The notes under the pieces were generated by a model, which ran no database searches, was not told the origin of the DNA, and worked only from the letters and a program-made list of their open reading frames with translations. From Scyliorhinus canicula (Eukaryota), in assembly GCF_902713615.1 (NCBI RefSeq), contig NC_052151.1:118764123-118828122 (forward strand): a DNA stretch of 64,000 nucleotides, in the 5' to 3' direction. Of this stretch, positions 1 through 64,000 are shown piece by piece (the stretch's first letter is position 1; each line of letters starts with the position of its first letter). A program made the translations under genes and the position numbers.

Positions 1-129
1 CAAAAATGTGTTGACCAGAATTTCTTACAATAATCCTGAAGCCTAACCGGTGAATTGTGAAGATTTTGCATGATTGTCTTGTTTTTCTCAATGCCCCTGT
101 TTCCAGAGTTAAGTATGTTTTCTGAGTCT

Positions 130-2095
130 TGTTGGGCTGGGATTTCTTAGAGCAGAGAAGGCTGAGAGTGGACGTGGTTGAGGTGAACACAATTATGAAG
201 CACAGAAGGTAGATAGGAAGAAGCCTTTCCCCTCGGTAGAGTCCAACCAGGGGCATAGATTTATGGATCAGGAGTTTTGGAGGGATTTGAGGAAAAATCT
301 TTTCATCCAGAGGATGTTGGGATTGTGGGTCTCACTGACTGAAAGGGTGATAGAGGCGAGAGCACTCAACATTTAAGAAGCATTTAGATGAGCCATAGTG
401 TACAAGGCTGAGGACCAAGTACTGGAAGATGGGATTAGAATAGATTGGTGCTTGAATGTGCTTGATGGCCAGCACTGTCACGAGGGGCCGAAGGGCGAAA
501 GGCCTCTTTCTTTGTTGTAAAACTCTATGATTTAATGAATAAGAATGTCAGTGACCTTCCTTACAAAACAAGTGATAGCAAATTGTGAGATGTTACAAAA
601 ATCTCCATCTCCAATCTGGAAGGAGCTGACATGGGTTCATGGCCACAGACACCTTCACAGCCTCTGGCCCTGCTCTGTGGCTGCAGTTGCGGCTGGTGCA
701 GGTGGCAGGTTTCAGTGAGAACATTCTTAATGAAATGCAGATGTCATGCGCACTGTTTCTGAGGTTTAAGTAGGAGAATACTCCTTGAAAATCTCGAATG
801 GAAATTTGCCCCATCCATGGTCAGAATCGTTCTTCCCCCTCCCCCTCACCCTCCTCTCTCTCCGAGCTGGTCAGAGCAAACCATTCTCGGCACTTTTGAC
901 AAAAAAGTCTTCCCATGTTCCTAAGTAGGGACAAAATGAATGTCAGCTAAATTTACTGATGACACCAAGATAGGTAGGAAAGTAAGTTGTCAAGATGAGG
1001 TAGAGAGTTTGTAAAGGGATATAGGCCGGTTGGATGCGTGGGTAAAACAAATGGCAGATGGAGTGTAATATGGTAAAATGTGAACTTGTCCAGTTTGGCA
1101 GGAATAGTAATAAAATCTTCATTGTCACACGTAAGGTTACATTAACAGTGCAATGAAGTTACTGTGAAAATCCCCTAGTTGCCACATTCCGGCGCCTGTT
1201 CGGGTACACTGAGGGAGAATTCAGAATGTCCAAATCACATATCAAGCACATCATTCAGGACTTGTGGGAGGAAACCGGAGCACCCGGAGGAAACCCGTGC
1301 AGACATTGGGAGAACATGCAGATCCCGCACAGACAGTGACAGACAGGTCAGAAGTGGAGATGTCTGTTGGTGATTTCACAATGTTCACCACCATTTGTGA
1401 CTCCTCAGATACTGAAGCAGTCCATGTCCAAATGCAACAGGACCTGGAAAATATCCAGGGTTGGAGTGACAAGGGGCAAGTAACATTCATGCCACACAAA
1501 GGCCAGGAAGTGAGCATCCCCAATAAGAGAGATTCTAACCATTGCCCATGACATTCAATGGAACCACGGTCCACAAGGCACAAGTCAAGAATGTGAAGGA
1601 ATACTTTCCCCTTACCTGGATGAATGCAGCTCCAACGACAGTCAAGAAGCTTGACACCATCCAGGACAAAGTAGCCTGCATGATTGGCATCCCTTCCACA
1701 AATATTCAGTCCTTCCACCACCGATGCACAGTAATAGTCGGTGTGTACCATCTACAAAATGAACTGCAGGAACTCACCATGGCATCTTAGATTGCAGCTT
1801 CCAAACCCAAGACCACCACCATCTAAATGGACAAGGGCAGCAGTAACCTGGGAACATCACCACCTGGAAGTTCCCCCTCCAAGTCACTCACCGTTCTGAC
1901 TTGGAAAGATATCATCGTTCCTTCATTGTGACTGGGTCAAAATCCTGGAACTCCCTCCCTAATAGTACAGTGGGTGCACCTACTCCTTATGGGCTGCAGC
2001 AGTTCAAGAAGACAGCTCACCACTACCCTCACAAGGACAATTAGGGATGGCAATAATTGCTGGCTAGCGATGCCCACATCCTGTGAATTAATTAT
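130..2095 (+). mobile_element. Cluster of old CR1-type LINE remnants with a minus-strand SINE at ~1104-1340 (paralog ~39715-41605)
   Basis: KF.DDTKIG motif (~950), QQDLENIQ.WSDKWQVTF.PHKC (~1430), CR1-like 3' end (~480-530). Confidence 0.65.
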
Positions 2096-3944
2096 TTAAA
2101 AATTGGTTATTTTGGTTTTTGGTTCCCCCACAGGGATTGTAACAATGGACAACCAGGAGTTCCCTGCGTACCTGTGTTGTTTGTGAAATCATTGATGGAA
2201 ACTCGGACTGAAATGTGCTGGGCTCATTTTACTTGAGCAAAGATGTCCCTGTAGATGATGCCAGAATGGAGCTAACTTTGTGATAAGTGATATCGACGTG
2301 CAACATTATTTCTATGTTCAATTCCCATTCTGGCTCTGTTCTCAGTCTCCAATGCTCTTCCAATGAAGCTCCAAAGAAACCTGAGAATAGCGCCCCATGA
2401 GCATTTACCATTGGGACTCAATAAGGAGTTCAACATTTTGAGATCAGAATTATTGCTCCTTTTTTGGACAGCAGGAGCTGGTAATAATAGTTCTGTTGCA
2501 ATTTACAGCTCCTCTAGACCCATCTTTTGTTTCTTATCCAATTCCTGTCCCCTTTCAACTTGTACCATTGACCCTTTTATCATTTTAGTCACTTCTGCCT
2601 TCTAACCTATCACAGACTTTTGTTCTGTTCTCCCCTCCTCTCCCCACCACCTTAAAACTTGTTATATTCCTAATGTCTTCCAATTCCCAACAAAAGGTTA
2701 CCGACCTGAAACATTGACTACGGGAGCAATTCTCCCAAATAATTTCTAAGTGTGTCTCTGGTGGGAAATTAGGTCAATTCCTGCCGGGTTGTTTGGCGCA
2801 ATGCAGTTTGTAATCTACCTATTTGGAGGTTGGGGTGAGCTGCACCCTGATTGAGGGACGCAGAGCTGAAGACGCCGGCAGGTCCGGCTCCTCCGAGATC
2901 TGGGCAACATTCATAAAGGAAGATCTTATCTCAGGAAAACTCTCAGCCCCCCACCCCGCCCCATTGCCAGTACCAGCACCCCCCCCTCTCAACCCCCCAC
3001 CCCGCCCCATTGCCAGTACCAGCAACCCCCCGCCCCGGTGAGCTATGGGGCTGGCCAAATACACCATTCCATGTTAGAACTGCCAAGGTGCCAGGGCACT
3101 GCGCTGTCATGTTTCCGACCAGCTGAGGGCTACAATGGTCTCCAAACCCACTCCCATCTGCATGGTCATCACTTTATTTTTTAAAATGACTTTTACTGAG
3201 TTATAAAGCGCGGGCTCAGAGTGTGGACAGGGGCGAACCCCTAATCCAACTCCTTGCCTGCTCCAAAAACCAATTCAAATTCAAATTGAATCCAATTCAT
3301 GGTCCCCACAAGTGAGACAAACCAGATCTGAGCCACAAGGCAGAGCAGATGCTGCTCTTGATCTTGGCCAAAAGGCCGAGAAGCGATATCACTTCTGATC
3401 TCCATCACTCTGGCTACACATTGCAACGACGGGTGGGAGAATTCCAGGAACCAGGAGAATCCGGCTTAAAACAGAACCTGCAGATTTAAATAAGGGTGTT
3501 GGGCACGAACCTGATCACGGCATCTGGAGCGGTCAAGGAACATCGGAAATTGATTGACACCCGGAGCAAGTCCTTTTTCAGGCCTCTCCCGGGATTTTCC
3601 CAACTTCGCAGAATTTGCGCTGGGAGCAATGCGGCTGGAGAATCGCCCCGCTGCTTCTCTACCTGTGCTGCCCAAATATTTCCAGAAGCTTCTGTTCATG
3701 TTGTACATTTAAGAACTGAACTTGTTCATCATTACTGACTTAACTAAATACAAATAACAGACTGATGCTTGAGCAAGATTTCTTCACTTGTGCCAGGCAT
3801 AGGTTGCTGTAAGCACATTAAATCTTGTCGAAGTTATAATTTGTGTTCTGCAATCTTTTCACTTCATGGTCATGCAGAAACTTAAACAGCATTTTGTCTC
3901 CAGCACGAGTCTGTTTAATGCCGTATGTTCATGTTTTTCAGAAC

Positions 3945-4054
3945 ATAGAACATAGAACATAGAACAGTACAGCACAGAACAGGCCCTTCGGCCCTCGATG
4001 TTGTGCCGAGCCATGATCACCCTACTCAAACCCACGCTATACCCGTAACCCAAC
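3945..4054 (-). mobile_element. SINE 3' tail fragment (A-specific)
   Basis: (TTCTATG)n tail; matches 37165-37270. Confidence 0.85.
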
Positions 4055-5223
4055 GGGGAATGGGCAGCATCCAGATATACATCTCAAATGGTCAATTCGG
4101 CTCATTTAAATATGTCGGGGCCCAATTCCCCCGAGGTCCAGGAACTAGCAGCCTGGCCTGGGAGACGTCGCCATGGTGCTGTTTAGCACTGGTCTACAGA
4201 AACGGGGGCCAGGCGTCACGGCACCCGGGGAAGGGGGGGTGGTTCCCCAGGCGATTGGAGACTCATGGGTGGTCGGCGACAGGGCAGGATGTCACCCTGG
4301 CTCTCCCTCTGGCACCCAGACAACTTGGCAGTGCCAGGGCACTCAGGTGCCAGGGTGCCACTGCCAGCATCGGTGCCTGAGGGGGGGGGGGGCATGCCCA
4401 TGAAAGGATGTGTGTACGAAGGGCGGGTATGAATAGATCGCTTAACGGTTGGGGGGGGGGGTTAATGGGGGGGGTCCTGAAATGGAGGTGAGGGGCTTGA
4501 AAGAGGCATTAAAAGGACGGTCCCTAAGCTACCCCATAGCCGAGTGGCCTCATTTGGTTGGGGTGGGGTGGGGGAGAGTGAAATTACGTGTGGGTGGGGG
4601 ATGTGGGGCCCACAAACGGGGTCAGGTCGAACAGCACTTGAGGGTGGGGTGCAGGGGTCTCACAGGCGATCAGTGACCCTACCCAGGCAACTGGCGCTGA
4701 TGCCACCTGGGCACCTTTGCACTACCAGCCTTGCACCCTGACAGTGCCACTTGGCTACCCTGGCACTGCCACCTCATCATCAGCCTGGCACTGCCAGGGT
4801 GCCCAGGTGGTGCTGGCAGGGATATTGCCAGGCCGGCAGTGCCAACGTGCCCAGAAGTAACGCTTTGTTTTTGGTGAGATCATGCTCTAAGTTTGGGTAA
4901 ATACCATTGCGGTTCTCACTGAAACAAACGGTGAGAGATTCTCTGCCAAACTCATCCAAAATGACACGGAGAATTAAAAAAATATATTTTTATTCAGGTT
5001 TCACATTTTATACAATACAAAATAAACACGGCTGTGTAGACCAGATACAATTTACAAAAGCCAAACATTGGAGGGAACCCCCAAGTCCCTACCCCCCCCC
5101 TTACCCATCACCAACTCCCCTGCCCTTTTATATTACTTTACTCAATTTTTACATCTGTACATTGTACAATAGGTGAATGAGACAGTTCGATGTATAGTTT
5201 TGTTACTGTTGGCCATATTATTC

Positions 5224-5506
5224 GCAGCACAGGGGTTAGCACTGTTTCTTCACACTGCCAGGGTCCTGGGTTCAATTCTCAGATTGGGTCACTGTCTATG
5301 CAGAATCTGCACGTTCTCCTCGTGTCTGCGTGATTTTATTCCGGATGCTCGGTTTCCTCCCACAAGTCACGAAAGTCGTGCTTGTTAGGTGAATTAGACA
5401 TCCGGAATTCTCCATCCGTGTAGCGAACAGGTGCCGGAGTGTGGTGACTAGGTAATTGCATTGCAGTGTTAATGTAAGCGTACTTGCGGCACAAATAAAG
5501 ATTATT
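5224..5506 (+). mobile_element. V-SINE (paralogs ~25549-25835 and ~51266-51550)
   Basis: tRNA-like A/B boxes, V-core, tail ..AATAAAGATTATT. Confidence 0.8.
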
Positions 5507-5561
5507 TAATATGGCTTTGTTGGGAGGGTGGGCCTTCTGGCCCCTTCTCGGTCTCTTCCTA

Positions 5562-8500
5562 TTTCTAGCTACCTGTGTGATAGGTAACCAGTGCTACTCA
5601 ATCCTTGGTTGATGGTGGGGTCTTCTCAATCTTGATGAAGAAGACTCTAACTTGTCCAGTTACAATAAAGGTTTATTCAGTAAATGTAACAGCAAGTGCA
5701 TGAGTTCTTTACTTTAACTTTGATACTAATGATAAGGTTAACAAGATCCAACAACAGTAACTATATGTAACTCCACTAACTATCTGTACTATTCTAATAT
5801 TACCCTGATCACAGTGCGCCCGAGAGAGAGAGCGAGTCAGCGAGAGAGAGAGAGAACGAGAGAGAGAGAGCGAGCGAGAGAGAGAGAGAGAGAGAGAGAC
5901 TGAGGGAGACACAGTGTGGTTGCTTTTTGTATCCCTGTAGGTCCGGCCCTCTAGTGATCATGTGGTGCTGCTGATTATACATTGACCCCTTGTGTACATG
6001 CGCATACAGAAATCACTACATCCAGCCTTTTTTCTTGTGTTACATATTTTCTGTATGTTGTAAATAAAATTGAACAAACATAATGGATGCAGTTTTCTTG
6101 AGACAGGTAGACAAATAATGCTGTGTATTATTTGTGATGATATTGATGATTATACAAAGCTAATTAATATCTATGAGTCCAAACTCAATAAAAAAAAGAG
6201 TCTGTGAGTCCAAACGTCATGAATTTATTCGGTTGAGTTGCTTTCTTCTTCTGTTGTTGAAGTGGTGATGTTGATATTGTTATATCTTTGTGAGCATCAT
6301 CAGTGTTCCTGTGTTTAAGTAACCAAGAAGTCAGCAATGAGATGTTTGAACGTTCGAATCACTTTGTTGTCTGATTTATAATTTTTTGTTTTCTATGCTT
6401 GTGGTAGTGATGCTATGTTACATCTTTGTTGTCTGACCTCGACTTTTTCCTGTGCATATGGTATTGATTCTGTATGTCATCTTTGTCATCTGACCTGGAC
6501 TTTTTCTTGTGTTTGTGGTATTGATTCTGTATGTCATCCTTCTTGAAAGCTGGTTTGCTTGTTTGTTGTGGAGCAAATGTGAATTTGTGAGATTCTTTGT
6601 CATGCCATGGCATGTTTGTACTCTTGTCATTGTTTTGCTTCTTGTTGTTTTTGTTGTTCTTGTAGTTTGTGCTGTTGTTGTGCTTCTGGTTTCACTCAAT
6701 GAGTGTTCCGTGTGGACAATTTGAGTAATTGTCACAGTTATTGGCGTCAGTGTCCTTTGTGGTGTCTGTTACATTGAGCGTTCCTTTTGAGAATTGTGAG
6801 ATGTTGTATTGATGTTCGTGACGTCAGTCATTTGTGGTGGATTTGATTGCACTTCTTTGTTTCCTTGATGCCCCTCTGCTGGAGACATTTCCGGTACATT
6901 TCAATCATCTGTGATCTCTTTATGCTCCTCTTCAGGAGATATTTCTGGTTCATTTGAATCACCTTTGATTTCTTGGTGCTCCTCTTCTGGAGTTAAAATC
7001 TTCAAGATTTCAATTGACCTGGTCTCAATGGATCCAAGAGTAGACCTACTCTGTGCGTCTGTGCAGACGAGCTGAGATCTGTCAGTCTCACTGCGACCCT
7101 GCAAACTCTGTATGTCGAGTGTGATCACTTTATCACTGTTTTCACACACAGTGGGTAGACATTCAGTGTCTTCTTGCCAGTTAAATGAGCTGGGTAGACT
7201 TTCATAGTCTGCTGCTGGTCGCTCAGATAAGGTGGATAGACCTTCATAGTTTCCTTCATGCACGATTGTCGCACTTTAATTGTTTCCATTCTGGAGTCTG
7301 TCGCCGTGGAGGCTTGTATCACTCTCTCTGTGGAGTCTTTCATCGCTCTCTCTGTGGAGTCGTGCAGTGTTCTCTCTGTGGAGTCGATTTGTGCTCTTTG
7401 CGTTCCATCGCCTTCTTCTTGGATATTGCTGTCATCCAATGTATCGACGATCATGGTATTGGATTCACCTACCCTGAGAAGATTCGTGTTGAGCTTTTCA
7501 ACCGTGTTGCTGTTGCAATGACCATCAATTCCGAATAGCTCATCCATGTCTGAGCAGTAGTCTTCAATGAACAAATCATCTATTTTCATTTCGGATTTGT
7601 CACTGTTATTTCTATGTCCAATGAGGAACTCATCATCTCAGTAGTAATCATCAATGGACAAATCCTCTCTTTTTACTTTGGATTTGTCATTGTGCTCTCC
7701 TCTTTGGGTGTTGCAAACTGATTGTTCCAGGGTGCTGCGGAGGTAATCTTTAGCTGTGGGTGGAGGCTCGGGCTTCATTCTGTCGTTCGAGGAAATAAAT
7801 GTGTGTTTTGTAGCTTTAAATTTCTTTTTTGCAATTTTCGAGCATTTCCCTTTTAAGTGGGCGTGGTCCAGGTCCTCTGACATCATGACGCTGGTGACGT
7901 AAAGCGAGGAATCGATTGCGCATGTGCCGTCCGAACTTCCTTGACTGTGCGCTCTTTTCGCAACTGCATGCAAGTGTATTTTGCCGTTTTTAAATCTGAG
8001 AAGTGCTCATGTGCGTATTGGTTGGAACGCTCTCGCTCAAGATGGCTGCCAATCAAAAAGTGCTGTTGCATCGAGTGAGATCCTGCCTCTGCCTGGTGGT
8101 AAATTTTGGCGCCGTTTTTTCTTTGCATAAATTGAAGGTACTGATTTATTTTGTGTTCATGCACTACCCACTGTTTAATCGCGATTTCTAGTTTTAGATA
8201 CTGTTGTTGTGAAAGTTTGTTCACTAAATTTTTATCAGATAGTCCGTAAATTAATTGATCTATTATCATCACATCTATGAGATGTCCGAATGCTGCGATG
8301 CCTTCCGTGGTCGAACATTTATCCACATTTTTTTCTCTTGTTTTTTAACCTTATCTAACTAGTTCTGTTAACGCCACTCACCTGGTACCATGTCTAGCTA
8401 CCTGTGTGATAGGTAACTAGTTATACTCAATCCTTGGTTGATGGCAAGATCTTCTGAATCTTGATGAAGGTTCTTGATGAAGTCATCCAGTAACAACAAA

Positions 8501-8783
8501 GGTTTATTGAGTAACTATAACAACAAGTGCATGAGTTCTTTACTTTAACTTTGATTCTAGTGATAAGGTTAACACGATCCAACAACAGTAACTATATGTG
8601 ATTCCACTATATGTACTATTCTAACATTACCCTGATCACAGTGCACCCGAGAGAGAGAGAGACTGAGGGAGACACAATGTGGTTGCTTTTTATCTCCCTG
8701 TTGGTCCGGCCCTCTAGTGATCATGTGGTGCTGCTGATTACACATTAACCCCTTGTGTACATGCACATACAGAGATCACTACA
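5562..8783 (-). mobile_element. Non-autonomous Gypsy-like LTR element, unit A
   Basis: Direct-repeat LTRs 8783-8391 (5') and 6020-5562 (3'); PBS TGGTACCAGG after the 5' LTR; purine tract AAGAAAAAAGG before the 3' LTR; gag remnant IIDQLIYGLSD; no RT/IN motifs. Confidence 0.8.
5821..5899. repeat. (GA)n microsatellite in LTR, length differs between copies
   Basis: Directly visible; paralogs ~26132-26182 and ~51848-51883. Confidence 0.9.
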
Positions 8784-9760
8784 ACCTACTGATTTTTCCC
8801 TTGCTGCTCCCCTTCCTCCCACCTGTATCTGTGGTCCACCAGGCCTCCATAGCACCATTCACACTGGTCTTCCACCTCCGGGAAGAACCTGTTCATGTGG
8901 GTTCTGGTGAGGTGCGCTCACTGCACCACTTTGTACTGCATGAGGATTAGCCTTGTGCAGGAGGTGGTGGAGTTAGCCCTGCTCAGTGCTTCACTCCAGA
9001 GTCCCCACCCTATGTCTGTCCCTAGTTCGTCCTCCCACATCTGTCTTGCTCCATGTAATAGTGTTCTCACCTTCCTAACAGTTGTCCCTAAATGTCCCCA
9101 CAGTTCCCCTTCTCAATACTGTCCACGTCTATCAGTTCCTCCAGCAATGTGTCTATCCGGGCCAGGGGGTACTTCGCCGTCTCCTTGCGGAAAATGTTTT
9201 TCATTTGCAAGTGTTGGAGCTCCTGTCCGTTCGGTAGCTCCAGTCTTCCTGTCAGCTGGTCCAGGGTTGTGAGTCTGTCCCCCATGTAAATGTCCCAAAT
9301 CGCTAGCGTCCCCCCAGCCTGTCTCCACGTCTTAACAATGGCGTCAAGCATGGCTGGTGGGAATTTGTGGTTACGGCATATGTGGGCCATGGTGGACATC
9401 CCGGTTAAGCCGACGTGCTGTCTCATCTCGTTCCAGATTTTAACATGGCTACCACCACTTGGCTGGATGTGTACTTTGCCAGGGTGGTTGGGAGCACTGT
9501 CGTGGCTGGGGCTGGGAGGGTTGTTCCTGTACAGGACGACTCCTCCATTTTCACCCATTCCTTGCTCGGCTCCCTTTCTCACCCCCTCACTCTCTCGGCC
9601 GTGGCTTTGGTGGTATTGCGGGTTCGGAAGGGCTAGGCCTCCCATATTTCTTCTCTGCAGGTGTATTTTTAAGGATTCTTGCCCACACAAACGCCACAAT
9701 CATTTTGTCTAATCCTTGAAAAAAGGCCTTGGGGATGAAGATCGGTTTGGATCTTCTCAA
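8784..9760 (-). mobile_element. Old L1 ORF2 C-terminal fragment (paralogs ~28887-29880 and ~56476-57475)
   Basis: PIFIPKAFF..GGLALPN..WEDELG..L..YKVLHR motifs, homologous to the L1 at 48800-49750. Confidence 0.8.
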
Positions 9761-10189
9761 TGGTATTGAAATTTCAGAGTTAAGATCCTGACCAGTGAGG
9801 TCCTAATTGAGAGAGCTAGGTTACATTTATTCTAGTCTTTGCTGTGACCCTCCCTGGTAACTTGATCTAGATCGTACTATTTATTTCAACGTTTTAACTA
9901 GTTTTGGCCTTTTTAAAAGATTTTGGTATTTGATTGAATTTCAGTCCCCTTCGTAATGATAAAACTGGGACAGCAAACCCTGTGAAGAAGCAGGGATTAA
10001 TTCTGAACTTCCACATTTAACTACGGATGTGCAGATACTGGAAGTTGTGCTATCAGCCTTGCACTGTAGTGGTGCAAATAGTGATATTGTCACTGTTACA
10101 AATTCTAGGCCACTATAGATAAATATATCTAAGAAAGGTGAGGCCATTGCTTTCAATGGATCATATACAGTTTGCATTGCTTTGCCTGT

Positions 10190-11052
10190 TGTTGCTAATT
10201 GTGCTTTTACTTAATTGCTCTGTTTAATAACCTTTTCTCTAGAGTCGCCAGGTATCTTTCTGATACCACCACGAGGTTCAAAGCCAAGTGCTGATCAATA
10301 ACTCAATACACCAGTTAATAAGTTTCAAATCAAAACACATTTATTATACACAGTCAATCACTACTCATGCATACAACTTTACTTACTAGACTATCTCTAA
10401 CACTAAAAGACCTATACATAGCTTTGGAAATGGCCCACCAGGTCAGGGGAACATTGGCCTTTCGTTCGATTCTGAGGCTGCAGGGTGGTATGGACTAGTA
10501 GCGCCTATCTCGTAAGCGTGCATTGACTGGAGACTTACTTGGTTGGTGAAGCTGCTGGGCAGGTCTCTCCTTGTTGAGAGTCACGGTCAAGAGTTGTTTT
10601 GAGCTGCTGAGAGACCCTGCCAAGAAGAACAAATTGAACTTGGAGCTCTGTTTTATAGCCCCCAGCGGTTTCGCACCCTTTTGGGCGGACCCCAGGCCTG
10701 GTCCCAATCAATTCGACCAAGTCCCAATCACTTGAATCGATTTCTCCAATACTGGAGCTGTTCCCTGATCACTGGGCGGTTCCTATGTGTCCGTTGGCCT
10801 TCCTTTGTCCTGGCTCCCGCTGGCGCCAGGGAGTCTGGTTTAGTTCCGATCGTTTCAATGTATCTAATTGTTCCTGGGGAATGCTCATTAGTATGTAGAT
10901 GGTTGCTGGTTTCGGTTCTGTCTGGGGTTTTGCAAGTCTTAATATACAGGAAACCTTGCACCTGCTTGTTTCCCTGTGCCTGACCACTTTTCCCTGTGTT
11001 CTTTGCAGGCCTCCATTTTGGAATCTGGAAGTGGCCAACCGAGGTGGCTACA
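10190..11052 (-). mobile_element. Solo LTR (A; partial in B ~30207-30440; absent in C)
   Basis: TG..CA termini; 4-bp TSD CTGT (right copy CTAT in A, CTGT in B); empty site at C ~57902; minus-strand TATAAAA (~10657) and AATAAA (~10345). Confidence 0.8.
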
Positions 11053-11468
11053 CTATCACTAATTTGTACCAACTGCAATAGATAATTAACCATTGCCAAA
11101 ATCAGTGAAAGGGGAGAGCTTTTATTCTGGTGGGCTGCTCCTCTCAGCCAATTTGATGATCAAATCCTCAGCCAAGTGTGGTGTCAATCTAGATCAGAGC
11201 GGGTTCATTCGCTAGATAGCTCATCTCAGCTCAGAAGATTTATTTAAGAACTCGATTGTAACTTTGGCATTTCTATTTGCTCATCTATCGTTTTGTGGCA
11301 TTGCTGACTAACCATGAATTTGGGATTACCATACCTGAAAAGTTACATTATCTAATGAGTCAATCAAAAAATGACTTAAGATACACAGTGGATAGGCAAC
11401 AATACAAACTCCAGTGAAAATTAAATATTTCAAGTAAAATAATCTTATCCCATTGTGTAGAAAGAGGC

Positions 11469-11868
11469 TGTGGTGTTATTCACCCTTGGGTAACATGGAC
11501 TGCAACTGGAGTCTGTTGTACTTGAAAGTAGACTCCAAACTGATGTTAACAAATTCAATAATGCTTTATTGAATTTGTTAAGCAGTGCACAGTTTGCTAT
11601 GGGTTTACACTCTACTAATCTAAGCATGCTTACTATAATTAACTAGTCAAGACTAGCTCTGAGCCATGTGCAGAAGGTGCTAACTGATATATACACCCTG
11701 ACTGTCACTACAGTTAGCACCAGTGGAAAGAGGCGAAGTGTTGATGCCTTGTGTGTTTTGTAGTGGGAAACCACCTTCTAGTGTTCTGCCTGGTGATTGG
11801 TTGTATTCTGTCCTGTGTGTTATTGGCTGTCACAGCCTGTTTATATACATGAGTGCATATTATGACCA
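11469..11868 (-). mobile_element. Solo LTR shared by all units (B 30852-31246, C 58336-58732)
   Basis: TG..CA termini with AGGC TSD; minus-strand AATAAA. Confidence 0.75.
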
Positions 11869-12302
11869 AGGCCATTCTGCTCATCATGCCTGTGCTACTT
11901 GTTTGAAAGTGCGACCCAGATTGTCCCACTCCAGATTTTCCCCTTAATCCCTTCAATTAACCCCTTGAAGAACATATCCAGTTGCTCTTTCAAAGTTCAG
12001 ATCATACGTTTCAGATTTTACCAAGCATATGTCATTTCCCTACAAGTTCTTGAGCAAACTATTTTAACCTCTATTTTGAATATGTGCACTAGGTCTCTGT
12101 TAAACTTCCTTATGCCCAAGAACAATCCCAGCATCTCCAGTCGCTATGATGTCAGACCAGACATCAACAGAGGCTGGATACTGGACAGAAACCCAATATT
12201 TTATTTTAATTTTGTACAACTGAGTGGAAAAGGATAACTCACTCAAAGAATCATTTCACACAAATAGGGATACGGTATAGTATTAAAATTTCTTTAAAAT
12301 CA

Positions 12303-12588
12303 GTCATAGAATTTACAATGCAGAAGGAGGCCATTCAACCCATCCAAGTCTACGTCGGCTCCTGAAAGAGCATCCTACACAAGCCCACACCTCCACCCTA
12401 GCCCCGTAACCTAGCAATCCCACCTAACGTTTGGACACGACAGAGCAATTTAGCATGACAAATCCACTGAACCTGCACATCTTTGGACTGTGGGAGGAAA
12501 CTGGATCACCCGGAGGAAATCCATGCAGACATGGAGAATGTGCGGAGTCCGCACAGACAGTGACCGAAGCTGGGAACCGAACCAGGTC
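12303..12588 (-). mobile_element. V-SINE with CR1-type tail downstream of ZP3 (paralogs ~31683-31970 and ~59167-59440)
   Basis: V-core and ..TTCTATGA tail; head truncated. Confidence 0.75.
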
Positions 12589-13430
12589 ACAACAATCCCT
12601 CTTGGACTCTCCCTGTTCCTCAATCTCTTCAGGCTCATCTTGTCCCCAATGAAATGGACAGGTTCAGTTGCTCTTGTTCTTCACTCCGTGAGGGAGTTAT
12701 TTCTTGCAGACCCACCCAACCAAATCCTTCAATGCCTCCAATCAGCCTCAATCTTTAATACAGGAAGATTCAACCTCATCTCTTATGCCCCATTCTTCAT
12801 TCTGGCCAATCAGCATCAAGCCTGCTCAGAACAAGATGTCTCCTTTGATGTTTGAATCTTCAATTCCCAAATCCTGATAGGAGAGCTTGAAAGGCAGAAC
12901 AATCAGATCAGAGGTGCCACCGTTCCATTAGCCTCGTTTAACAACCATGCAGTTATCAGATTCCATCTGTACCACTGACCTGCAAACAGTTAGATATCAG
13001 AGACCTGAATGAAGTTCAGGCACCAGATCAGACCATGTCAGTTCTCGACAGTCACACAATGTTCCCCCTCTCGAGAGGGGTGGGGGTGAACACCCTGGGA
13101 ATAGAGTGATCGCCCTCTTCAGGGGGTGGGTGATCTCCTAAGGAGAGAAGAAGACAGCCACACCAGCCAGGCCCAGCTCCACAAGAAGGTCCTAGACCTA
13201 CTCACATCCCCTTCCCCACAATGTGGCCAAACAGGGGTGGGAAGAGAAAGAGGGGGACTGAAATACAGAAAATTAACAGCCCTCACAGAAACAGCCCTTT
13301 CAAATAAGAACCATTCAAGGAGATGTGGTTCTTGCAGCTTTTGGGTGCACAAACCCCAGTCATTATTTCCATGGACTCAGACTAACCAAATACAGAGACC
13401 AATCAGCTCCCAGACACAAGGAATCACTGC

Positions 13431-13463
13431 TTTATTGATAATTCATTTGATCACTGCTTTATT
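13431..13463 (-). terminator. Two tandem polyadenylation signals of ZP3 copy A
   Basis: AATAAA at 13463-13458 and 13436-13431, produced by a 27-bp tandem duplication absent from B and C. Confidence 0.7.
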
Positions 13464-16333
13464 GATAATTAATTGGATCACCGAGTGAACAGAGTTTGAT
13501 TGCGTTTCCTGTACAGGAACAAGGTGATCAATGACGCAGAGATCAGAGAGACAGCTGTCACAGTCAGGGTCACGCTCAGGATTCACCTCAGACTCCACAC
13601 CTACAAACCAATGAGAAGCCAATGGTTAGTGAAGGAAACACTGAGGGGAAAATGGAAACCAGCAGTCAGCCAACTCACCACCTGGAGACCTCTCCTGCAT
13701 CCTTCCCTCATTCAGGGAGTCTGTTGCCAGGTTGGTCACATCAGTATCCAGAATGATCAGGGGTCCAAGTGAGGCCTCAGCCTCCCACTTCAATCCAACT
13801 TCATTCTCTGCAATATCAAACATTCCAGTTAGAGAGGGGAAAGGGGAAACGTCCACCATCTAGAGGATCAATATCCTACCAGCTTCAGCTACAAGATCTC
13901 TCCTTCCTCTGGATCCAAATCGCAGCTCCCTTGTGGCACAGTTACCCACATGGCAACAGGCACAAATGTCAATGCTCGATTCCTCCAATGGGGTCCAGCT
14001 AAGCGTGAAAAAAAATACCAGTCAACCAACTGCGTTGTGTATCACTTCTCCACAAAAACCCATCGGAGAGAGAGAGAGCGCACACTTACATATTCTGCAT
14101 CTTCTGGAAAGTACAAGCTTTGTTCTTGGAATCTTTCCGATCCACTGGAACTACTTTCAGGTGGCAGGTGATGAAAATCTGGAGGGAAACATCAGCACGT
14201 TGTTATTTAATGACTCCCTCCCAACACAGAGACACCAATGATCAGTTTCCTCTTACCAACGAACGGTCATCTCCAAAGAAACGGAATGCATCCAGGTCAA
14301 ACCGGAGCTTGTCCGTCTCCCGCTCGCCACTTGGCAACACAAAGGTTGAAAAGGAGTCCTCAGCTTTACTGTCCAGGAGGCAACTGAAGATAGATTAAAA
14401 AGGGACATGAAGTGAATCAAGTGAAGCCAGTGAGATGGGAGCAGCTGGAGAAAGCAGAGAGCTCCTTACCCACTGTAGTCAATGATGCTGTATCTCGGGG
14501 TGGAGTCCTTGTCTGGGCTCAATGTAGCTACACAGCGGTCAATGTAGAGCTTCAGGGGCATGTGGTTGCTCATTGAAACAGAGGCCTCAATGTGAATGAG
14601 GTCACCCAGGTAGTAGACAGTGGAAGTGCGCTCTGTAAGCCAGTCACCTGAAGAACAAGAGGACAAGGGTTGGAGACAGTGGGTGTCACTCCCAGTGAGT
14701 GAAGACAGGAAATCACTCCCCATCACATACCATTCATTAGGCGCAGAGAGAATGAAAGATGTCCTTCTCCAGACCTGGTGGAGCTGAATGGGATCCAGGT
14801 AGGCCTGATGGGGTTACTGCTCACATTGCCCTTCCTGGAAAGACAGCAGAGTCATTTTAGGACAACTTCAGAGAACATCAACAGCTGTGGATCTTATTCA
14901 GCATCCAATAAAGATTCTCACCTAAAGTAACGACACTCAATGGGAACGACAGCTCCATTCGTTCTCACAATGACAGATCCATGATACTCTGGGCTGTGGG
15001 TCAGGTGGGTGGTGTAGATCAGGAAATCTCCAGACATCTGAAAGACACCAGGTTAAGGAATGAAGAATTGATCTGAAAGGAGAAAGTTCTACACAGGGGT
15101 GAACAATGAACTCACCCCATCTAATTAATACAAGTCTCAAGGGGATTGACATGGTCAGCACAGAGAGGCTGCTGAGCCCCACATGGAGTGTCTATGCGGG
15201 GGGGGGGGGGGGGGGGGGGGCAGTGGGGTGTCAATCATTTAGGATAAACATGACAAAGAATTTCTTCATTTAGCAGCTCATGAATCATTTTAATTATCTA
15301 TCCCAGAAAGCTGGGAATGCTCAGTCACTGAGGATATTCAGGACAAATGGAATCAAAGGGTAGCACAGTAGCAGAGGGGGGTTAGCACAGCTGCATCACA
15401 GCACCAAGGTCACAGGTTCAATCCTGGCTCTGGGTCAGTGTCTGTGGTGAGTTTGCACATTCTCCATGTTTGCATGGATTTCACCCCCACAACCCAAAAG
15501 ATGTGCAGGGTAGGTGGACTGGCCACATTAAATTGCCCCTCAACTAGAACAAAAATGAATTGCATTGTGGAAAATCCAGCCCTGGTCTTAATGAATGGGG
15601 AACAGGCTGAAGAGTCTGTTCAGCCTCATCTTGTTATTAGTGTTGCTCAGCAACCTCCAGCCATTTAAACAAAGAGAGATCATTAGCACAAGACCAGGAT
15701 CAATTAACAGTGAATTGATTCAATAAAAGGACAGCTTCAGTTAACAGGAAAAGGAGCCACAAGTTGGCAATAATATGGAGCCTGGAAAAAGAATAGTTTC
15801 AATCCAGCTAGTTTGGGGGTTTAAGACACAGGAGACCAGTATCCTCAATATCAATGATATCTCACCAAGTGCTGGAATAAAGAGCGTAGAACAATCTCCA
15901 GCCAGGGCTTAGAGCCAGAGTTGAGGTTTGACATTACCTGCAATTTGCTGCCACACTCGTGGAGCCCATAGTCAAAGAGGACAGTGTGGTTCTGAGAGTA
16001 GATCCTGGTTGGCCGACAGCCTGCTGCCCCCAGGGTCAGGTCAGCAGCTTTAACCAGGTGCCTGGTTCCAAATAAATCCAGCTGGACCCTGACCAGCAGC
16101 TTGTCCTCTGCACACTGCACCACCACAGTCTGCAGTGGAGACACACTTTGACCCTCAGACACACGGAAATGGGAACCAAAGGGAGGAAGAGGGACTCTCT
16201 GAGGCACAGAGGTGGCTTTGACTCTGCTCCATGGAAACCTCTGGCCTCGAAACTGTTGCCAAGTATCAGAGGAACAAACAGTTCCAACTAACACCAGCAC
16301 TGGGAACAAAGCCCTCACTCCAAAATCCCCCAT
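13443..16333 (-). CDS. ZP3: ZP3-like (ZPC) egg-coat glycoprotein, copy A; 9 exons, 471 aa, frameshifted C-terminus without TM helix
   Basis: Exons (minus): 16333-15938, 15037-14922, 14834-14731, 14647-14470, 14383-14257, 14178-14090, 13998-13880, 13807-13679, 13600-13443; all GT-AG and in phase. Signal peptide [21 protein letters not shown]; ZP-N ([29 protein letters not shown]); [22 protein letters not shown]; ZP-C ([51 protein letters not shown]); ZP3-specific CACCHVGNC; furin site RGRR; EHP-like ASLGPLIIL. Exon 9 has +1 nt relative to copies B and C. Confidence 0.9.
15359..15565 (+). mobile_element. V-SINE in ZP3 intron 1 (A and B, not C)
   Basis: Head and core similar to 55510-55737. Confidence 0.7.
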
Positions 16334-16376
16334 GATACCAAACAACTGAACCATCCTGTCCACCAGGGAGCAGCAC

Positions 16377-16405
16377 CTTTTATACTCACAACCTGTACTC
16401 ACCTG
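16377..16405 (-). promoter_or_regulatory. ZP3 copy A core promoter: TATA box plus E-box
   Basis: TATAAAAG at 16384-16377, ~45 nt upstream of ATG 16333; CAGGTG E-box at 16405-16400 (E-boxes bound by FIGLA are established for vertebrate ZP promoters). Conserved in all three copies. Confidence 0.7.
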
Positions 16406-16498
16406 AACTCTTTTCGGTCAATCAGCTAATTATAATAAAAGAAACAAACTCAGGGACAAATTAAAAGGGGCTGCTCCTGATAAGGGCACTGTCCAAAC

Positions 16499-16795
16499 AA
16501 TAATAATAATCTTTCTTATTGTCACAAGTAGGCTTATATTAACCTATTTAATGTAAGTTAATGAAGTCGCTGTGAAAATGCGCCAGTCGCCACACTCCGG
16601 CGCTTGTTCGGGTACACGGAGGGGGAATTCAGAATGTCCAAATTACCTATCCGCACATCTTTCGGCACCTGGAGGAAACCAACGTCGACACGGGACGAAC
16701 GTGCAGACTCCGCACAGACAGTGACCCAAGCCGGGAATCGAACCTGGAAACGTGGTGCTGTGAAGCAACAGTGCTAACCACTATGCAACCGTGAC
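16499..16795 (-). mobile_element. V-SINE upstream of ZP3 (paralogs ~38545-38843 and ~63485-63802)
   Basis: Head, V-core and (ATT)n tail. Confidence 0.8.
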
Positions 16796-16800
16796 ACAGA

Positions 16801-17514
16801 GGGCGCAATTCTCCGCACTCACGACGGTGCGGAGAATAGCGGGCGGCGTAAATTTTTACGGCCACGCTGGTCCGACGCCCTCCCGCTATTCTCCACCCCC
16901 AAGCCCGCCTCCCGACACGAATCGCTGCCCGCCGTTTTTTTACTGCGAGCAGCGATTCTTAGCTGGCCGATGGGCCGAATTCCAAGCCCTTTACGACCGT
17001 TTTTATGAACGTCAAACACACCTGGTCTGACCGTTCGTAAAAACGGCCGTAAAGTCCCGATCTGGGGAACCATGGCACCGATTGGCACGGCAGTACCACG
17101 GCCGTGCCAAGGGTGCCATGGGCCCACGATCGGTGGGCACCGATCGCGGGCAGTGGGTACTTACCCCACGCACTCTTTATCCTTCCGCTGCCCCGCTGTA
17201 TCCATTCGCGGGGCGGCTGAGGGGCATACCGGCCCGCGCATGCGCGGGTTTCACGCAAATGCGTGATAACGTCCAAATGCGTGATAACGTGCATGCGCGG
17301 CTGACGTCATCTGACGCGTCAGCCGTCGCTAACTCTGGCTAGCGGGCTTAACGAAATTCTTTAAGCCCGCGATGCCGGAGTTCACGGCCGCGGGATGCTA
17401 GCCCCGACCGGGGACCAGAATCGGTTCCCGGTTGGGGGGGCGGAGGCTGGCGTCACACCCGCCCGTTTTTGACGCCAGCCTCACGATTTCTCCCGGGTGC
17501 GGAGAATCACGCCC
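16801..17514. mobile_element. GC/CpG-rich MITE-like element (A-specific)
   Basis: TIRs GGGCGCAATTCTCCGCAC / GTGCGGAGAATCACGCCC; absent at B ~38845 and in C. Confidence 0.8.
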
Positions 17515-18712
17515 CATGAAACAAGACAATAGCTTACAATTATCCCTTAAACAATGCTAATGAATGCAGTGACACAATAACCCTTAACTGCTATCTTTAT
17601 TTCCACTCAAACAACAAAATTATCTCAGGTCACAATCCATTTTTAAATACGGTGAGCACTCAGGAATACTTGCGATATAGAGTTGTCTTGGATACTCGAC
17701 TTTGTGAAAGAGAGATCTTTTGAGACTGTTTGAAAGAAAGAGACCTGACACCCTGTCAGAGTAATGCAGAATCTCTGACTGTATTTCTTCAGAAACCTTC
17801 TCGGCTCAACTTCCAGCCAAAAGCTAACACTGAAAGCCTTAACATCTGACTGCTTCAACTCCTGGCTCCCATTAACTACATCATCTCACTAAGCTGAACA
17901 CAGTGCCTCTAAATATCTACGCTCCAGGGAACCTTCTGAATAGAAAATAACATTCCATTAACCCAAACCTTTATGATGCTTTAATTGCACCTCTGGTTCC
18001 AAAAACCCAAGCTGACTTTCAAATGAGGATTCTTAAAAACCAAATGCAACAAGACCTGGAAAATATCCAGGCTTGGAATGACAAGTGGCAAGTAACCTTC
18101 ATGCCACACAAGTGCCAGGAAGTGACCATCCCCAATAAGAGAGATTCTAACCATTGCCCCATGACATTCAATGGCACCACCGTCCACAAGGCACAAGTCA
18201 GGAATGTGATGGAATACTTTCCACTTACCTGGATGAATGCAGCTCCAAAGACAGTCAAGAAGCTTGACACCATCCAGGACAAAGCAGCCTGCATAATTGG
18301 GAAGATCTTATCTCAGGAACTCTCAGCCCCCCACCCCGCCCCATTGCCAGTACCAGCACCCTCCCCAGGTGAGTGACAGCTCGCTATGGGGATGGCAAAA
18401 TGCACCGCCCCGTGTTAGAACTGCCAAGGTGCCAGGGCACTGCACTGCCATGTTTCTGACCAGCTGAGGGCTAAAATGGTCTCTGAACCCACCCTCATCT
18501 GCATGGTCATCACTTCATTTTTTTATGGGCTCAGAGTGTGGACAGAGGTGAACCCCTAATCCAACTCCTTACCTGCTCCAAAAACCAATTAAAATTCAAA
18601 TTGAATCCAATTCATGGTCCCCACAAGTGAGACAAACCAGATCTGAGCCACAAGGCAGAGCAGATGCTGCTCTTGATCTTGGCCAAAAGGCCGAGAAGCA
18701 ATATCACTTCTG

Positions 18713-19474
18713 GGGCGATATTCTCCGACCCCCAGCAGGGTCGGAGAATTGCCTGGGGGCGACTAAAATCCTGCCCCCACCGTGGCAGAGATTCTCCGCC
18801 ACCCGGGAAGTGGCGGTGGCGGGAACCTCGGCACTCCGAACGGAGAGGCCCCTGCGGTGATTCGCGATGTGGGGTTCTCTTCCGCCTCCGCCATGGCGGA
18901 GGCCGTGGCGGACGCGGAAGAAACTAGTGCAGCCAGGGCACTGAGGTCCCGCCGCTGGGAGGCCTCTCCCGCCGCCGAGGTTTAAACCACCTCTGGAACG
19001 GCGGGCTCAGCGGCGCGAGCAGGCCCCCGGGGTCCTGGGGGGCGGGAGGCGATCGAACCCCGGGGGGTGCCCCCACGGTGGCCTGGCCCGTGATCGGGGT
19101 CCCCCCCCTCAGTGTCCGCGCCAGTGCCCTGGCTGCACTATATATTTCCGCGTCCACCACAGCCTCCGCCATGGCGGAGGCGGAAGAGAACCCCACATCG
19201 CGCATGCGCCGGCAGTGACGTCAGCGGCCAGCGCATGCGCGGACCGGAGAAAGCCTTTCGGCCAGCAGCGCATGACGTCAGCGGCCAGCGCATGCGCGGA
19301 CCGGAGAAAGCCTTTCGGCCAGCCCTGCTGGTCTTCTTGTGCAAACAGCTCCGGCGCGGGGCTGGCCCCCAAAGGAGAATTCCCCACCTTTGGGGAGGCC
19401 CGACCCCTGAGTGGTTGGTGCCACTCCCCTACTCCGGGACCCTCCGTCACGCCGGGTAGGGGAGAATGCCGCCC
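18713..19474. mobile_element. GC-rich MITE-like element (B-specific), PIF/Harbinger-like
   Basis: Imperfect TIRs GGGCGATATTCTCC / GGAGAATGCCGCCC; 3-bp TSD CTG; empty site at A ~3395. Confidence 0.8.
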
Positions 19475-20012
19475 CTGATCTCCATCACTCTGGCTTCACA
19501 TTGCGCCGGTTGGTGGGAGAATTCCAGGAACCAGGAGAATCCGGCTTAAAACAGATCCTGCAGATTTAAATAAGGGTGTTGGGCATGAACCCGATCACGG
19601 CATCTGGAGCGGTCAAGGAGCATCGGAAATTGATTGGCAAGTCCTTTTTCAGGCCTCTCCCGGGATTTTCCCAAGTTCGCAGAATTTGCGCTGGGAGCAA
19701 TGCGGCTGGAGAATCGCCCCGCTGTTTCTCTACCGGTGCTGCCCAAATATTTCCAGAAGTTTCTGTTCATGTTGTACATTTAAGAACTGAACTTGTTCAA
19801 CATTACTGACTTAACTAAATACAAATAACAGACTGATGCTTGAGCAAGATTTATTTACATGTGCCAGGCATAGGTTGCTGTAAGCACATTGAATCTTGTG
19901 GAAGTTATAATTTGTGTTCTGCAATCTTTTCACTTCATGGTCTTGCAGAAACTTAAACAGCATTTTGTCTCCAGCACAAGTATGTTTAATGCCGTATGTT
20001 CATGTTTTTCAG

Positions 20013-20898
20013 AACGATGCCTGTTTAGTGCCTGTTGATGACCCAAAGGCCACCAGTGCCACAGAGGAAATAAATACTGTGACTAGTTCTATTACGATGC
20101 AGGAGTACTTTGCCAACAGGATGGCTCAACTGAAAAAATCAAAAACAGGGCATGAGATCGATCGAAGCAGTGCTGTTCAGGAACTCGAAGGAGATGATTT
20201 GAATTAATTCAAAGAAGTAAAAATTAAATCCAAAACGAAGTAAAAACGCTGCAGAGGAGATGCTGACAGGATTTGTAACTTCAACCAACTGTCTCTCCCC
20301 ACAAAGCAAGTCGAGGGTGAAGGTGATGGAGAACTAAATAGTGGTCTGATAGAAGACAGCCCAGTTAAGGAAAATTACCAGACTAAAAGAAACTCCAGAA
20401 AAAGCAGAGCGAAACCTTCGGTGTTACTCAACCAGAATATTTGTCCTTTAGGAGAAGTTGAATCGGAAGAGGTTCAGGTTGAACAGTACTTGGCAGTAAA
20501 TGAGTCGTCGGAGAAGCAAAATGAGCAGGATTGGGACGAGGATCAGAAGAAACGAAAGAAGACAAAGAAGAAAGCAACAGCCACGGGTGAAGTAGAGGTT
20601 TTCTCAATTCTGTCATTCAATAGAAAGGAGGAGGTAAAAGAAAGAAAAGAAATAGAAGATTTGGGACATGCCGAAATTGTTGGTCACATTTTTAATTGAA
20701 AACTATCCAAATAACTTATTGTATTACTAATTACTGTGTACTTAAATTGTTCCTCTACGTTAAGGGCATTGTAGCCTTACAGCAACTGTTGGAATTAAAT
20801 TTAAGCAGTGAGCTTGGTAATGGAGGATGGAATACTTGAAATAAGGAAAGTGATTGAAAGCATGTTAAAACAATTTTCTTATAAATGCGCAAAATAAA
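20013..20898 (+). pseudogene. PINX1: Orphan terminal exon of PINX1 (unprocessed fragment), unit B
   Basis: Acceptor ttttttcag before 20013; translates NDACLVPVDDPKATSATEEINTVTSSITMQEYFANRMAQLKKSK, resembling PINX1 TTSAFTIQEYFAKRMAALK; Lys/Glu-rich tail; premature TAA at 20205-20207 and frameshifts; original stop 20653-20655; AATAAA 20893-20898. No upstream G-patch exons seen. Confidence 0.75.
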
Positions 20899-21455
20899 AT
20901 GAGAATGTTTATTTGTGGGTATTGACAATAGAGGCTACGATCAAACGGCTTTGGCGCGCCCGGACTCGGTGATGTTACAAGGCCATTAAATCGGGGAAGA
21001 GGCCTCTCGCTAGATTTGTGACGCTCGGAACGCCTCGCGAGATCGCGTGAGGCCTCACAATCTGGATCTCGCCCTCACTGGGCGGCATCCGGATATACAT
21101 CTCAAATGATCCATTCCGCTCATTTAAATATGTCGGGGCCCAACTCCCCCGAGGTCCGGGAACTAGCAGCCCTGGCCTGGGAGACTTCGCCATGGCGCCG
21201 TTTAGCACTGGTCCACAGAAACAGGGCCCAGGCGTAACGGCACCTGGGGAAGCGGGGGGTTCCCCAGGCGATTGGAGACTCATGGGTGGTCGGCGACAGG
21301 GCAGGATGGCACCCTGGCTCTCCCTCTGGCACCCAGGCAACTTGGCAGTGCCATGGCACTCAGGTGCAAGGGTGGCACTGCCAGCGTCAGCGCCTGAGGG
21401 GGGGCATGCCCATGAAAGGATGGGTGCTTGAAGGGCGGGTATGAATAGATCGCCT

Positions 21456-23210
21456 GACTTCCGGTTGCGACTATGCGGAGCTAAGCTGCACGTTCGGCAG
21501 CTCCCGCCAGGAATGGACCTTTGGGCTCTTTTAAGGGCCCCCAGCGGTACTTGCTCAACGGTTCCCGACGTGGGAAGGTGTCTGCAGCGGATCCCCAGTG
21601 GTCTATGGTCTTGACCAGGAGTGGGGCCAGCAAAATAGCGGTGGCAGCGCCTAAGAAAAAGCGGGGGAAGAGAATCAAGATGGCGGCCGACGGAGGCCTC
21701 GAGGAATGGAGGCAGTGGGCACAGGTGCAGCAGGAAACTCTCCAGAGATGTTTTCAGGAGATAAACGTGGAGCTGCTAGACTCGCTGAAGGCGAATGCGG
21801 ACAAGCTGCTGGCGACGCAGGCAGCCCAGTGGGTGGAGATCCGGGAGCTCCGACAACAAGCCTCCGAAAGAAAGGATGAGACCGCGGCCCTCGCGGTAAA
21901 GGTGGAGATGCATGCGGCGCTCCATAAGAAGTGGCAGGAGCGGTTCGAGGAGATGGAGAACCGGTCGAGGCGGAAAAATTTGCGGATCCTGAGCCTCACG
22001 GCGGGGCTGGAGGGGTCAGACCTGGGGGCCTATGTGGTTGTTTTGTTGAACTCGCTGATGGGAGCTGGGTCTTTCCAGGGCCCCTGGAGCTGGAAGGGGC
22101 CCACAGAATACTGGCCAGGAGGCCCAAGCCGAATGAGCCGCCACGGGCGGTGCTGGTGCGGTTCCACCGGTTCGCTGGCCGAGAGTGCGGAGTGGAGCAG
22201 CAAGTGGGAGAACACGGTAGTGCGGATCTACCAGGACTGGAGTGTGGAGTAGGCTAAGCGGAGGGCCAGGTACAACCGGACGAAGGCAGTGCTCCACAGA
22301 AAGAGTGTGAAGTTTGGCATGTTACAGCCGGCGCGTCTGTGGGTCACTTTCAAGGACTGTCACCATTATTTCGAGTCCCCGGAGGAGGCGTGGGCCTTTG
22401 TGCAGGCCGAGAAGTTGGACTCTGACTGAGGGTCGGGGGTTTGTAAATAACTGTGTTAACTTTTGGTCGGAAGGGTCTCTGTATTATGCTGTTTGAAGCT
22501 GTTTTAAGCTGTTTTATGCTGTTTTAAGCTGGTTGTGTGTTGGTTCTTTGGCGGGTGGGGTGCTGTCTTTTTTGCGTGGGCGGGGTCGGGCAGAGGGAAA
22601 GCGCGGGCTCTTCTTCTGTTTCCCGCGCTGAGGGTGGTTGGGGGCGGGGTCGGAGCTGAGAAGCGCGGGCTTTTTTCCCGCGCGAGAGCGGGAGGGGGAG
22701 GAGGAGGGTCTGCTGATGGGTCTGGGGGAGGAGGAGTAGCCCCACGTTGGGGGGGGATCGGAGGTGTGGCGGGAGTCGCCGGGGTCAGCAGAAGTTAGCT
22801 GGCTCACGGGAGTGCTACGGAGGGAGTAACGTGGCTGGGAGGAGTCCTAGACTGGGGGGGGGGAAGTGCGGGGGGGATGGGGCGGTACCAGTTTGCTGCT
22901 GAAATGGCCAGGAAGGAGCTGGAGTATGCAGGGGGGGCCGGGGTTGGGGGTTTGCCGCCGTGGGGAATGGGCCGAGCGGGGGGCACTGGCCTGGGGCGGG
23001 CAGGGGATGGGTTATGGCTAGTCGGCAGGGGAGGGGGCCAGGGAGCCCTCTGATCTGGCTGATAACTTGGAATGTGAGGGGGCTGAATGGGCCGGTCAAA
23101 CGGGCCCGGGTGTTTACGCACCTGAAGGGGCTGAAGGCGGACATGGCTATGCTCCAGGAGACGCACCTGAAGGTGGCGGACCAGGTTAGACTGAGGAAGG
23201 GCTGGGTAGG
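21456..23210 (+). mobile_element. 5' portion of the same L1 insertion in unit B
   Basis: Same left junction ATGAATAGATCGCCT|GACTTCCGG; ORF1, inter-ORF region and endonuclease start; cut by a Gypsy LTR at 23211. Confidence 0.92.
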
Positions 23211-24676
23211 TGTGGTGGTATGGATATGAGCACTGCCATTGGTGCAGAGCACTGGCTTCCCATTGGCTCTGGCTGGTCATGTGCCTCTCATCCGATTGGT
23301 TGGGACTAGTCACTTGACTGCTCTCCAATTGGTCGAGAGGAAAGTAGGCCCCGCCTCCGAGGCGGGGTATAAGGACCCAGAGTTCACGGCGGTCGGCCAT
23401 TCTCTGTAGTCGACCACCGGGCTAACAACTAGCTGATTAAAGCCACAGTTCGGATCCTAATTGTGTCTTGAGTCGAATTGATGGTACATCAATTTAATCA
23501 GCTAGAATTTTGGAATGGAGCTTCGCATCAAGCCTGACTGCCTCCGCACCAGCCCGCATGCTGCAAATCCGTCTGCAATCTTTAAACACTGGCAGGCGTG
23601 TTTTAATAGTTACCTGACAACTGCAGCCGGCAAGCCCACCAAGGAGCAGAAACTCCACATCCTCCACTCATGCGTGGGCATATCGGTCTACGCAATGATC
23701 GAGGACGAAGGCGACTTTGATGCGGTCATGGAGATACTCAAAGGACACTTTCTCCGGACGGTCAAGTATACGCACGGCATCTCCTGACTATTAGACAACA
23801 GTTCCCTGGTGAGTCACTCGACGGGCTTTACCAGGCCCTCGCAGCTCTAGGGAGAACGTGCGCATATCTCCAAGTTTCGGTGACTGAGCACATGGAACTT
23901 TTAATCAGAGCCACTTACGTTGCTGGCATGTAGTCCCCTTCTATCCGCCAACGATTGCTGGAGAAGAACGCCCTCAGCCTAGCTGAGGCACGGACTCTTG
24001 CAACCTCCCTGGAGGTTGCTGACCTGAATGCCCGCGCATACGCCCTGGGCCGCGCAGCAACCCCCTGGACTTCATGGCACGCGCCACCCCCATCCTCCGT
24101 GGACCCCGACCCCCCTCCAAGCCTGCGCCGAGGGTCGCTCCGACAAACTATCGGGGCCCCGCTGCTATTTCTGTGGTCCCTCCAGGCACCCCCGCCCGCG
24201 CTGCCCGGCCCGCTCCGCTCTGTGTATGAGCTGCGGGAAGAAGGGCAACTACGCGGTGGTCTGCCAGACCAAGTCGGTCGCTGCTGTTCCGCGCAGCGAC
24301 CGCGGATCGCCCCCCCCCCAGGTCCCCCCAAGGCCCCACGTCGCGCACCAACCTCTCCGGCCTGCCTCCCGGCTCCCGCAACGGCCCCACGATCCTCCCA
24401 ACCCGCGCTCCCAGCTGCCCCGACCGGCCCGCAGACGTCGCTGACACTGCCCCCAGCCGCCACGAGGGTCGCACAGGCGCCGCCATATTGGGCTCCAGAC
24501 GCCATGTGCGGGCCATGGGCGCCGCCATCTTGGGGCCCCGGCTCCACGTCCGGGTCCTGGGTGCCGCCACCTTGGGACCCCGACTCCACGTGCGGGTCCT
24601 GGGAGCCGCCACCTTTGGCCTACATGGAAGGCCCTGCAAGCGATTACTCTGCCACTGAGGATGATCTGAAACTCTG
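23211..24676 (+). mobile_element. Gypsy LTR retrotransposon 5' fragment (5' LTR plus disrupted gag)
   Basis: LTR 23211-23491 (TG..CA, TATAA at 23368, ATTAAA at 23436); gag from 23515 (MELRIKPD..FKHWQACF..RQQFPGESLD..IRQRLLE) with tandem Zn knuckles CYFCG..HPRPRC / CMSCGKKGNYAVVC; frameshifts; no pol. Confidence 0.85.
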
Positions 24677-25889
24677 TCACCGAGGATGGCCAGTCTGTTT
24701 GTGCGGAAAACGCATTTGTGTGTATGAAGGGCGGGTATGAATAGATCGCTTAACGGTGGGGGGGGGGTTTAATGGGGGGGGTCCTGAAATGGAGGTGAGG
24801 CGCTTGAAAGAGGCATGAAAATGAGGGTCCCTCAGCTACCCCATAGCCGAGTGACCTCATTTGGTTGGGGTGGGGTGGGGGAGAGTGAAATTTTTGTGGG
24901 TGGGAGATGTGGGGCCCACAAACGGGGACAGGTCGAACAGCACTTGGAGATGGTGGGCGGGGGTCTCACTAGGCGATCAGTGACCCGACCCAGGTAACTG
25001 GACAGGGTGGCACCCTGGCACTGATGCCACCCAAGCACCTTTGCACTACCAGCCTTGCACCCCGACAGTGCCACTTGGCTACCCTGGCACTGCCACCTCG
25101 TCATCAGCCTGGCACTGCCAGGGTGCCCAGGTGGCACTGGCAGGGATACTGCCAGGACGGCAGTGCCAAGGTGCCCAGAAGTAACGCCTTGTTTTTGGTG
25201 AGATCATGCTCTAAGTGGTAAATACCATTGCGGATCTCACTGAAAAAAACGGTGAGAAATACTCTGCCAAACTCATCCAAAATGACACTTAGAATTAAAA
25301 AAAAAATGTTTTTATTCAGGTTTCTCATTTTATACAATACAAAATAAACACGTCTGTGTAAACCAGATACAATTTACAAAAGCCAAACATTGGAGGTAAC
25401 CCCCCAAGTCCCTACCCCCCCCCCCCTTACCCATCACCAACTCCCCTTTCCCTTTTATATTACTTTACACAATCTTTACATCTGTACATTGTACAATAGG
25501 TGAACGAGACAGTTCGATGTATAGTTTTGTTACTGTCGGCCATATTATGGGCAGCACAGTGGTTAGCACTGTTTCTTCACAACGCCAGGGTCCCGGGTTC
25601 GATTTTCAGATTGGGTCACTGTCTATGCAGAGTCTGCACGTTCTCCTCGTGTCTGCGTGATTTTATTCCGGATGCTCGGTTTCCTCCCACAAGTCCTGAA
25701 AGTCGTGCTTGTTAGATGAATTAGACATCCTGAATTCTCCCTCAGTGAGGCGAACAAGTGTCGGAGTGTGGTGACTAGGTAATTGCATTGCAGTGTTAAT
25801 GTAAGCGTACTTGCGGCACTAATAAAGATTATTTAATATGGCTTTGTTGGGCGGGTGGGCCTTCTGGCCCCCTCTTCGGTCTCTTCCCA

Positions 25890-26149
25890 TTTCTAGCTAC
25901 CTGTGTGATAGGTAACCAGTGCTACTCAATCCTTGGTTGATGGTGATGAAGAAGACTCTAACTTGTCCAGTTACAATAAAGGTTTATTCAGTAACTATAA
26001 CAGCAAGTGCATGAGTTCTTTACTTTAACTTTGATACTAATGATAAGGTTAACAAGATCCAACAACAGTAACTATATGTAACTCCACTAACTGTCTGTAG
26101 TATTCTAATATTACCCTGATCACAGTGCGCCCGAGAGAGAGAGCGAGTA

Positions 26150-26185
<36 letters not shown>

Positions 26186-28886
26186 AGGGAGACACAATGT
26201 GGTTGCTTTTTATCTCCCTGTTGGTCCGGCTCTCTAGTGATCATGTGGTGCTGCTGATTATACATTGACCCCTTGTGTACATGCGCATACAGAAATCACT
26301 ACATCCAGCCTTTTTTCTTGTGTTACATATTTTCTGTATGTTGTAAAGAAAATTGAACAAACATAATGGATGCAGTTTTCTTGAGACAGGTAGACAAATA
26401 ATGCTGTGTACTATTTGTGATGATATTGATGATGATACAAAGCCTATTAATATCTATGAGTCCAATCTCAATAAAAAAAGAGTCTGTGAGTCCAAACTTC
26501 ATGAATTTATTCGGGTGAGTTGCTTTCTTCTTCTGTTGTTGAAGTGGTGATGTTGATGATGTTATATCTTTGTGAACGTCATCAGTGTTCCTGTGTTTAA
26601 GTAACCAAGAAGTCAGCAATGAGATGTTTGAACGTTCAAATCACTTTGTTGTCTGATTTATAATTTTTTGTTTTCTATGCTTGTGGTAGTGATGCTATGT
26701 TACATCTTTGATGTCTGACCTCGACTTTTTCCTGTGCATGTGGTATTGATTCTGTATGTCATCTTTGTCATCTGACCTGGACATTTTCTTGTGTGTGTGG
26801 TATTGATTCTGTATGTCATCCTTCTTGAAAGCTGGTTTGCTTGTGTGTTGTGGAGCAAATGTGAATTTGTGAGATTCATTTGTCATGTCATGGCATGTTT
26901 GTACTCTTGTCATTGTTTTGCTTCTTGTTGTTTTTGTTGTTCTTGTAGTTTGTGTTGTTGTTGTGCTTCTGGTTTCACTCAATGTGTGTTCCGTGTGGAC
27001 AATTTGAGTAATTGTCACAGTTATTGGCGTCAGTGTCCTTTGTGGTGTCTGTTACATTGAGCGTTCCTTTTGAGAATTGTGAGATGTTGTATTGATGTTC
27101 GTAACGTCAGTCATTTGTGGTGGATTTGATTGCTCTTCTTTGTTTCCTTGGTGCCCCTCTGCTGGAGACATTTCCGGTACATTTCAATCATCTGTGATCT
27201 CTTTATGCTCCTCTTCAGGAGTTATTTCTGGTTCATTTGAATCACCTTTGATTTCTTGGTGCTCCTCTTCTGGAGTTAAAATCTTCAAGATTTCAATTGA
27301 CGTGGTCTCAATGGATCCAAGAGTAGACCTACTCTGTGCGTCAGTCCAGATGAGCTGAGATCTGTCAGTCTCACTGCGACCCTGCAAACTCTGTATGTCG
27401 AGTGTGATCACTTTATCACTGTTTTCACACACAGTGGGTAGACATTCAGTGTCTTCTTGCCGGTTAAATGAGCTGGGTAGACTTTCATAGTCTGCTGCGG
27501 GTTGCTCAGATAAGGTGGATAGACCTTCATAGTTTCCTTCATGCACGGTTGTCGCTCTTTAATTGTTTGCATTCTGGAGTCTGTCGCTGTGGAGGCTTGT
27601 ATCGCTCTCTCTGTGGAGTCTTTCATCGCTCTCTCTGTGGAGTAGATTTGTGCTCTTTGCGTGGCATCGCCTTATTCTTGGATATTGCTGTCATCCAATG
27701 TATCGACGATCATGGTATTGGATTCATCTACCCTGAGAAGATTCGTGTTGAGCTTTTCAACCGTGTTGCTGTTGCAATGATCATACATTCCGAATAACTC
27801 ATCCATGTCTGAGCAGTAGTCTTCAATGAACAAATCATCTATTTTCATTTCGGATTTGTCACTGTTATTTCTATGTCCAATGAGGAACTCATCATCTGAG
27901 TAGTAATCATCAATGAACAAATCCTCTCTTTTTACTTTGGATTTGTAATTGTGCTCTCCTCTTTGGGTGTTGCAAACTGATTGTTCCAGGGTGCTGCGGA
28001 GGTAATCTTTAACTGTGGGTGGAGGAAAAATGTTTGTGTTTTGTCGCTTTAAATTTCTTTTTTGCAATTTTCGAGCATTTCCCTTTTAAGTGGTTTAAGT
28101 AATTACAGCCTTGTGCTAGTATCTGGAGGTCTGCAATAAAATCAATGATTGATTCTCCAAATCTCTGGCACCTATTATGAAATTTTAGTCTTTCCAGCAT
28201 CTCACCAGACTGACTCTTACAGTGTTCTTCAAATTTTGCGATAATTTGCACAGCGGTCATGTCCTTAATTTCCAGAAATAGATTAAATTGTTGAAGGAAA
28301 AATTTCCAATTATACTGGAGATTACCAGAGGTTCTGGAGCTGGAAGTGAGTCCATCTTACCGGTTTTTTTGTTTTGCCAGAGATGTCCGAATGCTGCGAT
28401 GCCTTCCGTGGTCGAATATTTATTCAAATTTTTTTTTCTCTTGTTGTTTAACCTTATCTAACTAGTTCTGTTAAAGCCACTCACCTGGTACCATGTCTAG
28501 CTACCTGTGTGATAGGTAACTAGTAATACTCAATCCTTGGTTGATGGCAAGATCTTCTGAATCTTGATGAAGATTCTTGATGAAGTCATCCAGTAACAAC
28601 AAAGGTTTATTGAGTAACTATAACAACAAGTGCATGAGTTCTTTACTTTAACTTTGATTCTAGTGATAAGGTTAACACGATCCAACAACAGTAACTATAT
28701 GTGACTCCACTATATGTACTATTCTAACATGACCTTGATCACAGTGCACCCGAGAGAGAGAGAGACTGAGGGAGACACAATGTGGTTGCTTTTTATCTCC
28801 CTGTTGGTCCGGCCCTCTAGTAATCATGTGGTGCTGCTGATTACACATTAACCCCTAGTGTACATGCACATACAGAGATCACTACA
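25890..28886 (-). mobile_element. Same LTR element, unit B
   Basis: LTRs 28886-28494 and 26303-25890; gag IIAKFEEHCK..ERLKFHNRCQRFGESIIDFIADLQILAQGCNY. Confidence 0.8.
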
Positions 28887-31800
28887 ACAGTGTCCCCTAC
28901 TGATTTTTCCCTGGGTACGTCCCTTGCTGCTCCCCTTCCTCCCACCTGTGGGTGTTGTCTGCCAAGCCTCCCTGGCACTATTGACACTGGTCTTCCACCT
29001 CCAGGAAGAACCTGGTCATGTGGGTTCTGGTTAGGTGCAATCTGTGCAACACTTTGTAGTGCATGAGGCATAGCCTTGTGCAAGCGGTGGTGGAGTTCGC
29101 CCTGCTCAGTGCTTCACTCCAGAGTCCCCACCCTATGTTTGTCCCTAGTTCGTCCTCCCACGTCTGTCTTGCTCCATGTAATGGTGTTCTCACCTTCCTA
29201 ACAGTTGTCCCTAAATGTCCCCACAGTTCCCCTTCTCAATACTGTCCACGTCTATCAGTTCCTCCAGCAATGTGTCTCTTAGGGCCCGGGGGTACCTCGC
29301 CGTCTCCTTGCGGAAAAAGTTTTTGATTTGCAAGTGTTGGAGCTCCTGTCCGTTCGGTAGCTCCAGTCTTCCTGTCAGCTGGTCCAGGGTTGTGAGTCTG
29401 CCCCCATGTAAAAGTCCCAAATCGCTAGCGTCCCCCCAGTCTGCCGCCACGTCTTAACAATGGCGTCAAGCATGGCTGGTGGGAATTTGTGGTTACGGCA
29501 TATGTGGGCCATGGTGGACATCCCGGTTAAGCCGACGTGCTGTCTCATCTCGATCCAGATTTTAACATGGCTACCACCACTGGGCTGGATGTGTACTTTG
29601 CCAGGGTGGTTGGGAGCACTGTCGTGGCTGGGGCTGGGAGAGTTGTTCCTGTACAGGAGGACTCCTCCATTTCACCCATTCGTTGCTCGGCTCCCTTACT
29701 CACCCCCTCACTCTCTCGGCTGTGGCTTTGGTGGTATTGCGGGTTCGGAAGGGCTAAGCCTCCCATATTTCTTCTCTGCAGTGTATTTTTAAGGATTCTT
29801 GCCCACACAAACGCCACAATCATTTTGTCTAATCCTTGAATAAAGGCCTTGGGGATGAAGATCGGTTTGGATCTTCTCAATGGTATTGACATTTCAGAGT
29901 TAAGATCCTGACCAGTGAGGTCCTAATTGAGAGAGCTATGTTACATTTATTCTAGTCTTTTCCATGACCCTCCCTGGTAACTTGATCTAGATCGTACTAT
30001 TTATTTCAACGTTTTAACTAGTTTTGGCCTTATTGAAAAGATTTTGGTATTTGATAGAATTTAAGTCCCCTTCCTAATGATAAAACTTGGACAGCAAACC
30101 CTGTGGAGAAACAGGGATTCATTCTGAACTTCCACATTTAACTATGGATGTGCAGATACTGGAAGTTGTGCTATCAGCCTTGCACTGTATCACTACTCTA
30201 GTGATCCCTGGCGCCAGGGAGTCTGGTTTGGTCCCGATCGTTTCAATGTATCTAATTGTTCCTGGGGATTGCTCATTAATATGTAGATGGTTGCTGGTTT
30301 TGGGTCTGTCTGGGGTTTTGCGAGTCTTAATATACAGAAAACCTTGCACCTGCTTGTTTCCCTGTTCCTGACCATTTTTCCCTGTGTTCTTTGCAGGCCT
30401 CCATTTTGGAATCTGGAAGTGGCCATCCGAGGTGGCTACACTGTCACTAATTTGTACCAACTGCAATAGATGATTAACCATTGCGAAAACCAGTGAATGG
30501 GGAGAGTTTTTATTCTGGTGGGCTGCTCCTCTCAGCCAATGTGATGATCAAATCCTCAGCCAAGTGTGGTATCAATCTAGGCCAGAGCAGGTTCATTCGC
30601 TAGACAGCTCATCTCAGCTCAGAAGATTTATTTAAGAACTCGATTGTAACTTTGGCATTTCTATTTGCTCATCTCTCGTTTTGTGGCATTGCTGACCATG
30701 AATTTGGGATTGCCATACCTGAAAAGTTATATTATCTAATGAGTCAATCAAAAAATGACATAAGATATACAGTGGATAGGCAACAATACAGACCAGTGAA
30801 AAATGAAATATTTCAATTAAAATAATCAAATCCCATTGTGTAGAAAGAGGCTGTCGTATTATTCACCCTTGGGTAACATGGACTGCAACTAGATGCAGTT
30901 GTACTTGAATGTAGACTCCAAACTGTGATGTTAACTCAATATGCTTTATTGAACTTGTTAATCAGTGCACAGTTTGCTGTGGGTTTACACTCCACTAATC
31001 TAAGCATGCTTACTATAATTAACTAGTCATGACTAGCTCTGAGCCATGTGTAGAAGGTGCTAACTGATATATACATCGAGACTGTCACTACAGTTGGCAC
31101 CAGTGGAAAGAGGCGAAGTGTTGATGCCTTGTGTGTTTTATAGTGGGAAACCACCTTCTAATGTTCTGCCTGGTGATTGGTTGTATGCTGTCCTGTGTTA
31201 TTGGCTGTCTGTATCTCATGATGTGCATGTGTGCATATTATGACCAAGGCCATTCTGCTCATCATGCCTGTGCTTCTTCTTTGAAAGTGCGACCCAGATT
31301 GTCCCACTCCAGATTTTCCCCTTATCCCTTCAATTAACCCCTTGAAGAACATATCCAGTTGCTCTTTCATAGTTCAGATCATGCGTTTCAGATTTTACCA
31401 AGCATACGCCATTTCCCTACAAGTTCTTGAGCAAACTATTTTAACCTCTATTTTGAATATGTGTACTAGGTCTCTGTTAAACTTCCTTATTTCCAAAAAC
31501 AATCCCAGCATCTCCAGTCTCTATGCTGATGTCAGACCAGACATCAATAGGGGCTGGATACTGGACAGAAACCCAATATTTTATTTTAATTTTGTACAAC
31601 TGAGTGGAAAAGGATAACTCACTCAAAGAATCATTTCACACAAATAGGGATTATGGTATAGTATTAAAATTTCTTTAAAATCAGTCATGGAATTTACAAT
31701 GCAGGAGGCCATTCAGCCCATCCAAGTCTACGTCAGCTCCTGAAAGAGCATCCTACACAAGCCCACATCTCCACCCTAACCCCATAACCTAGCAATCCCA

Positions 31801-32209
31801 CCTAATATTTGGACACTACAGAGCAATTTAGCATGACAAATCCACTGAACCTGCACATGTTTGGACTGTGGGAGGAAACGGGATCACCCGGAGGAAATCC
31901 ATACAGACATGGAGAGAATGTGCAGACTCTACACAGACAGACAGTGACCGAAGCTGGGAACCGAGCCAGATCACAACTCCCTCTTCCTCAATCTCTTCAG
32001 GGTCAATCCAAGCTCATCTTATCCCTGATGAAATGGACTGGTTCAGTTGCTCTTGTTCTTAATAACCTACGAGGGGATTATTTCTTGCAGACCCACCCGA
32101 CCAAGTCCTTCAATGCCTCAATCTTTAATACAGGAAGATTCAACCTTAGCTCTTATGCCCCATTCTTCATTCTGGCCAATCAGCATCAAGCCTGCTCAGA
32201 ACAAGATGT

Positions 32210-34394
32210 ACATAGAACATAGAACACTACAGCGCAGTACGGGCCCTTTGGCCCTCGATGTTGCGCCGACCTGTGAAACCATCTGAAGCCTATCTGACCT
32301 ACACTATTCCATTTTCCATCCATATGTCTATCCAGTGACCACTTAAATGCCCTTAAAGTTGGTGAGTCTACTACTGTTACAGGCAGGGAGTTCCACACCC
32401 CTACTACTCTCTGAGTAAAGAAACTGCCTCTGACATCTGTCCCATGTGTATCACCCCTCAATTTAAAGCTATGTCCCCTCGCATTGGTCATCACCATCCG
32501 AGGAAAAAGACCCACTGTCCACCCTATCTAACCCTCTGACTATCTATTAAGTCACCTCTCAGCCTTCTCCTCTCTAAACGAAAACAACCTCAATTCCCCG
32601 AGCCTTTCCTCGTAAGACCTTCCCCCCATACCAGGCAACATCCTAGTAAATCTCCTCTGAACCCTTTCCAAAGCTTCCACATCCTTCCTATAATGTGGTG
32701 ACCAGAACTGCACGCAGTACTCCAGGTGTGGCCACACCAGAGTTATGTACAGCTGCAGCATGACCTTGTGGTTCTGAAACTCAATCCCCCTGCTTATAAA
32801 GGCTAGGACACCATATGCCTTCTTAACAGCCCTATTTACCTGGGTGGCAACTTTCAGGGATTTATGTACCTGGATGCCAAGATCTCGGTTCATCTACACT
32901 ACCAAGAATCTTGCCATTAGCCCAGTACTCTGCATTCTTGTTACTCCAGTACTCTGCATTCTTGTTACTCCTTCCAAAGTGAACCACCTCACACTTTTCT
33001 GCATTAAACTCCATCTGCCACCTCTCAGCCCAGCTCTGCAGCTTATCTATGTCCCTCTGTATCCTATAACATCCTTCAGCACTATCCACAACTCCACCGA
33101 CCTTCGTGTCATCTGCAAATTTACTACCCCATCCTTCTACACCCTCTTCCAGGTCATTTATAAAAATGACAAACAGCAGTGGCCCCAAAACAGATCCTTG
33201 CGGTACACCACTAGTAACTGAACTCCAGGATGAACATTTGCCATCAACCACCACCCTCTGTCTTCTTTCAGCTAGCCAATTACTGATCCAAACCGCTAAA
33301 TCACCTTCAATCCCATACTTCCTTATTTTCTGCAATAGCCTACCATGGGGAACCTTATCAAACGCCTTACTGAAATCCATACACACCACATCAACAGCTT
33401 TACCCTGATCCACCTGTTTGGTCACCTTCTCAAAAAACTCAATAAAGGTTTGTGAGGCATGACCTACCCTTCACAAAACCGTGTTGAGTATCGCTAATCA
33501 ACTTGTTCTTTTCAAGATGATTATAAACCCTATCTCTTATAACCTTTTCCAACATTTTACCCACAACCGAAGTAAGGCTCACAGGTCTATAATTACCAGG
33601 GTTGTCTCTACTCCCCTTCTTGAACAAGGGGACAACATTTGCTATCCTCCAGTCTTCCGGCACTATTCCTGTCGACATAAAGATCAAGGACAAAGGCTCT
33701 GCAATCTCCTCCCTGGCTTCCCAGAGAATCCTAGGATAAATCCCATCTGGCCCAGGGGACTTATCTATTTTGACATTTTCTAAAATTGCTAACACCTCCT
33801 CCTTTTGAACCTCAATTCCATCTAGCCTGGTCGACTGAACCAGAGTGTTCTCCTCGACAACATTGTCTTTCTCCAGTGTAAACACTGACGAAAAATATCC
33901 ATTTAACGCTTCCCCTATCTCCTCTGATTCCACACACAACTTTCCACTACTATCCTTGATTGGCCCTAATCTTACTCTAGTCATTCTTTTGTTCCTGATA
34001 TATCTATAGAAAGCCTTAGGACATGATCCTATCCGCCAACGACTTTTAGTGTCCTCTCCTCGCTTTTCTTAACTCCCTTTTGGTCCTTCCTGGCTAACTC
34101 TCAAGTGCCCTAACTGAGCCTTCATGTCTCATCCTAACATAAGCCTTCTTCCTCTTGACAAGTGCTTCAACTTCCTTAGTAAACCACAGTTCCCTTGCTC
34201 GACAACTTCCTCCCTGCCTGACAGGTACATACTTATCAAGACACGCAGTAGCTGTTCCTTGAAAAAGCTCCACATTTCGATTGTACCCATCCCCTGCAGT
34301 TTCCTTCCCCATCCTATACATCCTAAATCTTGCCGAATAGCATCATAATTACCTTTCTCCCAGCTATAATTCTTGCCTTGCGGTATATACCTAT
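32210..34394 (-). mobile_element. 5'-truncated CR1 LINE (B-specific)
   Basis: ORF2 motifs KSPGPDGIYP, NYRPVSLTS, DFSKAFDKVPH, SGVPQGSVLGP, KFADD, VQFWSPH; (TTCTATG)n tail; empty site at A 12839/12840 and in C. Confidence 0.93.
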
Positions 34395-34966
34395 CTCCTT
34401 TGATGTTCGAATCTTCGATTCCCAAATCCTGATGAGAGCTTGAAAGCAGAACAATCAGATCAGAGGGGCTACCGTTCCATTAGCCGCAATTAAAAACCAT
34501 GCAGTTATCAGATTCTATTTGTATCACTTACCAGCAAACAGTTAGATATCAGAGACCTGAATGAAGTTCAGGCACCAGATCAGATCTGGGGATCAGCACG
34601 TCAGTTCTCAGTCACACAATGTTCCCCCTCTTCAGGAGGCGGGTGATCTCCTGGGGAGAGAAGACAGAAACACCCACCAGGCATAGCTCCACAAGGAGGT
34701 CCTAGACCTGCTCACATCCCCTCCCCAACACTGTGGTCACACTCTGGCCAAACAGGGGTGGGAAGAGAAAGAGGGGGACTGAAATACAGAAAATTAACAG
34801 CCCCCACAGAAACAACCCTTTCAAGTAATGACCATTCAAGGAGGAGATGTGGTTCTTGGAACGCACAAACCCCAGTCATTATTTCCATGGACTCAGACTA
34901 ACCAAATGCAGAGACCAATCAGCTCCCAGACACAAGGAATCACTGCTTTATTGATAATTAATTTGA

Positions 34967-37900
34967 TCACTGGGTGAACAGAGTTGGATTGCGTTTCCTG
35001 TACAGGAACAAGGTGATCAATGAAGCAGAGATCAGAGAGACAGCTGTCACAGTCAGGGTCACGATCAGGACCACCTCAGACTCCACACCTACAAACCAAT
35101 GAGAAGCCAATGGTTAGTGAAGGAAACACTGAGGGGCAAATGGAAACCAGCAGTTAGCCAACTCACCACTTGGGGACCTCTCCTGCATCCTTCCCTCAAT
35201 CAGGGAGTCCGTTGCCAGGTTGGTCACATCAGTATCCAGAATGATCAGGGGTCCAAGTGAAGCCTCAGCCTCCCACTTCAATCCAACTTCATTCTCTGCA
35301 ATATCAAACATTCCAGTTAGCGAGGGGAAAGGGGAAACCTCAACCATCTAGGAGGACCAATATCCTACCAGCTTCAGCTACAAGATCTCTCCTTCCTCTG
35401 GATCCAAATCGCAGCTCCCTTGTGGCACAGTTACCCAAACGGCAACAGGCACAAATGTCAATGCTCGATTCCTCCAATGGGGTCCAGCTAAGCAAGACAA
35501 AAATCAGTCAACAAACTGTATTGTGCATCACTTCTTCACAAAAGCTCAGAAGAGCGCGAGAGCTTACATATTCTGCATCTTTTGGAAAGTACAAGCTTTG
35601 TTCCTGGAATCTCTCCGATCCACTGGAGCTACTTTCAGGTGACAGGTGATGAAAATCTGAGGGAAACATCAACACTGTTATTTAATGCCTCCCTCCCAAC
35701 ACAGACCCCAATGATCAGTTTCCTCTTACCAAGGAACGGTCATCTCCAAAGAAACGGAATGCATCCAGGTCAAACCGGAGCTTGTCCGTCTCCCGCTCGC
35801 CACTTGGCAACACAAAGGTTGAAAAGGAGTCCTCAGCTTGGCTGTCCAGGAGGCAACTGAAGATAGATTAAAAAGGGACATGAAGTGAATCAAGTGAAGC
35901 CAGTGAGAGGAGAGCAGCTGGAGAAAGCAGAGAGCTCCTTACCCATTGTAGTCAATGATGCTGTATCCCGGGGTAGAATCCTTGTCTTGGCTCAATGTGG
36001 CTACACAGCGGTCAATGTAGAGCTTCAGGGGCATGTGGTTGCTTATTGAAACAGAGGCCTCAATGTGAATGAGGTCACCCAGGTAGTAGACAGTGGAAGT
36101 GCGCTCTGTAAGCCAGTCACCTGAAGAACAAGAGGACAAGGTTTGGAGACAGTGGGTGTCACTCCCAGTGAGTGAAGACAGGAAATCACTCCCCATCACA
36201 TACCATTCATTAGGCGCAGAGAGAATAAAAGATGTCCTTCTCCAGACCTGGTGGAGCTGAATGGGATCCAGGTAGGCCTGATGGGGTTACTGCTCACATT
36301 GCCCTTCCTGGAAAGACAGCAGAGTCATTTTAGGACAACTTCAGAGAACACCAACAGCTGTGGATCTTATTGGGCATCCAATAAAGATTCTCACCTAAAG
36401 TAACGACACTCAATGGGAACTTCAGCTCCATTCGTTCTCACAATGACAGATCCATGATACTCTGGGCTGTGGGTCAGGTGGGTGGTGTAGATCAGGAAAT
36501 CTCCAGACATCTGAAAGACATCAGGTTAAGGAATGAAGAACTGATCTGAAATGAGAAAGTTCTACACAGGGGTTAACAATGAACTCACCCCATCCAATTA
36601 ATACAAGTCTCAAGGGGATTGACATGGTCAGTGCAAAGAGGCTGCTGAGCCCCAGCTGGTGTGTCTATGCAGTGGGATGTCAATCATTTAGGATAAAAAT
36701 GACAAAGAATTTCTTCATTTAGCAGTTCATGAATCATTTTAATTATCTATCCCAGAAAGCTGGGAACGCTCAATCACTGAGGATATTCAGGACAAATGGA
36801 ATCAGAAAGCAGCACAGTGGTGAAAGGGGTTAGCACAGCTGCATCACAGCACCAAGATCCCAGGTTTAATCCTGGCTCTGGGTCACTGTCTGTAGTGAGT
36901 TTGCACATTCTCCCTGTGTTTGAATGGATTTCACCCCCACAACCCAAAAGGGGCAGCACAGTAGTTAGCATAAATGCTTCACAGCTCCAGGGTCCCAGGT
37001 TCAGTTCCCGGCTGGGTCACTCTGTGCGGAGTCTGCACGTCCTCCCAGTGTGTGCGTGGGTTTCCTCCAGGTGCTCCGGTTTCCTCCCACAGTCAAAGAT
37101 GTGCGGGTTAGGTGGATTGGCCATGCTAAATTGCCCGTAGTGCCCTTGTGAGGTTAAGGGGGGGTTGTTGGGTTACAGGTATAGGGTGGATACGTGGGTT
37201 TGAGTAGGGTGATCATTGCTCGGCACAACATCGAGGGCCGAAGGGCCTGTTCTGTGCTGTACTGTTCTATTTTATTTTATGTGCAGGCTAGGTAGACTGG
37301 CCACATTATATTGCCCCTTAACTGGAACAAAAATTGCATTGTGGAAAATCCAGCCCTGGTCTTAATGAAGGAGGAACAGGCTGAAGGGGCTGTTCAGCCT
37401 CATCTTGTTATTAGTGTTGCTCAGCAACCTCCAGCCATTTATATAAAGAGATAATTAGCACAAGACCAGGATAAATTAACAGAGAATTGATTCAATAAAA
37501 GGACAGCTTCAGTTAACAGAAAAAGGAGCCACAAGTTAATAATATGGAGCCTGGAAATTGAACAGTTTCAATCCAGGGCCCCATTGATTCCAATGACTGG
37601 GAAAATGGGAAGTGTGGATTTTCTGTTTGGTCCAATCCATCAGAATTCCCATTCCATTCATTAACACCCAACCCAATTGGATTAAACTGGACTGAAACTT
37701 AACCCCCAGTTCAATTGATGTGAATGAGGGGGAAATAGAGCTGAAAATCAACAAGAGGAAAAGCTCAGAGGAACCAAAGGAAAGCTTCCAGACCAATGGG
37801 GTTGAAGAGACTCAGACCAGTGGAAGCAAAGAACAATCCAGAATAGAAAGCTAGTTTGGGGGTTTAAAGACATAGGAGACCAGTATCCTCAATATCAATG

Positions 37901-38377
37901 ACATCTCACCAAGTGTTGGAAGAAAGAATGCAGCCCAATCTCCAGCCTAAGCTTAGAGCCAGAGTTGAGGTTTGACATTACCTGCAATTTGCTGCCACAC
38001 TCATGGAGCCCATAGTCAAAGAGGACAGTGTGGTTCTGAGAGTAGATCCTGCTTGGCCGACAGCCTGCTGCCCCCAGGGTCAGGTCAGCAGCTTTAACCA
38101 GGTGCCTGGTTCCAAATAAATCCAGCTGGACCCTGACCAACAGCTTGTCCTCTGCACACTGCACCATCACAGTCCGCAGTGGAGACACACTTTGACCCTC
38201 AGACACACGGAAATGGGAACCAAAGGGAGGAAGAGGGACTCTCTGAGGCACAGAGGTGGCTTTGACTCTGCTCCATGGAAACCTCTGGCCTCGAAACTGT
38301 TGCCAAGTATCAGAGGAACAAACAACTCCAACTAACACCAGCACTGGGAACAAAGCTCTCACTCCAAAATCCCCCAT
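34967..38377 (-). CDS. ZP3: ZP3-like (ZPC) egg-coat glycoprotein, copy B; 9 exons, 459 aa, intact with TM helix
   Basis: Exons (minus): 38377-37982, 36510-36395, 36307-36204, 36120-35943, 35856-35730, 35656-35568, 35487-35369, 35295-35167, 35088-34967 (396/116/104/178/127/89/119/129/122 nt = 1380). Same motifs as copy A; ends [40 protein letters not shown]; AATAAA at 34952-34947. Confidence 0.93.
36951..37278 (+). mobile_element. HE1-like V-SINE with CR1-type tail, nested in an older SINE in ZP3-B intron 1
   Basis: V-core plus tail GGGCCGAAGGGCCTGTTCTGTGCTGTACTGTTCTAT; empty at A 15500/15501. Confidence 0.85.
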
Positions 38378-38420
38378 GATACCAAACAACTGAACCATCC
38401 CATCCACCAGGGAGCAGCAC

Positions 38421-38449
38421 CTTTTATACTCACAACCTGTACTCACCTG
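38421..38449 (-). promoter_or_regulatory. ZP3 copy B core promoter: TATA box plus E-box
   Basis: TATAAAAG 38428-38421; CAGGTG 38449-38444. Confidence 0.7.
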
Positions 38450-41400
38450 AACTCTTTTGAGGTCAATCAGCTAATTATACTAAAAGAAACAAACTCAGGG
38501 ACAAAATTTAAAAGGGGCCACTCCTGATAAGGGCACTGTCCAAACAATAATAATAATCTTTCTTATTGTCACAAGTAGGCTTACATTAACCTATTTAATG
38601 TAAGTTAATGAAGTTGCTGTGAAAATGCGCCAGTCGCCACACTCCGGCGCTTGTTCGGGTACACGGAGGGGGAATTCAGAATGTCCAAATTACCTATCCG
38701 CACATCTTTCAGCACCTGGAGGAAACCAACGCCGACACGGGACGAATGTGCAGACTCCGCACAGACAGTGACCCAAGCCGGGAACCGAACCTGGAAACGT
38801 GGTGCTGTGAAGCAACAGTGCGAACCACTGTGCTACCGTGACACCATGAAAAAAGACATTATCTTACAATTATCCCTTAAACAATGCTAATTAATACAGT
38901 GACACAATAACCCTTAACTGCTATCTTTATTTCCACTCAAACAACAAAACTATCTCAGGTCACAATCCATTTTTAAATACAGTGAGCACTCAGGAATGCT
39001 TGCTATATAGAGTTGTCTTGGATACTCCACTTTGTGAAAGAGAGATCTTTTGAGACTGTTTGAAAGAAAGAGACCTGACACCCTGTCAGAGTAATGCAGA
39101 ATCTCTGACTGTATTTCTTCAGAAACCTTCTCGGCTCAACTTCCAGCCAAAAGCTAACACTGAAAACCTTAACATCTGATTGCTTTAACCCCTGGCTCCC
39201 ATTAACTACATAATCTCACTAAGCTGAACACAGTGCCTCTAAATATCTACGCTCCAGGGAACCTTCTGAATAGAAAATAACATTCCATTAACCCAAACTT
39301 TTATGATGCTTTAATTGCACCTCTGGCTCCAAAAACCCAAGCTGACTTTCAAATGAGGATTCTTAAAAACATAACTGCAGTAGTCACACACGATCCCAGG
39401 CTTTTAACCCTTACTGCACCAAACATATATAATATATCTGAAATTCCTACATTCTTCATACTCCACACAACTGAGGTCCCCTCTATTCCGAAGTAGGGAC
39501 AAAATGTATGTTAGCTAACTTTACTGATGGCACCAAGATAGGTACCATCCTGGTAAACTTACCAGTGTCTTCGTATCCTTCCAAAAATGTGTTGACCAGA
39601 ATATCTTACAATACTCCTGAAGCCTAACCGGTGAATTGTGAAGATTTTGCATGATTGCCTTGTTTTTGTACTCAATGCCCCTGTTTACAGAGTTAAGTAT
39701 GTTTTCTGAGTCTTGTTAGGCTGGGATTTCTTAGAGCAGAGAAGGCTGAGAGTGGACGTGGTTGAGATGAACACAATTATGAAGCACAGAAGGTAGATAG
39801 GAAGAAGCCTTTCCCCTCAGTAGAGTCCAACCAGGGGCATAGATTTATGGATCAGGATATTTGGAGGGGATTTGAGGAAAAATCTTTTGATCCAGAGGAT
39901 GTTGTGATTGTGGATCTTACTGACTGAAAGGGTGATAGAGGCGAGAACACTCAACATTTAAGAAGCATTCAGATGAGCCATAGTGTACAAGGCTAAGGAC
40001 CAAGTACTGGAAGATGGGATTAGAATAGATTGGTGCTTGAATGTGCTTGATGGCCATCACTGTCATGAAGGGCCGAAGGGCCTTTTTCTTTGCTGTAAAA
40101 CTCTATGACTCAATGAATAAGAGTGTCAGTGACCTTCCTTACAAAACTAGTGATAGCAAATTGTGAGATGTTACAAAAACCTCCATCTCCAATCTGGAAG
40201 GAGCTGACACGGGTTCATGGCCACAGACACCTTCACAGCCTCTGGCCCTGCTCTGTGGCTGCAGTTGCGGCTGGTGCAGGTGGCAGGTTTCAGTGAGAAC
40301 ATTCTTAATGAAATGCAGATGTCATGCGCACTGTTTCTGAGGTTTAGGTAGGAGAATACTCCTTGAAAATCTCGAATGGAAATTTGCCCCAACCATTCTC
40401 GGCAATTTTGACAAAAAAGTCTTCCCATGTTCCTAGTAGGGACAAAATGAATGTTAGCTAACTTTACTGATGATACCAAGATAGGAAGGAAAGTAAGTTG
40501 TCAAGATGAGGTAGAGAGTTTGTAAAGGGATATAGGCCGGTTGGATGCGTGGGTAAAACAATTGGCAGATGGAGTGTAATGTGGTAAAATGTGAACTTGT
40601 CCAGTTTGGCAGGAATAGTAATAAAATCTTCATTGTCACACGCAAGGTTACATAAACAGTGCAATGAAGTTACTGTGAAAATCCCCTAGTCGCCACATTC
40701 CGGCACCTGTTCGGGTACACTGAGGGAGAATTCAGAATGTCCAAATCACATATCAAGCACATCATTCAGGACTTGTGAGAGGAAACCGGAGCACCCGGAG
40801 GAAACCTACGAAGACACTGGGAGAACATGCAGACCCCGCACAGACAGTGACAGACAGGTCAGAAGTGGAGATGTCTGTTGGTGATTTCACAATGTTCAAC
40901 TCCATTTGTGACTCCTCAGATAATGAAACAGTCCATGTCCAAATGCAAAAAGACCTGGAAAATATCCAGGGTTGGAGTGACAAGTGGCAAGTAACATTCA
41001 TGCCACACAAGTGCCAGGAAGTGACCATCCCCAATAAGAGAGATTCTAACCATTGCCCATGACATTCAATGGAACCACGGTCCACAAGGCACAAGTTGAG
41101 AATGTGATGGAATGCTTTCCCCTTACCTGGATGAATGCAGCTCCAACGACAGTCAAGAAGCTTGACACCATCAAGGACAAAGCAGCCTGCATGATTGGCA
41201 TCCCTTCCACAAATATTCACTCCTTCCACCACCGATGCACAGTAACAGTGGTGTGTACCATCTACAAGATGAACTGCAGGAACTCACCATGGCATCTTAG
41301 ATTGCAGCTTCCAAACCCAAGACCACTACCATCTAAAAGGACAAGGGCAGCAGTAACCTGGGAACATCACCACTTGGAAGTCCCCCCTCCAAGTCACTCA

Positions 41401-41647
41401 CCGTTCTGACTTGGAAAGATATCGCCGTTCCTTCACTGTAACTGGGGCAAAATCCTGGAACTCCCTCCCTAATAGTACAGTGTGTGCACCTACTCCTTAT
41501 GGGCTGCAGCAGTGCAAGAAGACAGCTTGCCACTACCCTCACAAGGACAATTAGGGATGGCAATAATTGCTGGCTAGCGATGCCCACATCCTGTGAATTA
41601 ATTATTTAAAAATTGGTTATTTTGGTTTTTGGTTCCCCCACAGGGAT

Positions 41648-41847
41648 TGTAACATTGGACAACCAGGAGCCCCCTGCATAGGAGCATGAGGAGCATGTAC
41701 AGGGCTCCTCCCCCTTCAGGAAGTATAGGTGCTGCGGTCCTGCGAGTCCGTCCTCAGTTCAGCACAGTCGCAGGCAGGCTCAGTTGTAAGCCGATTAAAG
41801 CCAGTTTATTCCAACTCATGTCTCAGAGTGAATTGATGGTCGCATCA
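41648..41847 (+). mobile_element. LTR-like fragment related to the 23211-23491 Gypsy LTR
   Basis: Shares GATTAAAGCC and GAATTGATGGT..CATCA 3' end; mostly replaced by other sequence in A (~2170-2220); left end uncertain. Confidence 0.55.
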
Positions 41848-43600
41848 CTACACTTTCCATCACGTGTTTTGTGCTGTTTGATCATGGCAACTGGTGAATG
41901 TGCTGGGCTCATTTTACTCGGGCAAAGATGTCCCTGTTGATGATGCCAGAATGGAGCTGACTTGGTGATAAGTGATATTGACGTGCAACATTATTTCTAT
42001 GTTCAATTCCCATTCTGGCTCTGTTCTCAGTCTCCAATGCTCTTCCAATGAAGCTCCAAAGAAACCTGAGAATAGCGCCCCATGAGCATTTACCATCTGG
42101 ACTCAATAAGGAGTTCAACATTTTGAGATCACAATTATTGCTCGTTTTTTGGATAGCAGGAGCTGGTAATAATCGTGCTGTTGCAATTTACAGCTCCTCT
42201 CGACCCATCTTTTGTTTCTTATCCAATTCCGGTCCCCTTTCAACTTGTATTATTGACCCTTTTATCATTTTAGTCACTTCTGCCTTCTAACCTATCACAG
42301 ACTTTTGTTCTGTTCTCCCCTCCTCTCCCCAGCACCTTAAAACTTGTTATATTCCTAATGTCTTCCAATTCCCAACAAAAGGTTACCAACCTGAAACATT
42401 GACTACGGGAGCAATTCTCCCAAAACATTTCTAAGTGTGTCTCTGGTGGGAACCGAGGTCAATTCCTGCCGGGTGGTTTGGCGCAATGCAGATCGCAATC
42501 TACGTACAATTAGAATGTTGTTTGGAGGTTGGGGTGAGCTGCACCCTGATTGGGGGGCGCAGAGCTGAAGACGGCGGCAGGTCCGGCTCCTCCGAGATCG
42601 GGGCACAATTCTTCAAGGAAGATCTGATCTCAGACAAACGCTCAGCCCCCCACACCGCCCCATTGCCAGTACCAGCACCCCCCCAGGTGAGTGACAGCTC
42701 GCTATGGGGATGGCAAAATGCACCACCCCGTGTTAGAACTGCCAAGGTGCCAGGGCACTGCACTGCCATGTTTCTGACCAGCTGAGGGCTACAATGGTCT
42801 CTGAACCCACCCTCATCTGCGTGGTCATCACTTCATTTTTTTAAATTACTTTTACTGAGTTATAAAGTGAGGGCTCAGACTGTGGACAGGGGCGAACCCC
42901 AAATCCAACTCCTTGCCTGCTCCAAAAACCAATTCAAATTCAAATTGAATCCAATTCATGGTCCCCACAAGTGAGACAAACCAGATCTGAGCCACAAGGC
43001 AGAGCAGATGCTGCTCTTGATCTTGGCCAAAAGGCCGAGAAGCGATATCACTTCTAATCTCCATCAGTCTGGCTACACATTGCACCGGCGGGTGGGAGAA
43101 TTCCAGGAACCAGGAGAATCCGGCTTAAAACAGAACCTGCAGATTTAAATAAGGGTGTTGGGCACGAACCTGATCACGGCATCTGGAGCGGTCAAGGAGC
43201 ATCGGAAATTGATTGACACCCGGCGCAAATCCCTTTTCAGGCCTCTCCCGGGATTTTCCCGACTTTGCAGAATTTGCGCTGGGCGCAATGCGCCTGGAGA
43301 ATCGCCCCGCTGTTTCTCTACCGGTGCTGCCCAAATATTTCCAGAAGTTTCTGTTCATGTTGTACCTTTAAGAACTGAACTTGTTCATCATTACTGACTT
43401 AACTAAATACAAATAACAAACTGATGCTTGAGCAAGATTTCTTTACATGTGCCAGGCATAGGTTGCTGTAAGCACATTGAATCTTGTGGAAGTTATAATT
43501 TGCCTTTTGTAATATTTTCACTACATGGTCATGCAGAAACTTAAACTGCATTTTGTCTCCAGCACAAGTCTGTTTAATGCCGTATGTTCATGTTTTTCAG

Positions 43601-44302
43601 AACGATGCCTGTTTAGTGCCTATTGATGACCCAAAGGCCACCAGTGCCACAGAGGAAATAAATACTGTGACTAGTTCTATTACGGTGCAGGAGTACTTTG
43701 CCAACAGGATGGCTCAACTGAAAAAATCAAAAACAGGGCATGAGATCGATCGAAGCAGTGCTGTTCAGGAACTCGAGGGAGATGATTTGAATTTATTCGA
43801 AGAAGTAAAAATTAAATCCCAATAAAGTAAAAACGCTGCAGAGGAGATGCTGACAGGATTTGTTGAATCAGAAGATGTTCAGGTTGAACAGTACTCGGCA
43901 GTAAATGAGTCATCAGAGAAGCAAAATGAGCAGGATTGGGACGACGATCAGAAGAAACGAAAGAAGGCTAAGAAGAAAGCAACAGCCACGGGTGAAGATG
44001 ATGTTTCTCAATCCTGTCATTCAATAGAAAGGAGGAGGAAAAAGAAAGAAAAGAAATAGAAGATTTGGGACATGCCGAAATTGTTGGTCACATTTTTACT
44101 TGAAAACTATCCAAATGACTTATTTTATTAGTAACTACAGAGTACTTAAATTGTTCCTCTACATTAAGGGCATTGTAGCCTTACAGCAACTGTTGGAATT
44201 AAATTTAAGCAGTGAGCTTGGTAATGGAGGATGGAATACTTGAAATAAGGAAAGTGATTGAAAGCATGTTAAAACAATTTTCTTATAAATGCTCAAAATA
44301 AA
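43601..44302 (+). pseudogene. PINX1: Orphan terminal exon of PINX1, unit C
   Basis: Same acceptor and TVQEYFANRMAQLKK motif; in-frame stop at 43823-43825; ~180-bp deletion relative to B; ends RRRKKKEKK* at 44059; AATAAA 44297-44302. Confidence 0.75.
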
Positions 44303-44856
44303 ATGAGTATGTTTATTTGTGGGTATTGACAATAGAGGCTACGATCAAACGGCTTTGGCGTGCCCGACTCGGTGACGTGACAAGGCCATTAAACCTGGGA
44401 AGAGGCCTCTCGCTAGATTTGCGACGCTCGGAACGCCTCGCGAGATCTCGTCAGACGTCACAATCTGGATCTCGCCCTCACTGGGCAGCATCCGGATATA
44501 CATCTCAAATGATCCATTTGGCTCATTTAAATATGGCGGGGCCCAAGTCCCCCGAGGTCCGGGAACTGGCAGCCTGGCCTGGGAGACGTCGCCATGGCGC
44601 CGTTTAGCACTGGTTCACAGAAACGGGGCCCAGGCGTAATGGCACCTGGGGGAGGGGGGTGTTCGCAGGCGATTGGAGACTCATGGGTGGTCGGCGACAG
44701 GGCAGGATGGCACCCTGGCTCTCCCTCTGGCACCCAGACAAATATGCAGTGCCAGGGCACTCAGGTGCCAGGGTGGCACTGCCAGCGTCAGCACCTGAGG
44801 GGGGGCATGCCCATGAAAGGATGGGTGTATGAAGGGCGGGTATGAATAGATCGCCT

Positions 44857-47800
44857 GACTTCCGGTTGCGGCTATGCGGGAGCATTCGGCAGCTCCCACC
44901 AGGAATGGACCTTTGGGCTCTTTTAAGGGCCCCCAGCGGTACTTGCTCGACGGTTCCCGACGTGGGAAGGTGTCTGCAGCGGATCCCCAGTGGTCTATGG
45001 TCTTGACCAGGAGAGGGGCCAGCAAAATAGCGGCGGCAGCGCCTAAGAAAATGTGGGGGAAGAGAATCAAGATGGCGGCCGGCAGAGGCCTCGAGGAATG
45101 GAGGCAGTGGGCGCAGATGCAGCTGGAGACTCTCCAGCGATGTTTTCAGGAGCTGTTAGACTCTCTGAAGGCGAATGCGGACAAGATGCTGGCGACGCAG
45201 GCAGCCCAGGGGGTGCAGATCCGGGAGCTCCGACAACAAGCCTCCGAAAGAGAGGATGAGGCCGCGGCCCTCGCGGTAAATTTGGAGATGCGCGAGGCGC
45301 TCCATAAGAAGTGGCAGAAGCGGTTCGAGGAGATGGAGATCCGGTCGAGGCGGAAATATTTGCGGATCCTGGGCCTCACTGAGGGGCTGGAGGGGTCAGA
45401 CCTGGGGGCCTATGTGGTCGTTTTGTTGAACTCGCTGATGGGAGCTGGGTCCTTCCAGGGGCCCCTGGAGCTGGAGGGGGCCCATAGAATACTGGCCAGG
45501 AGGCCCAAGCCGAATGAGCCGCCACGGGCGGTGCTGGTGCGGTTCCACCTGTTCGTTGACCGAGAGTGCGTGCTTAGGTGGGCCAAGAAGGAGCGGAGTA
45601 GCAAGTGGGAGAACACGGTAGTGCGGATCTACCAGGACTGGAGTGCGGAGGGCCGGGTAAAACCGGACGAAGGCGGTGGTCCACAGAAAGAGTGTGAAGT
45701 TTGGCATGTTACAGCCGGCGCGTCTGTGGGTCACTTTCAAGGACCGGCACTTTTATTTTGAGTCCCCGGAGGAGGCGTGGGCCTTTGTGCAGGCTGAGAA
45801 GTTGGACTCTGACTGAGGGTCGGGGGTTTGTAAATAACTGTGTTAACTTTTGGTCGGAAGGGTCTCTGTATTATGCTGTTTTATACTGTTTTATGCTGTT
45901 TTAAGCTGGTTGTGTGTTGGTTCTTTGGCGGGTGGGGTGCTGTCTTTTTTGTGGGGGCGGGGTCGGGCAGAGGGAAAGCACGGGCTCTTCTTCTGTTTCC
46001 CGCGCTGAGGGTGGTTGGGGGCGGGGTCAGAGCTGAGAAGCGCGGGCTTTTTTCCCGCGCGAGAGCTGGAGGGGGAGGAGGAGGGTCTGCTGATGGGTCT
46101 GGGGGAGGAGGAGTAGCCCCACGTTGGGAGGGGCCGGAGGTGTGGCGGGAGTCGCCGGGGTCAGCTGAAGTTAGCTGGCTCACGGGAGTGCTACGGAGGG
46201 AGTAACGCTGCTGGGAGGGGTCCTAGACTGGGGGGCGGGAGGGGGGGGAAGGGGGGGTACCAGGTTGCTGCTGAAATGGCCAGGAAGGAGCTGGAGTATG
46301 CCGGGGGGGCCGGGGTGAGGGTTTGCTGCCGTGGGGAACGGGCCGAGCGGGGGGCACTGGCCTGGGGCGGGCAGGGGACGGGTTATGGCTAGTCGGCAGG
46401 GGAGGGGGGCAGGGAGCCCTCTGATCCGGCTGATAACTTGGAATGTGAGGGGGCTGAATGGGCCGGTCAAACGGGCCCGGGTGTTTACGCACCTGAAGGG
46501 GCTGAAGGCGGACATGGCTATGCTCCAGGAGGCGCACCTGAAGGTGGCGGATCAGGTTCGATTGAGGAAGGGCTGGGTAGGCCAGGTGTTTCATTCAGGG
46601 CTGGATGCAAAAAATCGGGGGGGGTGGCGATTCTGATCGGAAAAAGGGTGTAATTTGAGGCGTCAAAGGTGGTGGCTGACAGTTGAGGGAGGTATGTGAT
46701 GGTGAGCGGCAAGTTGCAAGGGGAGCGTGTGGTGCTGGTGAATGTCTATGCCCCAAATTGGGACGATACGGGTTTTATGCGGCGCATGCTGGGCCGCATT
46801 CCGGATCTAGAGACGGGGGGCCTGATATTGGGGGGGGATCCCCATTGGATCGATCCATGTCCAGGACGGGCAGGAGGTCCGCGGCGGCTAAGGTGTTGAG
46901 GGGGTTTATGGACCAGATGGGAGGGGTGGATCCTTGGAGGTTCGCTAGGCCGAGGGCCAGGGAGTATTCATTTTTTTCCCACGTGCATGAAGCCTATTCC
47001 CAGATCGATTTTTTTTGTCCTGAGCAGGGGGCTGATTTTGAGGGTGGAGGATGCCGAGTATTCGGCCATAGTCATTTTGGACCATGCCCCGCACTGGGTG
47101 AGCTGGGGGAGGAGAGGGACCAGCGCCCGCTCCGGCGCCTGGAGGTGGGGCTGCTGGCGGATGAGAAGGTGGGCGGGAGGGTTCGGGGGTGTATCAAGAG
47201 GTACTTAGAGGCCAATGATAATGGGGAGGTCCGGCTGGGGACGGTTTGGGAGGCATTGAAGGCGGTGATTAGAGGGGAGTTGATTTCCATCCGAGACCAT
47301 AGGGAGAGGGGAGAGCAAAGAGAGAGGGAGAGGTTGGTGGGGGAGATGGTGAGGGTCGACAGGAGGTACGCAGAGGCTCCGGAGGAGGGATTGCTGAGGG
47401 AGCGGCGTAACCTTCAGGCCAAGTTCGACTTGCTGACCACCGGAAAGGCGGAAGCTCAGTGGAGGAATGCACAGGGAGCGGTGTACGAATATGGGGAGAA
47501 GGCGAGTAGGATGCTGGCGCACCAGCTACATAAGCGAGAGGCGGCCAGGGAGATTGGTGGAGTGACGGATAGGGGAGGCAATGTGGTGCGAAGGGGGGTA
47601 GACATTAATGGGGTCTTCAGGGACTTTTATGGGGTATTTTACCGGTCCGAGCCCACGGTGGACCTTTTTGGATAGGCTGAGATTTCCGAAGGTGGAGGAG
47701 GGACAGGTGGAGGGGCTGGGGCTGCCGATTGAGCTGGAGGAGCTGGTCAAAGGGATAGGCAGCATGCAGTCGGGGAAGGCGCCGGGGCCGGATGGGTTTC

Positions 47801-50444
47801 CGGTCGAATTTTACAAAATGTATACAGACCTGTTGGGCCCCCTGTTGGTTAGGACCTATAACGAGGCAAGGGAGGGCGGGGGGGGGGCTTTGCCCCCGAC
47901 TATGTCACGGGCGCTGATTTCCTTGATCCTTAAACGGGACAAGGACCCCCTACAGTGTGGATCATATAGGCTGATCTCGTTGTTAAATGTGGATGCCAAG
48001 CTGTTGGCGAAGATCTTGGCCACAAGGATAGAGGACTGTGTGCCGGGGGTCATTCATGAGGACCAGACGGGGTTTGTGAAGGGAAGGCAGCTGAACACCA
48101 ATATACGTAGGCTTCTGAATGTTATAATGAAGCCGGCGGTAGAAGGGGAGGCGGAGATAGTGGTAGCATTAGACGCGGAGAAGGCCTTTGATAGGGTTGA
48201 GTGGGGGTACTTGTGGGAGGTGCTGGAAAGGTTTGGGTTCGGGGAGGGGTTTGTTCGTTGGGTGAGGCTGCTATATGAGGCCCTGATGGCGAGCGTAGCC
48301 ACGAATAGGAGGAGATCGAAGTACTTTGGGTTGTACCGGGGGACGAGGAAGGGGTGTCCCCTGTCCCCTTTGCTCTTTGTGTTGGCAATTGAAACCCTGG
48401 CCATGGCGTTGAGGGAGTCGAGGAATTGGAGGGGTCTGGTGCAGGGTGGGGAGGAGCAGCGAGTGTCATTATACGCAGATGACTTGTTGCTTTATGTGGC
48501 AGATCCAGTGGGGGGGAATGCCGGAGGTGATGCAGATCCTTAGGGAATTTGGGGGCTTTTCTGGGTACAAGCTCAACCTGGGTAAGAGTGAGCTGTTCGT
48601 TGTGCACCCGGGGGATCAAGAGGAGGGGATTGGTAGGCTCCCGCTGAAAAGGGCGGGGTGGAGCTTTAGGTACCTGGGAGTCCAGGTGGTTAGGAGCTGG
48701 GGGGCCCTTCACAAGCTTAACCTCACTAGGCTGGTGGAGCAAATGGAGGAGGAGTTCAAAAGATGGGACATGTTGCCGCTGTCGGGCAGGGTGCAGTCAG
48801 TCAAGATGATGGTGCTCCCAAGGTTTTTGTTCCTGTTCCAGTGCCTCCCCATCCTTATCCCGAAGGCCTTTTTTAGGAGGGTCAACAGGAGTATTACGGG
48901 ATTTGTATGGCCGCATGGGACTCCGAGGGTGAGAAGCGTGTTTTTGGAGCGGGGCAGGGATGGGGGGGGGGGGGGGCTGGCATTGCCCAACCTCTGTGGG
49001 TACTATTGGGCTGCCAATGCAGCGATGGTGCGTAAGTGGGTAATGGACGGGGCAGGGGCAGCATGGAAGAGGATGGAGATGGCGTCCTGCGTGGACACGA
49101 GCCTGGAGGCGCTGGTAACGGCACCGTTGCCGCTCCCTCCATCGAGGTATACCACGTGCCCGGTGGTGGTGGCTACCCTCAAATTTGGGGGCAACGGAGA
49201 CGGCATAGTGGGGATATGGGGGGCGCGATGGAGTCCCCGAAACGGGGGAACCACCGGTTTGTTCCAGGGAGCATCGATGGCGGGTTTCTGGGCTGGCACA
49301 GGGTAGGTATTAGGAGGTTGAGGGACCTGTTTGTGGATTGGAGGTTTGCGAGCCTGGGTGCGTTAGAGGGGAAGTTTGGGCTCCCCCCGGGGAACATGTT
49401 TAGGTACATGCAGGTTAGGGCGTTTTCCAGGCGGCAGGTGGAGGGGTTCCCTCTGCTGCCCCCACGTGGGGTACGGGACAGGGTGCTCTCGGGGGTGTGG
49501 GTTGGAGGGGGGACAATTTCGGACGTGTACCACGTCATGCAGGAGGTGCATGAGGTCTCGGTGGAGGAGCTGAAGGGTAAATGGGAGGAGGAGCTGGGTG
49601 AGGAGATCGAGGAGGGGACGTGGGCGGATGCCCTGGAAAGAGTGAATTCCTCCTCTTCCTGTGTGAGGCTTAGCCTCATACAGTTCAAGGTGCTGCACAG
49701 GGCCCACATGACTGGGACGAGGATGAGTCGGTTTTTCGGGGGCGAGGACAGGTGTGCTAGGTGCTCGGGGAGCCCAGCGAACCACGCCCATATGTTCTGG
49801 GCATGCCCAGCGCTGGGGGAGTTTTGGAAGAGGGTAGCAAGGACGGTGTCGAGGGTGGTAGGATCCAGGGTCAAGCCAGGCTGGGGACTCGCAATTTTTG
49901 GGGTTGCAGTGGAGGAGGGAGTGCAGGAGGTGAAAGAGGCCGATCTGGCCTTTGCGTCCCTAGTAGCCCGGCAGAGGATCTTGTTTCAATGGAAGGATGC
50001 GAGGCCCCCAAGCATGGAGGCCTGGATCAATGATATGGCGGGGTTCATCAAAGTGGAGAAGGTGAAATTTGCCCTGAGGGGATCAGTACAGGGGTTCTTT
50101 GGGCGGTGGCAGCCTTTCTTCGACTTCCTGGCAGAACAGTAGGAAAACAGGCCGGCAGCAGCAGCAACCCGGGGGAGGGGGGGGGGGGGGAGGAAGGGAG
50201 AGGGGGGGGGGGGGGGGTTTGTTTCGGGGGAAGGGAGAAATGTGTATATATGTTTATTGAATTGGCCGGGTGTTTATCTATTTCTTCTTTTTGTAGTTAC
50301 TGGGGGGGGGGGGGGGGGGGGGGGGGTTGGTTTTGGGGGTTAGTGTGTTTTTCTTTTTGTTGTTGTTAATACTGTATTCTTGTTGTTATTTTCTGTTTTT
50401 GATATGTTTTTGAAAATCTCAATAAAAATTATTTAAAAAAAAAA
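44857..50444 (+). mobile_element. Full-length but inactivated L1-clade LINE
   Basis: 15-bp TSD ATGAATAGATCGCCT (44842-44856, 50445-50459); starts GACTTCCGGT; ORF1 coiled-coil plus RSRRKYLRILGL..EG (~45070-45815); ORF2 from ~46385 with APE motifs TWNVRGLN, LQEAH, NVYAPN; RT motifs KAPGPDGF, LDAEKAFDRVEW, GCPLSPLLF, YADD; C-terminal CARC..HAHMFWAC; AATAAA and poly(A). Multiple frameshifts and stops. Confidence 0.95.
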
Positions 50445-52068
50445 ATGAATAGATCGCCTAATGGTTGGGGCTGGGGAGGGGTAATGGGGGGGGGGGTTCT
50501 GAAATGGAGGGGTGGGGCTCAAAAGAGGCATGAAAAGGAGGGTCCCTCAGCTACCCCATAGCCGAGTGACCTCATTTGGTTGGGGTGGGGTGGGGGAGAG
50601 TGAAATTGCCTGTGGGTGGGAGATGTGGGGCCCACAAACGGGGACAGGTCGAACAGCACTTGGGGAGGGTGGGCGGGGATCTCACAGGCGATCAGTGACC
50701 CGCCCCAGGTAACTGGACAGGGTGGCACCCTAGCACTGATGCCACCTGGGCACCTTTGCACTACCAGCCTTGCACCCTGACAGTGCCACTTGGCTACCCT
50801 GGCACTGCCACCTCGTCATCAGCCTGGCACTGCCAGGGTGCCCAGGTGGTGCTGGCATGGATACTGCCAGGCCGGCAGTGCCAAGGTGCCCAGAAGTAAC
50901 GCTTTGTTTTTGGTAAGATCATGCTCTAAGTTTGGGTAAATACCATTGCGGTTCTCACTGAAAAAAACGGGAGAGATTCTCTGCCAAACTCACCCAAAAT
51001 GACAGATTTAAAAAAAAAATGTTTTTATTCAGGTTTCTCATTTTATACAATACAAAATAAACACGTCTGTGTAGACCAGATACAATTTACAAAAGCCAAA
51101 CATTGGAGGGAACCCCCAAGTCCCTACCCCCCCCCCCCCCCTTACCCATCACCAACTCCCCTGCCCCTTTTATATTACTTTACTCAATTTTTACATCTGT
51201 ACATTGTACAATAGGTGAACGAGACAGTTCGATGTATAGTTTTGTTACTGTTGGCCATATTATTCGCAGCACAGTGGTTAGCACTGTTTCTTCACACTGC
51301 CAGGGTCCTGGGTTCGATTCTCAGATTGGGTCACTGTCTATGCAGAATCTGCACGTTCTCCTCGTGTCTGCGTGATTTTATTCCGGATGCTCGGTTTCCT
51401 CCCACAAGTCACGAAAGTCGTGCTTGTTAGGTGAATTAGACATCCTGAATTCTCCATCCGTGTAGCGAACAGGTGCCGGAGTGTGGTGACTAGGTAATTG
51501 CATTGCAGTGTTAATGTAAGCGTACTTGCGGCACTAATAAAGATTATTTAATATGGCTTTGTTGGGCGGGTGGGCCTTCTGGCCCCCTCTTCGGTCTCTT
51601 TCCATTTCTAGCTACCTGTGTGATAGGTAACCAGTGCTACTCAATCCTTGGCTGATGGTGATGAAGAAGACTCTAACTTGTCCAGTTACAATAAAGGTTT
51701 ATTCAGTAACTATAACAGCAAGTGCATGAGTTCTTTACTTTAACTTTGATACTAATGATAAGGTTAACAACATCCAACAACAGTAACTATATGTAACTCC
51801 ACTAACTGTCTGTAGTATTCTAATATTACCCTGATCACAGTGCACCCGAGAGAGAGAGCGAGTAAGCGCGAGAGAGAGAGAGACTGAGGGAGACACAATG
51901 TGGTTGCTTTTTGTATCCCTGTTGGTCTGGCCCTCTAGTGATCATGTGGTGCTGCTGATTATACATTGACCCCTTGTGTACATGCGCATACAGAAATCAC
52001 TACATCCAGCCTTTTTTCTTGTGTTACATATTTTCTGTATGTTGTAAAGAAAATTGAACAAACATAAT

Positions 52069-52986
52069 AACAAAGAAAATTACAGCACAGGAACAGGCCC
52101 TTCGGCCCTCCCAGCCTGCGGCGATCCAGATCCTTTATCTGAACCTGTCTCCTATTTTCCAAGGTCTACTTCCCTCTGTTCCCGCCCATTCATATACCTG
52201 TCTAGAAGCTTCTTAAATGATGCTATCGTGCCCGCCTCTACCACCTCCGCTGGTAAAGCGTTCCAGGCACCCACCACCCTCTGCGTAAAAAACTTTCCAC
52301 GCACATCTCCCTTAAACTTTCCCCCTCTCACCTTGAAATCATGACCCCCCTTGTAACTGACACCCACACTCTTGGGAAAAGCTTGTTGCTATCCACCCTG
52401 TCCATACCTCTGATAATTTTGTAGACCTCAATCAGGTCCCCCCTCAACCTCCGTCTTTCCAATGAAAACAATCCTAATCTACTCAACCTTTCTTCATAGC
52501 TAGCACCCTCCATACCAGGCAACATCCTGGTGAACCTCCTCTGCACCCTCTCCAAGGCATCCACATCCTTCTGGTAATGTGGCGACCAGAACTGCATGCA
52601 GTATTTCAAATGTGGCCGAACCAAAGTCCTATACAACTGTAACATGACCTGCCAACTCTTGTACTCAATACCCCGTCCGATGAAGGCAAGCATGCTGTAT
52701 GCCTTCTGAACCACTCTATCAACCTGCGTTGCCACCTTCAGGGTACAATGGACCTGAACTCCCAGATCTCTCTGCACATCAATTTTCCCCAAGACCCTTC
52801 CATTGACCATATAGTCCGCTCTTGAATTTGATCTTCCAAAATGCATCACCTCGCATTTGCCTGGATTGAACTCCATCTGCCATTTCTCTGCCCAACTCTC
52901 CAATCTATCTATATTTTGTTGTATTCTCTGACAGTCCAACTCGCTATCTGCAACTCCACCAATCTTAGTATCATCTGCAAACTTGC
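52069..52986 (-). mobile_element. 5'-truncated CR1 LINE (C-specific)
   Basis: SKFADDTKIGG..LERVQRRFTRM..LRGDLIEVYKI; flanked by TAAT on both sides; empty site in A and B. Confidence 0.92.
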
Positions 52987-55509
52987 TAATGGATGCAGTT
53001 TTCTTGAGGCAGGTAGACAAATAATGCTGTGTACTATTTGTGATGATAATGATGATTATACAAAGCCAATTAATATCTATGAGTCCAATCTCAATAAAAA
53101 AAGAGTCTGTGAGTCCAAACTTCATGAATTTATTCGGTTGAGTTGCTTTCTTCTTCTGTTGTTGAAGTGGTGATGTTGATGTTGTTATATCTTTGTGAAC
53201 GTCATCAGTGTTCCTGTGTTTAAGTAACCCAGAAGTCAGCAATGAGATGTTTGAACGTTCAAATCACTTTGTTGTCTGATTTATACTTTTTTGTTTTCTA
53301 TGCTTGTGGTAGCGATGCTGTGCTACATCTTTGTTGTCTGACCTGGACTTTTTCTTGTGTTTGTGGTATTGATTCTGTATGTCATCTTTGTCGTCTGACC
53401 TGGACTTTTTCCTGTGCATGTGGTCTTGATTCTGTATGTCATCTTTGTCATCTGACCTGGACTTTTTCTTGTGTGTGGTATTGATTCTGTATGTCATCCT
53501 TCTTGAAAGCTGGTTTGCTTGTTTGTTGTGGAGCAAATGTGAATTTGTGAGATTCTTTGTCATGCCATGGCATGTTTGTACTCTTGTCATTGTTTTGCTT
53601 CTTGTTGTTTTTGTGTTCTTGTAGTTTGTGTTGTTGTTGTGCTTCTTGTTTCACTCAATGAGTGTTCCGTGTGGACAATTTGAATAATTGTCACAGTTAT
53701 TGGCGTCAGTGTCCTTTGTGGTGTCTGTTACATTGAGCGTTCCTTTTGAGAATTCTGAGATGTTGTATTGATGTTCATGACGTCAGTCATTTGTGGTGGA
53801 TTTGATTGCACTCCTTTGTTTCCTTGGTGCCCCTCTGCTGGAGACATTTCCGGTACATTTCAATCATCTGTGATCACTTTATGCTCCTTTTCAGGAGTTA
53901 TTTCTGGTTCATTTGAATCACCTTTGATTTCTTGGTGCTCCTCTTCTGGAGTCAAAATCTTCAAGATTTCAATTGACGTGGTCTCAAGATCCAAGAGTAG
54001 TCCTACTCTGTGCTTCTGTATAGACGAGCTGAGATCTGTCAGTCTCACTGCGATCCTGCAAACTCTGTATGTCGGGTGTGATCACTTTATCACTGTTTTC
54101 ACACACAGTGGATAGACATTCAGTGTCTTCTTGCCGGTTAAATGAGCTGAGTAGACTTTCATAGTCTGCTGCTGGTTGATCAGATAAGGTGCATAGACCT
54201 TCATAGTCTTCTTCGTGCACGGTTGTCGCTCTGGAGTCTTTAATTGTTTCCATTCTGGAGTCTGTCGCCGTGGAGGCCTGTATTGCTCTCTCTGTGGAGT
54301 CTTTCATCGCTCTCTCTGTGGAGTCGTGCAGTGTTCTCTCTGTGGAGTCCATTTGTGCTCTCTGCGTGGCATCGCCTTATTCTTGGATATTGCTGTCATC
54401 CAATGTATCGACGATCAGGGTATTGGATTCATCTACCCTGAGAAGATTCGTGTTGAGCTTTTCAACCGTGGTGCTGTTGCAATGACCATCAATTCCGAAT
54501 AACTCATCCATGTCTGAGCAGTAGTCTTCAATGAACAAATCATCTCTTTTCATTTCGGATTTGTCACTGGTATTTCTATGTCCAATGAGGAACTCATCAT
54601 CTCAGTAGTAATCATCAATGAACAAATCCTCTCTTTTTACTTTGGATTTGTAATTGTGCTCTCCTCTTTGGGTGTTGCAAACTGATTGTTCCAGGGTGCT
54701 GCGGAGGTAATCTTTAACTGTGGGTGGAGGCTCGGGCTTCATTCTGTCGTTCGAGGAAAAAAGTTTGTGTTTTGTCGCTTTAAATTTATTTTTTGCAATT
54801 TTCGAGCATTTCCCTTTTAAGTGGGCGTGGTCCGGGTCCTCTGACATCATGACGCTGGTGACGTAAAGCGAGGAATCGATTGCGCATGTGCCGTCCGAAC
54901 TTCCTTGACTGTGCACTCTTTTCGCAACTGCATGCAAGTGTATTTTGCCGTTTTTAAATCTGAGAAGTGCTCATGTGCGTATTGGTTGGAACGCTCTCTC
55001 TCAAGATGGCTGCCAATCAGAAAGTGCTGTTGCATCGAGTGAGATCCTGCCTCTGCCTCGTGGTAAGTTTTTTCTTTGCATAAATTGAAGGTACTGATTT
55101 ATTTTGTGTTCATGCACTACCCACTGTTTAATCGCGATTTCTAGAGTTAGATACTGTTGTTGTGAAAGTTCTTTCACTAATGTTTTATCAGATAGTCCGT
55201 AAATTAATTGATCTATTATCATAGCATCTCTGAGATCAGCATAATTACAGCCTTGTGCTAGTACCTGGAGGTCTGCAATAAAATAAATGATTGATTCTCC
55301 AAATCTCTGGCACCTATTATGAAATTTAAGTCTTTCGAGCATCTCACCAGACTGACTCTTCACACTTCTTCAAATTTTGCGATAATTTGCGCAACGGTCA
55401 TGTCATTACTTTCCAGAAATAGATTAAATCATTGAAGGAAAATTTTCCAATTATACTGGAGATTAGTAGAGGTTCTGAGGTGTTCTGGAGCTGGAAGTCA
55501 GTCCATCTT

Positions 55510-55737
55510 TTTTTTTTTATAAATTTAGATTATCCAATTATTTTTTCCAATTAAGGGGGCAATTTCGTGTGGCCAATCCACCTACTCTGCACATTTTTGG
55601 GTTGTGGGGGCGAAACCCACGCAGACACGGGGAGAATGTGCAAACTCCACACGGACAGTGACCCAGAGCCGGGATCGAACCTGGGACCTCAGCGCCGTGA
55701 GGCAGCTGTGCTAACCACTAGGCCACCGTGCTGCCCT
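55510..55737 (-). mobile_element. tRNA-derived V-SINE with poly(A) tail (C-specific)
   Basis: Head GGGCAGCACGGTGGCCTAGTGGTTAGCAC, B-box GGTTCGATCC; 18-bp TSD TGGAAGTCAGTCCATCTT (55492-55509, 55738-55755). Confidence 0.88.
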
Positions 55738-55982
55738 TGGAAGTCAGTCCATCTTACCGGTTTTTTTGTTTTGCCTGAGAAGTCCAAATGCTGCGATGCC
55801 TTCCGTGGTCGAATATTTATCCAAATTTTTTTTTCCTCTTGTTATCTAACCTTCTCTAACTAGTTCTGTTAAAGCCACTCACCTGGTACCATGTCTAGCT
55901 ACCTGTGTGACAGGTAACTCGTTATACTCAATCCTTGGTTGATGGTGAGATCTTCTGAATCTTGATGAAGATTCTTGATGAA

Positions 55983-56163
55983 AATGAAAATCGCTTATTG
56001 TCACGAGTAGGCTTCAATGAAGTTACTGTGAAAAGCCCCTAGTCGCCACATTCCGGCGCCTGTCCGGGGAGGCTGGTACGGGAACCGTGCTGCTGGCCTG
56101 CTTGGTCTGCTTTAAAAGCCAGCGATTTAGCCTTGTGAGCTAAACCAGCCCTAGACTAAACCA
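55983..56163 (-). mobile_element. Second tRNA-derived SINE family (C-specific)
   Basis: Head GGGCTGGTTTAGCTCAC; GATGAA on both flanks; empty in the A and B LTRs. Confidence 0.75.
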
Positions 56164-59100
56164 GATGAAGTCATCCAGTAACAACAAAGGTTTATTGAGT
56201 AACTATAACAACAAGTGCATGCGTTCTTTACTTTAATTTTGATGCTTGTGATAAGATTAACACGATCCAACAACAGTAACTATATGTGACTCCACTATAT
56301 GTACTATTCTAACATTACCTTGATCACAGTGCACGAGAAAGAGAGAGGGAGAGACTGAGGGAGACACAATGTGGTTGCTTTTTGTATCCCTGTTGGTCCG
56401 GCCCTCTAGTGATCATGTGGTGCTGCTGATTACACATTAACCCCTTGTGTACATGCACATACAGAGATCACTACACCGTGTGCCCTACTGATTTTTCCCT
56501 GGGTATGTCCCTTGCTGCTACCCTTCCTCCCACCTGTGGCTGTGGTCTGCCGGGCCTCCCTGGCACTATTGACACTGGTCTTCCACCTCCAGGAAGAACC
56601 TGTTCATGTGGGTTCTGGTTAGGTGCAATCTGTGCACCACTTTGTACTGCATGAAGCTTAGCCTTGCGCAGGAGGTGTTCGAGTTCGCCCTGCTCAGTGC
56701 TTCACTCCAGAGTCCCCACCCTATGTCTGTCCCTAGTTTGTCCTTCTACATCTGTCTTTCTCCATGTAATGGTGTTCTCACCTTCCTAACAGTTGTCTCT
56801 AAATGTCCCCACAGTTCCCCTTCTCAATACTGTCCACGTCTAGCAGTTCCTCCAGCAATGTGTCTCTCAGGGCCCGAGGGTACATCGCCGTCTCCTTGCG
56901 GAAAAAGTTTTTGACTTGCAAGTGTTGGAGTTCCTGTCCGTTCGGTAGCTCCAGTCTTCCTGTCAGCTGGTCCAGGGTTGTGAGTCTGTCCCCCATGTAA
57001 AAGTCCCAAATCTCTAGCTTCCCCCCAGCCTGTCTCCACGTCTTAACAATGGTGTCAAGCATGGCTGGTGGGAATTTGTGGTTACCACATATGTGGGCCA
57101 TGGTGGACATCCCGGTTAAGCCGATGTGCTGTCTCATCTGGTTCCAGATTTTAACATGGCTACCACCACTGGGCTGGATGTGTACTTTCCCAGGGTGGTT
57201 GGGAGCACTGTCATGGCTGGGACTGGGAGAGTTGTTCCTGTACAGGAGGACTCCTCCATTTTCACCCATTCCTTGCTCGGCTCCCTTACTCACCCCCTCA
57301 CTCTCTCGGCTGTGGCTTTGGCGGTATTGCGGGTTCGGAAGGGCTCGGCCTCCCATATTTCTTCTCTACAGGTGTATTTTTAAGGATTCTTGCCCATACA
57401 AACGCCACAATCATTTTGTCTAATCCTTGAAAAAAGGCCTTGGGGATGAAGATCGGTTTGGATCTTCTCAATGGTATTGAAATTTCAGAGTTAAGATCCT
57501 GACCAGTGAGGTCCTAATTGAGAGAGCTAGGTTACATTTAGGCTACATTTAGTCTTTTCTGTGACCCTCCCTGGTAACTTGATCTAGATCGTACTATTTA
57601 TTTCAACGTTTTAACTAGTTTTGGTCTTTAAAAGGTTTTTGGTATTTGATAGAATTTCAGTCCCCTTCATAACGATAAAACTGGGACAGCAAACCCTGTG
57701 GAGAAACAGGGATTCAGTCTGAACTTCCACATTTAACTACAGATGTGCAGATACTGGAAGTTGTGCTATCAGCCTTGCACTGTCATGGTGCAAATACTGA
57801 CATTTTCACTGTTACAAATTCCAGGTCAATGTAGATAAATATATCTAAGAAAGGTGAGGCCATTGCTTTCAATGGATCATGTACAGTTTGCATTGCTTTG
57901 CCCGTCACTAATTTATACCAACTGCGATAGATGATTAACCATTGCTAAAGCCAGTGAAACGGGCAAGTTTCTATTCTGGTGGACTGCTCCTCTCAGCCAA
58001 TTTGATGATCAAGTCCTCAGCCACGTGTGGTATCAATCTAGGCCAGAGTTGGTTCAGTCGGATTCAAGCCCTGGAATGTGGCTAGACAGCCGATCTCAGC
58101 TCAGAAGATTTATTTAATAACTCATTGTAACTTTGGCATTTCTATTTGCTAATCTAGTCAGCAATGCCAAAAAACGATAATCATGAATTTGGGATTATCA
58201 TACCTGAAAAGTTATAACTAATGAGTCAATCAAAAAATGACTTAAGATATATTAGTGGATAGGTAACAGTACAGATTCCATTTAAAATTAAATATTTCAA
58301 TTAAAATAATAGAATCCCAGCGTGTAGAAAGAGGCTGTTGTGTTATTCACCCTGGGGTAACACGGACTGCAACTGGATGCAGTTGTACTTGAAAGTAGAC
58401 TCCAAACTGTGATGTTAACTCAATATGCTTTATTGAACTTGCTACAGTGCACAGTTTGCTGTGGGCTTGCACTCCACTAATCTAAGCATGCTTACTATAA
58501 CTAAACTAGTCAAGACTAGCTCATGAGCCATGTGTAGACGGTGCTAACTGATACATACGCCCTGACTGTCACTACAGTTGGCACCAGTGGAAAGAGGCGG
58601 AGTGTTGATGCCTCATGTGTTTTATAGTGAGAGACCACCTTCTAGTGTTCTGCCTGGTGATTGGTTGTATTCTGTCCGGTGTGTTTATTGGCTGTTTGTA
58701 TCTCATTATATGCCTGAGTGCATATTATGACAAGGCCATTCTGCTCATCATGCCTGTGCTACTTCTTTGAAAGTGCGACCCAGATTGTCCCATTCCAGAT
58801 TTTCCCCTTAATCCCTTCAATTAACCCCTTCAAGAACATATCCAGTTGCTCTTTCAAAGTTCAGATCATACGTTTCAGATTTTACCAAGCATACATCATT
58901 TCCCCACAAGTTGTTTCGCAAACTACTTTAACCTCTATTTTGAATATGTGCACGAGGTCTCTGTTAAACTTCCTTATTTCCAAAAACAATCCCATCATCT
59001 CCAGTCTCTACGACGATGCCAGACCAGACCCCAACCGTGGCTGGATACTGGTCAGAAACCCCCAATATTTTATACGACTGAGGGGAAAAGGATAAGTCAC

Positions 59101-60380
59101 TCCATGAATCATTTCATGCAAAATAGGCATTATGGTATAGTATTAAAATTTCTTTAAAATCAGAGAGTCATAGAATTTACAATGCAGAAGGAGGCCATTC
59201 AGCCCATCCAAGTCTACGTCAGTTCCTGAAAGAGTAAAGCCCACACCTCCACCCTAGCCCCGTAACCCAGCAATCCCACCTAATGTTTGGACACTACAGA
59301 GTAATTTAGCATGACAAATCCACTGAACCTGCACATCTGGACTGTGGTAGGAAACTGGAGCACCTGGAGGAAATCCATGCAGACATGGAAAGAATGCGGA
59401 CTCCGCCCGGAGAGTGACCGAAGCTGGGAAATTGAGCCAGGTCACAACAACTCCCTCTTGGACTCTCCCTGTTCCTCAATCTCGTCAGTCCAAGCTCATC
59501 TTGTCCCTGATTAAATGGACAGGTTCAGTTGCTCGTTCTTAATTCCGTATGATGGGATTATTTCTACAGACCCACCCTGCCAAATCCTTCAATGCCTCAA
59601 TCTTGATCACAGGAAGATTCAAACTCAGTTCTTAAGCCCCAGTCTTCATTCTGGCCAATCAGCATCAAGCCGCCCCAGTCTTCATTCTGGCCAATCAGCA
59701 TCAAGCCTGCTCAGAACAAGATGTCTCCTTCGATGTTTAAATGTTCGATTCCCAAATCCTGATACGAGAGCTCGAAAGCAGAATAATCAGATCAGAGGGG
59801 CCACCGTTCCATTAGCCTCAATTAAAAACCATGCAGTTATCAGATTCCATCTGTATCACTTACCAGCAAACAGTTAGATATCAGAGACCTGAATGAAGTT
59901 CAGGCACCAGATCAGATCTGGGGATCAGCACATGTCAGTTCGACAGTCACAGATTGTTTTCCCCCCTGGAGCGGGGGGAAATACAGAGTGTTCCCCTATC
60001 CAGGGGACAGGTGACCTCCTGGGGAGAGAGAAGACAGCCCCACCAGCCAGGCTCAGCTCCTTAAACAGGTCCTAGACCTACTCACATCCCCTCCCCCACC
60101 AGCCCGGCTCAGCTCCTTTAAACAGGTCCTAGACCTACTCACATCCCCTCCCCCACACTGTGGCCAAACAGGGGTGGGAAGAGAAAGAGGGGGCCTGAAA
60201 TAGACAGAAAATTAACAGCCCTCACAGAAACAACCCTTTCAAGTAAGAACCATTCAAAGAGATGTGGTTCTTGCAGCTTTTGGGTGCATAAACCCCAGTC
60301 ATTATTTCCATGGACTCAGACTAATGAAATACAGAGACCAATTAGCTCCCAGACACAAGGAATCACTGCTTTATTGATAA

Positions 60381-63322
60381 TTAATTTGATGACTGGGTGA
60401 ACAGAGTTTGATTGCGTTTCCTGTACAGGAACAAGGTGATCAATGAAGCAGAGATCAGAGAGACAGCTGTCACAGTTAGGGTCACGATCAGGATCACCTC
60501 AGACTCCACACCTACAAACCAATGAGAAGCCAATGGTTAGTGAAGGAAACACTGAGTGGGAAATGGAAACCAGCAGTCAGCCAACTCACCACCTGGAGAC
60601 CTCTCCTGCATCCTTCCCTCATTCACAGAGTCTGTTGCCAGGTTGGTCACATCAGTATCCAGAATGATCAGGGGTCCAAGTGAGGCCTCAGCCTCCCACT
60701 TCAATCCAACTTCACTCTCTGCAATATCAAAACATTCCAATCAGAGGTGGGGGAAAAAGAGGAAACCCCCAACATCCAAGATGATCAATGTCCTACCAGC
60801 TTCAGCTACAAGATCTCTCCTTCCTCTGGATCCAAATCGCAACTCCCTTGTGGCACAGTTACCCACATGGCAACAGGCACAAATGTCAATGCTCGATTCC
60901 TCCAATGGGGTCCAGCTAAGCAAGACAAAAATCAGTCAACCAACTGTATTGTGCATCACAACAAAAGCCCATTTGAGAGAGAGCTTACATATTCTGCATC
61001 TTCTGTAAAGTACAAGCTTTGTTCCTGGAATCTCTCCGATCCACTGGAGCTACTTTCAGGTGACAGGTGATGAAGATCTGAGGGAAACATCAACACGCCG
61101 TTATTTAATGACTCCCTCCCAACACAGACCCCAATGATCAGTTTCCTCTTACCAAGGAACGGTCATCTCCAAAGAAACGGAATGCATCCAGGTCAAACCG
61201 GAGCTTGTCCATCTCCCGATCGCCACTTGGCAACACAAAGGTTGAAAAGGAGTCCTCAGCTTGGCTGTCCAGGAGGCAACTGAAGATAGATTAAAAAGGG
61301 ACATGAAGTGAATCAAGAGGAAGCCAGAGAGATGGGAGCAGCTGGAGAAAGCAGAGAGCTCCTTACCCATTGTAGTCAATGATGCTGTATCTCGGGGTGG
61401 AGTCCTTGTCTGGGCTCAATGTAGCTACACAGCGGTCCATGTAGAGCTTCAGGGGCATGTGGTTGCTCATTGAAACAGAGGCCTCAATGTGAATGAGGTC
61501 ACCCAGGTAGTAGACAGTGGAAGTGCGCTCTGTAAGCCAGTCACCTGAAGAACAAGAGAACAAGGGTTGGAGACAGTGGGTGTCACTCCCAGTGAGTGAA
61601 GACAGGAAATCACTCCCCATCACATACCATTCATTAGGCGCAGAGAGAATGAAAGATGTCCTTCTCCAGACCTGGTGGAGCTGAATGGGATCCAGGTAGG
61701 CCTGATGGGGTTACTGCTCACATTGCCCTTCCTGGAAAGACAGCAGAGTCATTTTAGGACAACTTCAGAGAACATCAACAGCTGTGGATCTTATTGGGCA
61801 TCCAATAAAGATTCTTACCTAAAGTAACGACACTCAATGGGAACGACAGCTCCATTTGTTCTCACAATGACAGATCCATGATACTCTGGGCTGTGGGTCA
61901 GGTGGGTGGTGTAGATCAGGAAATCTCCAGACATCTGAAAGACACCAGGTTAAGGAATGAAAAACTGATCTGAAATGAGAAAGTTCTACACAGGGGTTAA
62001 CAATGAACTCACCCCATCCAATTGAAACAATTCACAGGGATTGGCAGGGTCAGCACAAAGAGGCTGCTGGGCCCCAGCTGGAATGGGGGGGGGGGTTATC
62101 TCAGGTCATGGGTCTTAATTTAGGATAAACATAGCAATGATTTTCTTCATTGAGTAGCTCATGAATCTTAGGAATTCTCTATCCCAGAGAGCTGGGAACA
62201 CTGTCAGTGGATATTCAGGACAGATGGATTTTTGGACATCAAGGGAATCAAGTTGAGGACAAGGACATGAGGGGTTGTGGAAAGTCCAGCCCTGATCTTA
62301 ATTAATGGGGTCCAGCCCTTATCTTAATGATCAGGGAAAAGGCTGGAGGGTCTCTGTGGCCTCATCTTCAAAGAGATTAGCACAAGACCAGGATCAATTA
62401 ATAGGGAATTGATTCAATAAAAGGACAGCTTCAGTTAACAGGAAAAGGAGCCACAAGTTAACAATAATATAGAGCCCGGAAATAGAAGTTTTGGTCCAGG
62501 GCCCCATTGATTCCAATGACTGGGAAAGTGAAAGTGTGGAGTTCCTCTTTTTTCCAATCCATATGAATTCCCATTTCATCCTGTTCATTAACACCCAACC
62601 CAATTGGATTAAACTGGACTGAAACTGAACCCTCAGTTCAATTGATCTGAATGAGGGGGAAATAGAGCTGAAAATCAACAAGAGGAAAAGCTCAGAGGAA
62701 CCAAAGAGAAGCTTCCAGACCAATGTGGTTGATGTCACAACAGTGAAGAGACTCAGACCAGTGGAAGCAAAGTACAATCCAGAAAAAAAAAGCTAGTATG
62801 GGGGGGTTGATGAATCAGACCACCAGTATTTCCTCTATATCAATGACATCTCACCAAGTGTTGGAATAAAGAGTGTGGAACAATCTCCAGCCTAAGCTTA
62901 GAGCCAGAGTTGAGGATTGACATTACCTGCAATTTGCTGCCACACTCATGGAGCCCATAGTCAAAGAGGACAGTGTGGTTCCGAGAGTAGATCCTGGTTG
63001 GCCGACAGCCTGCTGCCCCCAGGGTCAGGTCAGCAGCTTTAATCAGGTGCCTGGTTCCAAATAAATCCAGCTGGACCCTGACCAACAGCTTGTCCTCTGC
63101 ACACTGCACCATCACAGTCCTCAGTGGAGACACACTTTGACCCTCAGACACACGGAAATGGGAACCAAAGGGAGGAAGAGGGACTCTCTGAGGCACAGAG
63201 GTGGCTTTGACTCTGCTCCATGGAAACCTCTGGCCTCGAAACTGTTGCCAAGTATCAGAGGAACAAACAGTTCCAACTAACATCAGCACTGGGAACAAAG
63301 CCCTCACTCCAAAATCCCCCAT
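60381..63322 (-). CDS. ZP3: ZP3-like (ZPC) egg-coat glycoprotein, copy C; 9 exons, 462 aa, intact with TM helix
   Basis: Exons (minus): 63322-62927, 61934-61819, 61731-61628, 61544-61367, 61279-61153, 61077-60989, 60915-60797, 60718-60590, 60511-60381. Ends ..[38 protein letters not shown]; AATAAA at 60375-60370. Confidence 0.93.
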
Positions 63323-63365
63323 GATACCAAACAACTGAACCATCCTGTCCACCAGGGAGCAGCAC

Positions 63366-63394
63366 CTTTTATACTCACAACCTGTACTCACCTG
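63366..63394 (-). promoter_or_regulatory. ZP3 copy C core promoter: TATA box plus E-box
   Basis: TATAAAAG 63373-63366; CAGGTG 63394-63389. Confidence 0.7.
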
Positions 63395-64000
63395 AATTCC
63401 TTTGCGGTCAATCAGCTAATTATACAAAAAGAAACAAACTCAGGGACAAATTAAAAGGGGCCGCTCCTGATAGGGGCACTGTCCAAATAATAATAATATT
63501 AATCTGTCTTATTTTCACAAGTAGGCTTACAGTAACCTACTTAATGTAAGTTAATGATGTCACCATGAAATCGCCACGCTCCGGTGCCTTTTTAGGTACA
63601 CGGAGGAGGCGATTCAGAATGTCCAAAATACCTAACCGTACGTCTTTCAGGATATGTGGGGGGAAACCGGAGCACCCGGAGGAAACCCACGCAGGCATAG
63701 GGAGAACGTGCAGACTCCTAACAGACAGTGACCCAAGCCGGGAATCGAACCTGGGAACATGGTGCTGTGAAGCAACAGTGCTAACCATTGTGTTACCGTG
63801 CCGCTCCGAGACAAGACAATAGCTTACAATTACCCCTTAAACAATGATAATTAATATAGTGACATAATAACCCTTTACTGCTATCTTTATTTCCACTCAA
63901 ACAACAAAATCATCTCAGGTCACAATCCATTTTTATATACAGTTAGCACTCAGGAATGCTTGCTATATAAAGTTGGCTTGGATATTCCATGATGTGGAAA

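What the first reader, a model, noticed from the sequence alone, without database searches (positions are those of the whole stretch)
13431..13600. Transmembrane-less ZP3 paralog built by three mutually compatible last-exon changes
Seen: (1) +1 nt at ~13582 (GAGGTGAATCCTG vs GAGGTGATCCTG in C) shifts frame just before the TM helix, giving ..[49 protein letters not shown]. (2) This frame reads through the original stop and AATAAA and on its own would give a non-stop mRNA. (3) A-specific 27-bp duplication adds a second AATAAA (13436-13431). (4) A T>G change in the second repeat (AAATTA>AAATGA) creates an in-frame stop at 13445-13443, just upstream of that new signal. Exons 1-8, all Cys, the furin site and the EHP are intact, and a last-exon change escapes NMD. 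Established: several liver-made teleost egg-envelope proteins lack the TM domain and travel as soluble precursors. Inference: independent origin of a soluble ZP3 in a shark-like lineage rather than simple pseudogenisation.
Basis: partly seen in the sequence, partly recalled or inferred. Interest (0 to 1): 0.8.

Follow-up and report, generated by a model that had tools for sequence, protein, structure and literature searches.

The report
Catshark ZP3 copy lacking membrane anchor
One of three tandem egg-coat (ZP3) genes in this small-spotted catshark window has a one-base insertion that swaps its membrane anchor for an unrelated 46-residue tail; the sequence facts hold, but nothing shows it is a working soluble egg-coat protein rather than a young decaying copy or an assembly slip.

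Summary
The window is Scyliorhinus canicula DNA with three tandem 9-exon ZP3-like genes on the minus strand, A, B and C. Copy A alone has an extra A at 13583/13582, a 27-bp tandem duplication (13481-13428) that gives two AATAAA signals, and a T>G at 13444 that creates TGA 13445-13443. The transmembrane helix is lost. Exons 1-8, the splice sites, 13 Cys, the RGRR furin site, the hydrophobic patch (EHP) and the TATA/E-box promoter are intact.

- The duplication is not needed. The same T>G in an unduplicated copy would also place a stop before the polyA signal. The duplication also leaves one AATAAA inside the new reading frame.
- A chance stop among six neutral substitutions has P of about 0.2.
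- The frameshift is the only lesion, and the old frame is otherwise intact, so A could be young or an assembly error.
- A-specific changes are patchy (P = 2e-6), which points to gene conversion, so the intact exons do not prove selection on A.
- The new tail was found nowhere else. Every other Scyliorhinus paralog I could see keeps the helix, apart from one alternative-end S. torazame model, one truncated low-quality one and P0240.

I rate a young decaying or neutral copy at about 0.55, a functional soluble ZP3 at about 0.25 and an assembly artefact at about 0.13. Reads and RNA-seq would decide.

The parts
13443..16354 (-). ZP3-like gene copy A. Nine exons: 16354-15938, 15037-14922, 14834-14731, 14647-14470, 14383-14257, 14178-14090, 13998-13880, 13807-13679, 13600-13443. 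The reading frame is 478 aa.
   Evidence: Three-way alignment and gene model. Pfam ZP-N on exon 1 scores 31.2 bits and ZP-C on exon 4 scores 48.1 bits. Exon 1 matches chicken ZP3 structure 3NK3 at E = 1.6e-14.
13582..13583 (-). A-specific +1 insertion: AA where C has a single A and B has G. It shifts the frame 17-18 nt into exon 9, just before the transmembrane codons.
13446..13583 (-). New-frame tail of 46 codons (aa 433-478, [11 protein letters not shown]...NKAVIK). It is hydrophilic, contains 3 Cys and has no transmembrane helix.
   Evidence: No Pfam match. No database protein carries this tail.
13443..13445 (-). New in-frame stop TGA, created by T>G at 13444 in duplication unit 2.
13478..13480 (-). 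The original-frame stop TGA, at the same place as the stop of copy B and still present. Apart from the extra base, the old frame of A still encodes the helix and the cytoplasmic tail.
   Evidence: (frame 0 segment 13582-13481).
13428..13481 (-). A-specific 27-bp tandem duplication (unit 1 13481-13455, unit 2 13454-13428), bounded by the GTGAT microhomology.
   Evidence: (period 27, 2.2 copies, 93% matches).
13458..13463 (-). Proximal AATAAA. It now lies inside the reading frame (codons N-K), 12 nt upstream of the stop and 38 nt from the GU-rich element.
13431..13436 (-). Distal AATAAA, 6 nt after the stop. Its spacing to the GU-rich element is the same as in B and C.
13411..13419 (-). GU-rich downstream element TGTGTCTGG, conserved in A, B and C.
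   Evidence: Its role is inferred from the general model of vertebrate polyadenylation.
13899..13910 (-). Consensus furin cleavage site RGRR (aa 374-377).
   Evidence: Conserved in elasmobranch homologs.
13749..13775 (-). External hydrophobic patch ASLGPLIIL (aa 395-403).
   Evidence: The GPL(I/V/L)(I/L)L motif is conserved across the elasmobranch ZP3 tails listed.
16377..16405 (-). Promoter elements shared by A, B and C: E-box CAGGTG at 16405-16400 and TATAAAAG at 16384-16377, 23 nt upstream of the ATG.
   Evidence: Function is inferred from what is known of mammalian Zp promoters (my own knowledge).
34967..38398 (-). Copy B, 466 aa, with the transmembrane helix. Residues 78-466 are identical to XP_038655925.1.
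60381..63343 (-). Copy C, 469 aa, with the transmembrane helix. Residues 78-469 are identical to XP_038655926.1.

Best explanation
Copy A is a real but evolutionarily young frameshift variant of one member of a large, redundant tandem array of ZP3 egg-coat genes in Scyliorhinus canicula. A single inserted base removes the transmembrane anchor and cytoplasmic tail. The ribosome then reads an accidental frame through the old stop into what used to be the 3' UTR, and stops at a TGA that arose there by an ordinary substitution. The 27-bp duplication is an unrelated replication-slippage event in that UTR. The copy is most likely a neutral or decaying paralog (an incipient pseudogene, possibly still polymorphic). 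On this view the rest of the gene looks intact because the lesion is recent and because gene conversion from neighbouring copies keeps overwriting parts of it, not because a soluble product is selected.

Shown: the lesion, the loss of the helix, the intact remainder, the patchy divergence and the family context. Inferred: the youth of the lesion, its neutrality and the lack of function.
For: - The frameshift is the only lesion. The old frame still reads a complete helix and ends at the stop used by B. In that old frame the four A-specific substitutions are 2 synonymous and 2 replacement.
- The family is large. Seven further S. canicula RefSeq proteins, none of them B or C, sit in one 90% cluster of 33 members of which only 15 are listed, and all map to the same 226-Mb chromosome.
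- 7 of 7 S. canicula and 7 of 10 S. torazame tails examined in these clusters (two more models lacked the landmark motif) keep the helix with near-identical sequence, so the helix is under constraint in this family; the exceptions are P0238, P0235 and the frameshifted P0240.
- A separate frameshift inside the helix, into the same alternative frame, occurs in S. torazame GCB85169.1 (P0240). Such lesions therefore recur.
- The new tail has three extra Cys. On the A branch it changed by about 4 replacements to 1 silent change in the new frame. It is found in no other protein.
- The stop has a chance probability of about 0.21. The duplication is not required and puts an AATAAA inside the reading frame.
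- A-specific substitutions are strongly patchy: 17 in 362 sites across exon 5 to intron 6, against 1 in 398 sites across exon 7 to intron 8, introns included (chi-square P = 2e-6). The shape of the tree in exons also differs from that in the flanks. Both point to gene conversion, which can keep a dead copy looking alive.
- In mammals the transmembrane domain is needed for proper trafficking and incorporation into the coat, and human ZP2 lacking it gives a thin or absent coat (PMC8391237, PMC8005149).
Against: - Exons 1-8 carry no second lesion, although the neutral divergence of the A branch is about 2% and about 0.5% of neutral sites carry frame-breaking indels.
- The A branch has 7 replacement and 5 silent changes, all conservative, and is no worse than B (12:9) or C (10:4).
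- Exons 2-8 changed at 0.93% against 2.4% for introns 2-8.
- Promoter and splice sites are intact.
- The frame does end before the distal polyA signal, which has the native context.
- Under a uniform-rate model the data favour continued constraint by a factor of 4 to 80. The patchiness found violates that model.
Confidence: 0.55

Rival explanations
1. This is the reader's hypothesis: a functional, secreted, anchor-less ZP3. Copy A would be transcribed from its intact promoter and polyadenylated at the distal signal. It would be translated into a precursor with signal peptide, ZP module, furin site and EHP but no anchor. The precursor would be secreted as a soluble protein, like the liver-made ZP proteins of teleosts. 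Cleavage at RGRR would then remove the whole aberrant tail, so the mature protein would be a normal ZP3.
For: - The reading frame is intact, with a stop before the distal AATAAA and native spacing to the GU-rich element.
- Exons 1-8, all Cys, the furin site, the EHP, the promoter and the splice sites are intact.
- Exon divergence is below intron divergence, and replacement to silent changes are 7:5.
- There is no second lesion despite about 2% neutral divergence.
- The exon-9 substitution rate (6 in 180 nt) is at the neutral level, which suggests the tail lost constraint some time ago.
- Teleosts set a precedent (PMC8362008).
- RefSeq predicts ZP3 models with an EHP but no transmembrane helix in five other elasmobranchs (P0115, P0148, P0151, P0178, P0238).
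Against: - There is no expression or protein evidence.
- The tail is unique to this one copy and is not conserved.
- The A/B/C split postdates the canicula-torazame split, so no ortholog can confirm retention.
- Gene conversion confounds every constraint test.
- The proximal AATAAA inside the reading frame could still give non-stop mRNAs.
- Three new Cys sit in the propeptide.
- The promoter is the same as in the anchored copies, so there is no sign of a change in expression site.
- In the mouse, anchor-less ZP3 is secreted but not incorporated into the coat (my own knowledge of Jovine et al. 2004 and Jimenez-Movilla and Dean 2011; those papers were not held).
Confidence: 0.25
2. Assembly or polishing artefact. 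The extra A would be a consensus error in a long-read assembly of a roughly 95%-identical tandem array. Copy A would really be an ordinary anchored ZP3 whose 3' UTR carries a harmless 27-bp duplication and a harmless T>G.
For: - Removing one base gives a perfectly normal 466-aa ZP3 that uses the same stop as copy B.
- Every other A-specific feature would then lie in the 3' UTR or be a mild change.
- Tandem paralogs are hard to polish (my own knowledge).
- I could not find a RefSeq protein for A among the 15 listed members of its 33-member cluster.
Against: - The site is an AA dinucleotide, not a long homopolymer.
- In the old frame A also carries Ile>Ser inside the helix and Gln>Arg in the tail. 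Four substitutions in 120 nt compare with 0.7 expected under the constraint seen in B and C, which hints at real relaxation.
- There are no N or gaps nearby.
Confidence: 0.13

Closest known systems
Canonical vertebrate ZP3 (ZPC), for example chicken ZP3 (PDB 3NK3/3NK4) and the neighbouring catshark copies B and C (XP_038655925.1, XP_038655926.1)
   Same: Signal peptide, ZP-N, ZP-C, the Cys pattern, the furin site and the EHP. The 9-exon structure is the same as in neighbouring copies B and C. Copy C matches chicken ZP3 at E = 3e-101. A is 97% identical to S. canicula paralogs over aa 1-432.
   Different: A lacks the transmembrane helix and cytoplasmic tail. Its last 46 residues come from an alternative frame plus former 3' UTR.
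Teleost ZP1/ZP3 (choriogenin-type) egg-envelope precursors without a transmembrane domain
   Same: On paper the same architecture: a ZP module, a cleavage site and a C-terminal hydrophobic patch, with no membrane anchor (PMC8362008).
   Different: In teleosts the state is old, shared across species and coupled to liver expression and transport in blood. Here it is one copy in one species, made by a frameshift, with the same promoter as its anchored neighbours, an unconserved 46-residue tail and no expression data.
Human ZP gene truncations and frameshifts that remove the transmembrane domain or C-terminal propeptide (for example ZP2 R698X, ZP3 R349Lfs)
   Same: A late-exon lesion leaves the ZP module intact but removes the anchor (PMC8391237).
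   Different: Those are disease alleles that give a thin or absent zona in single-copy genes. In the catshark there are many redundant paralogs, so the same lesion may be nearly neutral.
Predicted anchor-less ZP3 isoforms of other elasmobranchs (RefSeq models P0115, P0148, P0151, P0178, P0238)
   Same: They retain the EHP and end without a helix. Read-through of intron 8 in A, B and C would give a similar end..[20 protein letters not shown].
   Different: These arise from alternative processing of genes that also encode the anchored form, and they are annotation-level predictions. In A the anchored form cannot be made at all.
S. torazame GCB85169.1 (P0240)
   Same: A frameshift in the last exon into the same alternative frame (..[31 protein letters not shown]).
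   Different: The shift occurs 12 codons later, inside the helix. It is an independent event in another species and a draft assembly. The model is partial with no stop, and no DNA could be fetched.

Membership tests
ZP3 (ZPC) egg-coat subunit | N-terminal signal peptide | tested here: met
   Hydrophobic stretch at aa 4-29 (Kyte-Doolittle 19-residue maximum 1.79) behind the first ATG. This is a simple hydropathy test only.
ZP3 (ZPC) egg-coat subunit | ZP module: ZP-N plus ZP-C of the ZP3 type | tested here: met
   PF23344 on exon 1 scores 31.2 bits (cut-off 24.7). PF00100 on exon 4 scores 48.1 bits (cut-off 24.6). Best solved structure is chicken ZP3.
ZP3 (ZPC) egg-coat subunit | Conserved cysteine pattern | tested here: met
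   13 Cys at identical positions in A, B and C. The Cys align with chicken ZP3, including the CxCC...C motif.
ZP3 (ZPC) egg-coat subunit | Consensus furin site followed by the external hydrophobic patch | tested here: met
   RGRR at aa 374-377 and ASLGPLIIL at aa 395-403. Both are conserved in homologs.
ZP3 (ZPC) egg-coat subunit | C-terminal transmembrane helix and short cytoplasmic tail | tested here: not met
   The hydropathy maximum of the A tail is 0.74, against 2.35 in B and C.
ZP3 (ZPC) egg-coat subunit | Expression in oocyte or follicle and presence in the egg envelope | not testable with these tools
   No transcript or proteome data could be reached. NCBI shark records returned no DNA.
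Soluble ZP precursors without a transmembrane domain (teleost choriogenin type) | Anchor absent while the cleavage site and hydrophobic patch are kept | tested here: met
   (at the level of the reading frame only).
Soluble ZP precursors without a transmembrane domain (teleost choriogenin type) | Anchor-less state conserved among orthologs or paralogs | tested here: not met
   Most other Scyliorhinus tails seen keep the helix (14 of 17; the exceptions are two S. torazame models with other ends, P0238 and P0235, and the frameshifted P0240). The A tail was found in no other protein. The A lineage postdates the species split.
Soluble ZP precursors without a transmembrane domain (teleost choriogenin type) | Synthesis outside the ovary (liver) and delivery through blood | not testable with these tools
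   No expression data. The promoter is identical to that of the anchored copies.
Decaying paralog (young pseudogene) | Lesion that removes an element conserved in functional paralogs | tested here: met
   The +1 insertion removes the helix.
Decaying paralog (young pseudogene) | Neutral evolution or further lesions in the rest of the gene | tested here: inconclusive
   No further lesion, and 7 replacement to 5 silent changes. The rate tests are confounded by the gene-conversion mosaic.
Decaying paralog (young pseudogene) | Loss of expression or unstable mRNA | not testable with these tools
   No RNA data.

The most novel reading that the evidence does not exclude
Copy A is an expressed, selectively retained, anchor-less ZP3. 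That would be an independent origin, in a cartilaginous fish, of the soluble egg-coat precursor strategy known from teleosts. It would have been caught at a very early stage, only about 2% neutral divergence after duplication. Furin cleavage would discard the accidental tail, so the mature protein would be normal.
Probability: 0.25. Interest if true: 0.6.

Novelty: new member of a known kind. Interest (0 to 1): 0.3.

Why it matters
If copy A were shown to be expressed and incorporated into the envelope, it would be a natural experiment. The question is whether the membrane anchor of ZP3 is dispensable once redundant anchored paralogs exist. It would also be a snapshot of the first step towards the anchor-less, remotely synthesised egg-coat precursors of teleosts.

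If it is a young pseudogene or an assembly slip, it is an ordinary by-product of birth-and-death evolution in a large tandem gene array. Its use is then mainly to flag the locus for curation. As it stands, the finding shows how an attractive multi-step story can rest on one lesion plus two incidental changes in the 3' UTR.

Tried and rejected
- **Searching for the A tail in proteins.** The 59-aa exon-9 reading frame found no candidate. The alternative-frame tail of P0240 (region 200-243) scored nothing.
- **Finding the RefSeq product of A.** The 90% cluster has 33 members but only the same 15 are listed each time. The full spliced A protein has no reference, so I did not type it in and left the exact look-up out.
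- **Fetching S. canicula or S. torazame DNA around paralogs.** The records are too large and no DNA was returned.
- **Scanning for A-specific or exon-9 DNA.** Scans of metagenome and prokaryote genome contigs found nothing, as expected.
- **Uniform-rate Poisson test of constraint after the frameshift.** It gave factors from 0.03 to 120 depending on the assumed constraint and indel load. I rejected it as decisive because A-specific changes are patchy.
- **Rescue of the old frame by an alternative splice site.** I checked by eye around the exon 8 donor and the exon 9 acceptor. No AG or GT gives the needed shift of -1 or +2.
- **Literature.** Jovine 2004 and Jimenez-Movilla 2011 are not held. No paper on elasmobranch ZP3 arrays was found.
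Full report
**What is in the window**

The window contains a tandem segmental repeat of about 21-25 kb (self-comparison). Each unit carries one compact 9-exon gene on the minus strand. These are copy A (16354-13443), copy B (38398-34967) and copy C (63343-60381). The spacers hold only LINE/reverse-transcriptase debris and a weak U2-like element per unit.

The genes are ZP3:
- Exon 1 hits Pfam ZP-N and exon 4 hits ZP-C above the curated cut-offs.
- Exon 1 matches the chicken ZP3 structure 3NK3 at E = 1.6e-14.
- The product of copy C matches it at E = 3e-101.

Residues 78-466 of B and 78-469 of C are identical to Scyliorhinus canicula XP_038655925.1 and XP_038655926.1. Both lie on a 226-Mb chromosome of GCA_902713615.2. 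The 'shark-like lineage' is therefore the small-spotted catshark. There are no N in the window.

**The observation**

- A has AA at 13583-13582 where C has A and B has G. This shifts the frame 17-18 nt into exon 9.
- B and C then encode a typical helix ([25 protein letters not shown]) followed by RKRN.. . A instead encodes 46 unrelated hydrophilic residues.
- The hydropathy maximum is 0.74 in A and 2.35 in B and C.
- A has a 27-bp tandem duplication (units 13481-13455 and 13454-13428). It gives AATAAA at 13463-13458 and at 13436-13431.
- A T>G at 13444 makes TGA 13445-13443. Without it the frame runs to 13379-13377, 52 nt beyond the last AATAAA.
- Exons 1-8 have identical lengths and canonical splice sites in all three copies. 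The 13 Cys, RGRR (aa 374-377) and the [12 protein letters not shown] (aa 395-403) are conserved.
- An E-box and TATA box sit unchanged 23-50 nt upstream of the ATG.

**Is the combination more than chance?**

Three points weaken the 'three mutually compatible changes' reading.

First, the duplication is not needed. In a single unit the same TTA>TGA change would stop the shifted frame 8 nt before the only AATAAA.

Second, the duplication leaves the proximal AATAAA inside the reading frame, as codons N-K, with its last base 12 nt before the stop. Cleavage directed by that signal could still fall at or before the stop. Only the distal signal keeps the native 11-nt spacing to the conserved GU-rich element TGTGTCTGG. 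Distal use is therefore likely, but that is an inference.

Third, 19 of the 486 possible single-base changes upstream of the distal signal would create an in-frame stop. With the six A-specific substitutions seen in exon 9, at least one stop is expected with P of about 0.21.

The order of events cannot be recovered. If the UTR changes came first, the frameshift simply ran into a stop that was already there.

**Is A under selection?**

In flanks and introns the tree is ((A,B),C). The A branch is about 2.0% (56 of 2807 sites).

Evidence that looks like constraint:
- Exons 1-8 of A changed at 12 of 1279 sites (7 replacements, 5 silent, all conservative). This is below the neutral expectation of 25.5 (P = 0.002).
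- A is no worse than B (12:9) or C (10:4).
- Exon 9 of A has six substitutions plus two indels in about 180 nt. That is the neutral rate and well above the 1.0 expected under the constraint seen in B and C.
- Neutral sequence on the A branch also carries about 0.5% frame-breaking indels, yet exons 1-8 have none.
- Under a uniform-rate model these numbers favour 'tail relaxed early, rest still constrained' over 'whole gene neutral since the frameshift'. The factor is 4 to 80, but it drops below 1 if the background constraint is as strong as on the C branch.

I do not accept that model, for two reasons.
- A-specific substitutions are very unevenly spread: 17 in 362 sites in exon 5 to intron 6, 1 in 398 sites in exon 7 to intron 8 (introns included), and 3 in 654 sites in exon 2 to intron 4 (chi-square 34.4, P = 2e-6).
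- In the gene body the three branches are about equal. In intron 1 and the flanks, C is three times more distant.

This is the signature of repeated gene conversion among array members. Conversion can erase lesions and divergence in a dead copy, and it makes 'age since frameshift' undefined.

The old frame of A is also otherwise perfect. It still has the helix and the stop at 13480-13478, which is the stop used by B. Two of its four A-specific changes are silent in that frame. That fits a recent event, or a one-base assembly error.

**Family context**

Seven further S. canicula RefSeq ZP3-like proteins, none of them B or C, lie in one 90%-identity cluster of 33 members, of which only 15 could be listed, and S. 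torazame has its own set. In a protein tree the S. torazame proteins group together, apart from the S. canicula ones (support 88/97). The A/B/C split therefore postdates the species split, or has been homogenised since, and no ortholog of A can test retention.

7 of 7 S. canicula and 7 of 10 S. torazame tails examined in these clusters keep a nearly invariant helix (two S. torazame models lacked the landmark motif). The exceptions:
- S. torazame GCB85169.1 (P0240) has an independent frameshift inside the helix into the same alternative frame.
- S. torazame P0238 ends without a helix after an alternative exon end, and P0235 is a truncated 'low quality' model.
- A few RefSeq models in Heterodontus, Chiloscyllium, Pristiophorus, Hypanus and S. 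torazame stop after the EHP through alternative processing.

Intron-8 read-through would do the same in A, B and C. The A tail itself was found in no other protein. I could not establish how RefSeq treats copy A.

**Mechanism and biology**

If A is transcribed and cleaved at the distal site, its precursor would enter the secretory pathway, lack an anchor and carry three extra Cys in the propeptide. Cleavage at RGRR would remove the whole aberrant tail, leaving a mature ZP3 that differs from B and C by a few conservative residues.

Two lines of published evidence bear on this:
- Teleost ZP1 and ZP3 have lost the transmembrane domain together with a move to liver expression (PMC8362008).
- In mammals the propeptide elements, including the transmembrane domain, control trafficking and incorporation, and human ZP2 lacking it gives a thin or absent zona (PMC8391237, PMC8005149).

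A has the same promoter as its anchored neighbours, so nothing suggests a change of tissue.

One consequence for testing: tail peptides are not expected in the mature coat.

**Verdict**

| Explanation | Probability |
|---|---|
| Young, neutral or decaying paralog | about 0.55 |
| Functional soluble ZP3 | about 0.25 |
| Assembly artefact | about 0.13 |
| Other | remainder |

As things stand this is a new member of a known kind, a frameshifted copy in a birth-and-death gene array. Interest is modest (0.3). It would rise to about 0.6 if expression and incorporation were shown.

Noticed in passing
window 3203-3387, 18478-18702, 42847-43046 (minus strand): Each repeat unit carries a weak full-length match to U2 snRNA (Rfam RF00004, 51-53 bits against a gathering score of 46). 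It is probably a U2-derived pseudogene or repeat copied along with the unit.
   Followed up: no
window 44874-50142 (+), 21521-22252 (+), 32862-33984 (-), 52328-53242 (-): The spacers between the ZP3 copies hold LINE-type ORF1 and reverse-transcriptase reading frames broken by frameshifts. The roughly 5-kb element at 44.9-50.1 kb accounts for most of the extra length of the B-C unit.
   Followed up: partly
window 38398-38167 and 63343-63112 (5' part of exon 1 of B and C): The RefSeq models for B and C start at Met78 and so lack a signal peptide. An in-frame ATG with a signal peptide lies 77 codons upstream, just behind a TATA box and an E-box. The annotated N-termini look truncated. Copy A has Val at position 78.
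   Followed up: partly
window 14383-13999 versus 13998-13601: A-specific substitutions cluster in exon 5 to intron 6 (17 in 362 sites) and are almost absent from exon 7 to intron 8 (1 in 398 sites). This is a gene-conversion mosaic within copy A.
   Followed up: yes
protein P0122: A 461-aa shark-type ZP3, 86% identical to A, is deposited as 'zona pellucida domain-containing protein, partial [Salmonella enterica]' on a 1415-bp contig. It is evidently a contaminating shark cDNA in a bacterial assembly.
   Followed up: no
protein P0240 (S. torazame GCB85169.1): An independent frameshift inside the transmembrane helix leads into the same alternative frame as in copy A (..[22 protein letters not shown]..). 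The model is partial with no stop. No DNA could be fetched, so real lesion and draft-assembly error cannot be told apart.
   Followed up: partly
window 13679-13626 (intron 8 of A) and the same place in B and C: Read-through of intron 8 would end all three proteins after the EHP with ..[20 protein letters not shown] and no helix. RefSeq models with comparable ends exist in five other elasmobranch species.
   Followed up: partly
window 15198-15220; B 36950-37279 and 37576-37849: Intron 1 differs greatly between copies. A has a 23-nt poly-C run on the gene strand. B has a roughly 330-bp SINE-like insertion. B and C share about 270 bp that A lacks.
   Followed up: no
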